Both the position numbers and the translations under genes were made by a program. The notes beneath the pieces were generated by a model. It worked only from the letters and a program-made list of their open reading frames with translations, had not been told where the DNA came from and ran no database searches. This document shows, piece after piece, positions 1 through 64,000 of a stretch of 64,000 nt of DNA. How positions within the stretch are numbered: position 1 is the stretch's first letter; the number at the start of each line of letters is the position of its first letter. This DNA is from Callorhinchus milii (lineage: Eukaryota). The DNA lies in NCBI RefSeq assembly GCF_018977255.1, contig NW_024704814.1, positions 62,001 through 126,000 of the forward strand, given 5' to 3'.

Positions 1-1062
1 GGGAGTAATTGAGTCAGTTTGTGGGAAGAAGGGAGCAATGCGGAGAAACTAGTGCATTTAAACGTGAAGTTAAAAAAAAATTGTGAAGAATACTTTTCCA
101 GGACTTTACTGGGTGAGCGGGGTTTGCGATTGAATCGGATAGTTCTTTTCAAAAAGCCAGAGCCGACACAATAGGGCGTATGGCATCCTTCTGTGCTTTA
201 TAATTGTTTGATTATATAAAGAAACGTAAGGATGGGGCGGAGGCGTGCTGTGATCGCAATGACTGGACACTAGGGGTCAGTGAGTGTCCATTGGTTAGTG
301 AGTCCAAGCTCTCACTCGATCATTCTCTTTGACTGCATTTGATGTGAGTATTTCACGTCTCCGAGACGTCTCAAAGCGCTTCACAGAATAAACTGTAAAG
401 TCAATTGAATGTATAATTGTGTGCGAAACGCTACAGCCATTTGCACTCAGCAATGTCCAACAAACAGTCGTGGGCGCCCAAGGGAGTGACAAGTTGAGAT
501 TTACTGCCTGGAGCGTTGGTAGAATCAGACTGTCAAGATACATTCAATAGGAAGCCAGACGTTCAAAGGAGGGAGAATGGAATAGATGGTGCTGGAGGAA
601 GGGAGCGTGTGGGAGCGAGTATGTGGGAGAGATGTAGGAACAGATGGTGTGGAATGGTGGGCGGAAAGAGTGAAAGAGAGAAAAATAGATAGTGTCGGAG
701 GAAGGGAGGAATTGCGGGTGGGGGAACAAATGGTAGTGAGAGATGTGGGAATGGGGTACAGAAGTTGTGGGAAGAAGAGAAAAATTTAGCGTGTGAGAGG
801 GAGTGAGTGAAGAATAGATGTTTGGGTGGAAGGCTGCTGGAGGGAGTGAGGGAGGGAGTTATGAATAAGGAGTGTGGGGAGGAAGAATAGTGAGTGAGGG
901 GAGAATGCATGGATGAATAGAGGGTGTGGATGAAGGGAGGAAAGGGGGGAGACCCGTATCACAGAGGGAGGTTTGAGCGCAGGCGTGCAGTGATCGCTCT
1001 GATCGGCCACAAGTGGGCTGTGAGTAACCATTGCTTCTGAGGTTCCAGACACTCGCTCTTAC

Positions 1063-1339
1063 CTGACACAGAGATCCTCACTCGCTCGCTCTCTGGTAAT
1101 GTAACCTCTTCTCCGTCTATGTGCTCAGTATATTTACACCAGTAGTTTCCTGCCCTGATTTCCGATGTGGTGAAGGTTGCCGTGTTGTTATTCTGTGGCG
1201 CTGGTTGTGTCGTGATAAACTCGCTGTCTCTGTATAAAGAGAATTTACTGCCAGGATAATTGCCAGATCTCGGGGCTTTCCCCTCTTAAAAATGCCCGGG
1301 AATCTGGTTTCAGGGAAATGTTGGGTTTCTGGAGCGAAT
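1063..1339 (-). pseudogene. Ig-like domain exon (left-arm copy) with an 8-bp frameshifting deletion
   Basis: AG/GT-bounded, 277 bp versus 285 bp in paralogous exons. It lacks TCGTGCTC (includes the first Cys codon) present in the right-arm copy; reads DSLQKPNISLKPDSRAFLRGE...GNYWCKY. Confidence 0.88.
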
Positions 1340-1374
1340 CTGGGGGAGCAAATGTGCTGCAGTTAAAGCCGTGG

Positions 1375-1570
1375 TCAGTGTGAGCAGAGGTCAGTGAGAA
1401 CAGGGGTCATTGAGAGCTCGTGGTAATTGTGAGCTCGGGATCAATGTGGGTGAATGTGACCTCAGTGTCAGTGTGATCTCGGGGGTCATTTTGAGCTCAG
1501 ACTCAGTGTGAGCTCGTTGTCAGGGTGAGTTCTCGGTCGCTGTTAGCTCGGGGACATTGCGAGCTCGGGC
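1375..1570. repeat. Degenerate ~20-bp tandem repeat (TGTGAGCTCGGGGTCAG-like); mirrored at ~57705-57925
   Basis: Repeated GTGAGCTC/GAGCTCG units visible in the intron next to the Ig exon. Confidence 0.7.
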
Positions 1571-2478
1571 TGCCTGTTCAGGTACAGATCACAAATATCC
1601 TGAAAATATTCAAAACCAGAAGTGAATTTCTTCTGGAGACTTGGCCGACAATCAACAAAATAAAATTAATCATGTACTTCTCGACTGTTTGCGGGAACTT
1701 TGCTGTGCTCAAATTAGTATAGTTACTATTGATCGGGGTTTGACAGCTCGGGATATTTTATCTATCCTTTTCTCGGAAAGAACACCATTGTTGTTCCTTC
1801 AAACCCAGTTTTTTGTGGCTTTTACGAAGAAAGCTTTTTCCCAAATGAAGGCTTTGTTTGAGCATTTTCCACAATTCAAACGTTGTTGCAAATGGAAATG
1901 AAATGTGTGACGGGCTGAGATCGGGAGCAAATTCAGGCCTCTGTCTCCGCTGATTCATTTATTCCCTGGGAATGTGTCTGGAGATCAATCAGACCACAAT
2001 CCTTGCGGCGCACATTGACCAGCATTAATTAGTCCTTCCATCAATATTATATGTGGTTATGAGCTCTGAAGGTGCTTCAAAGAGAGAGAGTGGAAAACGT
2101 AAACGTCCCTCACTTCATTGGCTATTTGTGGGAATTTGCTGTGTGGAAATTGACAGCCGTGTTCACCTAAAAAACACCAAATCACTATACTGGACAGCAA
2201 AACAATCGAAAGCACTTGGAGACGTCTAGATGACGAGATGAGGCTACAACTGCTCTTTCCCTGTGTTCAACCGCCTTCTATTATCGCCCCCATGCTTTCT
2301 TCCCATGCTCACCTCTCCCCGCTTGCGCACACCACCGCAAAGAATCACCGCGACCCCGCTGCTGAGCCATTATGCTCAAATCTCTGCTGCCCCCTGCTCA
2401 CACCCGCATGTGCAAGCCCCATCCTTTGCTGAGCCCGAATACTCCACCCGCCCGAGAAAGCGCAGGTGAATTATTTAC

Positions 2479-2789
2479 CTGAGCAGATGACGCCGGCATT
2501 ATTGGAATTTGGGATCCATTGACGGTGAAGCCAACGCTTTGAGTTACAACCCCTCAGAGCAGACTCGCTCCCTCTGCATTGAACACCATAGGTCACAATG
2601 GGACCTGAGCCTTCGCCAAAGTGAGATTCCCCTGGTGCTGACAGCGCAGCTCCACAGCCCAACTCCTTACACACCACAGCCGCGTCCTTCATATCCCAGC
2701 CACGGCCACCCACTGTGCCCCACTTTCCATCGTGGTTAACCTCCACTGTCCCGGCACACGGGGGCCAACATTCACCAGCCTCACACCCT
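2479..2789 (-). pseudogene. SRCR (scavenger receptor cysteine-rich, group B type) exon, left-arm copy, 1-bp frameshift
   Basis: PCAGTVEVNHDGKWGTV..WDMKDAAVVCKELGCG..HFGEGSGPI..VQCRGSESAL..AGVICS followed by GT donor. It is 311 bp versus 312 bp on the right arm (GGCCCCCG vs GGCTCCCCG). Confidence 0.9.
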
Positions 2790-3149
2790 CCGGAAACCAC
2801 AACACACAATGTTAAGAGTCAGTTTCCTGGTTGTCTTGCAGTCACTCAGGAAAGCATAATAAAATGTATATGCACAGAGCGCATGTTACATGGGGAGGAT
2901 GTATTTAGGTAAAGAAAACAACAATATTAATCATTATAGTTGTTGCATTGACAGCTGGTTACATAAAGTCCACAACCCGGGTGTCACAATAAGAGGAACA
3001 GTTCGTTGCACAATTATCTGTACCCGATGCAGCAACGTTTGCAAAGAAACGATAGTGTTATATTAAATTGATATTATTTAAGTTTCCGCACTCCACTTGC
3101 ATCTGCTTACGTAGCATTCAGTAGAAGCACAGTAGTGAATAGGAGGATC

Positions 3150-3350
3150 TCTTTTCCGGGGATAATAATCGCTTAAGAAAATAATAATTTGATCACTCAA
3201 TCCATGACTTTTTGTGGAACACCACTGTATGCTAATGGCTGCGGAGCTTCGCCCACAAAATATACAGACGATTGATATGGCAGTATATTCTGTGAAGCAT
3301 TTCGCGACCCGATAAGTTGTTATTTCAAATGCAAGGATCATCATTATTAT
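3150..3350 (+). mobile_element. SINE, 5'-truncated (mirror ~55920-56120)
   Basis: Family body (ATGGCTGCGGAGCTTCGCCCACAAAATATACAG) and tail TCAAATGCAAGGATCATCATTATT. Confidence 0.75.
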
Positions 3351-3814
3351 TGTTATAATTTATATTAAACTGCTATTTTATTGTATTATTATGCGTTATA
3401 TTATACATTATATTATTATGCGTTGTATAAGGTTAATGTTTTTTTTTATATATCGATAGGAGATTCCCTCAAAACATAGCCATAGTTTACTAGTTTGTTA
3501 CAAAATATATTAGTGCACATGTATCACTGAATATACATGTATGATTTGTTCTGTAACTTTGCTATTTGGCTAAGTTGTTGCAGGATACTATGCACAACTC
3601 ATATTTTGGGGCCTCACTAAATATTATTTTTGAATATAACTTATCAACTATAGGAGATCCTCGGGAGCGTGCACTGGCATATGCAAGATCTTCCCGATCA
3701 TGTATAAATCGTGTCTCTACACAATTATTTATTCCGTTAATTGCAGACACAGATACACATGAATTGTTGGTTTGTTAGCGTATTTATATATATATATATA
3801 TATTTATATTACAA

Positions 3815-4050
3815 CAAGCGAGAGATCTGGGTTCGATTCCCGGCAGGAAAACGTTGGGGAAGTTTCCTATTCCATCTGCCTGATAATAATCCCTCAAAAA
3901 AAAATGGCCATTTCAATCCAAGACCCTTTGTGGACACTGCTGTGAGCAGATTGCTGCCGCATTTCGCTCATAACTACACTGTCATTTTAGTTTACAGTCT
4001 CTTCTGTGAAGCGCTTTGAGACATCTAGAAGAGCTGAAAAACGCTGTACA
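3815..4050 (+). mobile_element. tRNA-headed SINE, partial (mirror ~55220-55455)
   Basis: B-box-like GGTTCGATTCC, family body, and tail TGTGAAGCGCTTTGAGAC. Confidence 0.8.
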
Positions 4051-4905
4051 CCATGCTCACCCCAAACTCCCTAAAATCGGAAACGCCTTCGGTGATCGTC
4101 ACACTCCCAGCCCTCCTCAGATTTAACAATATTATAACTCCCTGCGCTTACACTCCTATGCCCTCCCCTGTGCTTAGCCCCATGTGCTCGTGTTCATGAG
4201 ATCATCTCCCACTTTTCTAATTTCCGTCTGTTCAGCGCCAACTTGTGTAAACCACGTTGCTTTCCCATGTGTCCGCACATGTGACCACGCCACCCATTCC
4301 CCCCATACCTCCCCCAATCCCTGTGTTCAGACTCCTGTGCTCATTCCGTCTGGTGACCCCACACTTGGCTCAATTCTTACCCCCCCCCCATTGCACTCAC
4401 CACCTGTGTTGACCTCTATTATGCCACCCGCTGTTCTCTATTCTTACCACCACACTGTGCTCCACCATTGTGCTTCTTACACACAACGCTAACTCCCCTT
4501 TCTCACACCCTGTGCTGAACCCATTATGATAAAGCCTCTGGACTCAAACAGCTTTTGTTCAAACCCACCGCAACCCCACCCCTTCTGCTCAGAACCTGCG
4601 CATCCCCATATGTTCCACACATTGTGCTCAACCCCTGTGCTTATCTTACTGCGGTCACTTCCCATTTTCTCACACTCTGGCTTCCTCTAATGTGAAATAT
4701 ACTTGAACCCTCCTCCCATTGTGCTCACCCCAAGTGCTCATGCAACACTGTGCTCACAAACCCTTGTACTCACAATACCTTTTGCTAACACCCCTGTTTT
4801 CAACGTCCCTTTGCTCACCATTCCCCTATTGCAGTATTCATCCATGTGATCACCCCACTGTGCTTACTCCATCTCCCTGTCCTCAATGCTTTTCCTCACC
4901 CTAAC
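4040..4905. repeat. Degenerate CTGTGCTCAC-type low-complexity repeat (mirror ~54365-55215)
   Basis: Recurrent TGTGCTC/CCCTGTG motifs, C-rich strand bias. Confidence 0.6.
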
Positions 4906-5284
4906 GAGAAGAGTGATTCCAGACCCACTAGCGTGATCACAGTCCACCGCACCTACCCACGCCCACTTAACCGCAACCCTACACCCATTCAAACTCCCCG
5001 GCTTCAATAAAAATAAACTAACCTCTGAGTTTATCAAACTGTGATTTACCGAAACTTGAGAACTATAAAATGGTCAGATAATGAATTATTTACCTGGAAT
5101 GTATTGATTATTTAATGGATTATTATTATTATTATTACAATAATTTATATTAGATTACAATATTTTGTATTTTATCATTGTACATTATATTATATAATTT
5201 ATTCTTCTACTTTATATACGATAGGTGATTCCACCTAAAATATGACCATCGTTTACTACTTCGTTACTGAATATATCAGTGCAG

Positions 5285-5335
5285 ATCTTTCAGAGCATAC
5301 TCGCTCCCTCTGCACTGAATACCATACGTCTGAAT
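5285..5335 (-). pseudogene. Relic fragment of a second SRCR exon (mirror ~53943-53990)
   Basis: TATGGTATTCAGTGCAGAGGGAGCGAGTATGCTCTG (YGIQCRGSEYAL) matches the intact exon's YGVQCRGSESAL. An SRCR-type donor CAG|GTAAATAATTCA also survives at ~5090/54171. Confidence 0.7.
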
Positions 5336-5464
5336 GAAGCATGGTCGAATAGGAAGGTCTTCAACCTCTAACTGAAATGGAGAAGGAAGTGGCAAGGCGT
5401 AGGGTTAGAGCAAGGGTGACAATGTTCCCACAGCAACTTTTGGTTGTCAGATTGTGTCACTAAC

Positions 5465-5500
5465 CTGTCGATTCTACAGTCTTTCTCTCCAGAAATAACA
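5465..5500 (-). CDS. 36-bp phase-1 mini-exon, probable second signal-peptide exon (left-arm copy)
   Basis: Polypyrimidine-TACAG acceptor and AG|GTTAGT donor; encodes xLFLERKTVEST; identical to 53773-53808. Confidence 0.6.
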
Positions 5501-5859
5501 CTGTACAAGGAAAAGAAAGAACAAAGCAGGAATTATTTATACAATAATTCACGCAATCAGAGGGCTGATCTCCCGTCACAGAATCTTTCCTTAACTCCAG
5601 GCAGCCACTCAAGTTCGCCGCCAAAAAGATCAATATAGGGGGAGCGAACACCAGCACAAATACAACAGAGAAACAGAGGACAGGGATTGGGATTATTGCA
5701 GCGAGCTCCAGCGGGGGAGCGAGCACCATCACAGACATCGTTGGGCGAGCGCACAATAGGACTGAACAAAGGTAACTTTCACAGACAAGCACACCGTTGG
5801 GATGAACGGCATTTTCTGCGCAAGAAAAAACACAAATTACTGGAGATGCTGTATATCAG

Positions 5860-6010
5860 ACAACAAAAACAAAACTCGCTGGGAACATTCAGCAGTTGAG
5901 GCAGCAGATCAAACGAAGGGTCGTGGAAACGAAATGTTGACTCTCTTTCCTTTCTCCTTAGATGTTGCCTGACATGCTGAGTGTTCCCAGCGACTTCTGA
6001 TTTTTATTTT
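5860..6010. mobile_element. Short hairpin/MITE-like repeat, possibly Penelope-derived (mirror ~53262-53412)
   Basis: TCGCTGGGAACA (5876-5887) pairs with TGTTCCCAGCGA (5982-5993), and the stem extends imperfectly inward. Confidence 0.6.
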
Positions 6011-6479
6011 TCTGAGCAAGGGCCGTTTGTGTTTCTTTTCTCTTTCGAGGTTTGGGGAAGAAACGATTTGCTGACCACTCATAACCTGAGAAATTTATGT
6101 TTAACAGACAGCGCAGATTGTTTCTCCCTTTCTGTATGAAGTGTACCTACTGCTTTTGTTTTTCCTGGTAGCTCCTGTCCCGTTATCCAACAATAACAAC
6201 TTGCATGTTGACATCTTGCATTTATACAGCAATACATATACGTTATTGAGGGAAAGGATGGAAATGACTTTCTCTCCTCACTGTCCCCTTTCTCCTTCCT
6301 CTGCGTTTTCACTCGCCCCTCCCGCCTCTCCTATACCAACAAAAAATTAAGGAACCTGGAGGACAAAGGCAACTAAGGTGATCGACCGCACGGTCAAAGG
6401 GAAGAGTGTTCAGATTTATCTTGTATGAAGCAAGGAAAGGATTACGTAGGGGGACTGCAGAACGTAATCCTAGTGGCTG

Positions 6480-6975
6480 GTTAGAGAGTGGCTAAATGCT
6501 CGCCCGTCAATGGTCGAGCTTTGAGGTGGGAGAAATGAATGAGACTGGAGTCCGCTGAGCTGAGGGAGCGGGCAGATTGGAAAGGCGGTAGGAGTTCGCA
6601 CATGTAGGCGTGATTGAGGACATTGAGGGCTTTCAAGGTGAGTAACAGGATCTTGAACTGCATACAGGGATGGGGATAATAGGGTCACTGAGCCTGGTGG
6701 AGGAGATGACACTAGCTGCAGGTTTCTTGGTGATCCGCAGCCGACAGAGGGAGTTGTTGGGCAGGCGGACAAGCAGTGGGTTTGCGTACAGAAGCCTGGA
6801 TCTTACAAAAGCATGTTATAAAAGAATGTATGAGGGTTCCAGCAGCCTGCGGTGTGAGAAACTGACGGACCCGGTTAATGTTGCGGAAATGGGGGAAGGC
6901 AGAGCGGGTTATGGCACGGGTTTGGGATACAAAGGATAGTTGAGAATCAAAAAAGACGCCTCTCACTCTTATCTC
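6480..6975 (-). mobile_element. L2/CR1-superfamily LINE ORF2 3' fragment (mirror ~52300-52790, +)
   Basis: Decayed translation GVFFDSQLSF..ITRSAFPHFRNINRVRQFLT..TLIHSFIT and QFKILLLTLKAL..GRAFS, typical L2 C-terminal motifs. Confidence 0.85.
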
Positions 6976-7014
6976 CATTCCAACTCTCTTGCTGGCACGA
7001 CTCTCCGAAAGCGT

Positions 7015-7305
7015 TATAATCATAAACAATAATTCTTGAATTTGATATAGCGTTTTTCACGCGTTCTGGACATGTCTAACGTGAATTCACCGTATATTTG
7101 TGGGCGAAGTGCTGTTGGCAATTGCACAAAGCAGTGTCCTACAAACAGTCGGTGCTTGAAAATGAGCAATACATTATTGTTTTGTTTAGGAGAGATTATT
7201 ATGAGGCGTATAGTGTAGAATTTGCCCAAGGGATCGCCCTGCCTGGAAAAGGACCAAGGTGTCTCGCTTGCAAGGCGATTGCTCTAACCACAGAGCTGCA
7301 GAACC
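7015..7305 (-). mobile_element. tRNA-headed SINE (mirror ~51965-52255, +)
   Basis: Head TGCAGCTCTGTGGTTAGAGCAATCGCCTTGCAAG, family body and tail. Confidence 0.85.
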
Positions 7306-8221
7306 CCACTTTAAGGTACATTCCCACAAATATGCTTGGATTGAAATGATACTCACCGAAAGTAAGAAACAATGATTCCATTTCGAGGATGAGAAGAAGC
7401 TCGAGTCAAGTACAGAACCTGGAGGCTTGTGTTGGTGTCCGACGGGGAAGGATCTCTGCAGACTTAAATTAAACGGAGTAATTCTCAGGAGACGTTTTTG
7501 ACAGTGTCACCCTACTCTGTGATCACAAAACATCCGCTTCTCTGTCACACTGACATGGAAACTGTTGCGACACACAATGAGGAACAGTCTGACACACACA
7601 CACCCATACTGAGCTGTGATAGACACGCACAGAAACATATACACTCAGAGAGCAACCCGAACTTTGACGTATAGATGTATATTTAACGATGTTTAGAGAT
7701 GAAATCAGAGACTCAGACTCACGACATGTGATGTCCTTTACAGGAATTGTTGCAACACTTGCACACAAACCGTCAGTGTGAAGCTGATTCTCAGAAACTG
7801 CAGAATGCTATTTTAGTGCGTGAGTAACGCTCCGATTGAGAGCTGTGAACTGAGCTGGAAACCCAGTCCTGAGTATTTTGTAGAATGAAGAATTGGGTTC
7901 TTCCTGGTGTCCCATTGGAAACTTCTCCATTGCTGTGTGCACAATTCTGCGTGTTTGTGTTCCTCTGCAAATACATAGTCACAGCATGTTATATTGATTC
8001 CCGTGAAAAAACTATGGAAGGATTGCACGCAGAAATGAATCCTGGAGTCAAATGTAACAGTACATAGGTAGAAGAAACCACACATTTACGCTCTCAGTTT
8101 GGACTCTTTGTCGGATTACCTACTTCCACTTTTAAGTTGTTCACATTTTATCTTTTGTTGCGACATCCTTCTATCCTTCCCCGCAGTATTTCAGGGCATC
8201 GATTGCTGATTAATGCCCTGC

Positions 8222-8620
8222 GTAGATCAGCGTAGATTTATTGGGTTATTACCAGGGATGAAGGGGATGAGTTATGAGGATAGGATGACCAATTTGGGCC
8301 TTTATTCTCTAGAATATAGAAGAATTAGAAGGGATCGTATAGAATCTAATAAGATGATCAAAGGGCATGATAGAGTAGATAGGGGGAGATTTTTGTATGG
8401 AACTCACTACCCCAAAAGGCTGTTGACGCTCAGTTCTTGAACATATTCAAGACTGAGATGGATAGATTTCTTACTGCAAAAGTGATTTAAGGTTTATGCG
8501 GATAAGGCAGGGTCAGGTTATTAGCTGGAGTTAGATTAGAAGATCAGCCATGATTGAATGGCGGGGTAGGCTCGAAGGCCCTAATGGCCTTGCCCTGCTT
8601 CTACATGTTACGGTATGTCT
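8222..8620 (+). mobile_element. CR1-type LINE 3' end (mirror ~50555-51050, which is ~105 bp longer)
   Basis: MKGMSYEDRM..LGLYSLEYRR.RGD..KMIKG.DRVD..FF, and in the mirror TRGHFLK..RKNFF..VNVWNSLP..FKTEMDRFL; 3'UTR GATCAGCCATGATTGAATGGCGG..CTCGAAGG. Confidence 0.9.
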
Positions 8621-11600
8621 CCATCCATCTGATACTCTCAAAATATCTGTCACACACACATTGTTTCTCTCAGATTCTCAGTCTCCCTTCATCTGTGAAT
8701 CTCAAAGCTTCTGTAACACACAAACTGTGACTCTCGCACGCTCTCTGTCTCTCTCTCTCACAAACTCAAGCAGACTCTCCATCTACATCTCTCAAACTCT
8801 CACTCACACTCCCCATATTGTTCCTTCATACTACTAGTCTATCTTACAGACTTTCTCTCTCTATATATATATATACATATACAGATCAGATCAGTTTAAG
8901 GCGTATGCAAGGGTCAATATTGGATATTTTGTAAACGGCAAAAGCTGATGTGTAGCTGATCCACTGTCATGGTGTTAGCTTTGCAGTTTTGCCGGATATG
9001 AAGCACAAATCGCACAGCACCTCCCAGCAAAAAGTTCTCAAACATTTAACTGAAGAAGGAAAAAGCAAATAAACGGAACAACATAATTTCTTTAACGGTG
9101 TTTTGAATCAGTATTTCTCTGGACAGTAAACTAATCTGAAATCTCAAATCTGCCCTCCTGGCTGGTCTCACAGCTGCACAATTCACAATATTCGCTAAAT
9201 TGAGAGCTCTCAGCCCTGCTCTATTGACGGGTTTTTAGACCATTACAATTAGATAAGGCAGGCAGCCTTCACTCTGCAACACCTCGGTTGACCGTTTAGG
9301 GAGCCAATATTTCTGTTTTCCAAGGTGCAAATTTTATACAATATAAAACACAAATTACATAAGCATAGCGGCTTTCACTGCAGGAGTTCAGCTATTTGTG
9401 CAAATTAATGTAATTCATGTGAAATCTTATGGTCACATTGCTCACACTCTGTCTCTCTCACACACACTCTGTATCTCATAAACTCTCTCACACTCTGAAA
9501 CACTGTGCATCTCACATTCTCGGTGCCCCTATCTCCACCTGTGTCTCGCACACTCCCAGTCTTCCTCTATCTGTTTCGTTCAAACTCACTGTCACATACA
9601 CACTGTGTCATTCACAATTTCTTTCTCTAGCTCTCTCTCACTCGCAAACTCTTTAATTCGCTGTACCGTCTCTCTTCTGCCTATGTGTCTTTGGCACAAT
9701 CAGTCTCTCTCACAAATTGTGTGTTTCACAATCTTAGTCTCTCTCACTTTCTCTCTCCCTCCGACTGTCTATTTTAGGATCTAAGATGAGACGATAAATT
9801 CAGGTTCAGTTTGTGCTTTCTCGAAGACAAATATTAAAGGTACGGAGACGCCATTGGGAAAAGAGAAGTGTGTTTTTCCAAATGTTAGATTCCAGACCAG
9901 TCCAACTTAATCTGTAAGAAAGTGTTAATATTGGACATAGTGTCAAATGGCAAAGGCTGATGTGTAGCTGAAACACTTTCATGGTATTGGCTTAGCACCG
10001 TTACCGGATATAAAGCACAAACCACACAACACCTCCCTGCAAAAAGCGACTCAAATATTTAATTGTAAATGGAAAAAATCAACTGAAGAGAAAAGCAGAA
10101 TTTCTTTACCTGAGTTTGACTCTAAATTTCTCTGGGCCGTAAACACGCTTGGAATTTCAATAATGCTTTTCAATCATAATAATATTACTTGCATTTTATA
10201 TAGCGCTTCTTCAAGTCTTCGAGACGTGAAGAGGCATATTCAATATTTCAGACAAAATGTTATTCAGAATCAAAGCGCATTTCAGTCAGAGAACTAGAAG
10301 GTAGCACTTCAAATGCAAAATTTTAATCAGTAGAATACGCAAATCTAGTCATCAACTCTTTGCTTTCTACTCCACATCCATTGCCTCAGCAGGAAATTTT
10401 TTTTTCCACTTCCACCACATTTCTCGCCACAATCCATACCTCATATCCACAGCAGCCAAAACACTCATGCATGCCTTCGTAAATTCCCGGCTGGATTAAA
10501 TTCTGCTCTCTCGTCTCTGCAGCTCCAACATACACAAAATGCAATTAAAACAAAATTCGCTGCACGCTTTTGATCAGTTTTAATACGGAGAAAATCTACG
10601 ACTCAGACAGAGAAAATGAGAGATTTGGTCTGTGGCTCTGAGAAAAAACCTTCAAGTATATAGCGTGAAGCGAAAAGAGTTGCTCCAACTTTTCTTTGCT
10701 CACACTCTCAGTCTCTCCCACACACAAAGACTGTGACTCTCGCATTCTCTCGCACACTCTGAAAAACTGTGTCGCTCAAACTCTCAGTCCGTCTATCTCC
10801 GTATGTGTCTCTGAAATTCCCAGTCTCCCTCCATATGTTTCTCTCAAAGTCTGTATCACACACACACCTTGTCTCTCACACTCTCAGTCTCTCTCCAACT
10901 GTGTCTCTCAAGTTCTCTGTCAAACACAATGTGTCCCCCTGTCACTCGTCCAATCTCACTCTCCCTCTGTATCTCTCACACTACCACTCTCAATCTCCCC
11001 CTAAGCTTCTCTCACACTGTAAGCCTCTCGCAAACATAGTCGCTCTCGCTCTCACTCAAACTTACCGTCTGCTTATCATAGGCTTTGAAATGAGAGGTTC
11101 AACTGACCTTTATTCGTTTTGTGTTGAAGACAATTGTTAAGATCCCGAGACGTTTTCGGGAAGTGAGAAGGGAGTTTCTCCAATTGTTATATTCCAGAGC
11201 AACTCAATTTAAGTTGTACGAAAGGGTTAATATTGAACATGCTTTCAAATGGCAAAAGCTGATGCTTAGCTGAACCACTTTCATGGTGTTAGCTTAGAAG
11301 CTTCTCTCACACTCTGCCTCTCTCTCTCACACTATGAAAGCTCTCGCTCTCCTTTTGTGTCTCTGAAGCTCTCTCTCTCTCTTTCACTCTCTCTCTGAAT
11401 CTCTCACACTATCTTTGTCTCTTACGCCCGTTGCCTCTCACATTCTTAGTCTCTCTTTCCCTCTCTTTCTCGCTGTCGATCTAAGACGCAGTGATAAACT
11501 CAGCCCTAGTTTGTGCCGTGCTCAGGACAGACATTAAACATCCTGTGATGCTATTTGGGAAAAAGAAGGGATTTTCTCCTGGCATTAGAGTCCAGATCAG

Positions 11601-11850
11601 CTCAATATTGTAAATAGTATTAAACGGTAATGAGTGATATGTAGCTAAACTTTGTGATAGTGTCACCTCAACAGCATTACCGGATATAAAGCACAAACCA
11701 CACAACACCTCATGCGAAAAGGCTCAAACATTTAACTTTAAAAGTGAGAAAAACAGCTCAACTCAACAGCAGAATAAATGTAAAGGAGCGTTGTTTTTAC
11801 ATTTCTCTTGACAGAAACCCGCTTTAAGCTTCCAATTTGCTTTTTAACAA
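8620..11850. repeat. Degenerate macro-tandem array: four ~250-400-bp units separated by (CT/CA)-rich tracts (mirror ~47450-50550)
   Basis: GGCAAA(A/G)GCTGATG..TAGCTGA at ~8937, 9949 and 11251; GCACAAA.C.CAC..CACCTC at ~9003, 10014 and 11691. Confidence 0.75.
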
Positions 11851-12399
11851 TAATAGTTAAATTTGCTTTGGAAGTTCTGCCTTATCATGTCTTTTAGAAG
11901 TCTCAATGTGCTTCGCGTATTATACTGTAAAGTTAATTGACAGCATACTCTCATGGGCGCTAAATCAAATGCAAGGATTATTATTAATATTTCAAGATCA
12001 AATCGTATTGACACAGGAATTCACTGGGTGTTCAGAGTTTTTTTGACACTGTTTTATTTAGCAGATGATATAATTATTTGGTTCGTATTTATTATGGTTG
12101 TATGTAGTCCATTGTGATGTATGTACTATGCAATATCATGTTCCTCAATTGTAAAGTACTGTGGAAGTCACCCAAAGTGGAGTCCGCTATATAAACGCAA
12201 CTGGTTTTAGTTGTTTATGGAAATTAATAATAAAAATAATACAACAATAAAAATAGGAAGGAGAATATGAACTGATACAGCGCCTCCGCTCCAAACTGGG
12301 CACCGTATCAGTGCGTAATAATGGCGGTTACTAACTCCGAGCCGGGGGAATAATAACAATATTAAACACAATGTTAGTTGCTGTGTGTCACGTAAGTCA

Positions 12400-12843
12400 C
12401 TTGTTACCAGTGAGAGAGTGGACGTGTCTCTCTTTCCTGTCAATCACTGGTTACCAGTGAGGCAGTGGGCGTGTATTCCTTTCCTGTCAATAACTGGTTA
12501 CCAGTGAGAGAGTGGGCGTTTCCCTCTTTTCTGTCCATCAAAAGTTACCAGGGAGACAGTGGGCTATCACTCTTTCCTGTCAATCAACACTTACCAGGGA
12601 GATAGTGGGCGTGACTCACTTTCCTGTCAATCAACAGTTAGCAGAGAGATTGTGGGCGTGTCTCTCTTTCCTGTCAATCAACAGTTAGCAGAGATTCTGT
12701 GGGCGTGTCTCTCTTTCCTGTCAATCACCAGTTACCAGGGAAACAGTGGGCGTGTCTCACTTTTCTGTCAATCAACAGTTACCAGAGAGACTGTGGACGT
12801 GTCACTCTTTCCTGTCAATCACCAGTTACCAGGGAGACAGTGT
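12400..12843. repeat. 47-bp minisatellite, ~9.5 units; ~5 units inverted at 46632-46860
   Basis: GTGGGCGTGTCTCTCTTTCCTGTCAATCA..GTTACCAG units starting 12605, 12652, 12699, 12746 (period 47). Confidence 0.92.
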
Positions 12844-12859
12844 CATACACTGTCAAGCC

Positions 12860-13135
12860 AAGGAGCAGTTGTTACGTTACGTGGGTGAGAACCAGAGAAA
12901 GAGATACGTGCATACGTTACGTGAGGGGCAGCACAGGGAGTCGACACGAGAGAGACTCATACAAAGCGGGGAAGCTGTGCCGTTCAATATGGCGGATCTA
13001 ATTGGGGAGCAGTGAAGCGCAGACAGTCAAACGCATCCACACACACACGCACACTGAGGCGGGTAGACTTGCGGACGACAGCGCGTATGCAGGCTGCCTG
13101 TCTCCCTACGTCACGTACGTGGTGTCGTTAGCGGT
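12860..13135 (+). promoter_or_regulatory. CpG-rich promoter-like segment
   Basis: Clustered TACGT(G)/CACGTACGTG motifs and YY1-like CAATATGGCGG at ~12985. Confidence 0.4.
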
Positions 13136-13379
13136 GACTTTGTATAATAATTATAATAATTATCATAATAATGGGCATTATTTACAGCCCCTCATCAAGT
13201 CTTCGAGACGTCTCAGTGCTGGATACAGTGTAAGGCGAAGTCAGTGTATGTACAGCCGTAACTTCAGAGCGATCGAATTATTAAGATTTTTACAAACAAT
13301 TGCAAGGTCTATTACACTTGGAAAAGTGATGCCAATACACGACCAGGCGGGTTCCTACTGACAGAATTTAAACGCAGGC

Positions 13380-14110
13380 TGCGGGAGAAGTGGGCAAACA
13401 GGAAGACTTGGAGGGCAGCAGACTGACAGCCGGGCTGACCATTCCGAAGCTGGGCTGTTTTGGAAAGAGCCAATAGGCAGCGAGTTGGCGGGAAGAGAGT
13501 GGCGGTTGGAGAAAGAGTGCGGGGCAGGAAGCAGGTGAGGTGATTGATGGAGATGGGACGATCAGAGAACGCAGTATGATTGCCAACTCAATTGACCAAT
13601 CATAAGCTCTGGCTGTGGGGGGCGGGTGACTGAATGGACCAATGGAAAGCGTGTGGGCGGGGAAAGTTTGACGGTTGGAGAGAGCGAGGGGCAGGAAGGA
13701 GAGGAAATGATTCACGTGGACCTGGACCTATCAAATCGCGACTACTGGTTGATGTAAAGACAGACCAATGGGAAGCACTGAAAGTCGGGATGTGGGTTCA
13801 AATGGGCCAATGGTGAGCGAATGGGCGGTGACATGGTGATGGTTGACTAGGAAGCGGATGGCGTGGAGGATTAGAGATGATTGATTCAGACATAGACCTA
13901 TTAGAGCGCGGTATCTGCTGGACAATTAGACAGACCTATGGAAAGCTCTGGCTGTGGCGGCGGGTGTTGGGAATGAACGAATGGGGAGCGAGTGGGCGGT
14001 GACTCAGTAAGGCTTGAAGGAGGAAAAGCTCAAACATGGCCGAGGGCCGCCCGGAGAGATAGCGGCCCCAAACTGCAAGACAACTGGGGCTGATAGGGAG
14101 CTCAGGTCAG
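13380..14110 (+). promoter_or_regulatory. CCAAT/GC-box-rich promoter-like region with possible non-coding first exon
   Basis: At least five CCAAT boxes and several GGGCGG, YY1-like AAACATGGCCG at ~14031, and candidate donor CAG|GTCAGT at ~14105. Confidence 0.5.
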
Positions 14111-16199
14111 TGGGAGCGAATAAGAAAGAGAGTGCGTGTGTGATTGTGGGCGTTTGAAAACGTGCGAATTTGTGAGTGTGAGAGTTTGGGAATATCTGTG
14201 AGAGTCTGTTAGAGAGTATGAGTGTGTGAGTTTCTTTGTGAGTGTGAGAGTGTATGATTGTGTGAGTGTGCGTGTGATTAATACACCACGATGCAGCATA
14301 TTAGTACACCACATACTCCATTAATAACCCACACAACCAACTATTACGCTAAACCCCATTGATAAGCCACAGTCCATTAGTACCCACATAACGCATTAAT
14401 ACCTATCACTCCCCACTAATATGCCACGCCTCTGTAATGCCACACACACACCTTTAACACATAACGCAGCATCAATACCCCTCACGACATTAATACCTCA
14501 ATCCTATTAATAACTCATACACCTCATTGGTGCAGTGCACACCCAAATAATACATCACCAACTCCAAATTAATCCACTAGTACACACATTTCATTAATAC
14601 CACACAAGCCATTGATACAACTTACCCCATTAATACAACACACCACTGATACATCATGCTCACCATTAATATCCCACACTGCCCATTAATATCCCAAATA
14701 TCCCATCAATACAACACACATTAATATCAAAATCCACATTAATACCACGCATCCCATCAATAACCCATGACTCATTAACAATCCACGAACCAGTAATACC
14801 AACAACAACACCCACCTTACATTGGTATAGCGCCTTTCACGTTGTGAGGACGTCCCAAGATACTGGAAACATCCCATCAGCAACCCACACCCCAATCTTT
14901 TCCTAAAATATTATTGATAGCCCACACACCATTAATATCGCACACTCCATGAATAACCGACACCCCATTAGTACCCACACACACAATCAATTGATTAATA
15001 GCACACACCTCACTGTTAACCCACACAACATTAATACCGCTGTAAACCATTAACATCCCACACACCATTAATACATAATACACACCATTAATAACCCACA
15101 CGTCCATTAATACCGAACACTCCATTAATGCTCCATACACCGCAATAATACCTCGCACACCACTGATACCACACAATTCATTCAAATCAAACGATAAATA
15201 CTCCATAAAATATTGATACCTCACAACCCATTATTACCACAGACCCTATTAGTAACCTACGCCCCATTATTAAAACACACACCCCATTATTACTGCACAA
15301 CCCATTAGCACAACATACTCTTCACTATTATCCCCCAACACACAAACAGTATCCCAAAAACGAAATTAATGCCACAGAAACACCATTACTAAGGCATACG
15401 GTTTAATACTACCACACTCCATTAATAACACACATACACTTATTGCCACAAAGAACATTAATACCCCATACACTATTGATACCACACACAACACTAATAT
15501 CCAAATATCACATTAGTACCTCACAGAACACATTAAAACCCCACAAAATCCATAAAAATCCCAAAGACACCATTAATAGCACACACCACATTATTAGCAT
15601 ATACAACATAACTACCACACACCAATGAACAAATACACCCCATTGATATGGCACACCCCAAAACGTCGTCACACCCCACTAATACCCAAAAAACACCACT
15701 AATACCAAACGCAACACATTAATACTCAATAAGACATTAATACCCCACACCATTATTACAGAACACTCCATTGATATCCAACAGCCCATTAATACACCAC
15801 AACCCATTAGTAAACTACACACAAGTAGTACGTCACACCCCTCAATACCACATACTCCTTTAGTACCCCAAACCCCATTAATATCCACACCAAACTAATC
15901 CCCCATAAATTCCATTAATGCCACACACGCCCAATTTATACCGCAAATAGGTTTAGAATTTGGATTTTGATTTGGCGTGGCTAGAAGTTGCGGTGCAGAA
16001 GTTCTAAATAAAAAAGAAATAAATTCTGAATAAATAAATTTGTAAACTGGATTGTAAGGTAGGAGCATGGTAAAGATGGTTGTACTTCACTTCATTTCCT
16101 ATCCAGGAAGTAAAGTCAAGGCAGGCACCCTAACCACGTGCCTCCTTACAACACGGTTCCTTGATGTCTCTTCATATTTACGGCTATGGACCACATGCG

Positions 16200-16455
16200 C
16201 CAGGGTGAAACCTTGAGCAAGTTTACTTGCTCCACATGTCTAATAATAATCCCTCCAAACCAAAACAACAATAAATTGTTCGTTTTCAGTACACGACTGT
16301 TCGTGGGACACTGCTGTGCGCAATTGGCTCCCGCGTATTGCCCACAAATAAATGATCAGTTCGCCTTACAGCATATTATGTGAAGCGCTTTGAGACGTCT
16401 AGAAGATGTGAAAAGCGCTATATCAAATTCAAGGATTATTTTTGTTATTATTGTT
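16200..16455 (+). mobile_element. SINE, 5'-truncated, inserted in the satellite
   Basis: CAGGGTGAAACCTTGAGCAAG...GCTGTGCGCAATTGGC...AAAGCGCTATATCAAATTCAAGGATTATT. Confidence 0.88.
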
Positions 16456-16679
16456 ACATACCCTATTAATACCACACGCACAATTAATACCACATAACCC
16501 ATTAATACCAAACACTGTGTCAATACCACACACCAAATTAATACCCCACACTCCATTAGTACCCCACCATCCATTAAATCCCTATAGCCCATTAATAACC
16601 CAAACTACATTAATACCCCATACACAGCATTAATACCCCCACACAACATTAATAACCCAAACAACCCATTAATTAATCT

Positions 16680-16900
16680 ACTCGCCTGATAATACTCACT
16701 CAAGAAAGAAAAACTTATAATAAATTTGTCGCTTCAATCCACGACTTTTTGTGGGACACCGCTGCTCGCAATTGGCTGCCGCAGTTCGACACAAATATAC
16801 AGTCAACTCACTTTACAGTCTATTCTGAGAAGCGCCTTGAGACGTCCAGTAGACGTGAAAAGCGCAATTTCAAAGGCCAGGATTAGTTTTACTATTAATA
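16680..16900 (+). mobile_element. SINE, 5'-truncated, inserted in the satellite
   Basis: Family body GTGGGACACCGCTGCTCGCAATTGGCTGCCGC and tail. Confidence 0.82.
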
Positions 16901-19900
16901 ATAGTATCCTAAACACTCCATTAAGAACACACCCCACATTAACAGCATATTAATACCGAACACCCCGGTGATACCCCACCAATTCCACTAATACCATACA
17001 CATCTCAGTAATACACTACATCCCATAAATAACCCACACATCATTAATGCCCCACATCACGTTTATACCGCAAACGCGATTAATACCCCATACAACCCAC
17101 TAATACAATACAAAACACATTAATATCCCACAAGACATTAATATCCCAAACACCCCATTAATACCACAAAGCGCATTAATACCCTATAGCGCTATCTTAA
17201 CAGGCACCACATTAATTCCCTATATCCCATCAGTACTCCATGCATAATTATTAAGCCACACCCCATTAATACTCCACAACGAATTAATACCACAGAAAAC
17301 GGATTGCTATACCGTACACACCTTGAATACCCCACACACCCCAGCAATAACCCACGCATCCCATGAATACCACACGCAGCACAAACACCGTACAGCAGAT
17401 AAATAATCCATACACTATTGACACCACACACTACATTAATACCCATACACACCAAAAGTACACACAGGTGCAATTAATACCCCACATACGCCAATAAAAT
17501 CCCAAACATTACATTAATTCCACACACCCAATTAATTACCACATACAAAATTACAACCAAACAGCCAATTGATAACACAAACTCCATTGATAGCACACAT
17601 CCCATTCATACAACAAAACTCATTAACACTATATATCAGATAAGTACCCCATAATATTAATACCGCACACCACATTGAAACACATACACTCCATTAGTAC
17701 ACACAGATCCCATTAATACTCCACAAAATGTATTGAAATCCGAAGCATCATATTAATGCGACACACCCCATTATTAGCACATGCAAAAATTATTAACGCT
17801 CACCCCATTAATACCGCATACTCTTTTAATAGCATGCGTCCCATTAGTACGACACAGCCCATTATTAAATCTCCACTGAACTCCATACGCCACTAGTACG
17901 CCAATTCTCATGAATACCCCACAAACCATTAACACACCACGCCCCATTAATACCTCACAACCCGTTAGTACCACACACCCACTCAACATACCCCTTCATC
18001 ACCTAAACCTAACCACATTAATACCCCAAACTCCATTGATATCCGACACCAAATTAATGTCCCACACTTCATTAATATCACACAGCCCATTATTAAAATT
18101 CTATTAAACTGAATACCCCACTAACACACCACTTCCCTTTAATACCACACACCCAATTAATACTCCATATACCATTAAAATCCCATGAACTGTATTAGTT
18201 CCCCACACATCCCAGTAATGGCCCACACACCAAGATAATACCTCAAAAAACCCATTAGCACCATAAAGCCCATTAATACAACATTCGACATTAATACCAC
18301 AAATTCAATAAATACCCCACACGCCATTAATACACAACATCCAATAATGTAACACACACTCCATTAATAGTATACAACCCAATACCACACAACTCATTAT
18401 TGCTAAACACCCCATTAATCCACTCTCCAAAAATATTCCATTGAAACCTCACATCCATTGATACCTACACCGCACTGAAAAAGTATACCCTAATAATACG
18501 CAAACGAGCCCATTAATGCGGCACAAACCTTAATAATAATCCACAAACTCCAGAACACACAAATAATAAACAACACAACCCATTAATAATCCATATCATA
18601 TTGGTACCTCACAAAACCCATTAATACATAACACGGCTCATTAATACACCACAACATTTAATACCATATAGTCCATTAACAAACGGCACCACATTAATAT
18701 CCCTCACTCCACTAGTACCAAACAACTCTTTAATACCTCATGTACCATTAACATCCCATTGTGTCGAATTAGTATCCCACGCATCCCATTATTACTCGAC
18801 ACACTCCATTAATATCTTACACAAACAACTAATACGTCAAATTCCATTGCCTCCCATACCCATTAACATCCAGACCACATTAATACTCAACACAGCCCAT
18901 TGATAGCCCATACAATTTCACTAAAAAGCATACATTCAATGCACCACATTAATTCATCTCACCCTATTAATGGCCCATAAAGAAATAAAACCCATACACC
19001 AGTGAAACCCCATACGCCCCACTAGTACAACACAAACTCCGATAAAATCCCTTACTACGACGCATTCATTAACACCTCACACCGCATAAAAATAACAAAC
19101 CCCGTTAATATCTTAACCACCATTAATACCATATAGACCATCAATACCACACAAACCATTAATACAAAAATGCACAATAACACCATACATCCCATTAATA
19201 AACCACAACCAATTAATACCCCACGACCCACTAATACCCCACAAATCATTATTACCAGACACTACTTCAACACATCCCTTTAACACTTAACTATTACCGC
19301 ATTAATACCCCGAAAAACATTGATACCCCATACCCCATTAATACACGAAAACCTTTTTTAAAACACAATCCATTAATAATCCACACACCTAATTCATTCC
19401 AACAACACATTAATATCACAGATCCTATTGATACCAACCACACACGTTAATACACAATAGACCCCATTAATACCCCACAATTTAAAACCACACAATCTAT
19501 AACTAAACCCCATCCTATTAATTATCCCCACCCCATTAATAGTCCTTAACACATTCAAACCCCACACCGGAGTACACTCCAATACACCTCATTAATAGGC
19601 CAAACACCGCATTAGCAACCCAAATGCTCAATTAACACTGCATTATTCCCACATACTCCATTAATATCCCACACACCAATTATACGCCGCTCAGCAATAA
19701 TACCCCATAAACGCCATTAATACCGCAAAACCACATTGATATGCCAGACACCTCATTAATACCCCCACACCCCACTGAGATCCCAAACACCCCATTGATA
19801 CCACGTATCACATTATTACCACGGACTACATTAATATCACACACTCAATCAATGCTTCACCACCCGTCGATAAGATACACGTCATTAATACCCCGCACCC

Positions 19901-20983
19901 CATTAATAACCCACAAAACATTAACACCTCATACACAGCATTAGTACCCAAATGCACCCCATCAAAACCACACACAAACCAAAGCAATTCCCCACACTCC
20001 CCATTATTACCGCAAACCCGATCTATAAGAAAAAAATTCTTTAATACCACAGAGCCCATTAAAAACGCACGTCCTATTGATACGACACACTCCATTGACA
20101 CCAACCACCCCATTAGTATTCGCACCCCAGGAATAACCCACACCACATAAATAACCTGCACCTGATGTTTACCACATTAGTTCCCCGCAAATCCATTCGT
20201 AACAATCAAACAATTAATAACCCACACACCATTAATATACCAGACCCTATTAATACCCACATAGGCCACTCCCAGAAAAGTACCACACACCGCATTAGTA
20301 CCCCACAATCCCCGTTAATACCACACAAACCATTGATACCATATACCGAATTAATACAACAAGCTACATTAATAGCATACACCCCACTCACACCACAAAC
20401 AACATTAACACCCGACACACCATTAACACCACAATAATATCCCACACACCGTTTTGAACCTCACGCATACAATTAGAATCCTAAAAAAACATTAATACGA
20501 CACAGTCCATTAATACTTCACTCACATTGATACCAGACTCTGCATCAATAAGTCACACATCACATTTATACCCGACCAACTCAATTAGCACCACACACAC
20601 CCACTGAATATCCCACACACCCTATTAACGACCCAAAAGCAGAGGGACAACAGGCAGAGCAGATCGTCTGGCAAATGATGCTATAGACTGTATCCGTCGT
20701 TGTCACGTCGATACCAGAGTTGAGAAGAGATAAGTGGAAGAGTCGTGTGAGATGATAGCTGCCCAGACGAGGAGTCGCTACCGAGAGAGATAGAGTAGAA
20801 GGAAGAGAGAGAGAGAATCACTATCAGCCCATCACCACTAACCGGGCAATATACTTCCATATATTTCCATTGGATACCCTTGGGTCATTCAACAACTAAA
20901 ACTTGGATTTATATAGCGCCCTCCACGGCGTCTCAGAGCGCTTTCGTATCTGAATTAGCTTATCATCCAATGTGATATTGTAC

Positions 20984-21250
20984 TGCGAGCGAGACGCCTG
21001 TTTCGTACCCGGTCGTGCAAAACCGCGGGCGAGTTTCCTTACTCCAGACACGCGATAATAATCCCTATAGACGGGCAAAACAAACAAATATTAATTGGTC
21101 ACTTCAATCCACGGCTGTGCACCATCGGCTGCCGCGTTTCACCAACAAATATACAGTCACTTCACTTTACGATGTATTCCGTGAAGCGCTTTGGGACGTC
21201 TGTGAGTCACAATGAGGTACTGTACCAAATGGAAGTATTATTACTGTTGT
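20984..21250 (+). mobile_element. SINE, head truncated at the duplication boundary (full-length paralog 36493-36810)
   Basis: Starts mid-tRNA head at TGCGAGCGAGAC; the paralog retains GGAGTCCTGCGGTTCGGTGG. Confidence 0.85.
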
Positions 21251-21959
21251 ACTGGGTACCAGGCGCAGCTCGCGGAAGCTACAGGACTCACACAGCATTA
21301 ATACTACACACACCATTAATACCCCACACATCCCATTAATAGCCCACACCCCATTAATACCCCACACACCGCAATAATACCCCACAGAGCCCATTAATAC
21401 CCCACAAAGCCCATAAATACCCCCCACAGTCCGTTATTACCCCACACAGACCAGTAATAGCCCACACACAATCAACACGCCACACACCCCAATAATATCC
21501 CAAACACGACAATAATCCACCACACAGTCCACTAATCCCCCACACAGTCCACTAATCCCCCACAAAGCCCAGTAATACCCCACAGCTTATTAACACCCCC
21601 CACAGCCCATTAGTACCCCCCACAGCTCATTAATACCCCTCACAGCCCATTAATATCCCCACACCGTCACTTAATAACCTACACAACTCATTAATACCCT
21701 AAATAGACAAATAGTACCCAGCACAGCTCATTAATGCCTCAAACACTCCATTAATATCCCACACCGAATGAATGCAACACTCAATCAACATACCTCTAGC
21801 AACCCATCAATACCCCACACACACCGTCAGTAACCCACACACCCATTAGTACCCCACACACCATTAGTACCCCACACACCATTCGTACCCCAAACACCAA
21901 TCTTATACCCCACACACCCATTTTACCCCTCACACCCATTGGTACCCCACACACATTAC

Positions 21960-22098
21960 TCTGACCCCGCCAACTCGCTCCCCATTGGTCCACCTCAAGC
22001 CCCTTGCCCCTTCAGCCACAGCCCTATTGGTGCGTCCGTCACAAACTGCACTGTGATTGGCCCTCCGTCAACGTCAATCATCTGCACTTCCGCCCCCT
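21960..22098 (-). promoter_or_regulatory. CCAAT x3 / GC-box / ETS-like module (paralog 37683-37817)
   Basis: ATTGG three times, CCCCGCC, ACTTCCGCCCC. Confidence 0.45.
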
Positions 22099-22864
22099 CT
22101 CTGTCCTCTCTCTCTCTCTCCCCACCGCACCGTCTCTCTCTCCTTCTCTCTCTCTCCCTCCCTCACCGTCTCTCTCTCCTTCTCTCTCTCTCTATCCCTC
22201 ACCGTCTCTCTCTCCTCACTCTCTCCCTCACCGTCTCTCTCTCCTTCTGTCCCTCTCTCTTTGTCCCTCACCGTGTCTCCCTCTCTGGGCCTCAACGTCT
22301 CTCCTCTCTCTCTCTCCCTCACCGTCTCTCTGCTTCTCTCTCTCTCTCTCTCTCTCTATCCCTCACCGTCTCTCTCTCCTTCTATCTCTCTCCCTGTCCC
22401 TCACCGTCTCTCTCTCCCTCACCGTCTCACTCTCCTTCTCTCTCTCACTCTCTCTGTCCCTCACCGTCTATCTCTCCTCTCTCTCTCTGTCCCTCACCGT
22501 CTCTCTCTGTCCCCTCACCGTCTCTCTCTCCTCTCTCTCTCTCTCTCCCTCACCGTCTCACTCTCCTCTCTCTCACTCTCTCCCTCAGCGTCTCACTCTC
22601 CTCTCTCTCACTCTGTCCCTCACCGTCTCTCTCTCCCTCACCGTCTCTCTCTCCTTCTCTCCCTCACCGTCTCACTCTCCTTTTCTCTCTCCTCACTCTC
22701 ACTGTCCCTCAGCGTCTGTCTCTCCTTCTCTCCCTCACCGTCTCACTCTCCTTTTCTCTCTCTCACTCTCTCTGTCCCTCACCGTCTCTCTCTCTCTCTC
22801 TGTCCCTCACCGTCTCTCTCACTCTCTGTCCCTCACCGACTCTCTCTCTCTCTGTCCCTTACCG

Positions 22865-22901
<37 letters not shown>

Positions 22902-23625
22902 GTGTCCTTCATCGTCTCTCTCATCTCTCTNNNNNNNNNNNNNNNNNNNNNNNNNNNNNNNNNNNNNNNNNNNNNNNNNNNNNNNNNNNNNNNNNNNNNN
23001 NNNNNNNNNNNNNNNNNNNNNNNNNNNNNNNNNNNNNNNNNNNNNNNNNNNNNNNNNNNNNNNNNNNNNNNNNNNNNNNNNNNNNNNNNNNNNNNNNNNN
23101 NCTCTCTCTCTATCCCTCCCTCACCGTCTCTNNNNNNNNNNNNNNNNNNNNNNNNNNNNNNNNNNNNNNNNNNNNNNNNNNNNNNNNNNNNNNNNNNNNN
23201 NNNNNNNNNNNNNNNNNNNNNNNNNNNNNNNNNNNNNNNNNNNNNNNNNNNNNNNNNNNNNNNNNNNNNNNNNNNNNNNNNNNNNNNNNNNNNNNNNNNN
23301 NNNNNNNNNNNNNNNNNNNNNNNNNNNNNNNNNNNNNNNNNNNNNNNNNNNNNNNNNNNNNNNNNNNNNNNNNNNNNNNNNNNNNNNNNNNNNNNNNNNN
23401 NNNNNNNNNNNNNNNNNNNNNNNNNNNNNNNNNNNNNNNNNNNNNNNNNNNNNNNNNNNNNNNNNNNNNNNNNNNNNNNNNNNNNNNNNNNNNNNNNNNN
23501 NNNNNNNNNNNNNNNNNNNNNNNNNNNNNNNNNNNNNNNNNNNNNNNNNNNNNNNNNNNNNNNNNNCTCTGTCCCTCACCGTCTCTCTCTCCTTCTCTCT
23601 GTGCCTCACTGTCTCTCTCTCTCTC
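22099..23625. repeat. (CT)n-rich minisatellite with CCCTCACCGTCTCT units and N runs (paralog 37818-39097)
   Basis: Directly visible; N runs at 22931-23101, 23132-23566 and 38775-38996. Confidence 0.95.
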
Positions 23626-23627
23626 TC

Positions 23628-23768
23628 CGTATCCGGAGCCGCCGCTGACGGCCGCCGCGCTCGTTGACGCAATGACGCAGGGCCGGGAGTCCCGCCCACG
23701 TGGTGACGTCGGCACGTACGGCGCCGTACGGCACCGCTCTCCGCCATGTTGTACGGCGCGGCTTCTGT
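23628..23768. promoter_or_regulatory. Small CpG-island promoter-like element (paralog 39098-39248)
   Basis: TGACGCAATGACGCA, CCCGCCC, CACGTG, TGACGTC, 16-bp palindrome CGTACGGCGCCGTACG (23715-23730) and YY1-like CCGCCATGTT. Confidence 0.6.
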
Positions 23769-23782
23769 ATTAACAACAGAAA

Positions 23783-24118
23783 CAATAATAATAATAATAA
23801 TCCTCGCATTTGATATAGCACTTTTCACGTCGGGAGGACGTCCCAAAGCGCTTCACAGAACACACTGTAGAATGAATTGACTGTATATTTGTGGGCGAAC
23901 GCGGAAGCCAATTGCGCACAGCAATGTCCCACAAACATTCGTGGGTTGGAAATGACCAATTCATTGTTGTTGTTTTTTTGGAGCGATTATTATTAGGCTC
24001 TATGTGGAGTAAGGAAACTTGCCCAAGGTTTGGCCCTGACCTGCCTATGATTGAACTCAGTTCTCTCACTTGCAAAGCGAGTGCTCTTACCACTGAGCTA
24101 CAGGACTACAGGACTCCA
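23783..24118 (-). mobile_element. Full-length tRNA-headed SINE (paralog ~39265-39598)
   Basis: Reverse complement has GTCCTGTAGCTCAGTGGTAAGAGCAC head, family body and (TTA)n tail. Confidence 0.92.
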
Positions 24119-24224
24119 CAAGTTGTGGTTCGGAAGAGGGGGGCAGTGAACCCTACCCGCTGGAGACCTTTACTGTGCCGTTACACTTGAGCAAATTGCG
24201 TCTTTTCCAAAACCGCCACCTCCA

Positions 24225-24490
24225 CGCAGTGTAGCGTCTCAGAGCGCTTAACCGTGGTGGAGTTTGACCGGCCCGGGAGGGCGGAAGGTGACACGGTCGG
24301 AAGGGAAGATTTTCAGGCAGCACTTGAAAAGGGGGAAACGGCTCAATGCGGGAAGATTGAGGGAGAGAGTTCCAGATTTTCGGGGTATCAGTGGCTGAAA
24401 GGGCGACCGCCAATGATGGAGCGGATGGCGGGGGGGACAAGCTGGAGGCCGGTGCCAGACGAGCGGAGGCGCCGAGTGGTGGATTGGGGA
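24225..24490 (-). mobile_element. L2-like LINE 3' fragment (paralog ~39705-39970)
   Basis: GGRPFSH..PKIWNSLP-type translation followed by an AAGCGCTCTGAGACG tail. Confidence 0.7.
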
Positions 24491-24523
24491 GTGAGGACGT
24501 CGGGGGGCGGGGGGAGGAGAGGG

Positions 24524-24803
24524 GGGACATTAACTGCACATTAAACAAAGGGACATTTAATGCTCAGTTTCAATAGGTGCAAATCGTACCTATCCAACTG
24601 CACATGAAACAAAGGGACATTTAATGTGCGGTTTTAGTTGATGTAAATTGTACGTATTGAACGCCACATTAAACAAAGGGACATTTAATGTGCGGTTTAA
24701 TTTGATGTAAATTGTAGGTATTGAACGCCACATTAAACAAAGGGACATTTAATGTGCGGTTTAATTGGATGTAAATTGTTGGTATTGAGCGCAACATAAA
24801 CGA
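24524..24803. repeat. 64-bp tandem repeat, ~4.3 units (only ~2.3 units at 40004-40158)
   Basis: GGGACATTTAATG..CACATTAAACAAA at 24550, 24614, 24678 and 24742. Confidence 0.9.
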
Positions 24804-25309
24804 AGGCCCCAGGAGTTGGCCGGCAGTAACCTGACCCTCTCCTCCTGGGCTGGACAGCTTCACTCATATATGAAAGGGAATTGTAATATCTCGTCACGTG
24901 AATGGAAAAGAGAAGTTTCTCTCTCGCGGGTCCTGACTGACAGTCCTCCACATTAATTCCTTGGGTTGTGGGGAGGGGGAAATCTATCTGTGGTAGTGGG
25001 GTGGGGGGAGGGAATTTAAACAGCTCAGAGACTGTAATAGGCGGCTTCAATCGGTGCAAATAGTATCTGATACATTTAGTGCTGAGATGTGTTGGCCACC
25101 TGGAAGATCGCAGGGAATTCCTTGTACCCACTGCCTACATAGTGAGGCTCAATCCCGCGCTTGTCGGATGCAGAACGTCCATCTGGTGACTGTGCTCCTC
25201 GGGGAGGGCGATCGGGGTGTAAAAATAAACACTGGTTTACAAAATGGAACTTGTGTTTAAGGATATCAGACATTCGGTACTGCTGTTACAGGAGAATATC
25301 CTTCAGATC

Positions 25310-25603
25310 TTGGGGTCCAGTTGCTCAGTGCTTAGAGCACTCGCCTTGCGAGCGAGATACCTGGGATCAATTCCAGGCAGAGCAAAGCCTCTGGCAAGTT
25401 TCCCTACTCCAGATATCTAATAATAATCCCTCCAGAACACGGCAATAATAAACTGGTCATTTTCAATCCACGACTGTCTGTGGGACACTGCTGTGCGCAA
25501 TTGGCTGCCGCGTTTCGCCCACAGAAATACGGTGAATATATTTTCACGTCCCAAAGACTTAAAAAACGCTGTGTCAAATGCAATGATGATTATTATTATT
25601 ATC
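25310..25603 (+). mobile_element. tRNA-headed SINE (paralog ~40667-40960)
   Basis: GGGGTCCAGTTGCTCAGTGCTTAGAGCAC head, family body and (ATT)n tail. Confidence 0.88.
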
Positions 25604-25900
25604 ACCCAGACTGCTTATGATTCAGATACTTTATTCCATTTCCCTGCCATTCTCTCCCCTCCCCCTCCCCTTCGCAGTATCCAACTCTCACCCTATTGAA
25701 ATACCCAGAAGTGGACAAAAGCTGTGAATTTGGCTCAATCACCTGAAGACGACATTGGGTTTGAAAACTGCCAGAAAACCAACTGCTGTACTATCAGCCG
25801 ATTACCTTTAAACGTGAAGGGTAAATGGCTGCATTATTGGCTTCACACAAAAGAAACTAATCAGATATAAATATGAGCTGCCAACACAAGGCAGGGGAGA

Positions 25901-28900
25901 ATGTCTGAGAAAACCGAAGGGAGCGACATGGAGTGTGGAACTACTTCTGGGAAAGGTAAGTAATCGCCTCTGAATTTCTCTGTACCTTCGTCACTACTTA
26001 ATTTGCCGAAGATATTGTTGAAACAACACGTGTACTTTGATGCATTGGCTATTGACTTGTGAAATTAATTGGATTTACTGCATTGTTGTGTTTAATGTAT
26101 TAATAATATATAATGATATTTTATTATAATCCTCCAATTTGCTAATACGCCTCATCGCAGCAATAAGATATGTCAAAACGATGCACAGAATATATTGTAA
26201 AGTGCATTTGGTGTTTTATGGGTGAAGCACGGCAGCCAAATTGCGCAAAACAGTGAGCCAACACACCACAATGAAAAATTGGAAATCAATCTTCTTATGC
26301 CCTAACCATAAGGCTAACTTTGTAAGTTCATCAAATGAAGGGTTGCATTAGTTGGCTCAGATCAGCATTTAGTACAGAGGATAAATCAATCACTGCCACA
26401 TATCGCTTGTCAAAAGTTAAGTGACATCAATACACCAGAGAAGAAATTCAGTCTCAATCTTGGCAGAGGGGACGGAAACTTTTAATTTTTCTAGTCTCGG
26501 TTGGATCGATGCCAAACATCTTGAAGCTTTGATTTCTACATGTTGAATTATAGTGTTAATAAAATATAAATGTGTAATTATAGTCTTTATATTGAAAGTG
26601 CTCTGGCAATGATTATATCTTAACATTGTCTTTGACTATTGAAAACATCTTATTTTTTAAAAACTAATTCAACCAGTGACGTTATTTCTGTAATTTTTTC
26701 TGAAGATTTCATAATTAGTGCCTAAAAGTCCACTGTTTAAAATGTCTCAAATAGCAAACACAAGAGAGTTAAGATTTTTTTACGTGTGTGGTAAACAGAT
26801 AATCCCTCCAATATATAATAATAATAAATTGGTCATTTTAAATCCACGGTACTTTGTGGGACAGACGCTGCTGTGATCAATTGGCTGCCGCGTTTCGCGT
26901 ACAAATATACAGTCAATTCACGTTACAGTCTATTCTGTGAAGCGCTGCGAGATGTCGAGAAGACGTGAAAAGCGCTACATCAAATGCAATGATTATTATT
27001 GTTATTATTATTATTATAACCGCGTTCCTTCTTATAATTTACGTTATTGGAGGCCTACGTTTTCTACCCTCTCTCGTCCAACTCTGACCCTCGCACAACC
27101 ACGCCACCCCAAGGCTCGGGTCCTGAGCCCCGACTGTTCGGTGCCTTGGGACGTCCTCCTCACTTGAAAACCGCTTTGCAAATGTAATGCTCGTGTTCTT
27201 CTGTTTTAAAAAACATTTCTCTACAGGCGATCAAATCGCAAAGGGGTTCAGCTCCAAACGCAACCGAGTGAGCGGAGGAGAGGCCGGGAGCAGCAGATAC
27301 GGTTTGAGAAAGAGGCAGAGAAGAGATTGCACTGAGGAAAGGGATCTTCCTGCCGATGATTACCTGTGTGAGTGAAAAATCATTCTGAGTTTCTCAGCAT
27401 CAAATGCTCGAGTGCAGAATCGGGCAGATGGCAGCCGGGCTCAGTTGGTGTGCTCTTGGCTCCGAGTCAGAAGGTTGTGGCTTCGAGCGCCACATCGCGG
27501 GCAATGAGCTGACAGTCTGGGCTGACACTGCAGCACAGAGCTGGGGGGAGGGGGGGAGACGATGAACTGTCAGAGGTGCCGTCTCTCCCAGGTGCCCTGG
27601 TTTTCATGGAGCTCAGATGACAGGGCTGGGGAATGGCGACTCAGGTCAGCAACGGCAACCAAACGCTGTCAGCGGGGATGGTCAGCCTGTGCACTGCTGT
27701 GGGGGATGGGAAGGGCTATGAGGAATGAGGAGAGAGCAGTGCAGGGGTCAACATGGGGTTGGGAACACGGCTTTTAATTGGAAAGACAATGATGTCCGGA
27801 TTAAAGAGGTTTTGAGGGAGCGATAGGGATACAGAGGGGAAGGAGAGCCGTGAGAAGGGATAGGAAGGAGGTTGTGGAAAACGCTCATTGAAGATTTAGT
27901 CTGTGCGTTTGAAATATGAGGCCGCGAAGTGACATCACGCAGTGGATTTTGACCATTGGTTGGTTCAGGCGGGAAACGTCAAAATGGCTGCCTCCGTAGA
28001 GCCCCTCCCCCAACCCCCCCACCCCAATCCTGCCCACCACCCCGCGATGCACTGTCATACACCCCGAGCTTTTAAGCTAAAGTCACTCTGTGCCTCTCCA
28101 GACACATAGTAAAGATCCTTTAATGGTGTGGTGCAACACAGAGAAACTCGCTTCTCTTTTGGAAACATTACATGGGATCTTTACTGTCCACCTGAACAGA
28201 CATGGCCGAGGAGCTCATTATCACATTTCATCTGAAGCAATGCACCACCTACAATGGAAAGCATTTCCCGCATTAATATAAGTATCTCCATGTGTCCCAG
28301 ACTGTGGTCAACTACACTGATCACGGAGTCGCCTCACGGCTGTTTGTGGGTAGTTGCTGCCGTCAGAAACTGACACTGTCAATAAGTGATCAGCATGAAA
28401 AGCGGTATATAAATGTAAGCTGCTACTGACCGTACAGTTGGCAGTAAATTATGTAAATCATTGACATCATCAGGTGCTGTACAAATGCAAGGATTCAATC
28501 CAAATTTGCTCAAGAGCAATTCGTAAAGAAAGCTCATATATTGCTTATCCAGATCTTTCTTTTCTCCCATCAGCAGCCAAAGTGGATGATTCTGAGGCTC
28601 ATCCCTGGCCTCATGCCGGCGTTGTGTTGACTCGTGCCGAGTTCCTCCAGGAACACAGCAGAAGACATCCCGAGTTCCATAAAGACACATCAACAACGCA
28701 GACAGCTCGTAGCGCAAATGATGCTTTGCAGCAGAGAGAGTGTCAGGAATCTATTGTATTTCATGTTGAGGTAAACCGAGTCTCGCAAACAGGATCTCTA
28801 CAGGGTCAAAAGCTATCGAACACAGGAGATAGACTGTATAAATGTTCCAGATGTGGTGAGACTTTCATACATTCAGGGCACCTCAAGAGACACCAGCAAT

Positions 28901-29847
28901 CACACCGAGGAAAGCGTCTGTATAAGTGTCTGGAATATGGGAAGAGGTTCAAAATGTTGGGCAGTCTGAAGATACACCATCGATCCCACACAGAAGAGAG
29001 GCCATATAAAGGTGCTGACTGTGGAAAGAGTTTCACAACTTCAAGAGACCTCCAGAGAACCAAACAATCACACACAGGAGAGAAACCATATAAATGTGCA
29101 GAATGTGGAAAGAGTTTTGCAACGTCAACTTATCTCCAGAGACACCATCGATTTCATACAGGAGAGAGGCCACATGAATGTGTTCACTGTGGAAAGAGTT
29201 TTGCAACGTCAGGTTATCTCCAGATACACCATCGGTATCACACAGGAGAGAGGCCATATGAATGTGTTGAATGTGGAAAACGTTGCACAACTTCAAGTCA
29301 CCTCCATATACACCAACAAACACACACAGGACAGAGACGGTATAAATGTGCAGAATGTGGAGTGAGTTTCAGAGCATCAGGATCGCTCAAAATACACCAT
29401 CGATCACACACTGGAGAGAGACCGTATAAATGTGCTGAGTGTGGAAAGAGTTTCATTGCTTCCGGATCGCTCAAAATACACCATCGATCACACACTGGAG
29501 AGAGACCATATAAATGTGCTGAGTGTGGAAAGAGATTTTCAAACTCGAGTTATCTCCAGATACACCATCGATCACACACAGGAGAGAGGCCATACAAATG
29601 TGTACAATGTGGAAAGAGTTTCACAACTTCAGGAGACCTCCAGAGACACCGACAATCACACACAGGAGAGAAACCGTATAAATGTGCAGAATGTGGAAAG
29701 CGTTTCACAACATCAGGGGGTCTCCAGAGACACCAGCCATCACACATCGGAGAGAGACCATATAACTGTACTGAATGTGAAAAGAATTTTACGAGGAAAG
29801 ACCACCTCCAAAGTCACCGGCGGATACACACAGGAGAGACTGTATAA
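25901..29847 (+). CDS. PRDM9-derived SSXRD + C2H2 zinc-finger gene lacking PR/SET, copy 1: join(25901..25955,27227..27367,28574..29847), 489 aa
   Basis: All junctions are GT-AG and phase 1 (AAAG|GTAAG, TACAG|GC, CTGT|GTGAGT, CATCAG|CA); total 1470 nt open. Exon 2 encodes RYGLRKRQRRDCTEERDLPADDYL. Exon 3 starts AKVDDSEAHPWPHAGVVLTRAEFLQEHSRRH, then 12 C2H2 repeats (10 with all Zn ligands). The ATG choice is inferred; the exon probably begins at acceptor 25678. Confidence 0.72.
26795..27020 (+). mobile_element. SINE, 5'-truncated (paralog ~42262-42475)
   Basis: Family body and (TTA)n tail. Confidence 0.82.
27227..27367 (+). CDS. SSXRD-like exon (PRDM9/SSX repression-domain motif), copy 1
   Basis: 141-bp phase 1-1 exon ending ...DDYL|; resembles recalled human PRDM9 [23 protein letters not shown]. 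Confidence 0.78.
27425..27590 (+). mobile_element. 5' part of a second, older tRNA-headed SINE family (paralog ~43055-43230); related 3' parts at ~28090-28430
   Basis: GGCTCAGTTGG..CTCTTGGCTCCGAGTCAGAAGGTTGTGGCTTCGAG head, then GGCTGACACTGCAG..CTGTCAGAGGTGCCGTCT. Confidence 0.65.
27915..27996 (+). promoter_or_regulatory. Intronic promoter-like motif cluster upstream of the ZF exon (paralog ~43556-43636)
   Basis: TGACATCA, CCATTGGTT, GGCGGGAAA (E2F-like) and CAAAATGGCTGCC (YY1-like) within 80 bp. Confidence 0.45.
28574..29847 (+). CDS. Terminal C2H2 zinc-finger array exon, copy 1
   Basis: Within ORF 28474..29847: tandem YKCxECGKSFxxxxxLxxHxRxH-TGE(R/K)P repeats; strong acceptor CTTTCTTTTCTCCCATCAG. 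Confidence 0.93.
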
Positions 29848-31059
29848 TTATGCCGAATGTGGGATGAATTGTGCGGTGTCCTATCAGAAAAATTTAAAAT
29901 GTTCTTTACCAGCGGAAAGCTTTCCAGGAGCCGATACAGTTCAAAGTCCGCACGAGAAGCTCCTTTGAGAAATGCATAGAATAACAATAATAGGTTGATG
30001 TATAACAGGACAGATATCTGTTTGATCCAACACCATTGACTCAGTTAAGACACCAGTGCGACAGTTTGTCCCCTTCTCTCCTGAACATGTGCTGAGGAAC
30101 CAGCGTTTCCTGAAGGTCCTCACAAACTATTGGAGAGAGACCATACGAATGCGCTGAATGTGGAAATAGCCCATGTCCGGCTATCAGCGAGGTGTGTGGC
30201 TGCGGGAGAGAATAACAGAATGGCGCGGTGAAATATGAGCCCTCTGAAACCAGCTGTGGCTTCCAGTATCGGAGCTCACATCACTTAAGTATATATTTTT
30301 GCTCAAAAGCACCTCGTCCCCTGGTTTGTTACCAGCAGAATGGGGAGTGCTTACAGTTTTTTTTTTACCAACCAGTTTTTTTTTCGCTATTTATGTTAAT
30401 CAAAATATTTCCTTTTGAATTCCTGTGCCGGTGGGAGTGGTGGTGGTGGGGGCTGCGGTTGCATGTGTGTGTGTGTACTATGTGTGTGTCTGTGGGCGGT
30501 GTGTGAGGATGGGATTTGTATGTGGGGTGGTGGCTGAATGTGTGAGGAGGGGCTATGTGTGTGGGTGGGTGGGGGTGTGTATCGGATGGGGGGATGTGAG
30601 ACAGGTGGGAGGGGCTGTTGTTGGTGGAGTTGACGGTTGAGGGAGAGGGATATTAATCAGTGTATTTATCAATCTGTCACCGTACGGCTGAGACACTGTC
30701 GACGTTCACTGTGATGTTTCAATGAGCTATTACTAATATTAAAGCCATCGGCACGGAATCATTTGACATTTTCATTCATTCTTATTCTGTCATTTTCTCA
30801 TTTGAGGGACGTAAAGATAATCTTCGTCTCCAAACTCTCTCTCTGTCAATCAGCCGCTGGCGGCTGTGCTGCAATCAGGAGACAGAGAGTGGTGGGGCTG
30901 GAGGAGGATTTCAGTCTGGAGAGCGTATTTGTGCATTAAAGCGAGGTCGTCCACTGAATTGAAGGGGGAGAAGAGGTTTATGTGGGGGGAGGTTAAACCC
31001 CTTTTTGTTGTATTAATATTAATAATTGACAATGCGCCTCATCACATCTTGGAGACCTC

Positions 31060-31235
31060 TTAAAGCGCTTCACAGAATACATTGTAAAGTGTAGTGACTG
31101 TGTTTTTTTGTGAAACACGGTAGACAATAGCACACAGCGACATCCCCACAAACAGTCGTCGATTGAGGGACAACACTATTGTGACTATTATTATTTGGGG
31201 CGAATTGCTCACCGCAGAAAGTGATCCACCAATCG
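31060..31235 (-). mobile_element. SINE fragment
   Basis: AAAGCGCTTCACAGAATAC...CCCACAAACAGTCG, the reverse complement of the family tail/body. Confidence 0.7.
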
Positions 31236-31702
31236 AATAACAACTGTTTGAATGTGTACGGTGGGGGCCGCTTGTGTGGGATTGGGGCTGTGTCGATCTG
31301 TATGGTGCTGGGGGGGGGGGCGGCAATGTGTGTGCCCGGCCAACCCCACAGGCCCATGGTGGTCCCTGATGTGAGCCCTGGGGGGTGGGGGAGCGCAGAG
31401 GGTTGTATTTTTTTGTTGTTGCGCGCACATACTCCTGAAACGAAAATATGACATCAGCGGTTCCCCCACCCCCCCTCTCCACCCCTCCCCACCCCCCCTC
31501 TCCCCCCTCTCCCCCACCCACACCCCCACCGTTCTGCCCCCCCCCCCCCCTCTCTGCCCCTTTCCAACTCCCGGCTCCCCCCCCTCTCCAACCCCTCTCA
31601 CCCCCTCTCTCCCCCACATCTCCACCACTCCCCTACTCTCCCCCATCCCTCCCCGCGCTGTCCTGCCGTCGCTCCGCAGCTCGTAGCCAAACTGTACCCT
31701 CT

Positions 31703-32190
31703 CAGCAGAGAGAGTGTCCGGGATCTATCACTGATGCTGTTGGAGAAAAGGGGTTCACACGATCTATGCAGAGTCACCAGCAATCGATCTCAGGAGAGAA
31801 ACTCTGTAAATGTTCCCAATGTGGGAAGAGTTTCAAACGTTCGGGGACCCTCCACCTTCACCCGAGAATACACACAGGAGAGAAACTGCATAAACATAAC
31901 GAATGTGGGAAGAGTTTTTTTCATTCAGGGGATCTCCACAAACACCAGCGGATACACACAGGAGAGAAATCGTATTAATCTAATGAATGTGGGAAGTTTT
32001 ACAGTGTCAGGAATACTCCGAAAACAACAGCGAATACACACAGGAGAGAAATCTTATAACTTTTCCCAATGTGGGTAGAGTTTCCCACGTTCATGGATCC
32101 TCCACAGTCACCAGCGGATACACACCGGGGGAGAAACCGTATAAATGTGCGGAATGTGGGAAGAGTTTTGCGAACTGCCAACATTACGAA
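31703..32190 (+). pseudogene. Third, decayed C2H2 zinc-finger paralog (~5 fingers with stops and frameshifts)
   Basis: QQRECPGSI.. matches QQRECQESI of copies 1/2; [23 protein letters not shown]; TAA at 31976-31978. The 3' flank 32190-32620 is homologous to 29870-30290. Confidence 0.85.
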
Positions 32191-32425
32191 ACACCACAAA
32201 TTGCTTTGAAAGACGCTGTTCCTGTGGGAAAGTTTTCCAGGACCCGGTGCTGTTCGCAGCTCCACATGAGAAGCTGCTGTGAGAAGTGAAGGAAATAGCT
32301 AGTGTTTGATGTGCAGCGGAGTTCCACTCGATCCAACACCAGCGACTCACAGTGAAGACACCAGTGCGGCAGTTTGTCCCCTTCTCTCCTGACCACGTGT
32401 TGGGGGACCACAATATCCTGCCGGT

Positions 32426-32518
32426 CCTCACACACGCGTGGCTGTTGTGCACATGTCAGGCTGTCACCAGGGGACCTCACACACGCGTGGCTGTTGTGCA
32501 CATGTCAGGCTGTCACCA
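32426..32518. repeat. Tandem duplication, 44 bp identical, period 49
   Basis: CCTCACACACGCGTGGCTGTTGTGCACATGTCAGGCTGTCACCA twice. Confidence 0.9.
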
Positions 32519-32919
32519 TGGCGTGTGGCCGCTGGTGGGTATTACAGAATGGCGCGGTGAGAAATGAGAGCCCGTGTGTCCCCACTGACACCAGTCATGG
32601 CCTCCACTGTCGGCGCTCACATAACTTCACTATATATTATATATTACAGTGTATTATAGGTCTGAAGGTACCTTCTCTCCCCGGTTATTACCATCAAAAT
32701 CAGATATGTTTAGCGGTTTAATTCCAGCGGAATAGGGGCTGTTTGTAGTTTAAAAGATACGTTTATGAGCAGTGGATCAATGTGTTGTTGTTGTTGTTCG
32801 CTGTGAAGCCGATCATTTTACACTCTATACTGTTCTGCTGTTGGGGTCAGTTATTTACCCCATGTGATTGCGGGTTGGATGGGGGTCTGATTCAGACTGA
32901 CTGGGCTGAGTGGCTTCAT

Positions 32920-33805
32920 ACACACCCAGACCCTCCCCTCCTACACTGACCAACACCCCCCCCCGCACTCCACGCATGCAGACACTCGCCGCACACCCCA
33001 GGCCCCGCAAACCACACGCACAGCCGCCCCTCCCCCCACACACAGAAACCCCCCACAAACAACTCCGCCCCACACACACAGACCCGCACACACACGCACA
33101 GCACCTTAATACACAAACACCCCACACCCCACAAACCACATATGCGCCCCCACAGTCAGGACATAAAGCACCCGCCCCCCCCACACAGGACTACCCACCT
33201 ACACAAACACACAGTCGCGCCCCCCCCACACACACAGAACCCTCACACACAAACCCCCTCACCACACACACACAGTGCGCCACCCCCCCCCCCCCACACA
33301 CACTCATCCCCATTCCCTCCATACACACACAGGTACCCTCCCCACACGTACACCGTTCCCCACCCACAAACCCCACACAGAGCACACCCCCCACGACAGA
33401 CAGCGCCACCACCACACATATACAGCCCCCTCCCCACACAAACAGACCCCTTCCCCCACAAACAGTCCCCACTTCCCACACATGCAGCCCCACCTCCCCG
33501 CATATACAGCCCCCCTCCCCAAACATACAGCCTCCCGCCACACACATACAACCCACCTCCGCACACATACATCCCCCTCCTCACATATAGAGCCCCCTCC
33601 CCACACAAACAGCCCCCCTTCTCCACAAATACAGCCCCCCCCACACATACAGGCCCCCTCCTAACACATACAGCTCCCCTACCCACACATACAGCATGCC
33701 CTCCCGACGCATAATTCCAACCCTCCCCACACATACAGTTCCCCTCCCCTCACACACAGCCCTCCTCCCCACACATACAGCCCTCCTCCCAACACATACA
33801 GCCAT
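32920..33805. repeat. C/A-rich degenerate ~20-bp minisatellite (CCCCACACATACAG-like)
   Basis: Directly visible; related low-complexity tracts at 30430-30640 and 31460-31655. Confidence 0.85.
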
Positions 33806-33811
33806 TCTCTG

Positions 33812-34138
33812 TAATAGTAATAATAATAATAATAATAATCCTTGCATTTGATATAGCGCCTTTCACGTCGGGAGTACGCACAAAGCGCTTCACAGAACAC
33901 ACTGTAAAGTGAATCGACTGTATGTTTGTGGGCGAACGTGGCAGGCAATTGCGCACAGCAATGTCCCACAAACAGTCGTGGATTAACAATTTGTTATTGT
34001 TCTTGGTTTTGGAGGGATTATTATTAGGCTCTGTGTGGAGTAAGGAAACTTGCCCAAGATTTCGCTCTCTGCCTGGAATTGAACTCAGGTCTGTCGCTTG
34101 CAAAGGGAGTGCTCTAACCACTGAGATACAGGACTCCA
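33812..34138 (-). mobile_element. Full-length tRNA-headed SINE
   Basis: Reverse complement GGAGTCCTGTATCTCAGTGGTTAGAGCAC head, body and (TTA)n tail. Confidence 0.92.
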
Positions 34139-34199
34139 CGAATGGCGGCACATTGTCGCCTTTCGCTCTCTCGCAACCACACACATGGAGCCCAACCCT

Positions 34200-36363
34200 C
34201 AGCATTGGAGGCACTCTGTAACTCACTGACCCCTCTTCTCCTCTCACCCTCCTCCACAACACCCTCTCCTCCACACTCGATACACTTGCCCCCATCACCT
34301 CCCGTACTGTCTCCTTCTCTCGCTCCTCCCCATGGGTCGCTACACACCTCCGTTCAGTTAAGAGCCACGTGAGGGCCGCTGAACGCACCTGCGTCAAATC
34401 TCGCCTCACGGTCCACCGACAAATCTGGCTGCACCTCCTGAAAATCTACCGCTCCACTCCAGCCTCGGTCAAGTCGTCCTTCTACTCCAGGATAATCTTG
34501 GAGGCGAAGAACAACCCCAGGCTACTGTATTCTGCGACATCCCGAATCCTTCGCCCCCCCCGCCACCCCGCGCAGGTCATCTCCTCCAACATTCACTCTT
34601 TGGAAATGCCGGATTTCCTTGATTCCAATATCAAGGCCATTCGCTCCGCATTCACTTCCCTTCCAACATCCACACACCCACTTACACCCACACTCCGACT
34701 CCTACCCATCCTCCCCTACACAATTTCGTACCCGTTTCCCCACTCTCTGTCACCAAGTTCATCCTATCCCTGAAACCGACCATGTGCTCGCTTGACCCCA
34801 TCCCCACTCCACGCCTTATCTACCAGCTCCACGTCCTTGCCCTACGTATCGCAGACATCGTCGACCTGTCCCTCTCCTCTGGCTCTGTTCCCATTCTCTT
34901 GAAAACCGCCACCATTACTCCCAACTTGAAAAAACTCTCCCTTGATGCGTCCCAGCTATCAAGCTACCGGGCCATATCCAACCTTCCCTTCCTGTCCAAG
35001 GTCCTGGAACGAGTTGTCGCCTCCCAGCTCCGCACTTTCCTCTCCACCCATTCATTTTTCGAGCCCCTTCAGTCGGGTTTCCGTGCTACCGATAGCACAG
35101 AAACTACCCTGGTCAAGTTCACCAATGACATCCTGACCATCTGCGAACAGGGCTCCATCTGCCTCCTCGTCCTCCTCGACCTATCGGCAGCATTCGACAC
35201 GGTCGACAACGCTATCCTCCTCCATCGCTTATACTTCCACCTCAGCCTTCAAGGCCCTGTCGTTGAGTGGTTTAGGTCGTACCTCTCCTACCTTCTTCAC
35301 TTTGTTTCCACGAACGGCTTTTTACTCCATCCCCGCACTGTCTCGTGCGGTGTCGCTCAGGGCTCTGTCCTCGTTCCCCTCCCCTTCACCTTCTATATGC
35401 TCCCCCTGTGGTGCCATCATCCGCAGACATGGGGTTAACTTCCACATGTATGCGGATGACATCCAACTCTACCTTTCCTCCTCTACTCTCAACTCCACGA
35501 CCCCCGATGTCCTGACAGCTGCCTGTCCGACATCGAGTCCTGGACGAGAGACAAATTTCTTCAGCTCAACTTGCACCTCAGGCGCTGACAGCATCAGCAT
35601 CCAAGGCTGCACTCCACCTCTTAAAGCCATCAGAAAACTCGGGGTTCTGTTCGACCTTGAGCTGTCCTTTCTCCCTCATATCCGCGCCACAACTGGCACC
35701 GCCTTCCATCACCTCTGGAATATCGCCAGACGATGGCACTACCTCACCCCTCAAGCGCTGAAACTCTGGTCCACGCCTTTATCACCTCAAGGCTGGACTA
35801 TAGGAACTGTCTCCCTCCACACTGCAGGTCATTCAGAATTCCCCAGCTTGTGTACTGTCCCGCACCAGGCTTCGGGACTACATCACTCCCACCCTCGCTC
35901 CCCTCCACTGGCTCCCCATCCCCCAGAGGATCGAGTTCAAGATCCTCATCCTCGCCTACAAGGCCAATCACGGACTTGCTCCTTCCTGCCTCTCCGACCT
36001 ACTATCCCCCTACCTGCCCGTACCCTCCTTTCCTCTGACTCCAGTCTGCTCCACATCCCCCGCCCCAACCGTCCGACTATCGGTGGTCTTCAGCCTCTCA
36101 GGCCCGAGGCTCTGGAACTCCATCCCTCGGTGCCTTCGCCGCTTCCTGCCTTTCCTCCTATAAGGCCGGTCTCAAGTCCTTTCTCTTTGACCGTGCCTTA
36201 ACCTCCACTCTCGACTCTCTACCCCATCCTCGCTCCCTCCCTTCCCTCCCCTCACCCTGACCATTTCCCCCCAAGGCTCGGGTCCTGACCCAACTGCCCA
36301 GCGCCTTGGGACGTCCTCCCGACGTGAAAGGCGCTCTATTGGAATCTTGTTGTTGTTGTTGTT
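34200..36363 (+). mobile_element. 5'-truncated L2-clade LINE with frameshifted reverse transcriptase
   Basis: CSLDPIPT, YRAISNLPFLSKVLERVV, QSGFRATDSTET, LLDLSAAFDTV, GVAQGSVL, YADDIQLY, LGVLFD; 3' tail ends in (TTG)n. Confidence 0.95.
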
Positions 36364-38175
36364 CCAAGGCCTTGACAGCATTCCTAACGTGTGGTGCCCA
36401 GAAATGAACGCAGTGAGTCCTCGCGCTGAAGCCTCATCGGTGTTTTATACACATCATAACCTCCTTAATTTCGTCTCCTGGACGATAGACATTGGAGTCC
36501 TGCGGTTCGGTGGACAGAGCGCTCGCCGTGCGAGCGAGACGTCTGGTTCGTACCCGGTCAGGCAAAACCGGTGGCGAGTTTCCTTACTCCAGACACGCGA
36601 TAATAATCCCTATAGAGGGGCAAAACAAACAAATATAAATTGGTCACTTCAACCCACGGCTGCTTGTGCGACGCTGCTGTGCACCATCGGCTGCCGCGTA
36701 TCACCAACAAATATACAGTCACTTCACTTTACGATGTATTCCGTGAAGCGCTTTGGGACGTCTGTGAGTCACAATGAGGCACTGTATCAAATGGAAGTAT
36801 TACTACTATTGCACTGGGTACCAGGCGCAGCTCGCGGAAGCTACAGGACTGACCAAGCATTAATACTACACACACCATTAATACCCCACACATCCCCTTA
36901 ATAGCCCACACCCCATTAATACCCAACACACCTCATTAATATCCCACAGTGCCCGTTAATACCCCACAAAGCCCATAAATACCCCACACAGTCCGTTATT
37001 ACCCCACACAGACCAGTAATAGCCCACACACAATCAACACCCCACACACACCAATAATATCCCATACACGACAGTAATCTACCACATAGTCCACTAATCC
37101 CCCACACAGTCCATTAATCCCCCACAAAGCCCAGTAGTACCCCAGCAGCCTAGTCATATCCCCCACAGCCCAGTAATACACTCCACAGCTCATTAGTACC
37201 CCCCACAGCCCATTAATACAACTCAAAGCCCATTAATATCCCCATAGCCCATTAATACCCCCCACAGCCCACTAATATCCCACACCGCGCCTTAATAATC
37301 TACACAACTCATTAATACCCTGAACAGACAATTAGTACCCAGCACAGCTCATTAATACCTCAAACACTCCATTAATACCCCACACCGCATGAATACAACA
37401 CGCAATCAATACCTCTAGCAACCCATCAATACCCCACACACACCGTCAGTAAAGCATACACCCATTAGTACCCCACACACCATTAGTACCCCACACACCA
37501 TTAGTACCCCAAACACCATTAGTACCCCACACACCATTAGTACCCCACACACCCATTAGGACCCCACACCCATTTTACCCCTCACACCATTTTACCCCAC
37601 ACCTACTGGTATTGCACAAACCCATTGGTACCCTCACACCCATTGGTAACCCTCACACCCATTAATACCCCACACACATTGCTCTGACCCCGCCCACTCG
37701 CTCCCCATTGGTCCACCTCAAGCCCCGCCCCTTCAGCCACAGCCCTATTGGTGCGTCCGTCACAAACTGCACTGTGATTGGCCCTCCGTCCCCGTCAATC
37801 ATCTGCACTTCCGCCCCATCTCTCTGTCCTTCTCTCTCTCCTTCTCTCTTTCCCTCCCTCACCGTCTCTCTCTCCTTCTCTCTCTCTTCCTCCCTCAACG
37901 TCTCTCTCTCTTCCTCCCTCACCGTCTCTCTCTCCTTCTCTCTCTCTCTCTATCCCTCACCGTTTCTCTCTACTTTCTCTCTCTCTCCCTCCATCACCGT
38001 CTCTCTCTCCTTCTCTCTCCTTCTCTCTCTCTCTCTCTATCACCCACCGTCTCTCTCTCCTCTCCCTCTCCGTCTCTCTCTCCTTATCTCCCTCTCTCTT
38101 TGTTCCTCACCGTCTCTTTCTGTCTGTGCCTCAACATCTCTCCTCTATCTCTCTCCCTCACCGTCTCTGTCTCCT

Positions 38176-38206
<31 letters not shown>

Positions 38207-41200
38207 CTCAACGTCTCTCTCTCCTTCTCTCTCTCTCTCTGTCCCTCACCGTCTCTCTCTCTCTGTCACTTACCGTCTCTCTCTCCTCTCTCTCTCTCCC
38301 TCACCGTCTCACTCTCTTTCTCTCTCTCACCGTCTCACTCTCCTTCTCTCACTCTCTCTGTCCCTCACCGTCTCTCTCTCCTCTCTCTCTCCCTCACCGT
38401 CTCTCTCACCTTCTCTCTCTCTCACTCTCTCTGTCCCTCACCGTCTCTCTCTCCTTCTCTCCCTCACCGTCTCACCCTCCTTCTCTCTCTCACTCTCTCT
38501 GTCCCTCACCGTCTCTCTCTCTCTCTCTCTGTCCCTCACCGTCTCTCTCACTTTCTCTCTGTCCCTCACCGACTCTCTCTCTCTCTGTCCCTGACCGTCT
38601 CTCTCTCTCTCTCTCTCCCTCACCGTCTCACTCTCTCTCTGTGTGTGTCCCTCACCGTCACTGTCTCTCCTTCTCCCTCTCTCTCACTCACTGTCTCTCT
38701 CTCTTTTTATCAATCTCTCCCGCCCTCAGTGTCTCTCTCTCCTTCTCTCTCTCTCTCTCCCTCCCTCACGGTTTNNNNNNNNNNNNNNNNNNNNNNNNNN
38801 NNNNNNNNNNNNNNNNNNNNNNNNNNNNNNNNNNNNNNNNNNNNNNNNNNNNNNNNNNNNNNNNNNNNNNNNNNNNNNNNNNNNNNNNNNNNNNNNNNNN
38901 NNNNNNNNNNNNNNNNNNNNNNNNNNNNNNNNNNNNNNNNNNNNNNNNNNNNNNNNNNNNNNNNNNNNNNNNNNNNNNNNNNNNNNNNNNNNNNNNTCTC
39001 TCTCCCACACCGTCTATCTCTTCTTCTCTCTCTGTCCCTCACCGTCTTTCTCTCCTTCTCTCTCACTCTCTCTGTCCCTCACGGTATCTCTCTCTCTCCG
39101 TATCCGGAGCCGCCGCTGACGGCCGCCGCGTGCGAAGACGCAATGACGCAGGGCCGGGAGTCCCACCCGCGCGGTGACGTCGGCATGTACGGCGCCGTAC
39201 GGCACCGCTCTCCGCTGGGGGCCGCCATGTTGTACGGCGCGGCTTCTGCAATAACAACAACAGCAACAATAATAATAATAATCCTCGCATTTTATATAGC
39301 GCTTTTCACGTCGGGAGGACGTCCCAAAGCGCTTCACAGAACACACTGTAGAATGAATTGATTGTATATTTGTGGGCGAACGCAGCAGTCAATTGCGCAC
39401 AGCAATGTCCCACAAACATTCGTGTGTTGGAAATGACCAATTCATTTTTGTTTGGGTTTTTTTTTTGGAGGGATTATTATTAGGCTCTGTGTGGAGTAAG
39501 GAAACTTGCCCAAGGTTTGGCCCTGACCTGCCTGGGATTGAACTCCGGTCTCTCACTTGCAAAGCGAGTGCTCTAACCACTGAGCTACAGGACTCCACAA
39601 GTTCTGGTTGGGGGGAGGGGGGCAGTGAACCCTACCCTCTGGAGACCTTTAATGCGCCTTTACACTTGAGCAAATTGCGTCTTTTCAACAACCGCCACCT
39701 CCACGCAGTCTAGCGTCTCAGAGCGCTTCAGCGTGGTGGAGTTTGACCGGCCCGGGGAGGGCGGGAGGTGACACGGTCGGAAGGGAAGATTTTCAGGCAG
39801 GACGTGAAAAGGGGGAAAGGGGTCAATGCGGGAAGATTGCGGGAGAGAGTTCAGGATTTTCGTGGGTCAGTGGCTGAAAGGGCGACCGCCAATGATGGAG
39901 CGGATGGGGGGAGGGACAAGGTGGAGGCCGGTGCCAGACGAGCGGAGGCGCCGAGTGGTGGATTGGGGAGTGAGGAGATCAGGGGGCGGAGTGGTCGGAG
40001 AGGGGGACATTAACGGCACATTAAAGAGAGGGACTTTTAATGCGCAGTTTCAATAGGTGCAAATCGTATCTATTCAACTGCACAGTAAACAAAGGGCCAT
40101 TTAATGTGCGGTTTAATTTGTTGTAAATTGTAGGTATTGAACGCCACATTAAACAAAGGCCCCAGGAGTTGGCCGGCAGTAACCTGACCCTCTCCTCCTG
40201 GGCTGGACAGCTTCGCTCATACCTGAGAGGGAATTGAAATATCTCGTGACATGAATGGAAAAGACAAGTGAGTTTCTCTCTCGCGGGTCCTGACTGACAG
40301 TCCTCCACATTAATCCCCTCGGCGGAGGGGAGGGGGAAATCTATCTGTGGTGGTGGGGTGTGGGGTGGGAAATTAAGCAGCTCAGAGCCTGCAATGGGCG
40401 TCTTCAATAGGTGCAAATGGTATCTGATACATTTAGTGCTGAGATGTGTTGCCCACCTGGAAAACCGCAGGGAATTCCTTGTACCCACCGCCTACATAGT
40501 GAGGCTCAATCCCGCGCTTGTCGGACGCAGAACGTCCATCTGGTGACTGTGCTCCTCGGGGACGGCGATCGGGGCGTAAAACTAAACACTGGTTTACAAA
40601 ATGCAACTTGTGTTTAAGGATATCAGACATTCGGTCCCGCAGTTACAGGAGAATATCCTTCAGATTTTGGGGTCCTGTGGCTCAGTGGTTAGAGCACAAG
40701 CTTTGCGAGCGAGACACCTGGGATCAATTCCAGGCAGAGCAAACCCTCGGGCAAGTTTCCCTACTCCACACGTCTAATAATAATCCCTCCAGAACAAAAG
40801 AATAATAAATTGGTCATTTTCAATCCACGACTGTCTGTGGGACACTGCTGTGCGCAATTGGCTGCCGCGTTTCGCCCACAGATATACGGTGAATATATTT
40901 TCAGATCCCACAGACTTAAAAAGCGCTGAATCAAATACAATGATAATTATTGTTATTATCACCCAGACTGCTGATGATTCAGATATTTTATTCCATTTCT
41001 CTGCCTTTCTCTCCTCTCCCCCTCCCTTTCGCAGTATCCAATTCTCACCCTATTGAAATACCCAGAAGTGGACAAAAGCTGTGAATTTGGCTCAATCACA
41101 TGAAGACGACATTGGCTTTGAAAACTGCCAGAAAACCAACTGCTATACTATCAGCCAATTACCTTTAAACGTGAAGGGAATACGGCTGTATTATTGGCTT

Positions 41201-41256
41201 CCCACAAAGAAACTAATCAGATATAAATATGAGCTGCCAACACAAGGCAGGGGAGA

Positions 41257-44200
41257 ATGTCTGAGAAAACCGAAGGGAGCGACATGGAGTGTGGATCGAC
41301 CTCTGGGAAAGGTAAGTAATCGCCTCTCAATTTCTCGGTACCTTCGTCACTACTTTATTTGCTGAAGATATTGTTGAAACAACACGTTTACTTTGATGCA
41401 TTGGCTATTGACTTGTGAAATGAAGTTGGATTTTTACTGCACTGTTGAATTTAATGTATTAATAATATATAGTGATATTTCATTATAATCCTCCAATTTG
41501 CTAATGCGCCTCATCACAGCAATTAGATATCTCAAAACGCTGCACAGAATATATTGTAAAATGCATTTGGTGTTTTGTGGGTGAAACGCCTAAGATGCAG
41601 AGTGCAGTTAGTTTTTTTTCATTAGAAACGTCTTTCTCAGGGATTTCGGTTTTATTTAATGACATTTCTGAAAACATGATTTGTACTCATTTACGTGTAA
41701 GTAGTCTGTGAGGAAGGTCTGAATGATGCCTTTCCTTTTGATTGTGCTCTGAGACGCTATCCTGCACGGAGGGCGCTATATAAGTGCAAGTTGTAGTGTT
41801 CGGTTTGAATCCAGGTGGATTAGTACAGAGGATACATCAATCACTACCACTACCACATATCGCTTGTCAATAGTTAAGTGACATCAATACACCAGAGAAG
41901 AAATTCAGTCTCAATCTTGGCAGAGGGGACGGAAACTTTTCATTTTTCTAGTCTCGGTTGGATCGATGCCAAACACCTTGAAGCTTTGATTTCTACATGC
42001 TGAATTACAGAGTTAATAAAATATAAATATGTAATTATAGTCTTTATTAGCACATTGAACGTGCTCTGGCAATGATTATATCTTAACATTGTCTTTGACT
42101 TTTGAAAACATCTTATGTTTTGAAAACTAATTCAACCAGTAACGTACTTTCTGTAATTTTTTCTGAATATTTCATAATTAGTGCCTAAAAATCCACTGTT
42201 TAAAATGTCTCAAACAGCAAACACAAGTGAGTTAAGATTTTTTTTACGTGTGTGGTAAACAGATAATCCCTCCAATATAAAATAATAATAAATTGGTCAT
42301 TTTAAACCCACGACTGTTTGTGAGACAGACACTGCTGTGATCAATTGGCTGCCGCGTTTCGCCCTCAAATATACAGACAATTCACTTTACAGTCGATTCT
42401 GAGAAGCACTTTGAGATGTCAAGAAGACGTGAAAACCACTATATCAAATACAATGATTATGATTATTTTTATTATAAGCGCGTTCCTACTTATAATTTAG
42501 GTAATCGGAGGCCTGTGGTATAAATAATAATATTAATATTAATTCTTACATTTGATATAGCGCTTCTCACGTCGGGAGGACGTCCCAAAGCGCTTCATAG
42601 AACAAACTGAAAAGTGAATTGACTGTATATTTGTGGGCGAACGCGGCAGCCAATTGCGCACTGCAATGTCCCACAATCAGTCGTAGATTGAAAATAACGA
42701 ATTTATGATTGTTTCTGGTTTTTGGAGGGATTATTATGAGGCTCTTTGTGGAGTAAGGAAACGTGCCCAAGGTACCTTGGGACGTCCTCCTCAGTTGAAA
42801 ACCGCTTTGCAAATGTAATGTTCGTGTGCTTCTGTTTTAAATAACATTTCTCTACAGCAGATCAAATCGCAAATGGGTTCAGCTCCAAACGCAACCGAGT
42901 GAGCGGAGGAGAGTACGGGAGCAGCAGATACGATTTGAGAAAGAGGGATAGAAGGGATTACACTGAGGAAAGGGATCTTCCAGACGATGATTACCTGTGT
43001 GAGTGAAAAATCAATCTGAGTTTCTCAGCATCAAATGCTCGAGTGCAGAATCGGGCAGATGGCAGCCGGGCTCAGTTGGTGTGCTCTTTGCTCCGAGTCA
43101 GAAGTTTGTGGGTTTGAGCCCCACATCGCGGGCAACGAGTTGACAGTCTGGGCTGACACTGCAGTACAGAGCTGGAGTGGGGGGTGGGGGGGTGGGTAGC
43201 GACGCACTGTCAGATGTGCCGTCTCTCCCCGGTGACCTGGTTTTAATGGAGCTCAGTTGACAGGGCTGGGGAATGGCAACTCAGGTCAGGAACGGCAACC
43301 AAGCGCTGTCAGCAGAGATGGTCAGCCTTTCCACTGCTGTGGGGGATGGGAAGGGCTATGGGGACTGAGGAGAGAGCAGTGCAGGTGGTCAATATGGGGT
43401 TGGGAACACGGCACTTAATTGGAAAAACAATGAAATCCAGATTAAAGAGGTTTTGAGGAAGCGATAGGGATACAGATGGGAAGGAGACCCGTGAGAAGGG
43501 ATAGGAAGGCGATTGAGGAAAATGCTCATTGAAGATTTAGTCTGTGCGTTTGAAATATGAGGCCGCGAAGTGACATCACGCAGTGGATTTTGACCATTGG
43601 TTGGTTCAGGCGGGAAACGTCAAAATGGCATCCTCCGTAGAGCCCCGCACCCTAATCCTGCCCATCACCGCGCGATGCACTGTCATACACCCCGAGCTTT
43701 TAAGCTAAAGTCACTCTGCGCCTCTCCAGACACATAGTAAAGATCCTTTAATGGTGTGGTGGAACACAGAGAAACTCGCTTCTCTTTTGGAAACATGTCA
43801 TGGGATCTTTACTGTCCACCTGAACAGACATGGCCGGGAGCTCATTATAACATTTCATCTGAAGCACAGCACCTCCTACAATGGAAAGCATTTCCCGCAT
43901 TAATATAAGTATCTCCCTGTGTCCCAGACCGTGGTCAACTACACTAATCACGGAGACGCCTCACGGCTGTTTGTGGGTAGTTGTTGCCATCATAAACTGA
44001 CACTGTCAATAAGTGACCAGCATGAAGGGCGGTATATAAATGTAAGCTGCTACTGACCGTACAGTTCGCAGTAAATAATGTAAATCATTGACATCACCAG
44101 GTGCTGTACAAATGCAAGGATTCAATCGAAATTTGCTCCTGAGCAATTCGTACAGAAAGCCCATATATTGCTTATCCAGATCTTTCTTTTCTCCCATCAG

Positions 44201-45860
44201 CAGCCAAAGTAGGTGATTCTGAGTCTCATCCCTGGCCTCATGCCAACGTTGTGTTGAGTTGTGCCGAGTTCCTCCAGGAACACAACAGAAGACATCCCGA
44301 GTTCCATAAAGACACATCAACAACGCAGACTGCTTGTAGCGCAAATGATGCTTTGCAGCAGAGAGAGTGTCAGGAATCTATCGTATTTCATGTTGAAGAA
44401 AACCGAGTCTCGCAAACAGGATCTCTACAGGGTCACAAGCAATCGATCTCAGGAGATAGACTGTATAAATGTTCCCGATGTGGTGAGAATTTCATACATT
44501 CAGGGCACCTCAAGATACACCAGCAATCACTCCGAGAAAAGCGTCTGTATAAATGTGTGGAATGTGGGAAGAGTTTCACAGGATCGGACAGTCTGCAGAT
44601 ACACCATCGATCACACACAGGAGAGAGGCCATATAAATGTGCAGTATGTGGAAAGCGTTTTGCAACGTTAGCTTATCTCCAGATACACTATCGGTATCAC
44701 ACAGGAGAGAGGCCATATGAATGTGTTCAGTGTGGAAAGAGTTTTACACAATCAGGAGAACTCCAGAGACACCAGCAATCACACACAGGAGAGAAACCGT
44801 ATAAATGTGCTGAATGTGGAAAGAGTTTCACAAGGTCGTGTTATCTCCAGGTTCACCATCGATCACACACAGGAGAGAAACCATATGAATGTGCAGAATG
44901 TGGAAAGAGTTTCAGAGCAACAGGATCGCTCAAAATACACCATCGTGTGGAAAGAGTTTCACTGCTTCAGGATCTCTCAAAATGCACCATCGATCACACA
45001 CTGGAGAGAGACCATATAAATGTGCTGAGTGTGGAAAGAGTTTTTTATCCTCGAGTAAACTCCAGGGACATCATCGATCACACACAGGAGAGAAACCATA
45101 TAAATGTGCAGAATGTGGAAAGAGTTTCAGAGCATCAGGATCGCTCAAAATACACCATCGATCACACACTGGAGAGAGACCGTATAAATGTGCTGAGTGT
45201 GGAAAGAGTTTTTTAACCTCGAGTAATCTCCAGGGACATCATCGATCACACACAGGAGAGAGGCCACACAAATGTGTTCAATGTGGAAAGCGTTTCACAA
45301 CGTTGCCTTATCTCCAGATACACCGACAGTCACACACAGGAGAGAAACCGTATAAATGTGCAGAATGTGGAAAGTATTTCACAACGTCAGGTTATCTCCA
45401 GAGACACCGACAATCACACACAGGAGAGAAACCTTATAAATGTGTTCAATGTGGAAAGCGTTTCACAACGTCAGGGAATCTCCAGACACACCAGCGATCA
45501 CACACAGGAGAGAAACCGTATAAATGTGCAGAATGTGGAAAGTGTTTCACAAGGGCAGACAGTCTCCAGAGACACCAGCGATCACACACCGGGAAAAGGC
45601 CACACAAATGTGTTGAATGTTGAAAGAGTTTCACAAAGTCAGGAGACCTCCAGGGACACCGACAATCACACACGGGAGAGAAACCGTAAAGATGTGTTGA
45701 ATGTGGAAAGAGTTTTAAAAGGCCAAGTTATCTCCAGAGACACCAGCGATCATACAGCGGAAACAACCATATAACTCTACTGAATGTGAAAATATTTTCA
45801 AGGAAATAGCACCTCCAAACTCACCAGCAGATACACACAGGAGAGACTGTATAATTATGC
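41257..45860 (+). pseudogene. PRDM9-derived SSXRD + ZF gene lacking PR/SET, copy 2, disrupted: exons 41257..41311, 42858..42998, 44201..~45860
   Basis: Exon 2 encodes RYDLRKRDRRDYTEERDLPDDDYL. About 17 finger units; ~37-bp deletion at ~44945 shifts the frame (stop at 45216), TGA at 45621-45623 and TAA at ~45687. Confidence 0.82.
42530..42773 (-). mobile_element. SINE present only in duplication copy B, tail-to-tail with the SINE at 42262-42475
   Basis: Reverse-complement family tail/body; absent at the corresponding position ~27055-27140 in copy A. Confidence 0.85.
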
Positions 45861-48800
45861 CGAATGTGGGAATAATTTTGCGGTGTCGTATCAGAAAAAA
45901 AAATGTTCTTTATCAGCGGAAAGCTTTCCAGGAGCCGATACGGTTCAAAGTACGTACGAGAAGCTGCTTTGAGAAATGCATAGAATAACAATAATAGTTT
46001 GATGTATAACAGGACAGATATCTGTTTGATCCAACACCATTGACTCAGTTAAGACACCAGTGCGATAGTCTGTCCCCTTCTCTCCTGAACATGTGCTGAG
46101 GAACCAGCATTTCCTGAAGGTCCTCACAAACTGTTAGAGAGACCATACGAATGTGCTGAATGTGGAAAGAGCCCATGTCCGGCTATCACTGAGGTGTGTG
46201 GCTGCGGGAGAGAATAACAGAATGGCGCGGTGAGATATGAGCCCTCTGAAACCAGCTGTGGCTTCCAGTATCGGAGCTCACATCGCTGAAGTATATATTT
46301 TTGGTCAAAAGCACCTCGTCCCCTGGTTTGTTACCAGCAGAATGGGGAGTGCTTATAGTTTTTTTTTTTACCAACCAGTTTTTTTTTTCGCTGTTTATGT
46401 TAATCAAAATATTTCCTTTTCATTGCTGTGCTGGTGGGAGTGTTGGTGGTGGGGGCTGTGTTTGTGTGTGTGGTGGGGCTGGATGTGTGAGGAGGGCATC
46501 TGTGTGCGCGCGCGGGTTGGGGGGTGTGTGGNNNNNNNNNNNNNNNNNNNNNNNNNNNNNNGTTATTTGTAAATGGACGGTATTCAGGAATAGAGATATC
46601 TGAACCGGAGTCGTTTCCGTACTTCCTGCATCAGGAAAGTGAGTCACGCCCACTATCTCCCTGGTAAGTGTTGATTGACAGGAAAGAGTGATAGCCCACT
46701 GTCTCCCTGGTAACTTTTGATGGACAGAAAAGAGGGAAACGCCCACTCTCTCACTGGTAACCAGTTATTGACAGGAAAGGAATACACGCCCACTGCCTCA
46801 CTGGTAACCAGTGATTGACAGGAAAGAGAACACGTCCACTACTCTAAACTGGTAACAAGTGACTTACGTGACACACAGCAACTAACATTGTGTTTAATAT
46901 TGTTATTATTCCCCCGGCTCGGAGTTAGTAACCGCCATTATTAACGAATGTTATTACATTGTTATTACACAATGTAATAATTACGCACTGATACGGTGCC
47001 CAGTTTGGAGCGGAGGTGCTGTATCAGTTCATATTCTCCTTCCTATTTTTATTGTTGTATTATTTTTATTATTAATTTCCATAAACAACTAAAACCAGTT
47101 GCGTTTATATAGCGGACTCCACTTTGGGTGACTTCCACAGTACTTTACAATTGAGGAACATGATATTGCATAGTACATACATCGCAATGGACTACATACA
47201 ACCATAATAAATACGAACCAAATAATTATATCATCTGCTAAATAAAACAGTGTCAAAAAAACTCTGAACACCCAGTGAATTCCTGTGTCAATACGATTTG
47301 ATCTTGAAATATTAATAATAATCCTTGCATTTGATTTAGCGCCCATGAGAGTATGCTGTCAATTAACTTTACAGTATAATACGCGAAGCACATTGAGACT
47401 TCTAAAAGACATGATAAGGCAGAACTTCCAAAGCAAATTTAACTATTATTGTTAAAAAGCAAATTGGAAGCTTAAAGCGGGTTTCTGTCAAGAGAAATGT
47501 AAAAACAACGCTCCTTTACATTTATTCTGCTGTTGAGTTGAGCTGTTTTTCTCACTTTTAAAGTTAAATGTTTGAGCCTTTTCGCATGAGGTGTTGTGTG
47601 GTTTGTGCTTTATATCCGGTAATGCTGTTGAGGTGACACTATCACAAAGTTTAGCTACATATCACTCATTACCGTTTAATACTATTTACAATATTGAGCT
47701 GATCTGGACTCTAATGCCAGGAGAAAATCCCTTCTTTTTCCCAAATAGCATCACAGGATGTTTAATGTCTGTCCTGAGCACGGCACAAACTAGGGCTGAG
47801 TTTATCACTGCGTCTTAGATCGACAGCGAGAAAGAGAGGGAAAGAGAGACTAAGAATGTGAGAGGCAACGGGCGTAAGAGACAAAGATAGTGTGAGAGAT
47901 TCAGAGAGAGAGTGAAAGAGAGAGAGAGAGCTTCAGAGACACAAAAGGAGAGCGAGAGCTTTCATAGTGTGAGAGAGAGAGGCAGAGTGTGAGAGAAGCT
48001 TCTAAGCTAACACCATGAAAGTGGTTCAGCTTCGCATCAGCTTTTGCCATTTGAAAGCATGTTCAATATTAACCCTTTCGTACAACTTAAATTGAGTTAC
48101 TCTGGAATATAACAATTGGAGAAACTCCCTTCTCACTTCCCGAAAACGTCTCGGGATCTTAACAATTGTCTTCAACACAAAACAAATAAAGGTCAGTTGA
48201 ACCTCTCATTTCAAAGCCTATGATAAGCAGACGGTAAGTTTGAGTGAGAGCGACTATGTTTGCGAGTGGCTTACAGTGTGAGAGAAGCTTAAGGGGAGAT
48301 TGAGAGTGGTAGTGTGAGAGATACAGAGGGAGAGTGAGATTGGACGAGTGACAGGGGGACACATTGTGTTTGACAGAGAACTTGAGAGACACAGTTGGAG
48401 AGAGACTGAGAGTGTGAGAGACAAGGTGTGTGTGTGATACAGACTTTGAGAGAAACATATGGAGGGAGACTGGGAATTTCAGAGACACATACGGAGATAG
48501 ACGGACTGAGAGTTTGAGCGACACAGTTTTCAGAGTGTGCGAGAGAATGCGAGAGTCACAGTCTTTGTGTGTGGGAGAGACTGAGAGTGTGAGCAAAGAA
48601 AAGTTGGAGCAACTCTCTTCGCTTCACGCTATATACTTGAAGGTTTTTTCTCAGAGCCACAGACCAAATCTCTCATTCTCTCTGTCTGAGTCGTAGATTT
48701 TCTCCGTATTAAAACTGATCAAAAGCGTGCAGCGAATTTTGTTTTAATTGCATTTTGTGTATGTTGGAGCTGCAGAGACGAGAGAGCAGAATTTAATCCA

Positions 48801-51800
48801 GCCGGGAATTTACGAAGGCATGCATGAGTGTTTTGGCTGCTGTGGATATGAGGTATGGATTGTGGCGAGAAATGTGGTGGAAGTGGAAAAAAAAATTTCC
48901 TGCTGAGGCAATGGATGTGGAGTAGAAAGCAAAGAGTTGATGACTAGATTTGCGTATTCTACTGATTAAAATTTTGCATTTGAAGTGCTACCTTCTAGTT
49001 CTCTGACTGAAATGCGCTTTGATTCTGAATAACATTTTGTCTGAAATATTGAATATGCCTCTTCACGTCTCGAAGACTTGAAGAAGCGCTATCTAAAATG
49101 CAAGTAATATTATTATTATGATTGAAAAGCATTATTGAAATTCCAAGCGTGTTTACGGCCCAGAGAAATTTAGAGTCAAACTCAGGTAAAGAAATTCTGC
49201 TTTTCTCTTCAGTTGATTTTTTCCATTTACAATTAAATATTTGAGTCGCTTTTTGCAGGGAGGTGTTGTGTGGTTTGTGCTTTATATCCGGTAACGGTGC
49301 TAAGCCAATACCATGAAAGTGTTTCAGCTACACATCAGCCTTTGCCATTTGACACTATGTCCAATATTAACACTTTCTTACAGATTAAGTTGGACTGGTC
49401 TGGAATCTAACATTTGGAAAAACACACTTCTCTTTTCCCAATGGCGTCTCCGTACCTTTAATATTTGTCTTCGAGAAAGCACAAACTGAACCTGAATTTA
49501 TCGTCTCATCTTAGATCCTAAAATAGACAGTCGGAGGGAGAGAGAAAGTGAGAGAGACTAAGATTGTGAAACACACAATTTGTGAGAGAGACTGATTGTG
49601 CCAAAGACACATAGGCAGAAGAGAGACGGTACAGCGAATTAAAGAGTTTGCGAGTGAGAGAGAGCTAGAGAAAGAAATTGTGAATGACACAGTGTGTATG
49701 TGACAGTGAGTTTGAACGAAACAGATAGAGGAAGACTGGGAGTGTGCGAGACACAGGTGGAGATAGGGGCACCGAGAATGTGAGATGCACAGTGTTTCAG
49801 AGTGTGAGAGAGTTTATGAGATACAGAGTGTGTGTGAGAGAGACAGAGTGTGAGCAATGTGACCATAAGATTTCACATGAATTACATTAATTTGCACAAA
49901 TAGCTGAACTCCTGCAGTGAAAGCCGCTATGCTTATGTAATTTGTGTTTTATATTGTATAAAATTTGCACCTTGGAAAACAGAAATATTGGCTCCCTAAA
50001 CGGTCAACCGAGGTGTTGCAGAGTGAAGGCTGCCTGCCTTATCTAATTGTAATGGTCTCAAAACCCGTCAATAGAGCAGGGCTGAGAGCTCTCAATTTAG
50101 CGAATATTGTGAATTGTGCAGCTGTGAGACCAGCCAGGAGGGCAGATTTGAGATTTCAGATTAGTTTACTGTCCAGAGAAATACTGATTCAAAACACCGT
50201 TAAAGAAATTATGTTGTTCCGTTTATTTGCTTTTTCCTTCTTCAGTTAAATGTTTGAGAACTTTTTGCTGGGAGGTGCTGTGCGATTTGTGCCTCATATC
50301 CGGCAAAATTGCAAAGCTAACACCATGACAGTGGATCAGCTACACATCACCTTTTGCCGTTTACAGTTTGAGAGATGTAGAGAGAGAGTCTGCTTGAGTT
50401 TGTGAGAGAGAGAGAGGCAGAGAGCGTGCGAGAGTCACAGTTTGTGTGTTACAGAAGCTTTGAGATTCACAGATGGAGAGAGACTGGGAATCTGAGAGAA
50501 CCAATGTGTGTGTGACAGATATTGTGATAGTAACAGACGGATGGAGACATACCATAACATGTAGGAGGAGGACTAGGCCATTAGGGCCTTCGAGCCTGCC
50601 CCGCCATTCAATCATGGCTGATCTTCTAATCTAACTCCAGCTAATAACCTGACCCCGCCTTATCCGTATAAACCTTAAATCACTTTTGCAGTAAGAAATC
50701 TATCCATCTCAGTCTTGAATATGTTCAAGAACTGAGCGTCAACAGCCTTTTGGGGTAGTGAGTTCCATACATTCACCAGCATTTGATTGAAGAAGTTCTT
50801 CCTCAACTCAGTGCGAAAGGGCTGTCCTCTGATTTTAAGGAAGTGTCCCCTGGTTTTAGTTTCTCCAACCAGGGGAAAAAATCTCCCACTATCTACTCTA
50901 TCATGCCCTTTGATCATCTTATTAGATTCTGTACGATCCCCTCTAATTCTTCTATATTCTAGAGAATAAAGGCCCAAATTGGTCATCCTATCCTCATAAC
51001 TCATCCCCTTCATCCCTGGTAATAACCCAATAAATCTACGCTGATCTACTCAGGGCATTAATCAGCAATCAATGCCCTGAAATACTGCGGGGAAGGATAG
51101 AAGGATGTCGCAACAAAAGATAAAATGTGAACAACTTAAAAGTGGAAGTAGGTAATCCGACAAAGAGTCCAAACTGAGAGCGTAAATGTGTGGTTTCTTC
51201 TACCTATGTACTGTTACATTTGACTCCAGGATTCATTTCTGCGTGCAATTCTTCCATAGTTTTTTCACGGGAATCAATATAACATGCTGTGACTATGTAT
51301 TTGCAGAGGAACACAAACACGCAGAATTGTGCACACAGCAATGGAGAAGTGTCCAATGGGACACCAGGAAGAACCCACTTCTTCATTCTACAAAATACTC
51401 AGGACTGGGTTTCCAGCTCAGTTCACAGCTCTCAATCGGAGCATTACTCACGCACTAAAATAGCATTCTGCAGTTTCTGAGAATCAGCTTCACGCTGACG
51501 GATTGTGTGCAAGTCTTGCAACAATTCCTGTAAAGGACATCACATGTCGTGAGTCTGAGTCTCTGATTCCATCTCTAAACATCGTTAAATATACATCTAT
51601 ACGTCAAAGTTCGTGTTGCTCTCTGAGTGTATATGTTTCTGTGCGTGTCTATCACAGCTCAGTATGGGTGTGTGTGTGTCAGACTGTTCCTCAGTGTGTG
51701 TCACAACAGTTTCCATGTCAGTGTGACAGAGAAGCGGATGTTTTGTGATCACAGAGCAGGGTGACACTGTCAAAAACGTCTCCTGAGAATTACTCCGTTT

Positions 51801-53772
51801 CATTTAAGTCTGCAGAGATCCTTCCCCGTCGGACACCAACACAAGCCTCCAGGTTCTGTACTTGACTCGAGCTCCTTCTCATTCTCGAAATAGAATCATT
51901 GTTTCTTATTTTCGGTGAGGATCATTTCAATCCAAGCATATTTGTGGGAATGTACCTTAAAGTGTGGTTCTGTAGCTCTGTGGTTAGAGCAATCGCCTTG
52001 CAAGCGAGACACCTTGGTCCTTTTCCAGGCAGGGCGATCCCTTGGGGAAATTCTACACTATACGCCTCATAATAATTTCCCCTAAACAAAACAATACTGT
52101 TTTGCTCATTTTCAAGCACCGACCCGTTTGTAGGACACTGCTTTGTGCAATTGCCAACCGCACTTCGCCCACAAATATACGGTGAATTCACGTTAGACAT
52201 GTCCAGAACGCGTGAAAAACGCTATATCAAATGCAAGAATTATTGTTTATGATTATAACGCTTTCGGAGAGTCGTGCCAGCAAGAGAGTTGGAATGGAGA
52301 TAAGAGTGAGAGGCGTCTTTTTTGATCCTCAACTATCCTTTGTATCCCAAACCCGTGCCATAACCCGCTCTGCCTTCCCCCATTTCCGCAACATTAACCG
52401 GGTCCGTCAGTTTCTCACACCGCAGGCTGCTGGAACCCTCATACATTCTTTTATAACATGCTTTTATAAGATCCAGGCTTCTGTACGCAAACCCACTGCT
52501 TGTCCGCCTGCCCAAGAACTCCCTCTGTCGGCTGCAGATCACCAAGAAACCTGCAGCTAGTGTCATCTCCTCCACCAGGCTCAGTGACCCTATTATCCCC
52601 ATCCCTGTATGCAGTTCAAGATCCTGTTACTCACCTTGAAAGCGCTCCATGTCCTCAATCACGCCTACATGTGCGAACTCCTACCGCCTTTCCAATCTGC
52701 CCGCTCCCTCAGCTCAGCGGACTCCAGCCTCATTCAATTCTCCCACCTCAAAGCTCGACCATTGACGGGCGAGCATTTAGCCACTCTCTAACCAGCCACT
52801 AGGATTACGTTCTGCAGTCCCCCTACGTAATCCTTTCCTTGCTTCATACAAGATAAATCTGAACACTCTTCCCTTTGACCGTGCGGTCGATCACCTTAGT
52901 TGCCTTTGTCCTCCAGGTTCCTTAATTTTTTGTTGGTATAGGAGAGGCGGGAGGGGCGAGTGAAAACGCAGAGAAAGGAGAAAGGGGACAGTGAGGAGAG
53001 AAAGTCATTTCCATCCTTTCCCTCAATAACGTATATGTATTGCTGTATAAATGCAAGATGTCAACATGCAAGTTGTTATTGTTGGATAACGGGACAGTAG
53101 CTACCAGGAAAAACAAAAGCAGTAGGTACACTTCACACAGAAAGGGAGAAGCAATCTGCGCTGTCTGTTAAACATAAATTTCTCAGGTTATGAGTGGTCA
53201 GCAAATCGTTTCTTCCCCAAGCCTCGAAAGAGAAAAGAAACACAAACGGCACTTGCACAGAAAAATAAAAATCAGAAGTTGCTGGGAACACTCAGCATGT
53301 CAGGCAACATCTAAGGAGAAAGGAATGAGAGTCAACATTTCGTTTCCACGACCCTTCGTTTGATCTGCTGCCTCAACTGCTGAATGTTCCCAGCGACTTT
53401 TTGTTTTTGTTGTCTGATATACAGCATCTCCAGTAATTTGTGTTTTTTCTTGCGCAGAAAATGCCGTTCATCCCAACGGTGTGCTTGTCTGTGAAAGTTA
53501 CCTTTGTTCAGTCCTATTGTGCGCTCGCCCCACGATGTCTGTGATGGTGCTCGCTCCCCCGCTGGAGCTCGCTGCAATAATCCCAATCCCTGTCCTCTGT
53601 TTCTCTGTTGTATTTGTGCTGGTGTTCGCTCCCCCTATATTGATCTTTTTGGCGGCGAACTTGAGTGGCTGCCTGGAGTTAAGGAAAGATTCTGTGACGG
53701 GAGATCAGCCCTCTGATTGCGTGAATTATTGTATAAATAATTCCTGCTTTGTTCTTTCTTTTCCTTGTACAG

Positions 53773-53808
53773 TGTTATTTCTGGAGAGAAAGACTGTAGA
53801 ATCGACAG
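53773..53808 (+). CDS. 36-bp phase-1 mini-exon, probable second signal-peptide exon
   Basis: TTCTTTCTTTTCCTTGTACAG|TGTTATTT...TCGACAG|GTTAGT; encodes xLFLERKTVEST. Confidence 0.62.
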
Positions 53809-56482
53809 GTTAGTGACACAATTTGACAACCAAAAGTTGCTGTGGGAACATTGTCACCCTTGCTCTAACCCTACGCCTTGCCCCTTCCTTCTCCATTTCA
53901 GTTAGAGGTTGAAGACCTTCCTAGTCGACCATGCTTCATTCAGACGTATGGTATTCAGTGCAGAGGGAGCGAGTATGCTCTGAAAGATCTGCACTGATAT
54001 ATTCAGTAACGAAGTAGTAAACGATGGTCATATTTTAGGTGGAATCACCTATCGTATATAAAGTAGAAGAATAAATTATATAATATAATGTACAATGATA
54101 AAATACAAAATATTGTAATCTAATATAAATTATTGTAATAATAATAATCCATTAAATAATCAATACATTTCAGGTAAATAATTCATTATCTGACCATTTT
54201 ATAGTTCTCAAGTTTCGGTAAATCACAGTTTGATAAACTCAGAGGTTAGTTTATTTTTATTGAAGCCGGGGAGTTTGAATGGGTGTAGGGTTGCGGTTAA
54301 GTGGGCGTGGGTAGGTGCGGTGGACTGTGATCACGCTAGTGGGTCTGGAATCACTCTTCTCGTTAGGGTGAGGAAAAGCATTGAGGACAGGGAGATGGAG
54401 TAAGCACAGTGGGGTGATCACATGGATGAATACTGCGATAGGGGAATGGTGAGCAAAGGGACGTTGAACACAGGGGTGTTAGCAATAGATATTGTGAGTA
54501 CAAGGGTTTGTGAGCACAGTGTTGCATGAGCAATTGGGGTGAGCACAATGGGAGGAGGGTTCAAGTATATTTCACATTAGATGAAGCCAGAGTGTGAGGA
54601 AATGGGAAGTGACCGCAGTAGGATAAGCACAGGGGTTGAGCACAATGTGTGGAACATATGGGGATGCGCAGGTTCTGAGCAGAAGGGTTGGGGTTGCGGT
54701 GGGTTTGAACAAAAGCTGTTTGAGTCCAGAGGCTTTATCATAATGGGTTCAGCACAGGGTGTGAGAAAGGGGAGTTAGCGTTGTGTGTAAGAAGCACAAT
54801 GGTGGAGCACAGTGTGGTGGTAAGAATAGAGAACAGCGGGTGGCATAATAGAGGTCAACACAGGTGGTGAGTGCAATGGGGGGGGGGTAAGAATTGAGCC
54901 AAGTGTGGGGTGACCAGACGGAATGAGCACAGAAGTCTGAACACAGGGATTGGGGGAGGTATGGGGGGAATGGGTGGCGTGGTCACATGTGCGGACACAT
55001 GGGAAAGCAACGTGGTTTACACAAGTTGGCGCTGAACAGACGGAAATTAGAAAAGTGGGAGATAATCTCATGAACATGAGCACATGGGGCTAAGCACAGG
55101 GGAGGGCATAGGAGTGTAAGCGCAGGGAGTTATAATATTGTTAAATCTGAGGAGGGCTGGGAGTGTGGCGATCACCGAAGGCGTTTCCGATTTTAGGGAG
55201 TTTGGGGTGAGCATGGTGTACAGCGTTTTTCAGCTCTTCTACATGTCTCAAAGCGCTTCACAGAAGAGACTGTAAACTAAAATGACAGTGTAGTTATGAG
55301 CGAAATGCGGCGACAATCTGCTCACAGCAGTGTCCACAAAGAGTCTTGGATTGAAATGGCCATTTTTTTTTGAGGGATTATTATCAGGCAGATGGAATAG
55401 GAAACATCCCCAACGTTTTCCTGCCGGGAATCGAACCCAGATCTCTCGCTTGTTGTAATATTAATATATATATACATATATATATATAAATACGCTAACA
55501 AACCAACAATTCCTGTGTATCTGTGTCTGCAATTAACGGAATAAATGATTGTGTAGAGACACGATTTATACATGATCGGGAAGATCTTTCATATGCCAGT
55601 GCACGCTCCCGAGGATCTCCTATAGTTGATAAGTTATATTCAAAAATAATATTTAGTGAGGCCCCAAAATATGAGTTGTGCATAGTATCCTGCAACAACT
55701 TAGCCAAAGAGCAAAGTAACAGAACAAATCATACATGTATATTCAGTGATACATGTGCACTAATATATTTTGTAACAAACTAGTAAACTATGGCCATGTT
55801 TTGAGGGAATCTCCTATCGATATATAAAAAAAAATTAACCTTATACAACGCATAATAATATCATGTATAATATAACGCATAATAATACAATAAAAATCGC
55901 AGTTTAATATAAATTATAACAATAATAATGATGATCCGTGCATTTGAAATAACAACTTATCGGGTCGCGAAATGCTTCACAGAATATACTGCCATATCAA
56001 TCGTCTGTATATTTTGTGGGCGAAGCTCCGCAGCCATTAGCATACAGTGGTGTTCCACAAAAAGTCATGGATTGAGTGATCAAATTATTATTTTCTTAAG
56101 CGATTATTATCCCCGGAAAAGAGATCCTCCTATTCACTACTGTGCGTCTACTGAATGCTACGTAAGCAGATGCAAGTGGAGTGCGGAAACTTAAATAATA
56201 TCAATTTAACATAACACTATCGTTTCTTTGCAAACGTTGCTGCATCGGGTACAGATAATTGTGCAACGAACTATTCCTCTTATTGTGACACCCGGGTTGT
56301 GGACTTTATGCAACCAGCTGTCAATGCAACAACTATAATGATTAATATTGTTGTTTTCTTTACCTAAATACATCCTCTCCATGTAACATGCGCTCTGTGC
56401 ATATACATTTTATTATGCTTTCCTGAGTGACTGCAAGACAACCAGGAAACTGACTCTTAACATTGTGTGTTGTGGTTTCCGG

Positions 56483-56794
56483 AGGGTGTGAGGCTGGTGA
56501 ATGTTGGCTCCCCGTGTGCCGGGACAGTGGAGGTTAACCACGATGGAAAGTGGGGCACAGTGGGTGGCCGTGGCTGGGATATGAAGGACGCGGCTGTGGT
56601 GTGTAAGGAGTTGGGCTGTGGAGCTGCGCTGTCAGCACCAGGGGAATCTCACTTTGGCGAAGGCTCAGGTCCCATTGTGACCTATGGTGTTCAATGCAGA
56701 GGGAGCGAGTCTGCTCTGAGGGGTTGTAACTCAAAGCGTTGGCTTCACCGTCACTGGATCCCAAATTCCAATAATGCCGGCGTCATCTGCTCAG
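56483..56794 (+). CDS. SRCR group-B-type domain exon (open frame, six Cys; expected acceptor reads GG)
   Basis: EGVRLVNVGSPCAGTVEV...AGVICS, 312 bp, TCAG|GTAAAT donor, upstream TTTCCGG instead of TTTCCAG. Confidence 0.88.
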
Positions 56795-57956
56795 GTAAAT
56801 AATTCACCTGCGCTTTCTCGGGCGGGTGGAGTATTCGGGCTCAGCAAAGGATGGGGCTACCACATGCGGGTGTGAGCAGGGGGAACCAGAGATTTGAGCG
56901 TAATGGCTCAGCAGCGGGGTCGCGGTGATTCTTTGCGGTGGTGTGCGCAAGCGGGGAGAGGTGAGCATGGGGTGAAAGCATGGGGGCGGATAATAGAAGG
57001 TGGGTGAACACAGGGAAAGAGCAGTTGTAGCCTCATCTCGTCATCTAGACGTCTCCAAGTGCTTTAGATTGTTTTGCTGTCCAGTATAGTGATTTGGTGT
57101 TTTTAGGTGAACACGGCTGTCAATTTCCACACAGCAAAGTCCCACAAATAGCCAATGAAGTGAGGGACGTTTACGTTTTCCACTCTCTCTCTTTGAAGCA
57201 CCTTCAGAGCTCATAACCGCATATAATATTGATGGAAGGACTAATTAATGCTGATCAATGTGCGCCGCACGGATTGTGGTCTGATTGATCTCCAGACACA
57301 TTCCCACGGAATAAATGAATCAGCGGAGACAGAGGCCTGAATTTGCTCCCGATCTCAGCCCGTCACACATTTCATTTCCATTTGCAACAACGTTTGAATT
57401 GTGGAAAATGCTCAAAAAAAGCCTTCATTTGGGAAAAAGCCTTCTTCGTAAAAGCCACAAAAAAATGGGTTTGAAGGAACAACAATGGTGTTCTTTCCGA
57501 GAAAAGGATAGATGAGATATCCCGAGCTGTCAAACCCCGATCAATAGTAACTATACTAATTTGAGCACAGCAAAGTTCCCGCAAACAGTCGAGAAGTACA
57601 TGATTAATTTTTTTTTGTTGATTGTCGGCCAAGTCTCCAGAAGAAATTCACTTCTGGTTTTGAATATTTTCAGGATATCCGTAATCTCTACCTGAACAGG
57701 CATCCCGAGCTCGCAATGTCCCCGAGCTCACAGCGACCGAGAACTCACCCTGACAACGAGCTCACACTGACTCTGAGCTCAAAATGACCCCCGATATCAC
57801 ACTGACACTGAAGTCACATTCACCCGCAGCTCACATTGATCCCGAGCTCACAATTACCACGAGCTCTCACTGACCCCTGTTCTCAGTGACCTCTGCTCAC
57901 ATTGACCCCTGCTCCCACTGACCAAGGCTTTAACTGCAGCACATTTGTTTCCCCAG

Positions 57957-58501
57957 ATTCGCTCCAGAAACCCAACATTTCCCTGAAACCAGATTCCCGG
58001 GCATTTTTAAGAGGGGAAAGCCCCGAGATCTCGTGCTCTGGCAATTATCCTGTCAGTAAATTCTCTTTCCAGGCAGGGCGAAACCTTGGACAAGTTTCCT
58101 TACTCCACACAGAGCCTAATAATAATCCATCCAAAACCAAAAACAATAATAAAATTGGTCATTTTCAATATACGACTGTTTGTGGGACATTGCTGTGCGC
58201 AATTGGCTGCCGCGTTCGCCCACAAATTTACAGTCAATTCACTTTACAGTGTCTTCTGTGAAGCGCTTTGGGACGTCCTTCCGACGTGAAAAGCGCTATA
58301 TCAAATGCAAGGATTATTATTATTATTCATACAGAGACAGCGAGTTTATCACAACACAACCAGCTCCAGAGAATAACAACACGGCAACATTCACCACATC
58401 GGAAATCAGGGCAGGAAACTACTGGTGTAAATATACTGAGCACATAGACGGAGAAGAGGTCACATTACCAGAGAGCGAGCGAGTGAGAATCTCTGTGTCA
58501 G
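57957..58501 (+). pseudogene. Ig-like exon 1 (right arm) interrupted by a 260-bp SINE
   Basis: CCCCAG|ATTCG acceptor and G|GTAAG donor; 545-260 = 285 bp; DSLQKPNISLKPDS..EISCSGNY..FS[SINE]YRDSEF..GNYWCKY..SERVRISVS. Confidence 0.9.
58069..58328 (+). mobile_element. 5'-truncated SINE inserted in Ig exon 1
   Basis: The left arm has the empty site TTCTCTTT|ATACAGAGAC. Confidence 0.95.
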
Positions 58502-60264
58502 GTAAGAGCGAGTGTCCAGACTCTCACAATCAAAGGTTACTCACTGACCCCTTGTGGCCGATCACAACGATCACTGCACACCTCCGCCCCAAACTCCCTC
58601 TTGTTATGTCTGCACAGTGATTCGAGTCTCTCCCCTTTCCTCCCTTCATCCGCACCCTCTATTCATCCATGTCTTCTCCCCTCTCTCACTGTTCCTACTC
58701 CCCACACTCCTTATTCATAACTCCCTCCCTCACTCCTTCCAGCACCCTTCCACTCAAACCTCTATTCTTCACTCATTGCCTCTCAAACGCTATTTCCCAC
58801 ACCTTCTATTTCCCATTCCCACATCTCTCACCACCATTTGCTCCCCCAACCGCATTTCCTCCCTTCCTCTGACCCTCTTTATATCTCTCTCCACCCACCA
58901 TTTCACACCAACTGTTCCTGCATCTGTCTCATATACTGGCTCCCACAAGCTCCCTTCCTACAGCACCTCTATTCCATTCTCCCTCCTGTGAAAGTCTGAC
59001 TTCCTCCTGAATGTATCTAGACTGTCTGATTCCACCAACGCTCCAGGAGTAAGTCTCATCTTGTCACTCCCTTGTGTGTCCACGACTGTTTGTTAGACAT
59101 TGCTGAGCGCAAATGGCTGCCGCGATTCGCCCACAAACATACATTCAATTGATTTTACAGTATATTCTGTAAAGCGCTTTGAGACGTCTGGAAGCCCTTG
59201 AAAAACTCTGCATGAAATGCAGTGAAATTGAGTGATCGAGCGAGAATCTCTGTGTTGACTAAGAGCTTGGACTCACGGACCAATGGACACTTATTTATCT
59301 CTAGTGTCCAGTAATTGAGATGACAGCACGCCTCCGCCCCATCCTCACGTTTCTTTATATCATCATACACTTATACAACACAGAAGGATGCCATTCGCCC
59401 TGTTGTGTCGGTTCTGGCTTTTTGAAAATAGCTATCTGATTCAATCGCAAACCCCGCTCACCCGGTAAAGTCCTGGAGAAGTTTTCTCCACAATTTTTTT
59501 TTACTACACGTTTTAATGCACTAGTTTCTCGGCATTGCTCCCTTATTCCCAAAAACTGACTCAATCACTCACTCCCACACACAACTTCCCTCACACTCAT
59601 TGCTTCACACAACCTCGATTGTACGCTCGGTCAAACGCACTGATAGCCTCCCACACCCTGATGCACTTCCTCACCCTCATTGCCTCCAACACATTCTCAT
59701 ACTACCACAAAATCTGTTCCGCCCTTACATCCCCTGACAGTCTCCCAAAGCTTCTATTACCATTTTCCTCATACCATCCAATACCCCACTTCCTTCAAAA
59801 TCCTGTATTCCCTTCTCAATCATGTGACGCTCTCACTACGTCTTGAATGTCTGCAGACTACACAATTCAATCCTCGCTTCAGCAGCCTGTTCCCTCTGTG
59901 AAGTGAATGCTCCTGAATTCTCTTTTTGGTCCTTTGGTCACGATCTTACCCTATTGTACCAAACACGGCTGAAGATCACACGAGCAATTCACACTAAATT
60001 CCCGTTCTCCCGTCCTAGGCTGCAAAGCTTTGTTACCCAGTCCCCGCCCTCACTGCTCTCCCTGGCCGCTCACTCTGCCAGTCGTTTCTCCCCCTCCCTC
60101 TGTTTAAAAAAAACACTTGCTGGAGTCTGTCATGAATCTGCCTGTCAAGCCCTCTCCCTGGTCCTGAGGCCTCCTTCAGACGGAGAAACAAGCAAATGGT
60201 CACTTTTTCTTTGACTTGAACCGAGAATGTCCGTAAGATTATTTTTACTGTGTTTCAATTCCAG

Positions 60265-60571
60265 ATCCTGGAAGTCCTGTAGCTCAGTGGTTAGAGCACT
60301 CGTTTTGCAAGTGAGAGACCTGTGTTCAACTCCAGGCAGGGCGAAACCTTGGGCAAGTTTCCTTACTCCACACGCCTAATAATAATCCCTCCAAAACCAA
60401 AAACAATAATAAGTTGTTCATTTTCAATCTACGACTGTTTGTGGGACATTGCTGTGCTCAATTGGCTGCCGCGTTCGCCCACAAATATACAGTCAATTCA
60501 CTTTACAGTATATTCTGTGAAGCGCTTTGGGAAGTCCTCCCGACGTGAAAAGCGCTATTTCAAATGCAAGG

Positions 60572-60603
<32 letters not shown>

Positions 60604-60886
60604 CCGCTCCAGAAACCCACAATTTCGCTGAAACCAGATTCCCAAGTGTTTGTGATGGGAGAAAGCGCTGAGATCTCGTTTTCTGGGAATTATCCTGGCA
60701 GCAGCTTCTCTTTATACAGAGACGGCGAGTTTATTACATTACGAGTTGCTCCAGAGAGTAACAACACGGCAACATTCATCCCATTGGAGATCAGTGCAGG
60801 AAATCACACCTGGAAATATACTACAAAAATAGAGGGCCGAGAGTTCATATCATCGGTGAGCGAAGAAGCAGGAATCTCGGTGCTGG
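60265..60886 (+). pseudogene. Ig-like exon 2 with a SINE inserted 4 nt into the exon and both Cys lost
   Basis: TTCCAG|ATCC[SINE]ATCCGCTCCAG; 60602-60886 = 285 bp; EISFSG and NHTWKY replace C..C; in-frame TGA in the SINE head. Confidence 0.88.
60269..60601 (+). mobile_element. Full-length tRNA(Ala-like)-headed SINE flanked by an ATCC direct repeat
   Basis: GTCCTGTAGCTCAGTGGTTAGAGCACTCGTTTTGCAAG..GTTCAACTCC head; (TAT)n tail; ATCC at 60265-60268 and 60602-60605. Confidence 0.95.
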
Positions 60887-62059
60887 GTAAGAACTGAGTG
60901 AAATCTTAAACAGTAACCTGTTTGTTTTTTGACCATTTAGAACAGTCCCTGTTATAAGCACGCATTCACCTCTCACAGGCTCTGCCACTTTTCACATCTC
61001 TCTCCCATCTCACCCCTCTTTATTCCCTCTCCCCGTCGCTCACCCATATCGCCCCAGTCTCCACACTCTCTTCCCCCTCTCTAACCCTCTTTCCTAACAT
61101 CAGTCCCAACTCTTTGCATTCTCTTGCGACTCTCTCCCTCCTCTTTTCCCCCACCCCCCTCACACTTTTCCCGATCACGCCCCATTCTCTGCAACCTCAC
61201 TTCCAGCCCTCTCTCTGCATTGGTCTCCCACAATCTCTCTTTCCACCCTCCACTCCCAGCCTACTATTCATTCCTCATCCGCGCTCCCGCATCCACAATT
61301 ACTCACGTTGCTCGATTTCTCTCCTTCCCCCTCCAATCAAACTTCTCGTCCCCCACGCAAACCGCTCCTAATTGTGCAGGTATCTGTCTATTGATATTGC
61401 CACAGGCAGCCTTTCCCGCTTTTGTCCAGATAGGACCACACTACCTGCCACGGTTGTCGTTTGCAAAGATTCACATGAGAAGAGTGCGATGACCTACCTA
61501 TGAGTCCGACTGGCATCTGCTGTCATGAGCCATGCTCTGGAATACAGCGAACTCTCTCCTGACTGAGGAACCAGTGTAGAGACCAATCGCGGTGGTCTTA
61601 ATTCTGACTTTCTGTTGCTGAACACATCCCGCTGTCTCCTGTTCAGCTGCTGTTACTCGCATTCATGTTAAGGTCTAACTTCCACTTGATTGTGTTTAAG
61701 GCACATCTGAAAATAATACGAGAAGTTCAGACTGAATTCATATCCGAGGTTGTGCTACGCTATTCCTTGTCCACATTGCCGTCCCTGGTCACCTCGCTCA
61801 CCCGCCGCGACCACCAACCCACCCACCCTCCCCACCCCACACACACACAAACACACCCCGCCCCGCTTCATCTATATGAAGAAACCCTAAATGGGGTCTG
61901 TCCTGAAACTGCCGTAAACCACTCACCCCCACTGCCTCGTCCTGACATCTCCTATAGCCTAAGAAAAAAAGCAAATGTTAACTTTTACTCTGACTTCATC
62001 CATATCCGTGTCTCCGAATGATTGTTTGTGAGATTACCTTCACTGCATTTTAATTCCGG

Positions 62060-62344
62060 ATCCGCTCCAGAAACCAAACATTTCCCTGAAGCCAGATTCA
62101 CGGGTGTTTGTGAGAGGGGAAAGCGCCGAGATCTCTTTTTCTGGGAATTATCCTGGTAGCAATTTTTCTTTATACAGATATGGCAAATTTGTCAGATCCC
62201 AACCATCTCCAGAAATTAGCAAAACGGCCACATTCAGTCCATCGGACCTCACCGCAGGAAACTATATGTGTAACTATGCTACACACATGCACGGTCGGGA
62301 GTTCACATCACCAGAGAGCGATCGAATAGGTATCTCCGTCTGGG
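62060..62344 (+). pseudogene. Ig-like exon 3 (open, but acceptor AG>GG and first Cys>Phe)
   Basis: TAATTCCGG|ATCCG; 285 bp; DPLQKPNISLKPDSRVFVRGESAEISFSGNY..GNYMCNY..; G|GTAAG donor. Confidence 0.8.
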
Positions 62345-63384
62345 GTAAGAACGAAAGCCTGGACTCCCTCACCAATGATCACTTACTGCCCCAGAGTGTC
62401 TAGACATCGCGATCACAGCACGCATCCGCCCGATCCTCCCTCTTATTTATAGATTCATACAATTATATAGCACAGAAGGAGGAGATCCGGTCCATCATAA
62501 CTGTGTCGGCTCTTTGAAAAGATTTATGCGATTCAGTCTCATTCCTCCGCTTCCCTTCTCTTTCGCTTTGGAAACGTTGCCTTCCAAAATAATTATCTTC
62601 TTTCACTAGCTTTGTGACACGAGCCAGTCCCCATTCCTCCATTCCTCTCCCCAGCTGACCACATCATTCCCTCCCGCAGACAACCTCCCTTACCCTCTCT
62701 CCCTCCCATTACCCCTTTCCACTATCAATCACACATGCTTATACCCTCCCATAACATGATACACTCCCACACACTTATTGTTTCCCAAACGCTCTTTACT
62801 CCCACTGCGACTGTTTCACTATCCCATCCTCTGACTGCCTCCCAAGGCTTCGAATCCCCACTCTCTGATTCCATCCCACAGCAATGCCCACTTCCAAACC
62901 CTGTCGTACACTCTCCCTCACGTGAATGTCTTATTACTTCTTGAAAGTATCTAGACTATATGATTCAATGCTAGATTCGGAAAGCGAGTGCCACCATTTC
63001 ATTTCACTCTGTGTGAAGCTCTTGCTCCTAATTTCCTTCTTGGATCCACTGTTTCTGGTCTTAAATCGTTGTTTTAAAACACGGCTGAAAAGCACACTAG
63101 AGTAAACTGAAATCACGTCGTACCGTCCAAGGCAGCAATTGTGTGTTTCCTCAGTCCCCCGCTCTCCCTAGGAACCCCACTTCCATCCATTGCTCCACCT
63201 CCCTTTGTATAACGAAACACGAACTGGAGTTTGTCTTGTTCCTGCCCCTCAACCGCTCCACCTCGTCCTGACGCCTCCCTCAGACTGAGAAAAATGCAAA
63301 TAGTTACTTTTACTGTGACCTGTACTGTTTTCGTGTCAAAGAGCGAGCCTTTGTGAGGTTATTTTTAATGTGTTTTCATTCCAG

Positions 63385-63669
63385 ATCCGCTTCAGAAACC
63401 CAACATTTCCCTGAAGCCAGATTCTCAGGAGTTTATGAGCGTGGAACGCGCTCAGATATCGTGCTCTGGGAATTACCCTGGTAGCAGGTTCTCATTATAC
63501 AGAGACGGCGAGGTTATCACATCACATACAGCGCCAGAGTATAATTACAGGGCGACATTCACGCCATCAGAGATCAAGGCAGGAAACTACACGTGTATGT
63601 ATACTACATATATAGAGAGACGTCAGTTCACATCGCCAGAGAGCGAGCGATTGGTTATATCTGTGCGCG
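63385..63669 (+). CDS. Ig-like exon 4, intact (C2-type, LRC/FcR-like)
   Basis: TTTTCATTCCAG|ATCCG..CGCG|GTAAG; 285 bp phase 1-1; DPLQKPNISLKPDS..QISCSGNYPGSRFSLYRDG..AGNYTCMY..SPESERLVISVR with both Cys. Confidence 0.9.
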
Positions 63670-64000
63670 GTAAGAGCTGAGTAAATTCTCAGAATATTAT
63701 CTGTTTGCATTTTGAACATTGACAGCATGTCTTGTTGTAACCACACTTTAAACCATCGACCATACATCCATGTTACCTCTTAGTGTTGGCTGGAGTGTTT
63801 GAGCCCAGGCGGAATCCCAAACCCGCGTTAGAATTGTTTCCAAACCAAACACCCGAGCGATTCCCACACGGCCTGACAGGGATTAAACTATTCGTGCTTT
63901 ACTCAGTTGGAAAGGCGCGACTGCTGAACCTCACTTTTGTCACATTATAATGTGTTTTTTCTCTGTGAGACAAGCAATGGTGACCCCAGTTCTTCCTACT

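Follow-up and report, generated by a model that had tools for sequence, protein, structure and literature searches.

Tandem zinc-finger genes at the locus

The window, a 64-kb stretch of DNA from the chimaera Callorhinchus milii whose coordinates are used throughout, contains two neighbouring tandem duplicates, copy A (about 20,984–30,471) and copy B (about 36,529–46,472), which are copies 1 and 2 of a preliminary description of this sequence. Each carries, in a single exon, an array of 28-residue C2H2 repeats with TGEKP-type linkers, and Pfam recognized PF00096 with E 2e-57 in the copy A array and 2e-32 in copy B. N gaps are present upstream of both genes, and copy A lies with the start of the second duplicate unit on a single gap-free stretch, 23,567–38,774. 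The features of the locus are collected in Table 1.

Table 1. Features of copies A and B and of a third related exon, in window coordinates
Feature	Position	Strand	Remarks
Copy A start exon, 278 nt: 5' untranslated part and 18 codons	25678..25955	+	ag/gt ends
Copy A SSXRD-like exon, 141 nt, phase 1-1	27227..27367	+	ag/gt ends
Copy A intron, 1,206 nt, where SET exons would lie	27368..28573	+	gap-free
Copy A last coding exon: relic finger, linker, 12-unit C2H2 array, stop	28574..29847	+
Copy A degenerate finger, like the PRDM9 post-SET finger	28600..28668	+	at start of last exon
Copy A array, 12 units x 84 nt	28843..29844	+
Third related last exon, older and broken	31676..32170	+	about 4.5 units, stops, frameshifts
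Copy B counterpart of start exon	41035..41311	+	ATG at 41,257
Copy B SSXRD-like exon	42858..42998	+	tblastn with P0001/P0003: 70% identity, E 2e-15
Copy B last exon frame: relic finger, units 1-6, frameshift, out-of-frame tail, stop	44201..45216	+
Copy B array, 17 units	44470..45840	+

The exon junctions of both copies are in phase 1 and give one continuous frame. From a likely start codon at 25,901, the predicted spliced protein of copy A is 489 amino acids long, with the frame open. Its degenerate finger, in which three Cys ligand positions are lost or shifted, is recognized as finger-like in the PDB, where it matches a consensus zinc finger with E 0.006. All four zinc ligands are kept in 10 of the 12 array units; units 2 and 3 are without zinc ligands, and in unit 6 the core Phe has become Cys. 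The predicted product of copy B is 403 amino acids, with four intact fingers (units 2–5), unit 1 being without its last His. A deletion of 37 nt (44,945/44,946) fuses units 6 and 7 and shifts the frame; downstream of it lie further deletions of 1 and 2 nt and the stops TGA 45,621, TAA 45,687 and TAG at about 45,807. The longest intact part of the array, units 8–14, is thus out of frame, and units 15–17 carry stops and deletions. Copy B appears to be truncated or dying. The preliminary description had counted 12 units in one copy and about 17 in the other, and both counts hold, as do all 28 of the –1/3/6 contact triplets it listed (12 + 16), which agree with the translation. It had overlooked the broken fingers of units 2, 3 and 6 in copy A, and the unit-6 frameshift and downstream stops in copy B.

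Turnover, contact-site diversity and constraint

Outside the arrays the duplicates are close, as had been described: the flanks differ by 6.3% over 3,340 aligned columns (range 4.6–8.5%), and the outermost units are at the same level (A1/B1 differ at 6 of 84 bases; A12/B17 are similar). Compared by position with copy B, units A2–A11 differ at 12–28 of 84 bases, and even against their best match they differ at 101 of 840 bases (12%), where 52.6 were expected. Since this is about twice the divergence of the flanks, array turnover is faster than that of the flanks, in agreement with the preliminary description. The same description had called the backbone DNA homogeneous between units; this is not the case, as the mean unit-to-unit DNA difference is 0.23–0.27 in copy A and 0.23–0.29 in copy B, and the synonymous difference is 0.37 over all 190 pairs of the 20 internal units. 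Some units can be placed in correspondence (A7-A8-A9 with B6-B7-B8), B9-B10 repeat B6/B8, and A10 is the unit nearest to B4, B12, B13 and B15. The thirds of one unit resemble different units, with a permutation test for mosaicism giving p=0.0004. The array differences thus show a pattern of unit duplication, loss and partial-unit exchange, which would be explained by unequal crossing-over and gene conversion between 84-nt repeats acting on an old, diverse set of units. Ordinary unit shuffling of this kind, rather than the extreme pattern of a hotspot-directing PRDM9, is the likely source of the differences between the A and B arrays. A recent conversion between the copies was considered for A7/B9 (2 of 84 differences, with a 90-nt exact match), and was rejected as unremarkable because identical stretches of 106 and 74 nt occur in the flanks themselves.

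The arrays had also been said to bear the PRDM9 signature, in which unit backbones are near-identical and diversity is concentrated at contact sites. We applied the statistic of Baker et al., the contact-site share of amino-acid diversity, on their own columns. The share was 0.269 for A4–12, 0.258 for B1–5 and 0.342 for B8–14, at a unit DNA diversity of 0.23–0.29. For comparison, six complete orthologues from human, mouse, python, coelacanth and salmon have shares of 0.50–0.91 and unit DNA diversities of 0.03–0.11, complete PRDM9s range down to a share of 0.33, and the conserved salmon PRDM9-beta has 0.18–0.19 and 0.29–0.30. The PRDM9 model of C. milii itself, CM1, has a share of 0.314 (rank 6 of 63; PMC5519329), to which the values for A and B are close, that of B8–14 lying above it. 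The units of A and B are 23–29% apart, in contrast to 3–11% in complete PRDM9s and 17% in CM1, so that with shares of 0.26–0.34 the signature is absent. Contact residues are nonetheless enriched for change: they hold 40 of 119 amino-acid changes on a minimum spanning tree of the 20 units (p=4e-5 vs 4/22, the changes not being independent) and, when ten selected close pairs are compared, 13 of 41 (p=0.005–0.026). On the same tree, pN at contact sites is 0.31, higher than the overall pS of 0.185 (Fisher p=0.002), although it equals pS at the same codons (0.30).

In the 181 non-array and first-finger codons, A and B differ with pN 0.062 and pS 0.082, compared with 0.063 in non-coding sequence; the non-array coding sequence therefore diverges at the non-coding rate. 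Some constraint on these genes does exist: both copies hold the 543-nt non-array frame open, for which the chance under neutrality is about 0.03, and pN at structural finger residues is 0.014–0.027 against a pS of 0.19–0.37.

Likeness to PRDM9 and splice-like contigs

PRDM9 is encoded by two exons for KRAB, one for SSXRD, three for SET and one for the fingers (PMC11703093). Motif likeness was judged by eye against one reference, a printed human sequence. The SSXRD-like exon aligns with the stretch that ends human PRDM9 SSXRD at 11 of 23 ungapped identities in copy B and 9 of 23 in copy A, and the C. milii protein P0003 extends this likeness by one Tyr. The end of the start exon has 5 of 8 identities at the end of the KRAB region, an extra exon of P0002 has 7 of 16, and the relic finger has 8 of 24 ungapped identities with the human post-SET finger, decayed alike in A and B. 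These four short motifs are collinear with the human order, and two of them lie at exon ends. For the copy B exon and the human stretch, a hand-computed ungapped BLOSUM62 score is about 52, roughly E 5e-4 for the pair.

Profile and database searches returned no PRDM9 link. Neither Pfam on open and read-through frames nor a SET motif scan found SET in the gap-free 1,206-nt intron, and a PDB search with one frame of the copy A intron found no SET remnant. Pfam found no KRAB in plus-strand read-through frames of 12,850–22,000, 23,570–28,600, 29,860–31,680, 32,200–37,600 and 39,000–44,200, nor the KRAB-A box of KRAB-zinc-finger genes upstream of the arrays. Pfam SSXRD (PF09514) did not match the SSXRD-like exon, the non-array parts retrieved no PRDM9 or SSX chain from the PDB, and homologue searches with the pre-array region and an SSXRD alignment against longer proteins found none. 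In the ESM Atlas the SSXRD part was unmatched and the pre-array part reached only generic zinc-finger clusters; a metagenome scan with P0003 yielded no relative. Separately, a faint KRAB-A-like stretch was seen at 26,425–26,529 in the copy A region, to which Pfam gave no match.

The closest proteins are three uncharacterized C. milii models, LOC103185808 (P0001), LOC103191364 (P0003) and LOC103190347 (P0002), and the copy A SSXRD-like exon matches C. milii proteins with phmmer E 6e-9 and 4e-7. The three models share the SSXRD-like exon with A and B (58–72% identity) and have no Pfam domain; P0003 also shares the end of the start exon, its start resembling the last codons of that exon in copy A. 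They differ from A and B in having an extra exon of about 80 codons and in being without fingers, stopping at or shortly after the SSXRD-like exon. No SSXRD-like region was found in the C. milii models CM1 and CM2 by Baker et al. 2017 (PMC5519329), whereas A and B have one, which suggests that SSXRD exists in this species. Taken together, these likenesses make PRDM9 probably the ancestor, and the earlier proposal of SET-less PRDM9 relatives is likely right, given the intron without SET and the collinear motifs seen by eye.

Contigs from sequencing runs were used to follow splicing, with joints deduced from contig pieces, as the tables of joints and loose ends were dominated by SINE copies. The RNA status of runs X5, X7 and X8 is a tool's guess, no RNA run being listed as containing the sequence, and X7 and X8, which hold the splice-like contigs, come from one study. 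Contigs of both break off at the ends of the copy A start exon and continue in other letters. In X8, the alignment of contig 27 (433 letters, depth 57.7) begins with its letter 90, at 28,582, and a contig of equal depth has a piece of at least 69 letters ending at 27,362. Because at most 20 letters are left between the pieces and a direct splice needs 13, we infer an SSXRD-to-finger joint; since the contig leaves no room for it, SET would be absent from the apparent transcript. This bridging contig belongs to neither copy: its identity to A is about 90%, with 33 differences compared with 22 for B. The join therefore appears to be made by one contig of a third paralogue, which brings the paralogue types to at least three. 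Introns are covered by X5 contigs, whose listed pieces have no splice-like ends. As a side observation, repeat-free intron bins are covered hardly or not at all in X7 and X8, which was not used as evidence.

Origin of the family and competing explanations

The features common to PRDM9 and to A and B are an SSXRD-like exon, a finger opening the last exon, and a single-exon tandem 84-nt array with unit turnover; unlike PRDM9, A and B have no SET exons, no detectable KRAB and a decayed post-SET finger. PRDM9 duplicates that are truncated and decaying occur commonly in salmonids (PMC11703093) and in cnidarians (bioRxiv 10.64898/2026.09.07.749791), and resemble A and B in tandem birth-and-death, exon loss, frameshifts and stops. 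The cnidarian variants, however, are defined as keeping SET and losing only the ends (bioRxiv 10.64898/2026.09.07.749791), and salmonid copies missing SET exons are classed as likely non-functional (PMC11703093), whereas in A and B the SET loss is internal, the frame is kept and the product is apparently spliced. SET is also absent from genes for which an origin from PRDM9 through loss of domains has been proposed, namely coelacanth aKRAB-ZNFs, tetrapod KRAB-ZNFs and mammalian SSX; the first kept aKRAB and lost SSXRD and SET, and SSX kept aKRAB and SSXRD without fingers (PMC8835667). The present family kept the SSXRD-like region and fingers, with no detectable KRAB. We did not find an SSXRD-plus-fingers PRDM9 derivative by in-frame SET loss described in the cartilaginous-fish literature.

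The explanation we favour, and hold to be reasonably probable, is that PRDM9 duplicates which lost the SET exons gave rise to a family of SSXRD-plus-zinc-finger genes under weak constraint. PRDM9 would have lost its SET exons and a recognizable KRAB, with the SSXRD-like exon predicted to splice in frame onto the fingers. Copy A has the exon order, splice sites, open frame (489 amino acids) and gap-free intron without SET that this step calls for; the ancestry is suggested by the four short motifs in human PRDM9 order. The SSXRD-to-finger splice would be used at least by the third paralogue, as read from the contigs, and these runs, apparently of spliced sequence, contain copy A sequence too. 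The resulting protein is predicted to bind DNA, but to place neither PRDM9 histone marks nor hotspots. The family would be in birth-and-death turnover under weak constraint, and copy A may be at most a low-constraint transcription factor, with SSXRD-mediated repression its likeliest activity, if any.

An adaptive arms race, in which SET-less working repressors with an SSXRD effector have fingers positively selected against transposons or satellites, as in KRAB-ZNFs and fish FiNZ-ZNFs, seems unlikely to us. It would fit the excess of changes at contact positions (40/119, and 13/41 in close pairs), the presence of at least three paralogue types and three related C. milii models, the finding that SSXRD carries most SSX repressor activity (PMC8835667) and the tracking of transposons by zinc-finger families across animals (PMC10547256). 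We would put no more weight on an ordinary lineage-specific C2H2 family whose short N-terminal exons are alike to PRDM9 by chance, to which the blank profile and database searches and an array nearer ZFP568 than PRDM9 in the PDB would point; four motifs in PRDM9 order, two at exon ends, and the hand-computed score of the copy B exon argue otherwise, and in cartilaginous fish very poor scores for SSXRD are known (E 103 for the whale shark).

Distinctly less probable is a very recent SET loss with arrays that retain hotspot-era selection, the first option of the preliminary description. The share of B8–14 above that of the C. milii PRDM9 model agrees with it, and a remnant signature after domain loss has been reported in salmon and cnidarians, but the post-SET finger is decayed alike in both copies and the unit backbones are 23–29% apart. 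Moreover, SET is missing from A, from B and apparently from the third type, at a divergence of about 10%, which places the loss before these duplications. That the array differences are assembly errors, or that A and B are alleles assembled in tandem, is very improbable. The N gaps upstream of both genes and read support confined to copy A array units leave room for error, and a single diploid run might carry A and B as its two alleles. Independent contigs, however, reproduce copy A units 1–7 and 11–12 with their order kept and 0–9 differences per piece (over units 4–7, pieces from X7 and X8 differ at 8–9 of about 310 letters, and X5 at 1 of 179). An X1 contig agrees with the pre-array part of copy B in its number of differences (15 of 15) and in the letters listed, copy A shares its gap-free stretch with the start of the second duplicate unit, and a third paralogue type exists.

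A PRDM9-grade signature without SET would have been a surprise; with the signature absent, what remains of our preferred SSXRD-plus-zinc-finger family is a modest result. A broader proposal, which we regard as unlikely, is that chimaeras independently repeated the PRDM9-to-repressor transition, with an expressed multi-copy family that dropped SET in frame, kept SSXRD instead of KRAB as effector and has its arrays reshuffled by selection to track repeats. If true, chimaeras would have taken a third route, next to those of tetrapod KRAB-ZNFs and coelacanth aKRAB-ZNFs, and C. milii would retain SSXRD. SET-anchored surveys would by design miss an SSXRD-plus-fingers layout, and the family is a natural experiment on whether SSXRD by itself can be the effector of a zinc-finger protein.

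Among minor features of the window, candidate promoters are marked by a YY1-like motif (27,981) and by CpG-rich sequence at about 23,620–23,770. The tRNA matches at 24,036, 25,314, 39,523, 40,671 and 60,273 sit in repeated elements and were taken as SINE heads.

Turnover of the finger arrays in the two copies

The finger arrays of the two tandem zinc-finger gene copies, A and B, had been described beforehand as diverging far faster than their flanks, over a homogeneous unit backbone of the PRDM9 kind. Translation confirmed the unit counts (12 in A, 17 in B) and all 28 of the 28 listed triplets. Across seven flank segments the copies differ at 209 of 3,340 columns (6.3%), and the first and last array units have diverged to the flank level. 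Between the ten internal A units and their closest B counterparts, 101 of 840 bases are different, roughly double the expectation, and the arrays have thus turned over faster than the flanks even after best matching. A7-A8-A9 are the counterparts of B6-B7-B8, B6 and B8 are repeated in B9-B10 (1/56 and 6/84 differences), A10 is the nearest unit for B4, B12, B13 and B15, and neither A3 nor A6 is closely matched. Within single units, the knuckle, helix and linker thirds each match different units, and a permutation test shows excess compatibility between informative sites that lie close together (p=0.0004, within-codon sites contributing too). These correspondences, the mosaic thirds and the compatibility test make up the pattern left when old, diverse 84-nt repeats exchange sequence by unequal crossing-over and patchwork conversion.

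The frame of A is open for 489 codons, with units 2 and 3 lacking zinc ligands. In B, a 37-nt deletion merges units 6 and 7 and shifts the frame, units 15-17 carry further stops and deletions, and the predicted product has four intact fingers. Because units 8-14 are intact though out of frame, this deletion would be of recent date, polymorphic or a product of misassembly.

Contact-site diversity compared with PRDM9

The statistic of Baker et al. 2017 (PMC5519329) gives the share of all amino-acid diversity that falls in four columns, which correspond to helix positions -2, -1, 3 and 6 when its human and C. milii rows are recomputed by hand. Our heterozygosity carries no sample-size correction, an effect that largely cancels in the ratio. 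The share was 0.269 for A4-12, 0.258 for B1-5 and 0.342 for B8-14, or 0.259, 0.273 and 0.358 on positions -1, 2, 3 and 6. For six complete PRDM9 orthologues (human, mouse, python, coelacanth and two salmon) the values given in PMC5519329 are shares of 0.50-0.91 and unit DNA diversities of 0.03-0.11. Unit diversity in the A and B arrays is 0.23-0.29, like that of the conserved salmon PRDM9-beta (0.29-0.30; PMC5519329). Counting towards a PRDM9 signature, complete orthologues in Table 1 of that paper have shares as low as 0.33, and B8-14 would rank high in C. milii, since the species' own PRDM9 model reaches only 0.314 (rank 6 of 63, diversity 0.17). With shares of 0.26-0.34, however, the arrays lie below the six orthologues and their units are far more diverse; the homogeneous backbone of the preliminary description is not borne out, while its counts, triplets and faster turnover stand.

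Contact residues are nevertheless enriched for change: a spanning tree joining 20 internal units (leaving out the terminal, partial or broken A1, A2, A12, B1, B6, B7 and B15-17) places 40 of 119 amino-acid changes there, and ten hand-chosen close pairs place 13 of 41. Their pN (0.31) is higher than pS overall (0.185) though on a par with the pS of those codons (0.30), and such enrichment is described as general in zinc fingers (PMC10547256).

Gene anatomy, ancestry and constraint

Each copy has a 277-278-nt exon closing with an ATG-initiated 18-codon stretch, then a 141-nt SSXRD-like exon and a last exon; all three, in both copies, have ag/gt ends, and phase-1 junctions join them in one frame. 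Among 1.84 billion representatives, the 141-nt exon of A matched two proteins only, both C. milii models. When compared by eye with human PRDM9 as given in PMC3836704, the final 23 residues of this exon share 11 (B) and 9 (A) ungapped identities with the stretch ending the SSXRD, the decayed finger opening the last exon matches the post-SET finger at 8/24, the start-exon end matches the stretch closing the KRAB region at 5/8, and an extra exon of the uncharacterised C. milii protein LOC103190347 matches the next human stretch at 7/16. These likenesses run in human PRDM9 order. The matched human stretches are presumably exon ends or exon beginnings. Exon counts per domain were taken from PMC11703093.

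Profile searches gave no confirmation of the PRDM9 link for A or B; very poor SSXRD scores are reported for cartilaginous fish, and a search of the C. milii models treated there did not find the domain (PMC5519329, PMC8892340). The 1,206-nt gap-free intron between the SSXRD-like and finger exons contained no SET remnant. Truncated PRDM9 duplicates are described as common in salmonids, where copies without SET exons are classed as likely non-functional (PMC11703093), and in cnidarians, in a survey that required SET for inclusion (bioRxiv 10.64898/2026.09.07.749791). By comparison, coelacanth aKRAB-ZNFs are without SSXRD and SET, and SSX is without SET and fingers (PMC8835667). Having no SET, no detectable KRAB and no homogenised array, A and B fall outside functional PRDM9, and also outside the KRAB-ZNFs. 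Across the literature covered, which took in few subscription journals, cartilaginous fish were nowhere described as having an SSXRD-plus-fingers layout. We regard A and B as quite probably PRDM9-derived genes; the ancestry suggested earlier is retained without its array signature.

Compared across 181 codons that exclude the variable array, A and B gave pN 0.062 and pS 0.082, beside a non-coding rate of 0.063; the SSXRD-like exon on its own gave 1.17 in the pN/pS comparison. Since these rates are near non-coding, yet both frames are open over the 543 nt (chance near 0.03) and between units the structural residues of the fingers show strong conservation, constraint is weak or recently lost. 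The rates fall short of proving A neutral, because B may be relaxed.

Independent contigs and genomic surroundings

Contigs from four of 24 listed runs were compared over 23,620-30,450. In X7 and X8, runs of one study guessed to be RNA, contigs end at 25,676 and 25,953-25,956 and continue into other sequence; allowing for shared letters, these are the predicted splice sites. The finger-exon alignment of X8 contig 27 starts at letter 90 of that contig, and one contig of equal depth includes a piece that stops at 27,362. As at most 20 letters remain where a direct splice needs 13, we infer a direct SSXRD-to-finger join in this splice-bridging contig, which belongs to a third paralogue (it differs from A at 33 sites, against 22 for B). 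In X7 and X8 the start exon and array units 1-4, broken fingers included, are represented by A-type pieces with 0-3 differences; pieces across A units 4-7 have 8-9. X1 contains both A-type and B-type sequence. The B-type letters within A-type contigs (Table) are explained by a patch of conversion or by an old allele.

Self-comparison of the window, which abounds in tRNA-derived SINEs and LINE fragments, showed a ~10 kb tandem duplicate at a 15.6-kb offset. The conserved intron motifs would make a possible internal promoter. The CpG-rich stretch, translated, matches the first exon of LOC103190347 at 7/11 by eye, and its YY1-like motif is oriented the opposite way. The right arm of the inverted duplicate begins 70 bases past a 30-N gap; possible readings of the duplicate are a genuine palindrome and a reversed second haplotype. 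The immunoglobulin-like exons, some with Phe at the expected first-Cys position, likely belong to an immune-receptor gene family.

Table. Window positions of features in and around copies A and B
Feature	A or left	B or right
Start exon	25,678-25,955	41,035-41,311
SSXRD-like exon	27,227-27,367	42,858-42,998
Last exon	from 28,574	from 44,201
CCAAT-like and YY1-like (with ATG) motifs, SET-less intron, conserved in A and B	27,940-27,995	43,580-43,635
CpG-rich stretch past CT repeat	23,620-23,770	39,095-39,250
Long arrays of degenerate 18-20-nt repeats, with CT-rich tracts, opening each duplicated unit	14,500-22,000	36,860-37,680
B-type letters in otherwise A-type X5 and X7 contigs	28,755-28,814	
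Older, broken remnant of related finger exon, just downstream of A, after C-rich tract	31,676-32,170	
Broken LINE reverse-transcriptase copy (RVT_1, E 3e-18), junction of duplicated units	34,220-36,300	
11.4-kb inverted duplicate bracketing the tandem, 97.5-99.3% identical	1,236-12,626	46,632-58,068
Repeated immunoglobulin-like exons adjoining the cluster (weak Ig_2, Ig_3, Ig_C19orf38 matches)	960-1,340 (-)	~58,200-63,700 (+)

Follow-up and report, generated by a model that had tools for sequence, protein, structure and literature searches.

The window, a 64,000-nucleotide stretch of Callorhinchus milii DNA, carries on its forward strand a three-exon C2H2 zinc-finger gene (copy 1) and, further downstream, a second copy of it in tandem. 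Copy 1 starts with an ATG at 25901, and the coding part of its first exon (25901..25955; 55 bp, 18 codons plus 1 base) is followed by GTAAGT. Intron 1 (25956..27226, GT..AG) contains a repeat of very high copy number (about 26760-27033), where the summed contig depth reaches up to about 90,000. Exon 2 (27227..27367) is 141 bp long and of phase 1 on both sides, is preceded by AG and followed by GTGAGT, and holds 46 whole codons (27229-27366); it has the translation given in the original prediction and corresponds to the 62-aa open reading frame 27187..27375. Intron 2 (27368..28573, GT..AG) separates it from exon 3 (28574..29847), which encodes a linker, the finger array and the TAA stop codon, and which is preceded by TCAG; another AG follows three bases later. 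The exons were searched one by one, and the model of 489 codons rests on their summed lengths (55+141+1274 = 1470 bases, or 489 codons plus stop, by arithmetic only). The open frame of 489 amino acids across three exons, as it had been proposed, agrees with both the sequence and the joints found in contigs.

Transcript evidence consisted of contigs from four runs (X1 to X4) belonging to two studies, none of them recorded as RNA. The joint between exons 1 and 2 (25953>27225, GT..AG, cut +2) was recovered in X1, X2 and X3, that is in three of the four runs; contigs of X2 and X3 start at 25801/25843, reach 25953 and then join 27225, so that the 5' untranslated region extends upstream at least to 25801. 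These contigs read through an in-frame TGA located at 25874, 27 bases before the ATG, and an additional upstream coding exon for copy 1 was rejected on these grounds. The predicted junction between exons 2 and 3 (27367>28574, GT..AG) was found in X1 alone, in a single contig of depth 6 whose shorter side spans 43 letters. X4 displayed an odd joint (27303>28577, TT..AG, side of 30), which we attribute to a paralogue or to chimeric assembly. In X2, a loose end at 28583 corresponds to a paralogue's sequence ending in PEDDYL joined to exon-3-like sequence, which suggests that another member of the family is spliced in the same manner. No coding exon was detected within intron 2, and contig depth was zero over 27582-28129 in all four runs.

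Exon 3 matched the Pfam families zf-C2H2 (E 1.9e-58, 12 stretches) and zf-H2C2_2 (E 8.1e-76). The array (28837..29844) comprises 12 units of 28 residues, as defined by zf-C2H2, register and pattern count, and has the tandem C-x2-C-x12-H-x3-H fingers and TGEKP-type linkers of the Krueppel type. The twelve fingers anticipated for this gene are thus present as units, but only ten fit the canonical C-x2-C-x12-H-x3/4-H pattern, the zinc ligands being lost in units 2 and 3. When the whole of exon 3 was used as a protein query, the 120 matches listed (8000 scored) were all generic zinc-finger proteins, one of them being P0007, a catfish PRDM9 homologue; none of the 14 candidates from a word-index search with the part of exon 3 that precedes the fingers reached E<=0.001.

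The most conserved part of the protein lies in exon 2. A profile search of 1.84 billion representative proteins led to three matches at E<=0.001, of which those bearing a name are uncharacterized loci of Callorhinchus milii (elephant shark); neither PRDM9 nor SSX was among the three. The relatives LOC103191364 (P0004), LOC103185808 (P0001) and LOC103190347 (P0002) are 59-63% identical to copy 1 over the motif exon in the seven-member alignment A3, and 59.6-72.5% identical to both copies over the motif in local tblastn alignments. P0004 carries the same motif and opens with MECGTTIGK, resembling the first exon of the window gene (shared MECGTT.GK). These relatives differ from copy 1 in that about 85 additional residues separate the start from the motif, and the isoforms examined are short (116-243 aa), with no fingers seen. 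Among the 15 invariant columns of A3, 13 fall within the last 26 residues, which form the basic-acidic, SSXRD-like motif SSRYGLRKRQRRDCTEERDLPADDYL (27289..27366), the conserved core of the family. Its consensus, RY.LR.R.R...TEE..L...DYL, runs from basic to acidic and includes the invariant sub-motifs Y.LR.R, TEE and D.DYL. When 125 proteins were scanned with the motif pattern, it was found only in P0001-P0005, apart from one spurious DDYF in P0021, and a word-index search with the motif region of P0004 recovered a single candidate, P0001. Searches of the Atlas with P0004 or exon 2 gave no usable match, and metagenome scans with A3 and with P0005 confirmed no locus.

Copy 2 retains exon 1 (41257..41311, located by tblastn and sequence), with 17 of 18 residues identical to those of copy 1, and a 141-bp exon 2 (42858..42998), whose motif is nearer to the family consensus, keeping the Y and the DDD, whereas copy 1 departs from it at two positions (C for Y and A for D). 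Its status as a second gene copy, as first described, holds for exons 1 and 2 but not for the finger array: three-frame translation of exon 3 (44201..45854; open reading frames 44251..45216 and 44889..45623) indicated that the frame is broken near 44945 and interrupted by stop codons at 45621 and 45687, and copy 2 is therefore probably a pseudogene or the source of a truncated product. The two second exons share 40 of 46 residues and differ by six non-synonymous and two synonymous codon changes, so that constraint on this exon is not visible at such a scale. Exons and introns are each about 90% alike between the copies, the exons being no closer than the introns. This equal similarity, the broken frame of copy 2, the ligands lost in two of the twelve fingers of copy 1 and the two consensus departures of its motif would all be expected if copy 1, although transcribed, had no function and belonged to a birth-and-death cluster in which it was decaying into a pseudogene like copy 2. 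We regard this as very unlikely, given that the frame stays open for 489 codons over three exons, that the splice sites are canonical and that spliced contigs occur in runs of two studies; a divergence of about 10% is too small for judging constraint.

The relationship of the exon-2 motif to the SSXRD of PRDM9 and SSX was then considered. The Pfam SSXRD model (PF09514) matched one of seven family peptides, P0005, at 13.5-14.8 bits (E 0.023-0.057), 8 bits short of the curated cut-off of 23 bits; for a single model named beforehand, the nominal probability of such a match is about 1e-6 per sequence, and the biased composition of the motif (R/K, then D/E) can inflate weak scores. Neither window copy gave any Pfam family at E<=10 for the motif, and even the best member scores below 23 bits. 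The original prediction had named the lack of an SSXRD profile match as a refuting outcome, and both window copies show that lack. The claim that exon 2 encodes an SSXRD therefore stands as a sub-threshold likeness in P0005, without a profile match in the window copies themselves. Inspection of A3 revealed an LR.R core of basic character and, C-terminal to it, an acidic stretch, and SSX is described as having a basic RLRERK followed by an acidic DPEEDDE (PMC7714695, accessible text). In the same source's numbering, 15 residues separate L168 from P183 of SSX; the deduced spacing equals that from L26 to P41 in the family, so that mammalian SSX and the window motif appear to share an LR.R basic core and an acidic, proline-containing stretch at equal distance. 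Copy 2 and the Callorhinchus milii members end in DDDYL (DDDYLY in P0004), and human PRDM9 likewise reads EPQDDDYL immediately ahead of the zinc knuckle (PDB 4ijd_A). With hhalign, the ddDYL of the family was placed on HEDYL (residues 78-82) of P0007, directly before the knuckle, at a non-significant E of 0.32.

These data could also be explained by an ordinary, lineage-specific zinc-finger family whose motif is unrelated to SSXRD and combines an RKRQRR nuclear localisation signal with an acidic stretch, the likeness being due to chance or convergence. Such an origin fits the shortness and skewed composition of the motif, the lack of a Pfam SSXRD match in the window copies and in six of the seven family peptides, the non-significant alignment with the PRDM9 homologue, and the absence of PRDM9 and SSX from the results of the protein, Atlas and PDB searches (in PDB profile searches, alignment A1 gave one irrelevant match at E 0.89 and A3 gave none). 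It is nevertheless unlikely in our opinion, since the only Pfam family matched by any of the seven peptides, out of 24,736 models, is exactly the one named beforehand, and since the DDDYL(Y) ending is that of PRDM9 before the knuckle, the motif occupies its own exon immediately upstream of the finger exon, and the invariant Y.LR.R, TEE and D.DYL exceed the needs of a localisation signal. Weak scores are also encountered in PRDM9 itself: according to the accessible text of Baker et al. (PMC5519329), SSXRD is only weakly predicted in the PRDM9 of a shark, eels and salmon, with e-values above 10. The exon arrangement of the window gene, with the motif on one exon and the array on one exon, is as described for SSXRD and array in cnidarian PRDM9, in the available part of a preprint (10.64898/2026.09.07.749791). 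From sequence comparison, homology of the exon-2 motif to SSXRD appears slightly the likelier explanation, and copy 1 is best read, on a slight balance of the evidence, as a lineage-specific C2H2 zinc-finger gene, intact and expressed, whose three exons include one with a divergent, SSXRD-like motif of the PRDM9 type.

PRDM9 is organized as KRAB, SSXRD, zinc knuckle, PR/SET, a single finger and a C2H2 array. It shares with the window family a basic-acidic motif ending in DDDYL, for which a separate exon precedes the terminal finger-array exon, and tandem fingers that differ among paralogues; it differs by its PR/SET, knuckle and KRAB, all three missing from the window gene, and by the motif of the latter falling below the Pfam SSXRD cut-off. 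The lack of PR/SET and KRAB had been correctly anticipated for the gene, and it extends to the scanned intron segments and to the 64-kb window, as judged with Pfam and tblastn. No PR/SET was present among the 25 families listed of the 38 Pfam families for exon 3, and exon 2 joins exon 3 directly; the methyltransferase domain typical of the PRDM family is accordingly missing. The KRAB-related N-terminal domain of PRDM9 is likewise missing from copy 1: no KRAB was found in exon 2, in the scanned intron segments or in the Callorhinchus milii relatives, and exon 1, which follows an in-frame stop, encodes only 18 residues. The possibility that the introns hide SET or KRAB exons was rejected, since a tblastn search of all 64 kb with the 330 N-terminal residues of P0007 (best E 3.2) revealed neither KRAB nor knuckle nor SET, and scans of 10 of the 33 plus-strand open segments found neither KRAB nor SET (4 of 16 segments of at least 30 aa in intron 1, and the 6 longest of 17 in intron 2).

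The original prediction went further, reading the start of exon 3 as a post-SET finger and the gene as one that retains both flanks of the SET module. Such a gene would be a PRDM9 duplicate with its knuckle and PR/SET exons cleanly deleted and its SSXRD and post-SET finger kept; devoid of methyltransferase, its product would compete or serve as an adaptor at PRDM9 sites. The order of SSXRD-like exon, degenerate finger, linker and array is indeed that of PRDM9 minus SET, and as both introns are of phase 1, loss of the exons between would preserve the frame. The finger in question, the cysteine-less HPWPHAGVVLTRAEFLQEHSRRH (28600..28668, identified by inspection), shares by eye E.HP.P and FL..H..R, with the same spacing, with the post-SET finger of human PRDM9. 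However, its H-x3-H spacing is the classical one and its register is that of a generic C2H2 unit, and BLASTP aligned it to ordinary array fingers of P0007 (best E 0.38) in preference to the post-SET finger of that protein. Its identity as a post-SET finger was accordingly discarded in favour of a generic cysteine-less finger, and because of this better match the claim that both flanks are present is left unsupported. The empty searches for KRAB, knuckle and SET in the scanned introns and the 64 kb, together with the roughly 85 extra N-terminal residues of the Callorhinchus milii relatives, which have no PRDM9 likeness, also make a clean deletion improbable, and none of these observations bears on hotspots.

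The product of copy 1 would be a nuclear, sequence-specific DNA-binding protein with a 12-unit finger array (10 canonical) and an N-terminus of about 65 residues, in which the basic-then-acidic motif is the only conserved element. Encoded by its own phase-1 exon and spliced straight to the finger exon, this motif, read as a divergent SSXRD, may serve as a short effector module linking the DNA-bound protein to chromatin or partners. The protein itself could not methylate histones, because it has no PR/SET domain. As to the putative repressor role that was also proposed originally, the accessible text of PMC6923878 reports that the KRAB-SSXRD-PR/SET segment of PRDM9 does not repress in reporter assays. 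SSX has a KRAB-like N-terminus, a C-terminal SSXRD and no fingers, whereas the window gene has fingers and no KRAB. Nucleosome binding by SSX is stated to need W164 and R167, the first arginine of the RLR motif, and PRDM7/9 peptides without equivalents of these residues failed to bind nucleosomes (PMC7714695, accessible text). In a by-eye alignment on the shared L-R, the window family has S/G/E and G/D/S at these positions, and hence lacks the pair of residues that characterizes an SSX-type reader of the nucleosome acidic patch.

Descent of the family from a PRDM9 duplicate is plausible, though we propose it tentatively. We likewise put forward, as a possibility held with some reserve, an independent cartilaginous-fish spin-off of the PRDM9 N-terminal region, forming a SET-less and KRAB-less "SSXRD zinc-finger" family with tandem duplication, a fast-changing array and the SSXRD-like motif as effector. 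It would have arisen by splicing of the SSXRD exon alone to the array, and would correspond in cartilaginous fish to SSX in mammals and to the KRAB zinc-finger genes in lobe-finned vertebrates. Comparable cases are the KRAB zinc-finger proteins and the coelacanth aKRAB zinc-finger genes, in which, in the accessible text of PMC8835667, an N-terminal module of presumed PRDM9 origin is combined with a C2H2 array, without SET, in tandem clusters. Those families kept KRAB without SSXRD and PR/SET, whereas the window family would keep the SSXRD-like part without KRAB. The available passages of PMC5519329 indicate that the survey predicted gene models just where SET matched, and SET-less genes of this type would thus have been missed by design. 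Among the matches listed for literature on SSXRD, the accessible texts describe no gene with SSXRD and fingers but no SET, and a family combining an SSXRD-like motif with fingers may be undescribed in that literature.

If the likeness were convergent, the family would represent one further lineage-specific zinc-finger subfamily. SSXRD-type sequences are said to occur solely in SSX and PRDM7/9 (PMC7714695, accessible text), and if the homology is true, this would be the second case of an SSXRD-type motif outside PRDM9, after SSX. The function of SSXRD inside PRDM9 is described as poorly understood, complete PRDM9 with KRAB and SSXRD being tied to rapidly evolving hotspots (PMC5519329, available passages). 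A protein consisting of the motif and a finger array alone would then provide a minimal system for probing SSXRD-like function on DNA-bound proteins, and the family would represent a third route by which parts of PRDM9 have seeded new gene families.

The zinc-finger gene located at 25901-29847 on the + strand (copy 1) consists of three exons. Exon 1 (25901-25955) starts with the ATG at 25901, which has an in-frame TGA 27 bases 5' of it, and has GTAAGT at its 3' border. Exon 2 (27227-27367, 141 bp) is flanked by AG and GTGAGT, and corresponds to a 62-aa ORF (27187..27375). Exon 3, which lies inside a 457-aa ORF (28474..29847), begins at 28574 after a TCAG, with a second AG 3 bases further on, and closes with a TAA (29845-29847). 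The introns are both in phase 1 and the exons total 1470 bases, i.e. 489 codons and a stop. Searches with copy 1 were performed with the exons used singly. In exon 3, Pfam recognized C2H2 fingers (zf-C2H2, E 1.9e-58) in 12 stretches; in a 28-residue register the array forms 12 units, ten of them canonical, the zinc ligands being gone from units 2 and 3.

Transcript data were the contigs of four sequencing runs from two studies (X1-X4), none of which is recorded as RNA. The joint between exons 1 and 2 (25953>27225, GT..AG, equivalent to a cut at 25955/27227) was present in X1, X2 and X3. The joint between exons 2 and 3 (27367>28574, GT..AG), which had been predicted beforehand, was confined to X1, where a single contig (depth 6, shorter side 43 letters) carries it. 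X4 gave a non-canonical joint, 27303>28577 (side 30), which we take as a paralogue or an assembly chimera. In X2, a loose end at 28583 connected a different exon-2 ending (...PEDDYL) to exon-3-like sequence, so that a paralogue seems to be spliced in the same way, from exon 2 to exon 3. Among the contig rows listed, exon 2 had no other joining partner, and depth was zero at bins 27582-28129 in all four runs. Splice sites, reading frame, finger units and spliced contigs thus confirm the three-exon gene of the original prediction. Copy 1 is an expressed gene in which the finger array is preceded by a conserved basic-acidic motif.

A tandem duplicate on the + strand, copy 2, was delineated by tblastn and sequence about 15.4 kb downstream, with exon 1 at 41257, exon 2 at 42858-42998 and exon 3 from 44201. 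The two copies share about 90% identity, equally in exons and introns, and 40 of 46 exon-2 residues, while their finger arrays align out of register (77-86%). Exons 1 and 2 of copy 2 are intact and its motif departs less from the family consensus than the one in copy 1, which is intact. The array has a frame break near 44945, after six fingers, and in-frame stops at 45621-45623 and 45687-45689; copy 2 is therefore a probable pseudogene in this assembly. Searching the 64 kb by tblastn revealed no third exon-2 copy. A third, decayed zinc-finger remnant with stops between fingers (31448-32200) weakly resembles the linker that precedes the fingers in exon 3 (52 residues aligned at 42%); no exon-2-like sequence was found near it.

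The zinc-finger cluster sits between the arms of an inverted duplication (1445-12322 and 46977-57828; 12 collinear arm pairs, 95-100% complementary) of about 11 kb per side, whose inner ends are separated by about 34.7 kb. A gap of 30 N (46532-46561) lies just inside the right arm, and the structure could be genuine, a palindrome-like segmental duplication, or an artefact of the assembly. CT-rich low-complexity tracts with Ser/Leu/Pro ORFs in several frames (21939-23850 and 37708-39360; masked N runs at 22931-23101, 23132-23566 and 38775-38996) are found upstream of each gene copy and belong to the duplicated unit. Upstream of exon 1, Rfam matched tRNA models at threshold at 24036-24107 (-) and 25314-25385 (+), which are probably the heads of tRNA-derived SINEs. 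Intron 1 contains a very high-copy repeat (26760-27033, summed contig depth up to ~90,000 in X1). In intron 2, a promoter-like block recognized by eye (27900-28010; ~43540-43640 in copy 2), with CCAAT-like, TGACATCA and AAAATGGC motifs, is common to both copies and falls inside the zero-depth stretch.

To look for relatives, a profile built from the exon-2 peptides of both copies was searched against 1.84 billion representative proteins. Three matches were recovered at E<=0.001: P0001 and P0002, both from the elephant shark Callorhinchus milii and named 'uncharacterized', and P0003, an ORF on a short Logan contig in which the exon continues into apparent intron flanks. Two cluster mates, P0004 (C. 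milii) and P0005 (JGI), completed the set, and none of these relatives is PRDM9. With tblastn, these relatives matched only the two exon-2 copies of the window, at 52.5-72.5% identity in nine of ten alignments, the tenth being a longer, gapped P0005 alignment at 34%. Alignment of the seven members gave 15 invariant columns, 13 of them within the last 26 residues, and the conserved motif RY.LR.R.R...TEE..L...DYL. P0004 starts with MECGTTIGK, as window exon 1 does, followed by about 85 extra residues, the motif and a ...DDDYLYRC end. In this protein (XP_007910549, residues 131-138), Y-R-C and then a stop follow DDDYL, and human PRDM9 reads DDDYL-Y-C where its zinc knuckle starts; the tail could be a relic of a knuckle exon, or chance.

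The original prediction identified exon 2 as an SSXRD exon. At E<=10, Pfam returned no family for copy 1, copy 2 or P0001-P0004, and PDB profile searches and the Atlas gave no support for this identity. When the seven peptides were scanned singly, SSXRD (PF09514) was the sole family matched, by P0005, over profile positions 4-23 of 31 (14.8 bits, E 0.023 for a 43-residue stretch; 13.5 bits, E 0.057 for the whole ORF), below the 23-bit cut-off. Taken as a blind search, the match lacks significance (~0.16 over seven tries); for SSXRD alone, specified beforehand, it has a nominal probability of ~1e-6 per sequence, although the biased composition of the motif may raise weak scores of this kind. 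According to Baker et al. (PMC5519329), SSXRDs of shark, eel and salmon PRDM9 are weakly predicted (e-values >10), and therefore a true non-tetrapod SSXRD might score weakly; they report none in the C. milii PRDM9 models. DDDYL is the ending of copy 2 and of the C. milii members (DDDYLY in P0004), and human PRDM9 shows these residues ahead of its zinc knuckle, in the N-terminal part of construct 4ijd_A; hhalign placed the family ddDYL on HEDYL, directly N-terminal of the knuckle of the PRDM9 homologue P0007 (E 0.32, not significant). By eye and ungapped, copy 2 shares 11/23 and copy 1 9/23 residues with the PRDM9 string of the original prediction, if the whole of that string is right (only its last 8 residues were verified).

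McBride et al. (PMC7714695) describe in SSX a basic region, RLRERK (R167, R169, R171), and a C-terminal acidic region, DPEEDDE. We infer that L168-P183 of SSX spans 15 residues, as does L26-P41 of the window motif. Equivalents of W164 and R167 appear by eye to be missing from the window motif, as they are from the PRDM7/9 peptides, which failed to bind nucleosomes in the same work, so the motif looks to be of PRDM9 rather than SSX type. The original interpretation has partial support. On balance, homology of the exon-2 motif to SSXRD is somewhat more probable than not; an origin of the gene as a PRDM9 that cleanly lost its SET module is unproven.

The predicted absence of PR/SET and KRAB was borne out. 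Neither was among the best 25 of 38 Pfam families for exon 3, nor in 10 of the 33 intron open segments (+ strand, at least 30 aa; both introns) scanned with Pfam, the six longest of intron 2 and four of intron 1. P0007 is a catfish protein that matches PR/SET structures of human PRDM9 with its N-terminal part (E 8.7e-69); its first 330 residues left no PRDM9 trace in the window, the best E being 3.2. A post-SET finger had also been said to survive as the far flank of the SET module, and the human string quoted for it was verified from a human PRDM9 PDB construct. This part of the interpretation was not supported: when the first 65 exon-3 residues were compared with P0007 by BLASTP, the cysteine-less segment fell on ordinary array fingers (best E 0.38), not on the post-SET finger. 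Its H-x3-H spacing is classical and it is in register with a generic finger; our reading is therefore a first finger that has decayed, as is often seen in such zinc-finger genes.

Among the listed papers that mention SSXRD, some of them together with Callorhinchus, an SSXRD-plus-finger gene without SET is described in no title or opening of an abstract, and McBride et al. (PMC7714695) confine SSX-like sequences to SSX and PRDM7/9. In Baker et al. (PMC5519329), gene models were built solely at SET matches, so SET-less offshoots would be missed. The coelacanth aKRAB zinc-finger genes lack both SSXRD and PR/SET (PMC8835667). A preprint (10.64898/2026.09.07.749791) places the SSXRD and the array of cnidarian PRDM9 on one exon each, and its truncated variants all lose ends, none the middle. 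In SSX, the SSXRD is credited with most of the repression potential (PMC8835667). Repression by the copy 1 product is not implied; the KRAB-SSXRD-PR/SET segment of PRDM9 was inactive in reporter assays (PMC6923878). Copy 1, a member of a small and barely annotated family, is a genuine, expressed zinc-finger gene that carries an SSXRD-like motif but neither SET nor KRAB. Its product is a predicted nuclear DNA-binding protein that would have no enzymatic activity of its own, and the motif may serve as an interaction module, through PRDM9-like partner binding or nucleosome contact, while its basic cluster could also act as a localisation signal.

Follow-up and report, generated by a model that had tools for sequence, protein, structure and literature searches.

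The locus studied here, on the forward strand of a 64,000-nucleotide stretch of Callorhinchus milii contig NW_024704814.1 (hereafter the window), is with a probability of roughly 80% a pseudogene that forms one arm of a recent inverted duplication and derives from a chimaera family of receptors, predicted to be paired (inhibitory and activating), in which SRCR domains are combined with Ig domains resembling those of the leukocyte receptor complex (LRC). Specifically, its order of leader, mini-exon, SRCR and tandem Ig exons is homologous to that of the C. milii family around LOC103191288, and lesions affect six of its eight exons (leader, relic first SRCR, SRCR, Ig1, Ig2 and Ig3), which leaves the mini-exon and Ig4 as the only undamaged ones. 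The original prediction had described same-strand, phase-1 exons in this order and had deduced from them a chimeric SRCR-Ig receptor family. Strand, order and phase are upheld (with boundaries set by homology) and the family is well supported by annotated C. milii chains, but the locus itself is disabled.

Exon content and decay of the locus

The first leader exon, previously reported as missing, was found at 51890..51914 (coding part, + strand), where the window best matches residues 1-8 of XP_007910464 and a phase-1 GT follows. Its start codon has been lost (ATG to ATA), and an in-frame stop lies nine codons upstream with no ATG between. An ATG-leader scan returned two poor hydrophobic candidates upstream, both rejected, and missed the true leader because its ATG is gone. 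The second leader mini-exon (53773..53808, + strand) is intact as predicted: 36 bp, open, flanked by ag/gt, sharing 8 of 10 residues with XP_042201871. A comparison of 455 AG-36nt-GT segments from the two strands with the C. milii peptide gives both mini-exon copies of the window a score of 36, with 9 for the runner-up, so the match is not due to chance. Moreover, the points at which annotated C. milii isoforms diverge coincide with the two ends of the 12-residue mini-exon peptide.

The predicted relic of an additional SRCR domain is present at ~53900-54175 as a 3′ part only, with a stop; it represents the first SRCR exon (~53901..54175, limits approximate, + strand), in which most of the 5′ part has gone, an AT-rich insert has entered and the donor is kept. 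The other SRCR exon is likewise upheld at 56483..56794 (+ strand; 312 bp, open frame, Pfam PF00530 at 4e-27), with an acceptor that reads GG for AG. The nearest AG, 2 nt further downstream, does not restore the frame, and in-frame AGs 27-57 nt off were rejected as a rescue, their pyrimidine tracts being weak. The closest solved domains are those of CD163 and DMBT1. A group B SRCR domain is defined by eight cysteines; the window SRCR has six, and the two remaining CD163 cysteine positions are occupied by Gly and Trp. The first of these is also non-Cys in the first two SRCRs of LOC103191288, and its loss is therefore a subfamily trait rather than decay.

Of the predicted four 285-bp Ig exons, what stands is four Ig homology units, each of 285 bp once insertions are subtracted, with only one of the four (Ig4) intact. 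Ig1 (57957..58501, + strand) spans 545 bp with in-frame stops, broken by a 5′-truncated tRNA-headed SINE of 260 bp (58069..58328, + strand). Ig2 (60265..60886, + strand) spans 622 bp with in-frame stops and has lost both Ig cysteines; four bases into it sits a full-length tRNA-headed SINE of 337 bp (60269..60605, + strand) with an ATT tail and a 4-nt target duplication, which has 23 matches in the window. The tRNA-Ala called by ARAGORN at 60273 is the head of this SINE, not a tRNA gene. Ig3 (62060..62344, + strand; 285 bp) is open, with a GG acceptor and the first Cys changed to Phe, sites at which paralogous contigs in DNA runs have AG and Cys. The membrane-proximal Ig of LOC103191288 is 74% identical to Ig4 (63385..63669, + strand; 285 bp).

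Both cysteines are kept by the Ig domains annotated in C. milii (35 of 36 distinct domains fit the two Cys patterns, and inspection of the 36th reveals both), and the losses in Ig2 and Ig3 therefore count toward a pseudogene. Among the contigs listed for one DNA run (X1), none carries the window letter at the Ig3 acceptor or at the two Phe codons, and in another (X3) only a residual depth of 9-18 is unexplained by the other letter at these sites. This counts against the pseudogene reading, and the single-base lesions are thus provisional. The contigs of four sequencing runs (two unlabelled, two guessed to be RNA) are swamped by SINEs and mute on splicing and expression, with none of the 15 joints listed, of 4184, connecting exon to exon.

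A second, inverted copy, which had escaped the original prediction, is likewise disabled. It occupies 1063..7381 on the - strand, with 97.5% identity over 7.2 kb, and runs off the window. Its leader (7381-7357, - strand) keeps the ATG and its mini-exon lies at 5500-5465 (- strand). These are accompanied by a relic SRCR, an SRCR with the GG acceptor and a 1-nt deletion, and an Ig1 that has an 8-nt deletion and is free of the SINE, so that this copy has frameshifts of its own besides the acceptor lesion common to both.

That the locus is nevertheless an active gene for an intact receptor of SRCR and four Ig domains, as first implied, is barely credible. Order, strand and phase would fit such a gene, and open frames are kept in the mini-exon, SRCR, Ig3 and Ig4, but the start codon is ATA, two acceptors read GG, two stop-bearing SINEs break the frame and three of the six cysteines across Ig2-Ig4 have gone. 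Moreover, the SINEs are not base-calling errors, and the GG acceptor of the SRCR exon occurs in both copies. Improbable as well, if less so, is a shortened product made from an alternative first exon, for example a soluble decoy or a chain of mini-exon, Ig4 and TM that leaves out the dead exons. With phase 1 throughout, the frame would survive exon skipping; neither the mini-exon nor Ig4 is damaged, an annotated LOC103191288 isoform has a different first exon ahead of the mini-exon, and a downstream remnant (Ig4 and a TM past 64000) could be used from another promoter. However, the upstream scan gave only the two poor leader candidates mentioned above, and decay across six exons suggests that constraint has been lost.

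The original prediction had identified no TM or cytoplasmic exons in the window, and a search of it for TM and tail exons likewise gave none. The window ends 331 bp past Ig4; a weak tail match at 51782-51838 (E 0.064) was taken as chance. Apart from the two copies, the window holds only C2H2 zinc-finger arrays and repeats. In itself the locus is no more than an instance of birth-and-death decay within a cluster of immune receptors.

The annotated family in Callorhinchus milii

As far as predicted gene models describe the family, a close counterpart of the locus is LOC103191288 (XP_007910464.1, named 'uncharacterized'), whose chain begins with a leader and this mini-exon of 12 residues, continues with two SRCR and four Ig domains and ends in a membrane helix and three ITIM-like motifs. 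Its paralogs include XP_042201732.1, XP_042201871.1 and XP_042202631.1, and family members have been automatically named DMBT1-like, A1BG-like or IGSF1-like. All 27 matches of a search with Ig4 belong to C. milii or carry no species name, and none comes from another species; further searches with a longer relative and with the Ig and TM region of another member brought no new species. A Pfam SRCR domain is found in 11 of these 27 relatives, and Ig-only models exist too, including an SRCR-less member with a similar 12-residue stretch behind its leader.

Both kinds of tail occur in the family. At least two ITIM-like motifs were detected by motif search in 8 of the 27 relatives; in 4, a short tail goes together with NxxR or NxxH at the helix (one further NxxR match, outside the helix, was dropped). 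Both counts are inflated by isoforms and by two annotation releases. NxxR helices are represented by XP_007882735 and XP_042202631. The latter has a short tail and XP_042201732 an ITIM-like one, and these two chains agree at 175 of 180 residues across an SRCR and the first Ig, a combination typical of paired receptors.

Within this family, Ig4 of the window is sister to the membrane-proximal Ig of LOC103191288 (tree support 100/85), and the three window Ig domains tested nest within a chimaera clade (96/95) in a tree that has no LRC or FCRL rows. As its last Ig clusters with the one in LOC103191288, a gene with three ITIMs, the window copy was probably of the inhibitory kind, its tail lying outside the window.

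In intact members, the two small exons would together encode the signal peptide. Ligand binding would fall to the SRCR and Ig domains, with SRCR likely outermost. Long-tailed members may recruit SHP-1/SHP-2 via their ITIMs, and short-tailed NxxR members may signal via an ITAM adaptor of the FcR-gamma type.

Affinity of the Ig domains

Comparisons of sequence and of fold make LRC ancestry of the chimaera Ig domains likely. Searches with these domains rank LRC receptors first: they account for 40 of 41 PDB matches by sequence, for all 10 matches of a further search and for all 60 matches listed of 76. In fold matching they reach Z 13.5-11.8 (CHIR-AB1 at 13.5) versus 9.5 for FCRLA and 9.3 for FCRL5. 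Ig4 itself has CHIR-AB1 as its best fold match and scores above the cut-off of Pfam Ig_C19orf38, as do three of six non-chimaera proteins. Among Atlas clusters, the top named ones are IGSF1-like, A1BG and KIR3DX1, with FCRL2 lower.

The leader is a less telling character. A 36-bp second leader exon was given as characteristic of LRC genes in the original prediction, and small second exons are present in other SRCR genes too. The length of 36 bp stands, but no statement of such a rule was found in the literature searched, and as a sign of LRC origin the exon is weaker evidence than had been claimed. The pattern here (25 coding bp plus 36 bp) does differ from the 30/21-bp leader exons of FCRL genes, to which only a fraction of Xenopus genes conform (PMC2413239). 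The NxxR helix is not exclusive to LRC receptors either, since it occurs in Xenopus FCRL and SLAM receptors as well (PMC6557307).

It is accordingly conceivable, though rather unlikely, that the family is real and its Ig domains are not LRC-descended. It would then consist of independent SRCR-Ig paired receptors of an FCRL-like or separate C2-type lineage, with a mini-exon from the SRCR side and a resemblance to the LRC due to convergence or deep shared ancestry. The domains are no more than 20-29% identical to those of LRC receptors, and for an SRCR-Ig relative from sawfish (the one non-chimaera protein in the PDB search) the best Ig match, FCRL5 at 66.8 bits, is level with PirB at 64.9. Mouse FCRLS shows an Ig-SRCR mosaic within the FCRL family (PMC4016189), LRC names assigned automatically outside mammals often mislead (PMC6557307), and no LRC marker gene was found in the 64-kb window. 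Against this, every search with a chimaera domain ranks LRC receptors first by a margin, the leader departs from the FCRL pattern, and the SRCR-less member has a similar 12-residue stretch after its leader.

Origin and significance

The fusion of SRCR and Ig is not special to the C. milii genome: SRCR together with a related Ig is also present in the gene models of 14 other species, ranging from sharks and rays to bowfin, teleosts and the caecilian Geotrypetes. A possible scenario, offered tentatively and with the odds against it, is that LRC-type paired receptors go back to the jawed-vertebrate ancestor and were originally SRCR-Ig mosaics. The chimaera would have expanded them into ITIM and NxxR members, sharks, bony fishes and caecilians would retain them under 'DMBT1-like' names, and the Ig-only KIR, LILR and CHIR of amniotes would have arisen by loss of SRCR exons. 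If true, this would date the origin of the LRC and name the missing LRC counterparts of fishes.

The time at which the LRC family originated is called unclear by Guselnikov and Taranin 2019 (PMC6557307), and Akula et al. 2014 (PMC4016189) detected no LRC homologs (C2-only) and no FcR-gamma chain in the shark genomes of the time. A chimaera family whose Ig domains are LRC-like, which is fused to SRCR and which has both ITIM and NxxR members supplies named candidates for this question, and suggests why they may have been overlooked, as automatic annotation files many of them under SRCR names. A literature search, mostly of journals open without subscription, found no description of SRCR-bearing LRC-like receptors. 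A 2021 paper in Immunogenetics reportedly describes one LRC-like gene in elephant shark, and the novelty could shrink in view of that paper or of the Xenopus ILR paper. What is new is the interpretation; the gene models are already public.

Comparison with known systems

LOC103191288 and its paralogs share with the locus the order of leader, 12-residue mini-exon peptide, SRCR and Ig, but they are open models that end in a TM with ITIM-like or NxxR/short tails, whereas the window copy is disabled and cut before the TM. The 'DMBT1-like' models of other species resemble them in that SRCR is directly followed by Ig detected by the chimaera profile; they differ in longer chains with SRCR and Ig interleaved, in Ig domains that score weakly (22-64 bits against 144-171) and in predicted tails mostly without ITIM-like motifs. 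CD163 and DMBT1, as group B SRCR receptors, likewise have one domain per phase-1 exon and, unlike the chimaera family, no LRC-like Ig domains. Mouse FCRLS is similarly a mosaic of Ig and a group B SRCR domain (PMC4016189), but it belongs to the FCRL family and is soluble, whereas the models of the chimaera family are anchored in the membrane and its Ig domains score higher against LRC than against FCRL receptors. Finally, the LRC receptors (LILR/PirB, KIR, OSCAR, NKp46, GPVI, LAIR1 and chicken CHIR) have the closest Ig domains by sequence and fold, and share the split leader and the occurrence of ITIM-bearing and NxxR-bearing members together. Human LRC ectodomains consist of 1-4 C2-type Ig domains only (PMC6557307), without SRCR, whereas the chimaera family, including this locus, has SRCR.

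Exon structure and decay of the locus

The predicted exon order, with every element on the + strand, was borne out. The gene copy opens with a leader exon (51890-51914) whose start ATG reads ATA, followed by a mini-exon, the relic of a first SRCR (~53900-54175), an SRCR exon recognized by Pfam (56483-56794, 4e-27) and the units Ig1-Ig4. The mini-exon (53773-53808) is 36 bp long as claimed, is bounded by ag/gt and has a phase-1 frame free of stops; when 455 AG-36-GT segments were ranked by their match to the corresponding peptide of an annotated relative, this exon and its duplicate took the top two places (score 36 vs 9 for the next). The SRCR has six cysteines, without two that are present in CD163 domains. 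The first of these two is absent in several chimaera members (the protein P0004 being among those compared) and retained in most shark and bony-fish members.

The four 285-bp Ig exons of the original prediction stand as homology units, but not as usable exons. Their pairwise DNA identity is 74-77%, and third codon positions differ more than either other position, as expected for once-coding exons. Lesions spare only the mini-exon and Ig4: the leader has an in-frame stop nine codons upstream; the acceptors of the SRCR and Ig3 exons are GG, and the next AG in the SRCR exon shifts the frame; Ig1 is interrupted by a 260-bp truncated SINE and Ig2, four bases into the exon, by a 337-bp full one (23 matches within the window), both bringing in stops. 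Both Ig cysteines are missing from Ig2, and the first from Ig3, while annotated C. milii Ig domains retain both (35/36 by pattern, the 36th on inspection). Among public-run contigs, paralogs carry AG and Cys at sites where the window does not, and the window's own single-base lesions were not clearly verified there. The locus is very probably a pseudogene.

Inverted copy and surrounding sequence

A second copy lies on the - strand, head-to-head with the + strand locus. The arms of the inverted duplication pair 1236-8394 with 58068-50877 (97.5% identity) and 8930-12626 with 50365-46632 (98.2%), and a spacer of ~34 kb separates 1236-12626 from 46632-58068. This copy retains the leader ATG and an Ig1 without the SINE; deletions have removed 1 nt from its SRCR and 8 nt from its Ig1. 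The GG acceptor of the SRCR is common to both copies, and such common lesions suggest that decay started before the duplication. Past the Ig1 SINE, arm identity falls to 84.5% (3-1238 vs 58326-59570), as if a tract of conversion or recombination stopped there.

The spacer holds a direct duplication (~21000-30500 vs ~36500-46500, 78-91% identity) with one C2H2 zinc-finger array per unit, the first (28465-29847) an open frame of 460 residues in which pattern matching counts 10 fingers and the second (44143-45900) split across two frames; a third array (31439-32300) is degenerate. The human LRC is also near zinc-finger clusters, but such neighbours are not diagnostic. Degenerate C/A-rich tandem arrays of 18-20-bp units, long and strongly strand-skewed, occupy ~14500-22000 and ~36800-37700, with (CT)n tracts and assembly gaps after them, and LINE reverse-transcriptase-like frame fragments were recognized by eye at 34600-36200 (+) and 50675-51049 (-). 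Three ARAGORN tRNA-Ala(TGC) calls (60273-60344, 24037-24106 and 39524-39593) were rejected as genes, being heads of an abundant tRNA-derived SINE whose public-run depth, in millions, indicates a very high copy number.

The SRCR-Ig family

The SRCR-Ig architecture very probably exists at the family level (probability about 0.9), and it is already in public gene models, unrecognized. A search of longer proteins with Ig4 returned 27 matches at 58-74% identity, C. milii being the species in every species-named one, and 11 of them have SRCR. These matches point to a chimaera, probably C. milii, as the host of the locus. The annotated relative XP_007910464 (LOC103191288) combines a leader, a 12-residue mini-exon peptide, two SRCR, four Ig, a transmembrane segment and three ITIM-like motifs. 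Among predicted gene models, the sequence of its isoforms and of its paralog XP_042201871 switches exactly at both ends of the mini-exon peptide, as expected of an exon that is spliced separately, and two of these models join the peptide directly to the second SRCR. In an Ig tree of 52 domains (at most four per protein, from 17 proteins plus three window exons, with no LRC or FCRL sequences among them), a chimaera clade (support 96/95) contains the window domains, and Ig4 pairs as sister with the membrane-proximal Ig of LOC103191288 (100/85). One C. milii model, P0014 ('TRIM17-like'), adds a PRY-SPRY (B30.2) domain to the family SRCR and two Ig, lacks a transmembrane segment, and is either mis-joined or a butyrophilin-like mosaic.

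Among the best 150 matches of XP_007910464 in a representative library, 22 new proteins (one from C. milii) have both SRCR and Ig detected by the chimaera profile. The 19 looked up of the 21 from elsewhere, mostly named 'DMBT1-like', represent 14 species: the sharks and rays Heptranchias, Scyliorhinus, Cetorhinus, Chiloscyllium, Narcine and Pristis, along with bowfin, six teleosts and the caecilian Geotrypetes. Since Ig scores outside the chimaera are low (22-64 bits) and most of these proteins have no ITIM-like motifs, a single origin is no more than plausible. One Heptranchias member has Arg at the helix start. The model of P0117, from Sardina pilchardus, adds Mib_herc2 and uromodulin D8C domains to SRCR and Ig.

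The family appears undescribed in the literature searched, and an earlier description in subscription journals is possible. A 2021 paper reportedly describes an LRC-like gene in elephant shark. SRCR-bearing LRC-like receptors are absent from the searched passages of PMC9276791, PMC13572128, PMC4810170, PMC3031540, PMC12827074, PMC10206138, PMC9162367 and PMC6182393, one of which refers to a myeloid marker of sharks that is annotated as lilra5 (PMC13572128). Excerpts of another study report that neither C2-only LRC homologs nor FcR-gamma were found in shark genomes, and that mouse FCRLS is an Ig-SRCR mosaic (PMC4016189).

Comparison with leukocyte receptors

The proposed LRC ancestry is supported by the Ig domains, in which both sequence and fold rank LRC first; strict membership of the LRC is contradicted by the ectodomain, which is not Ig-only. 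By sequence against PDB, PirB is the only match of Ig4, and LRC receptors account for 40/41 matches of a seven-Ig relative, 10/10 of the Ig profile and all of the best 60 of 76 for an NxxR member. An AlphaFold model of Ig4 (pLDDT 88.9, seven-sequence alignment) superposes as a predicted structure on CHIR-AB1 with Z 13.5 and rmsd 1.8 over 88 aligned residues, and PirB (12.4), OSCAR (12.3) and LILRB4 (12.0) score above FCRLA (9.5) and FCRL5 (9.3); the top seven Foldseek rows are LRC. Identity to LRC domains is only 20-29%, a common fold is not descent by itself, and for a sawfish relative FCRL5 is level with PirB as best Ig match. The rule that LRC genes have a 36-bp second leader exon was not found stated in the literature passages searched. 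The chimaera Ig domains are likely to be of LRC descent.

The C-termini are of two kinds. At least two ITIM-like motifs occur in 8/27 Ig4 matches, and a short tail with NxxR or NxxH at the helix start in 4/27 (isoforms included in both counts). Of two paralogs, XP_042202631 has an SRCR, three Ig, NxxR and a short tail, and XP_042201732 has three SRCR and two Ig with an ITIM-like tail; over the SRCR and Ig common to both, 5/180 residues differ, and near-identity with opposite tails is, as judged from sequence, a paired-receptor signature. In the proteins P0027 and P0025, a Lys or Arg lies inside a helix otherwise of inhibitory type, recalling the origin of activating KIR from inhibitory ones; P0222, a close relative of P0027, has Thr at that site, so the P0027 charge may be a rare variant. 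According to excerpts of one article, NxxR helices link LRC receptors to FcR-gamma, Xenopus FCRL and SLAM receptors use NxxR too, LRC origin is unresolved and the LRC names that automatic annotation gives to non-mammalian genes often mislead (PMC6557307).

The locus gene differs from FCRL, whose 30/21-bp leader exon pattern (as excerpted from PMC2413239) it does not follow, and the chimaera family differs from human LRC receptors, with their Ig-only ectodomains, in bearing SRCR; by prediction, it would work like an LRC-type paired receptor.
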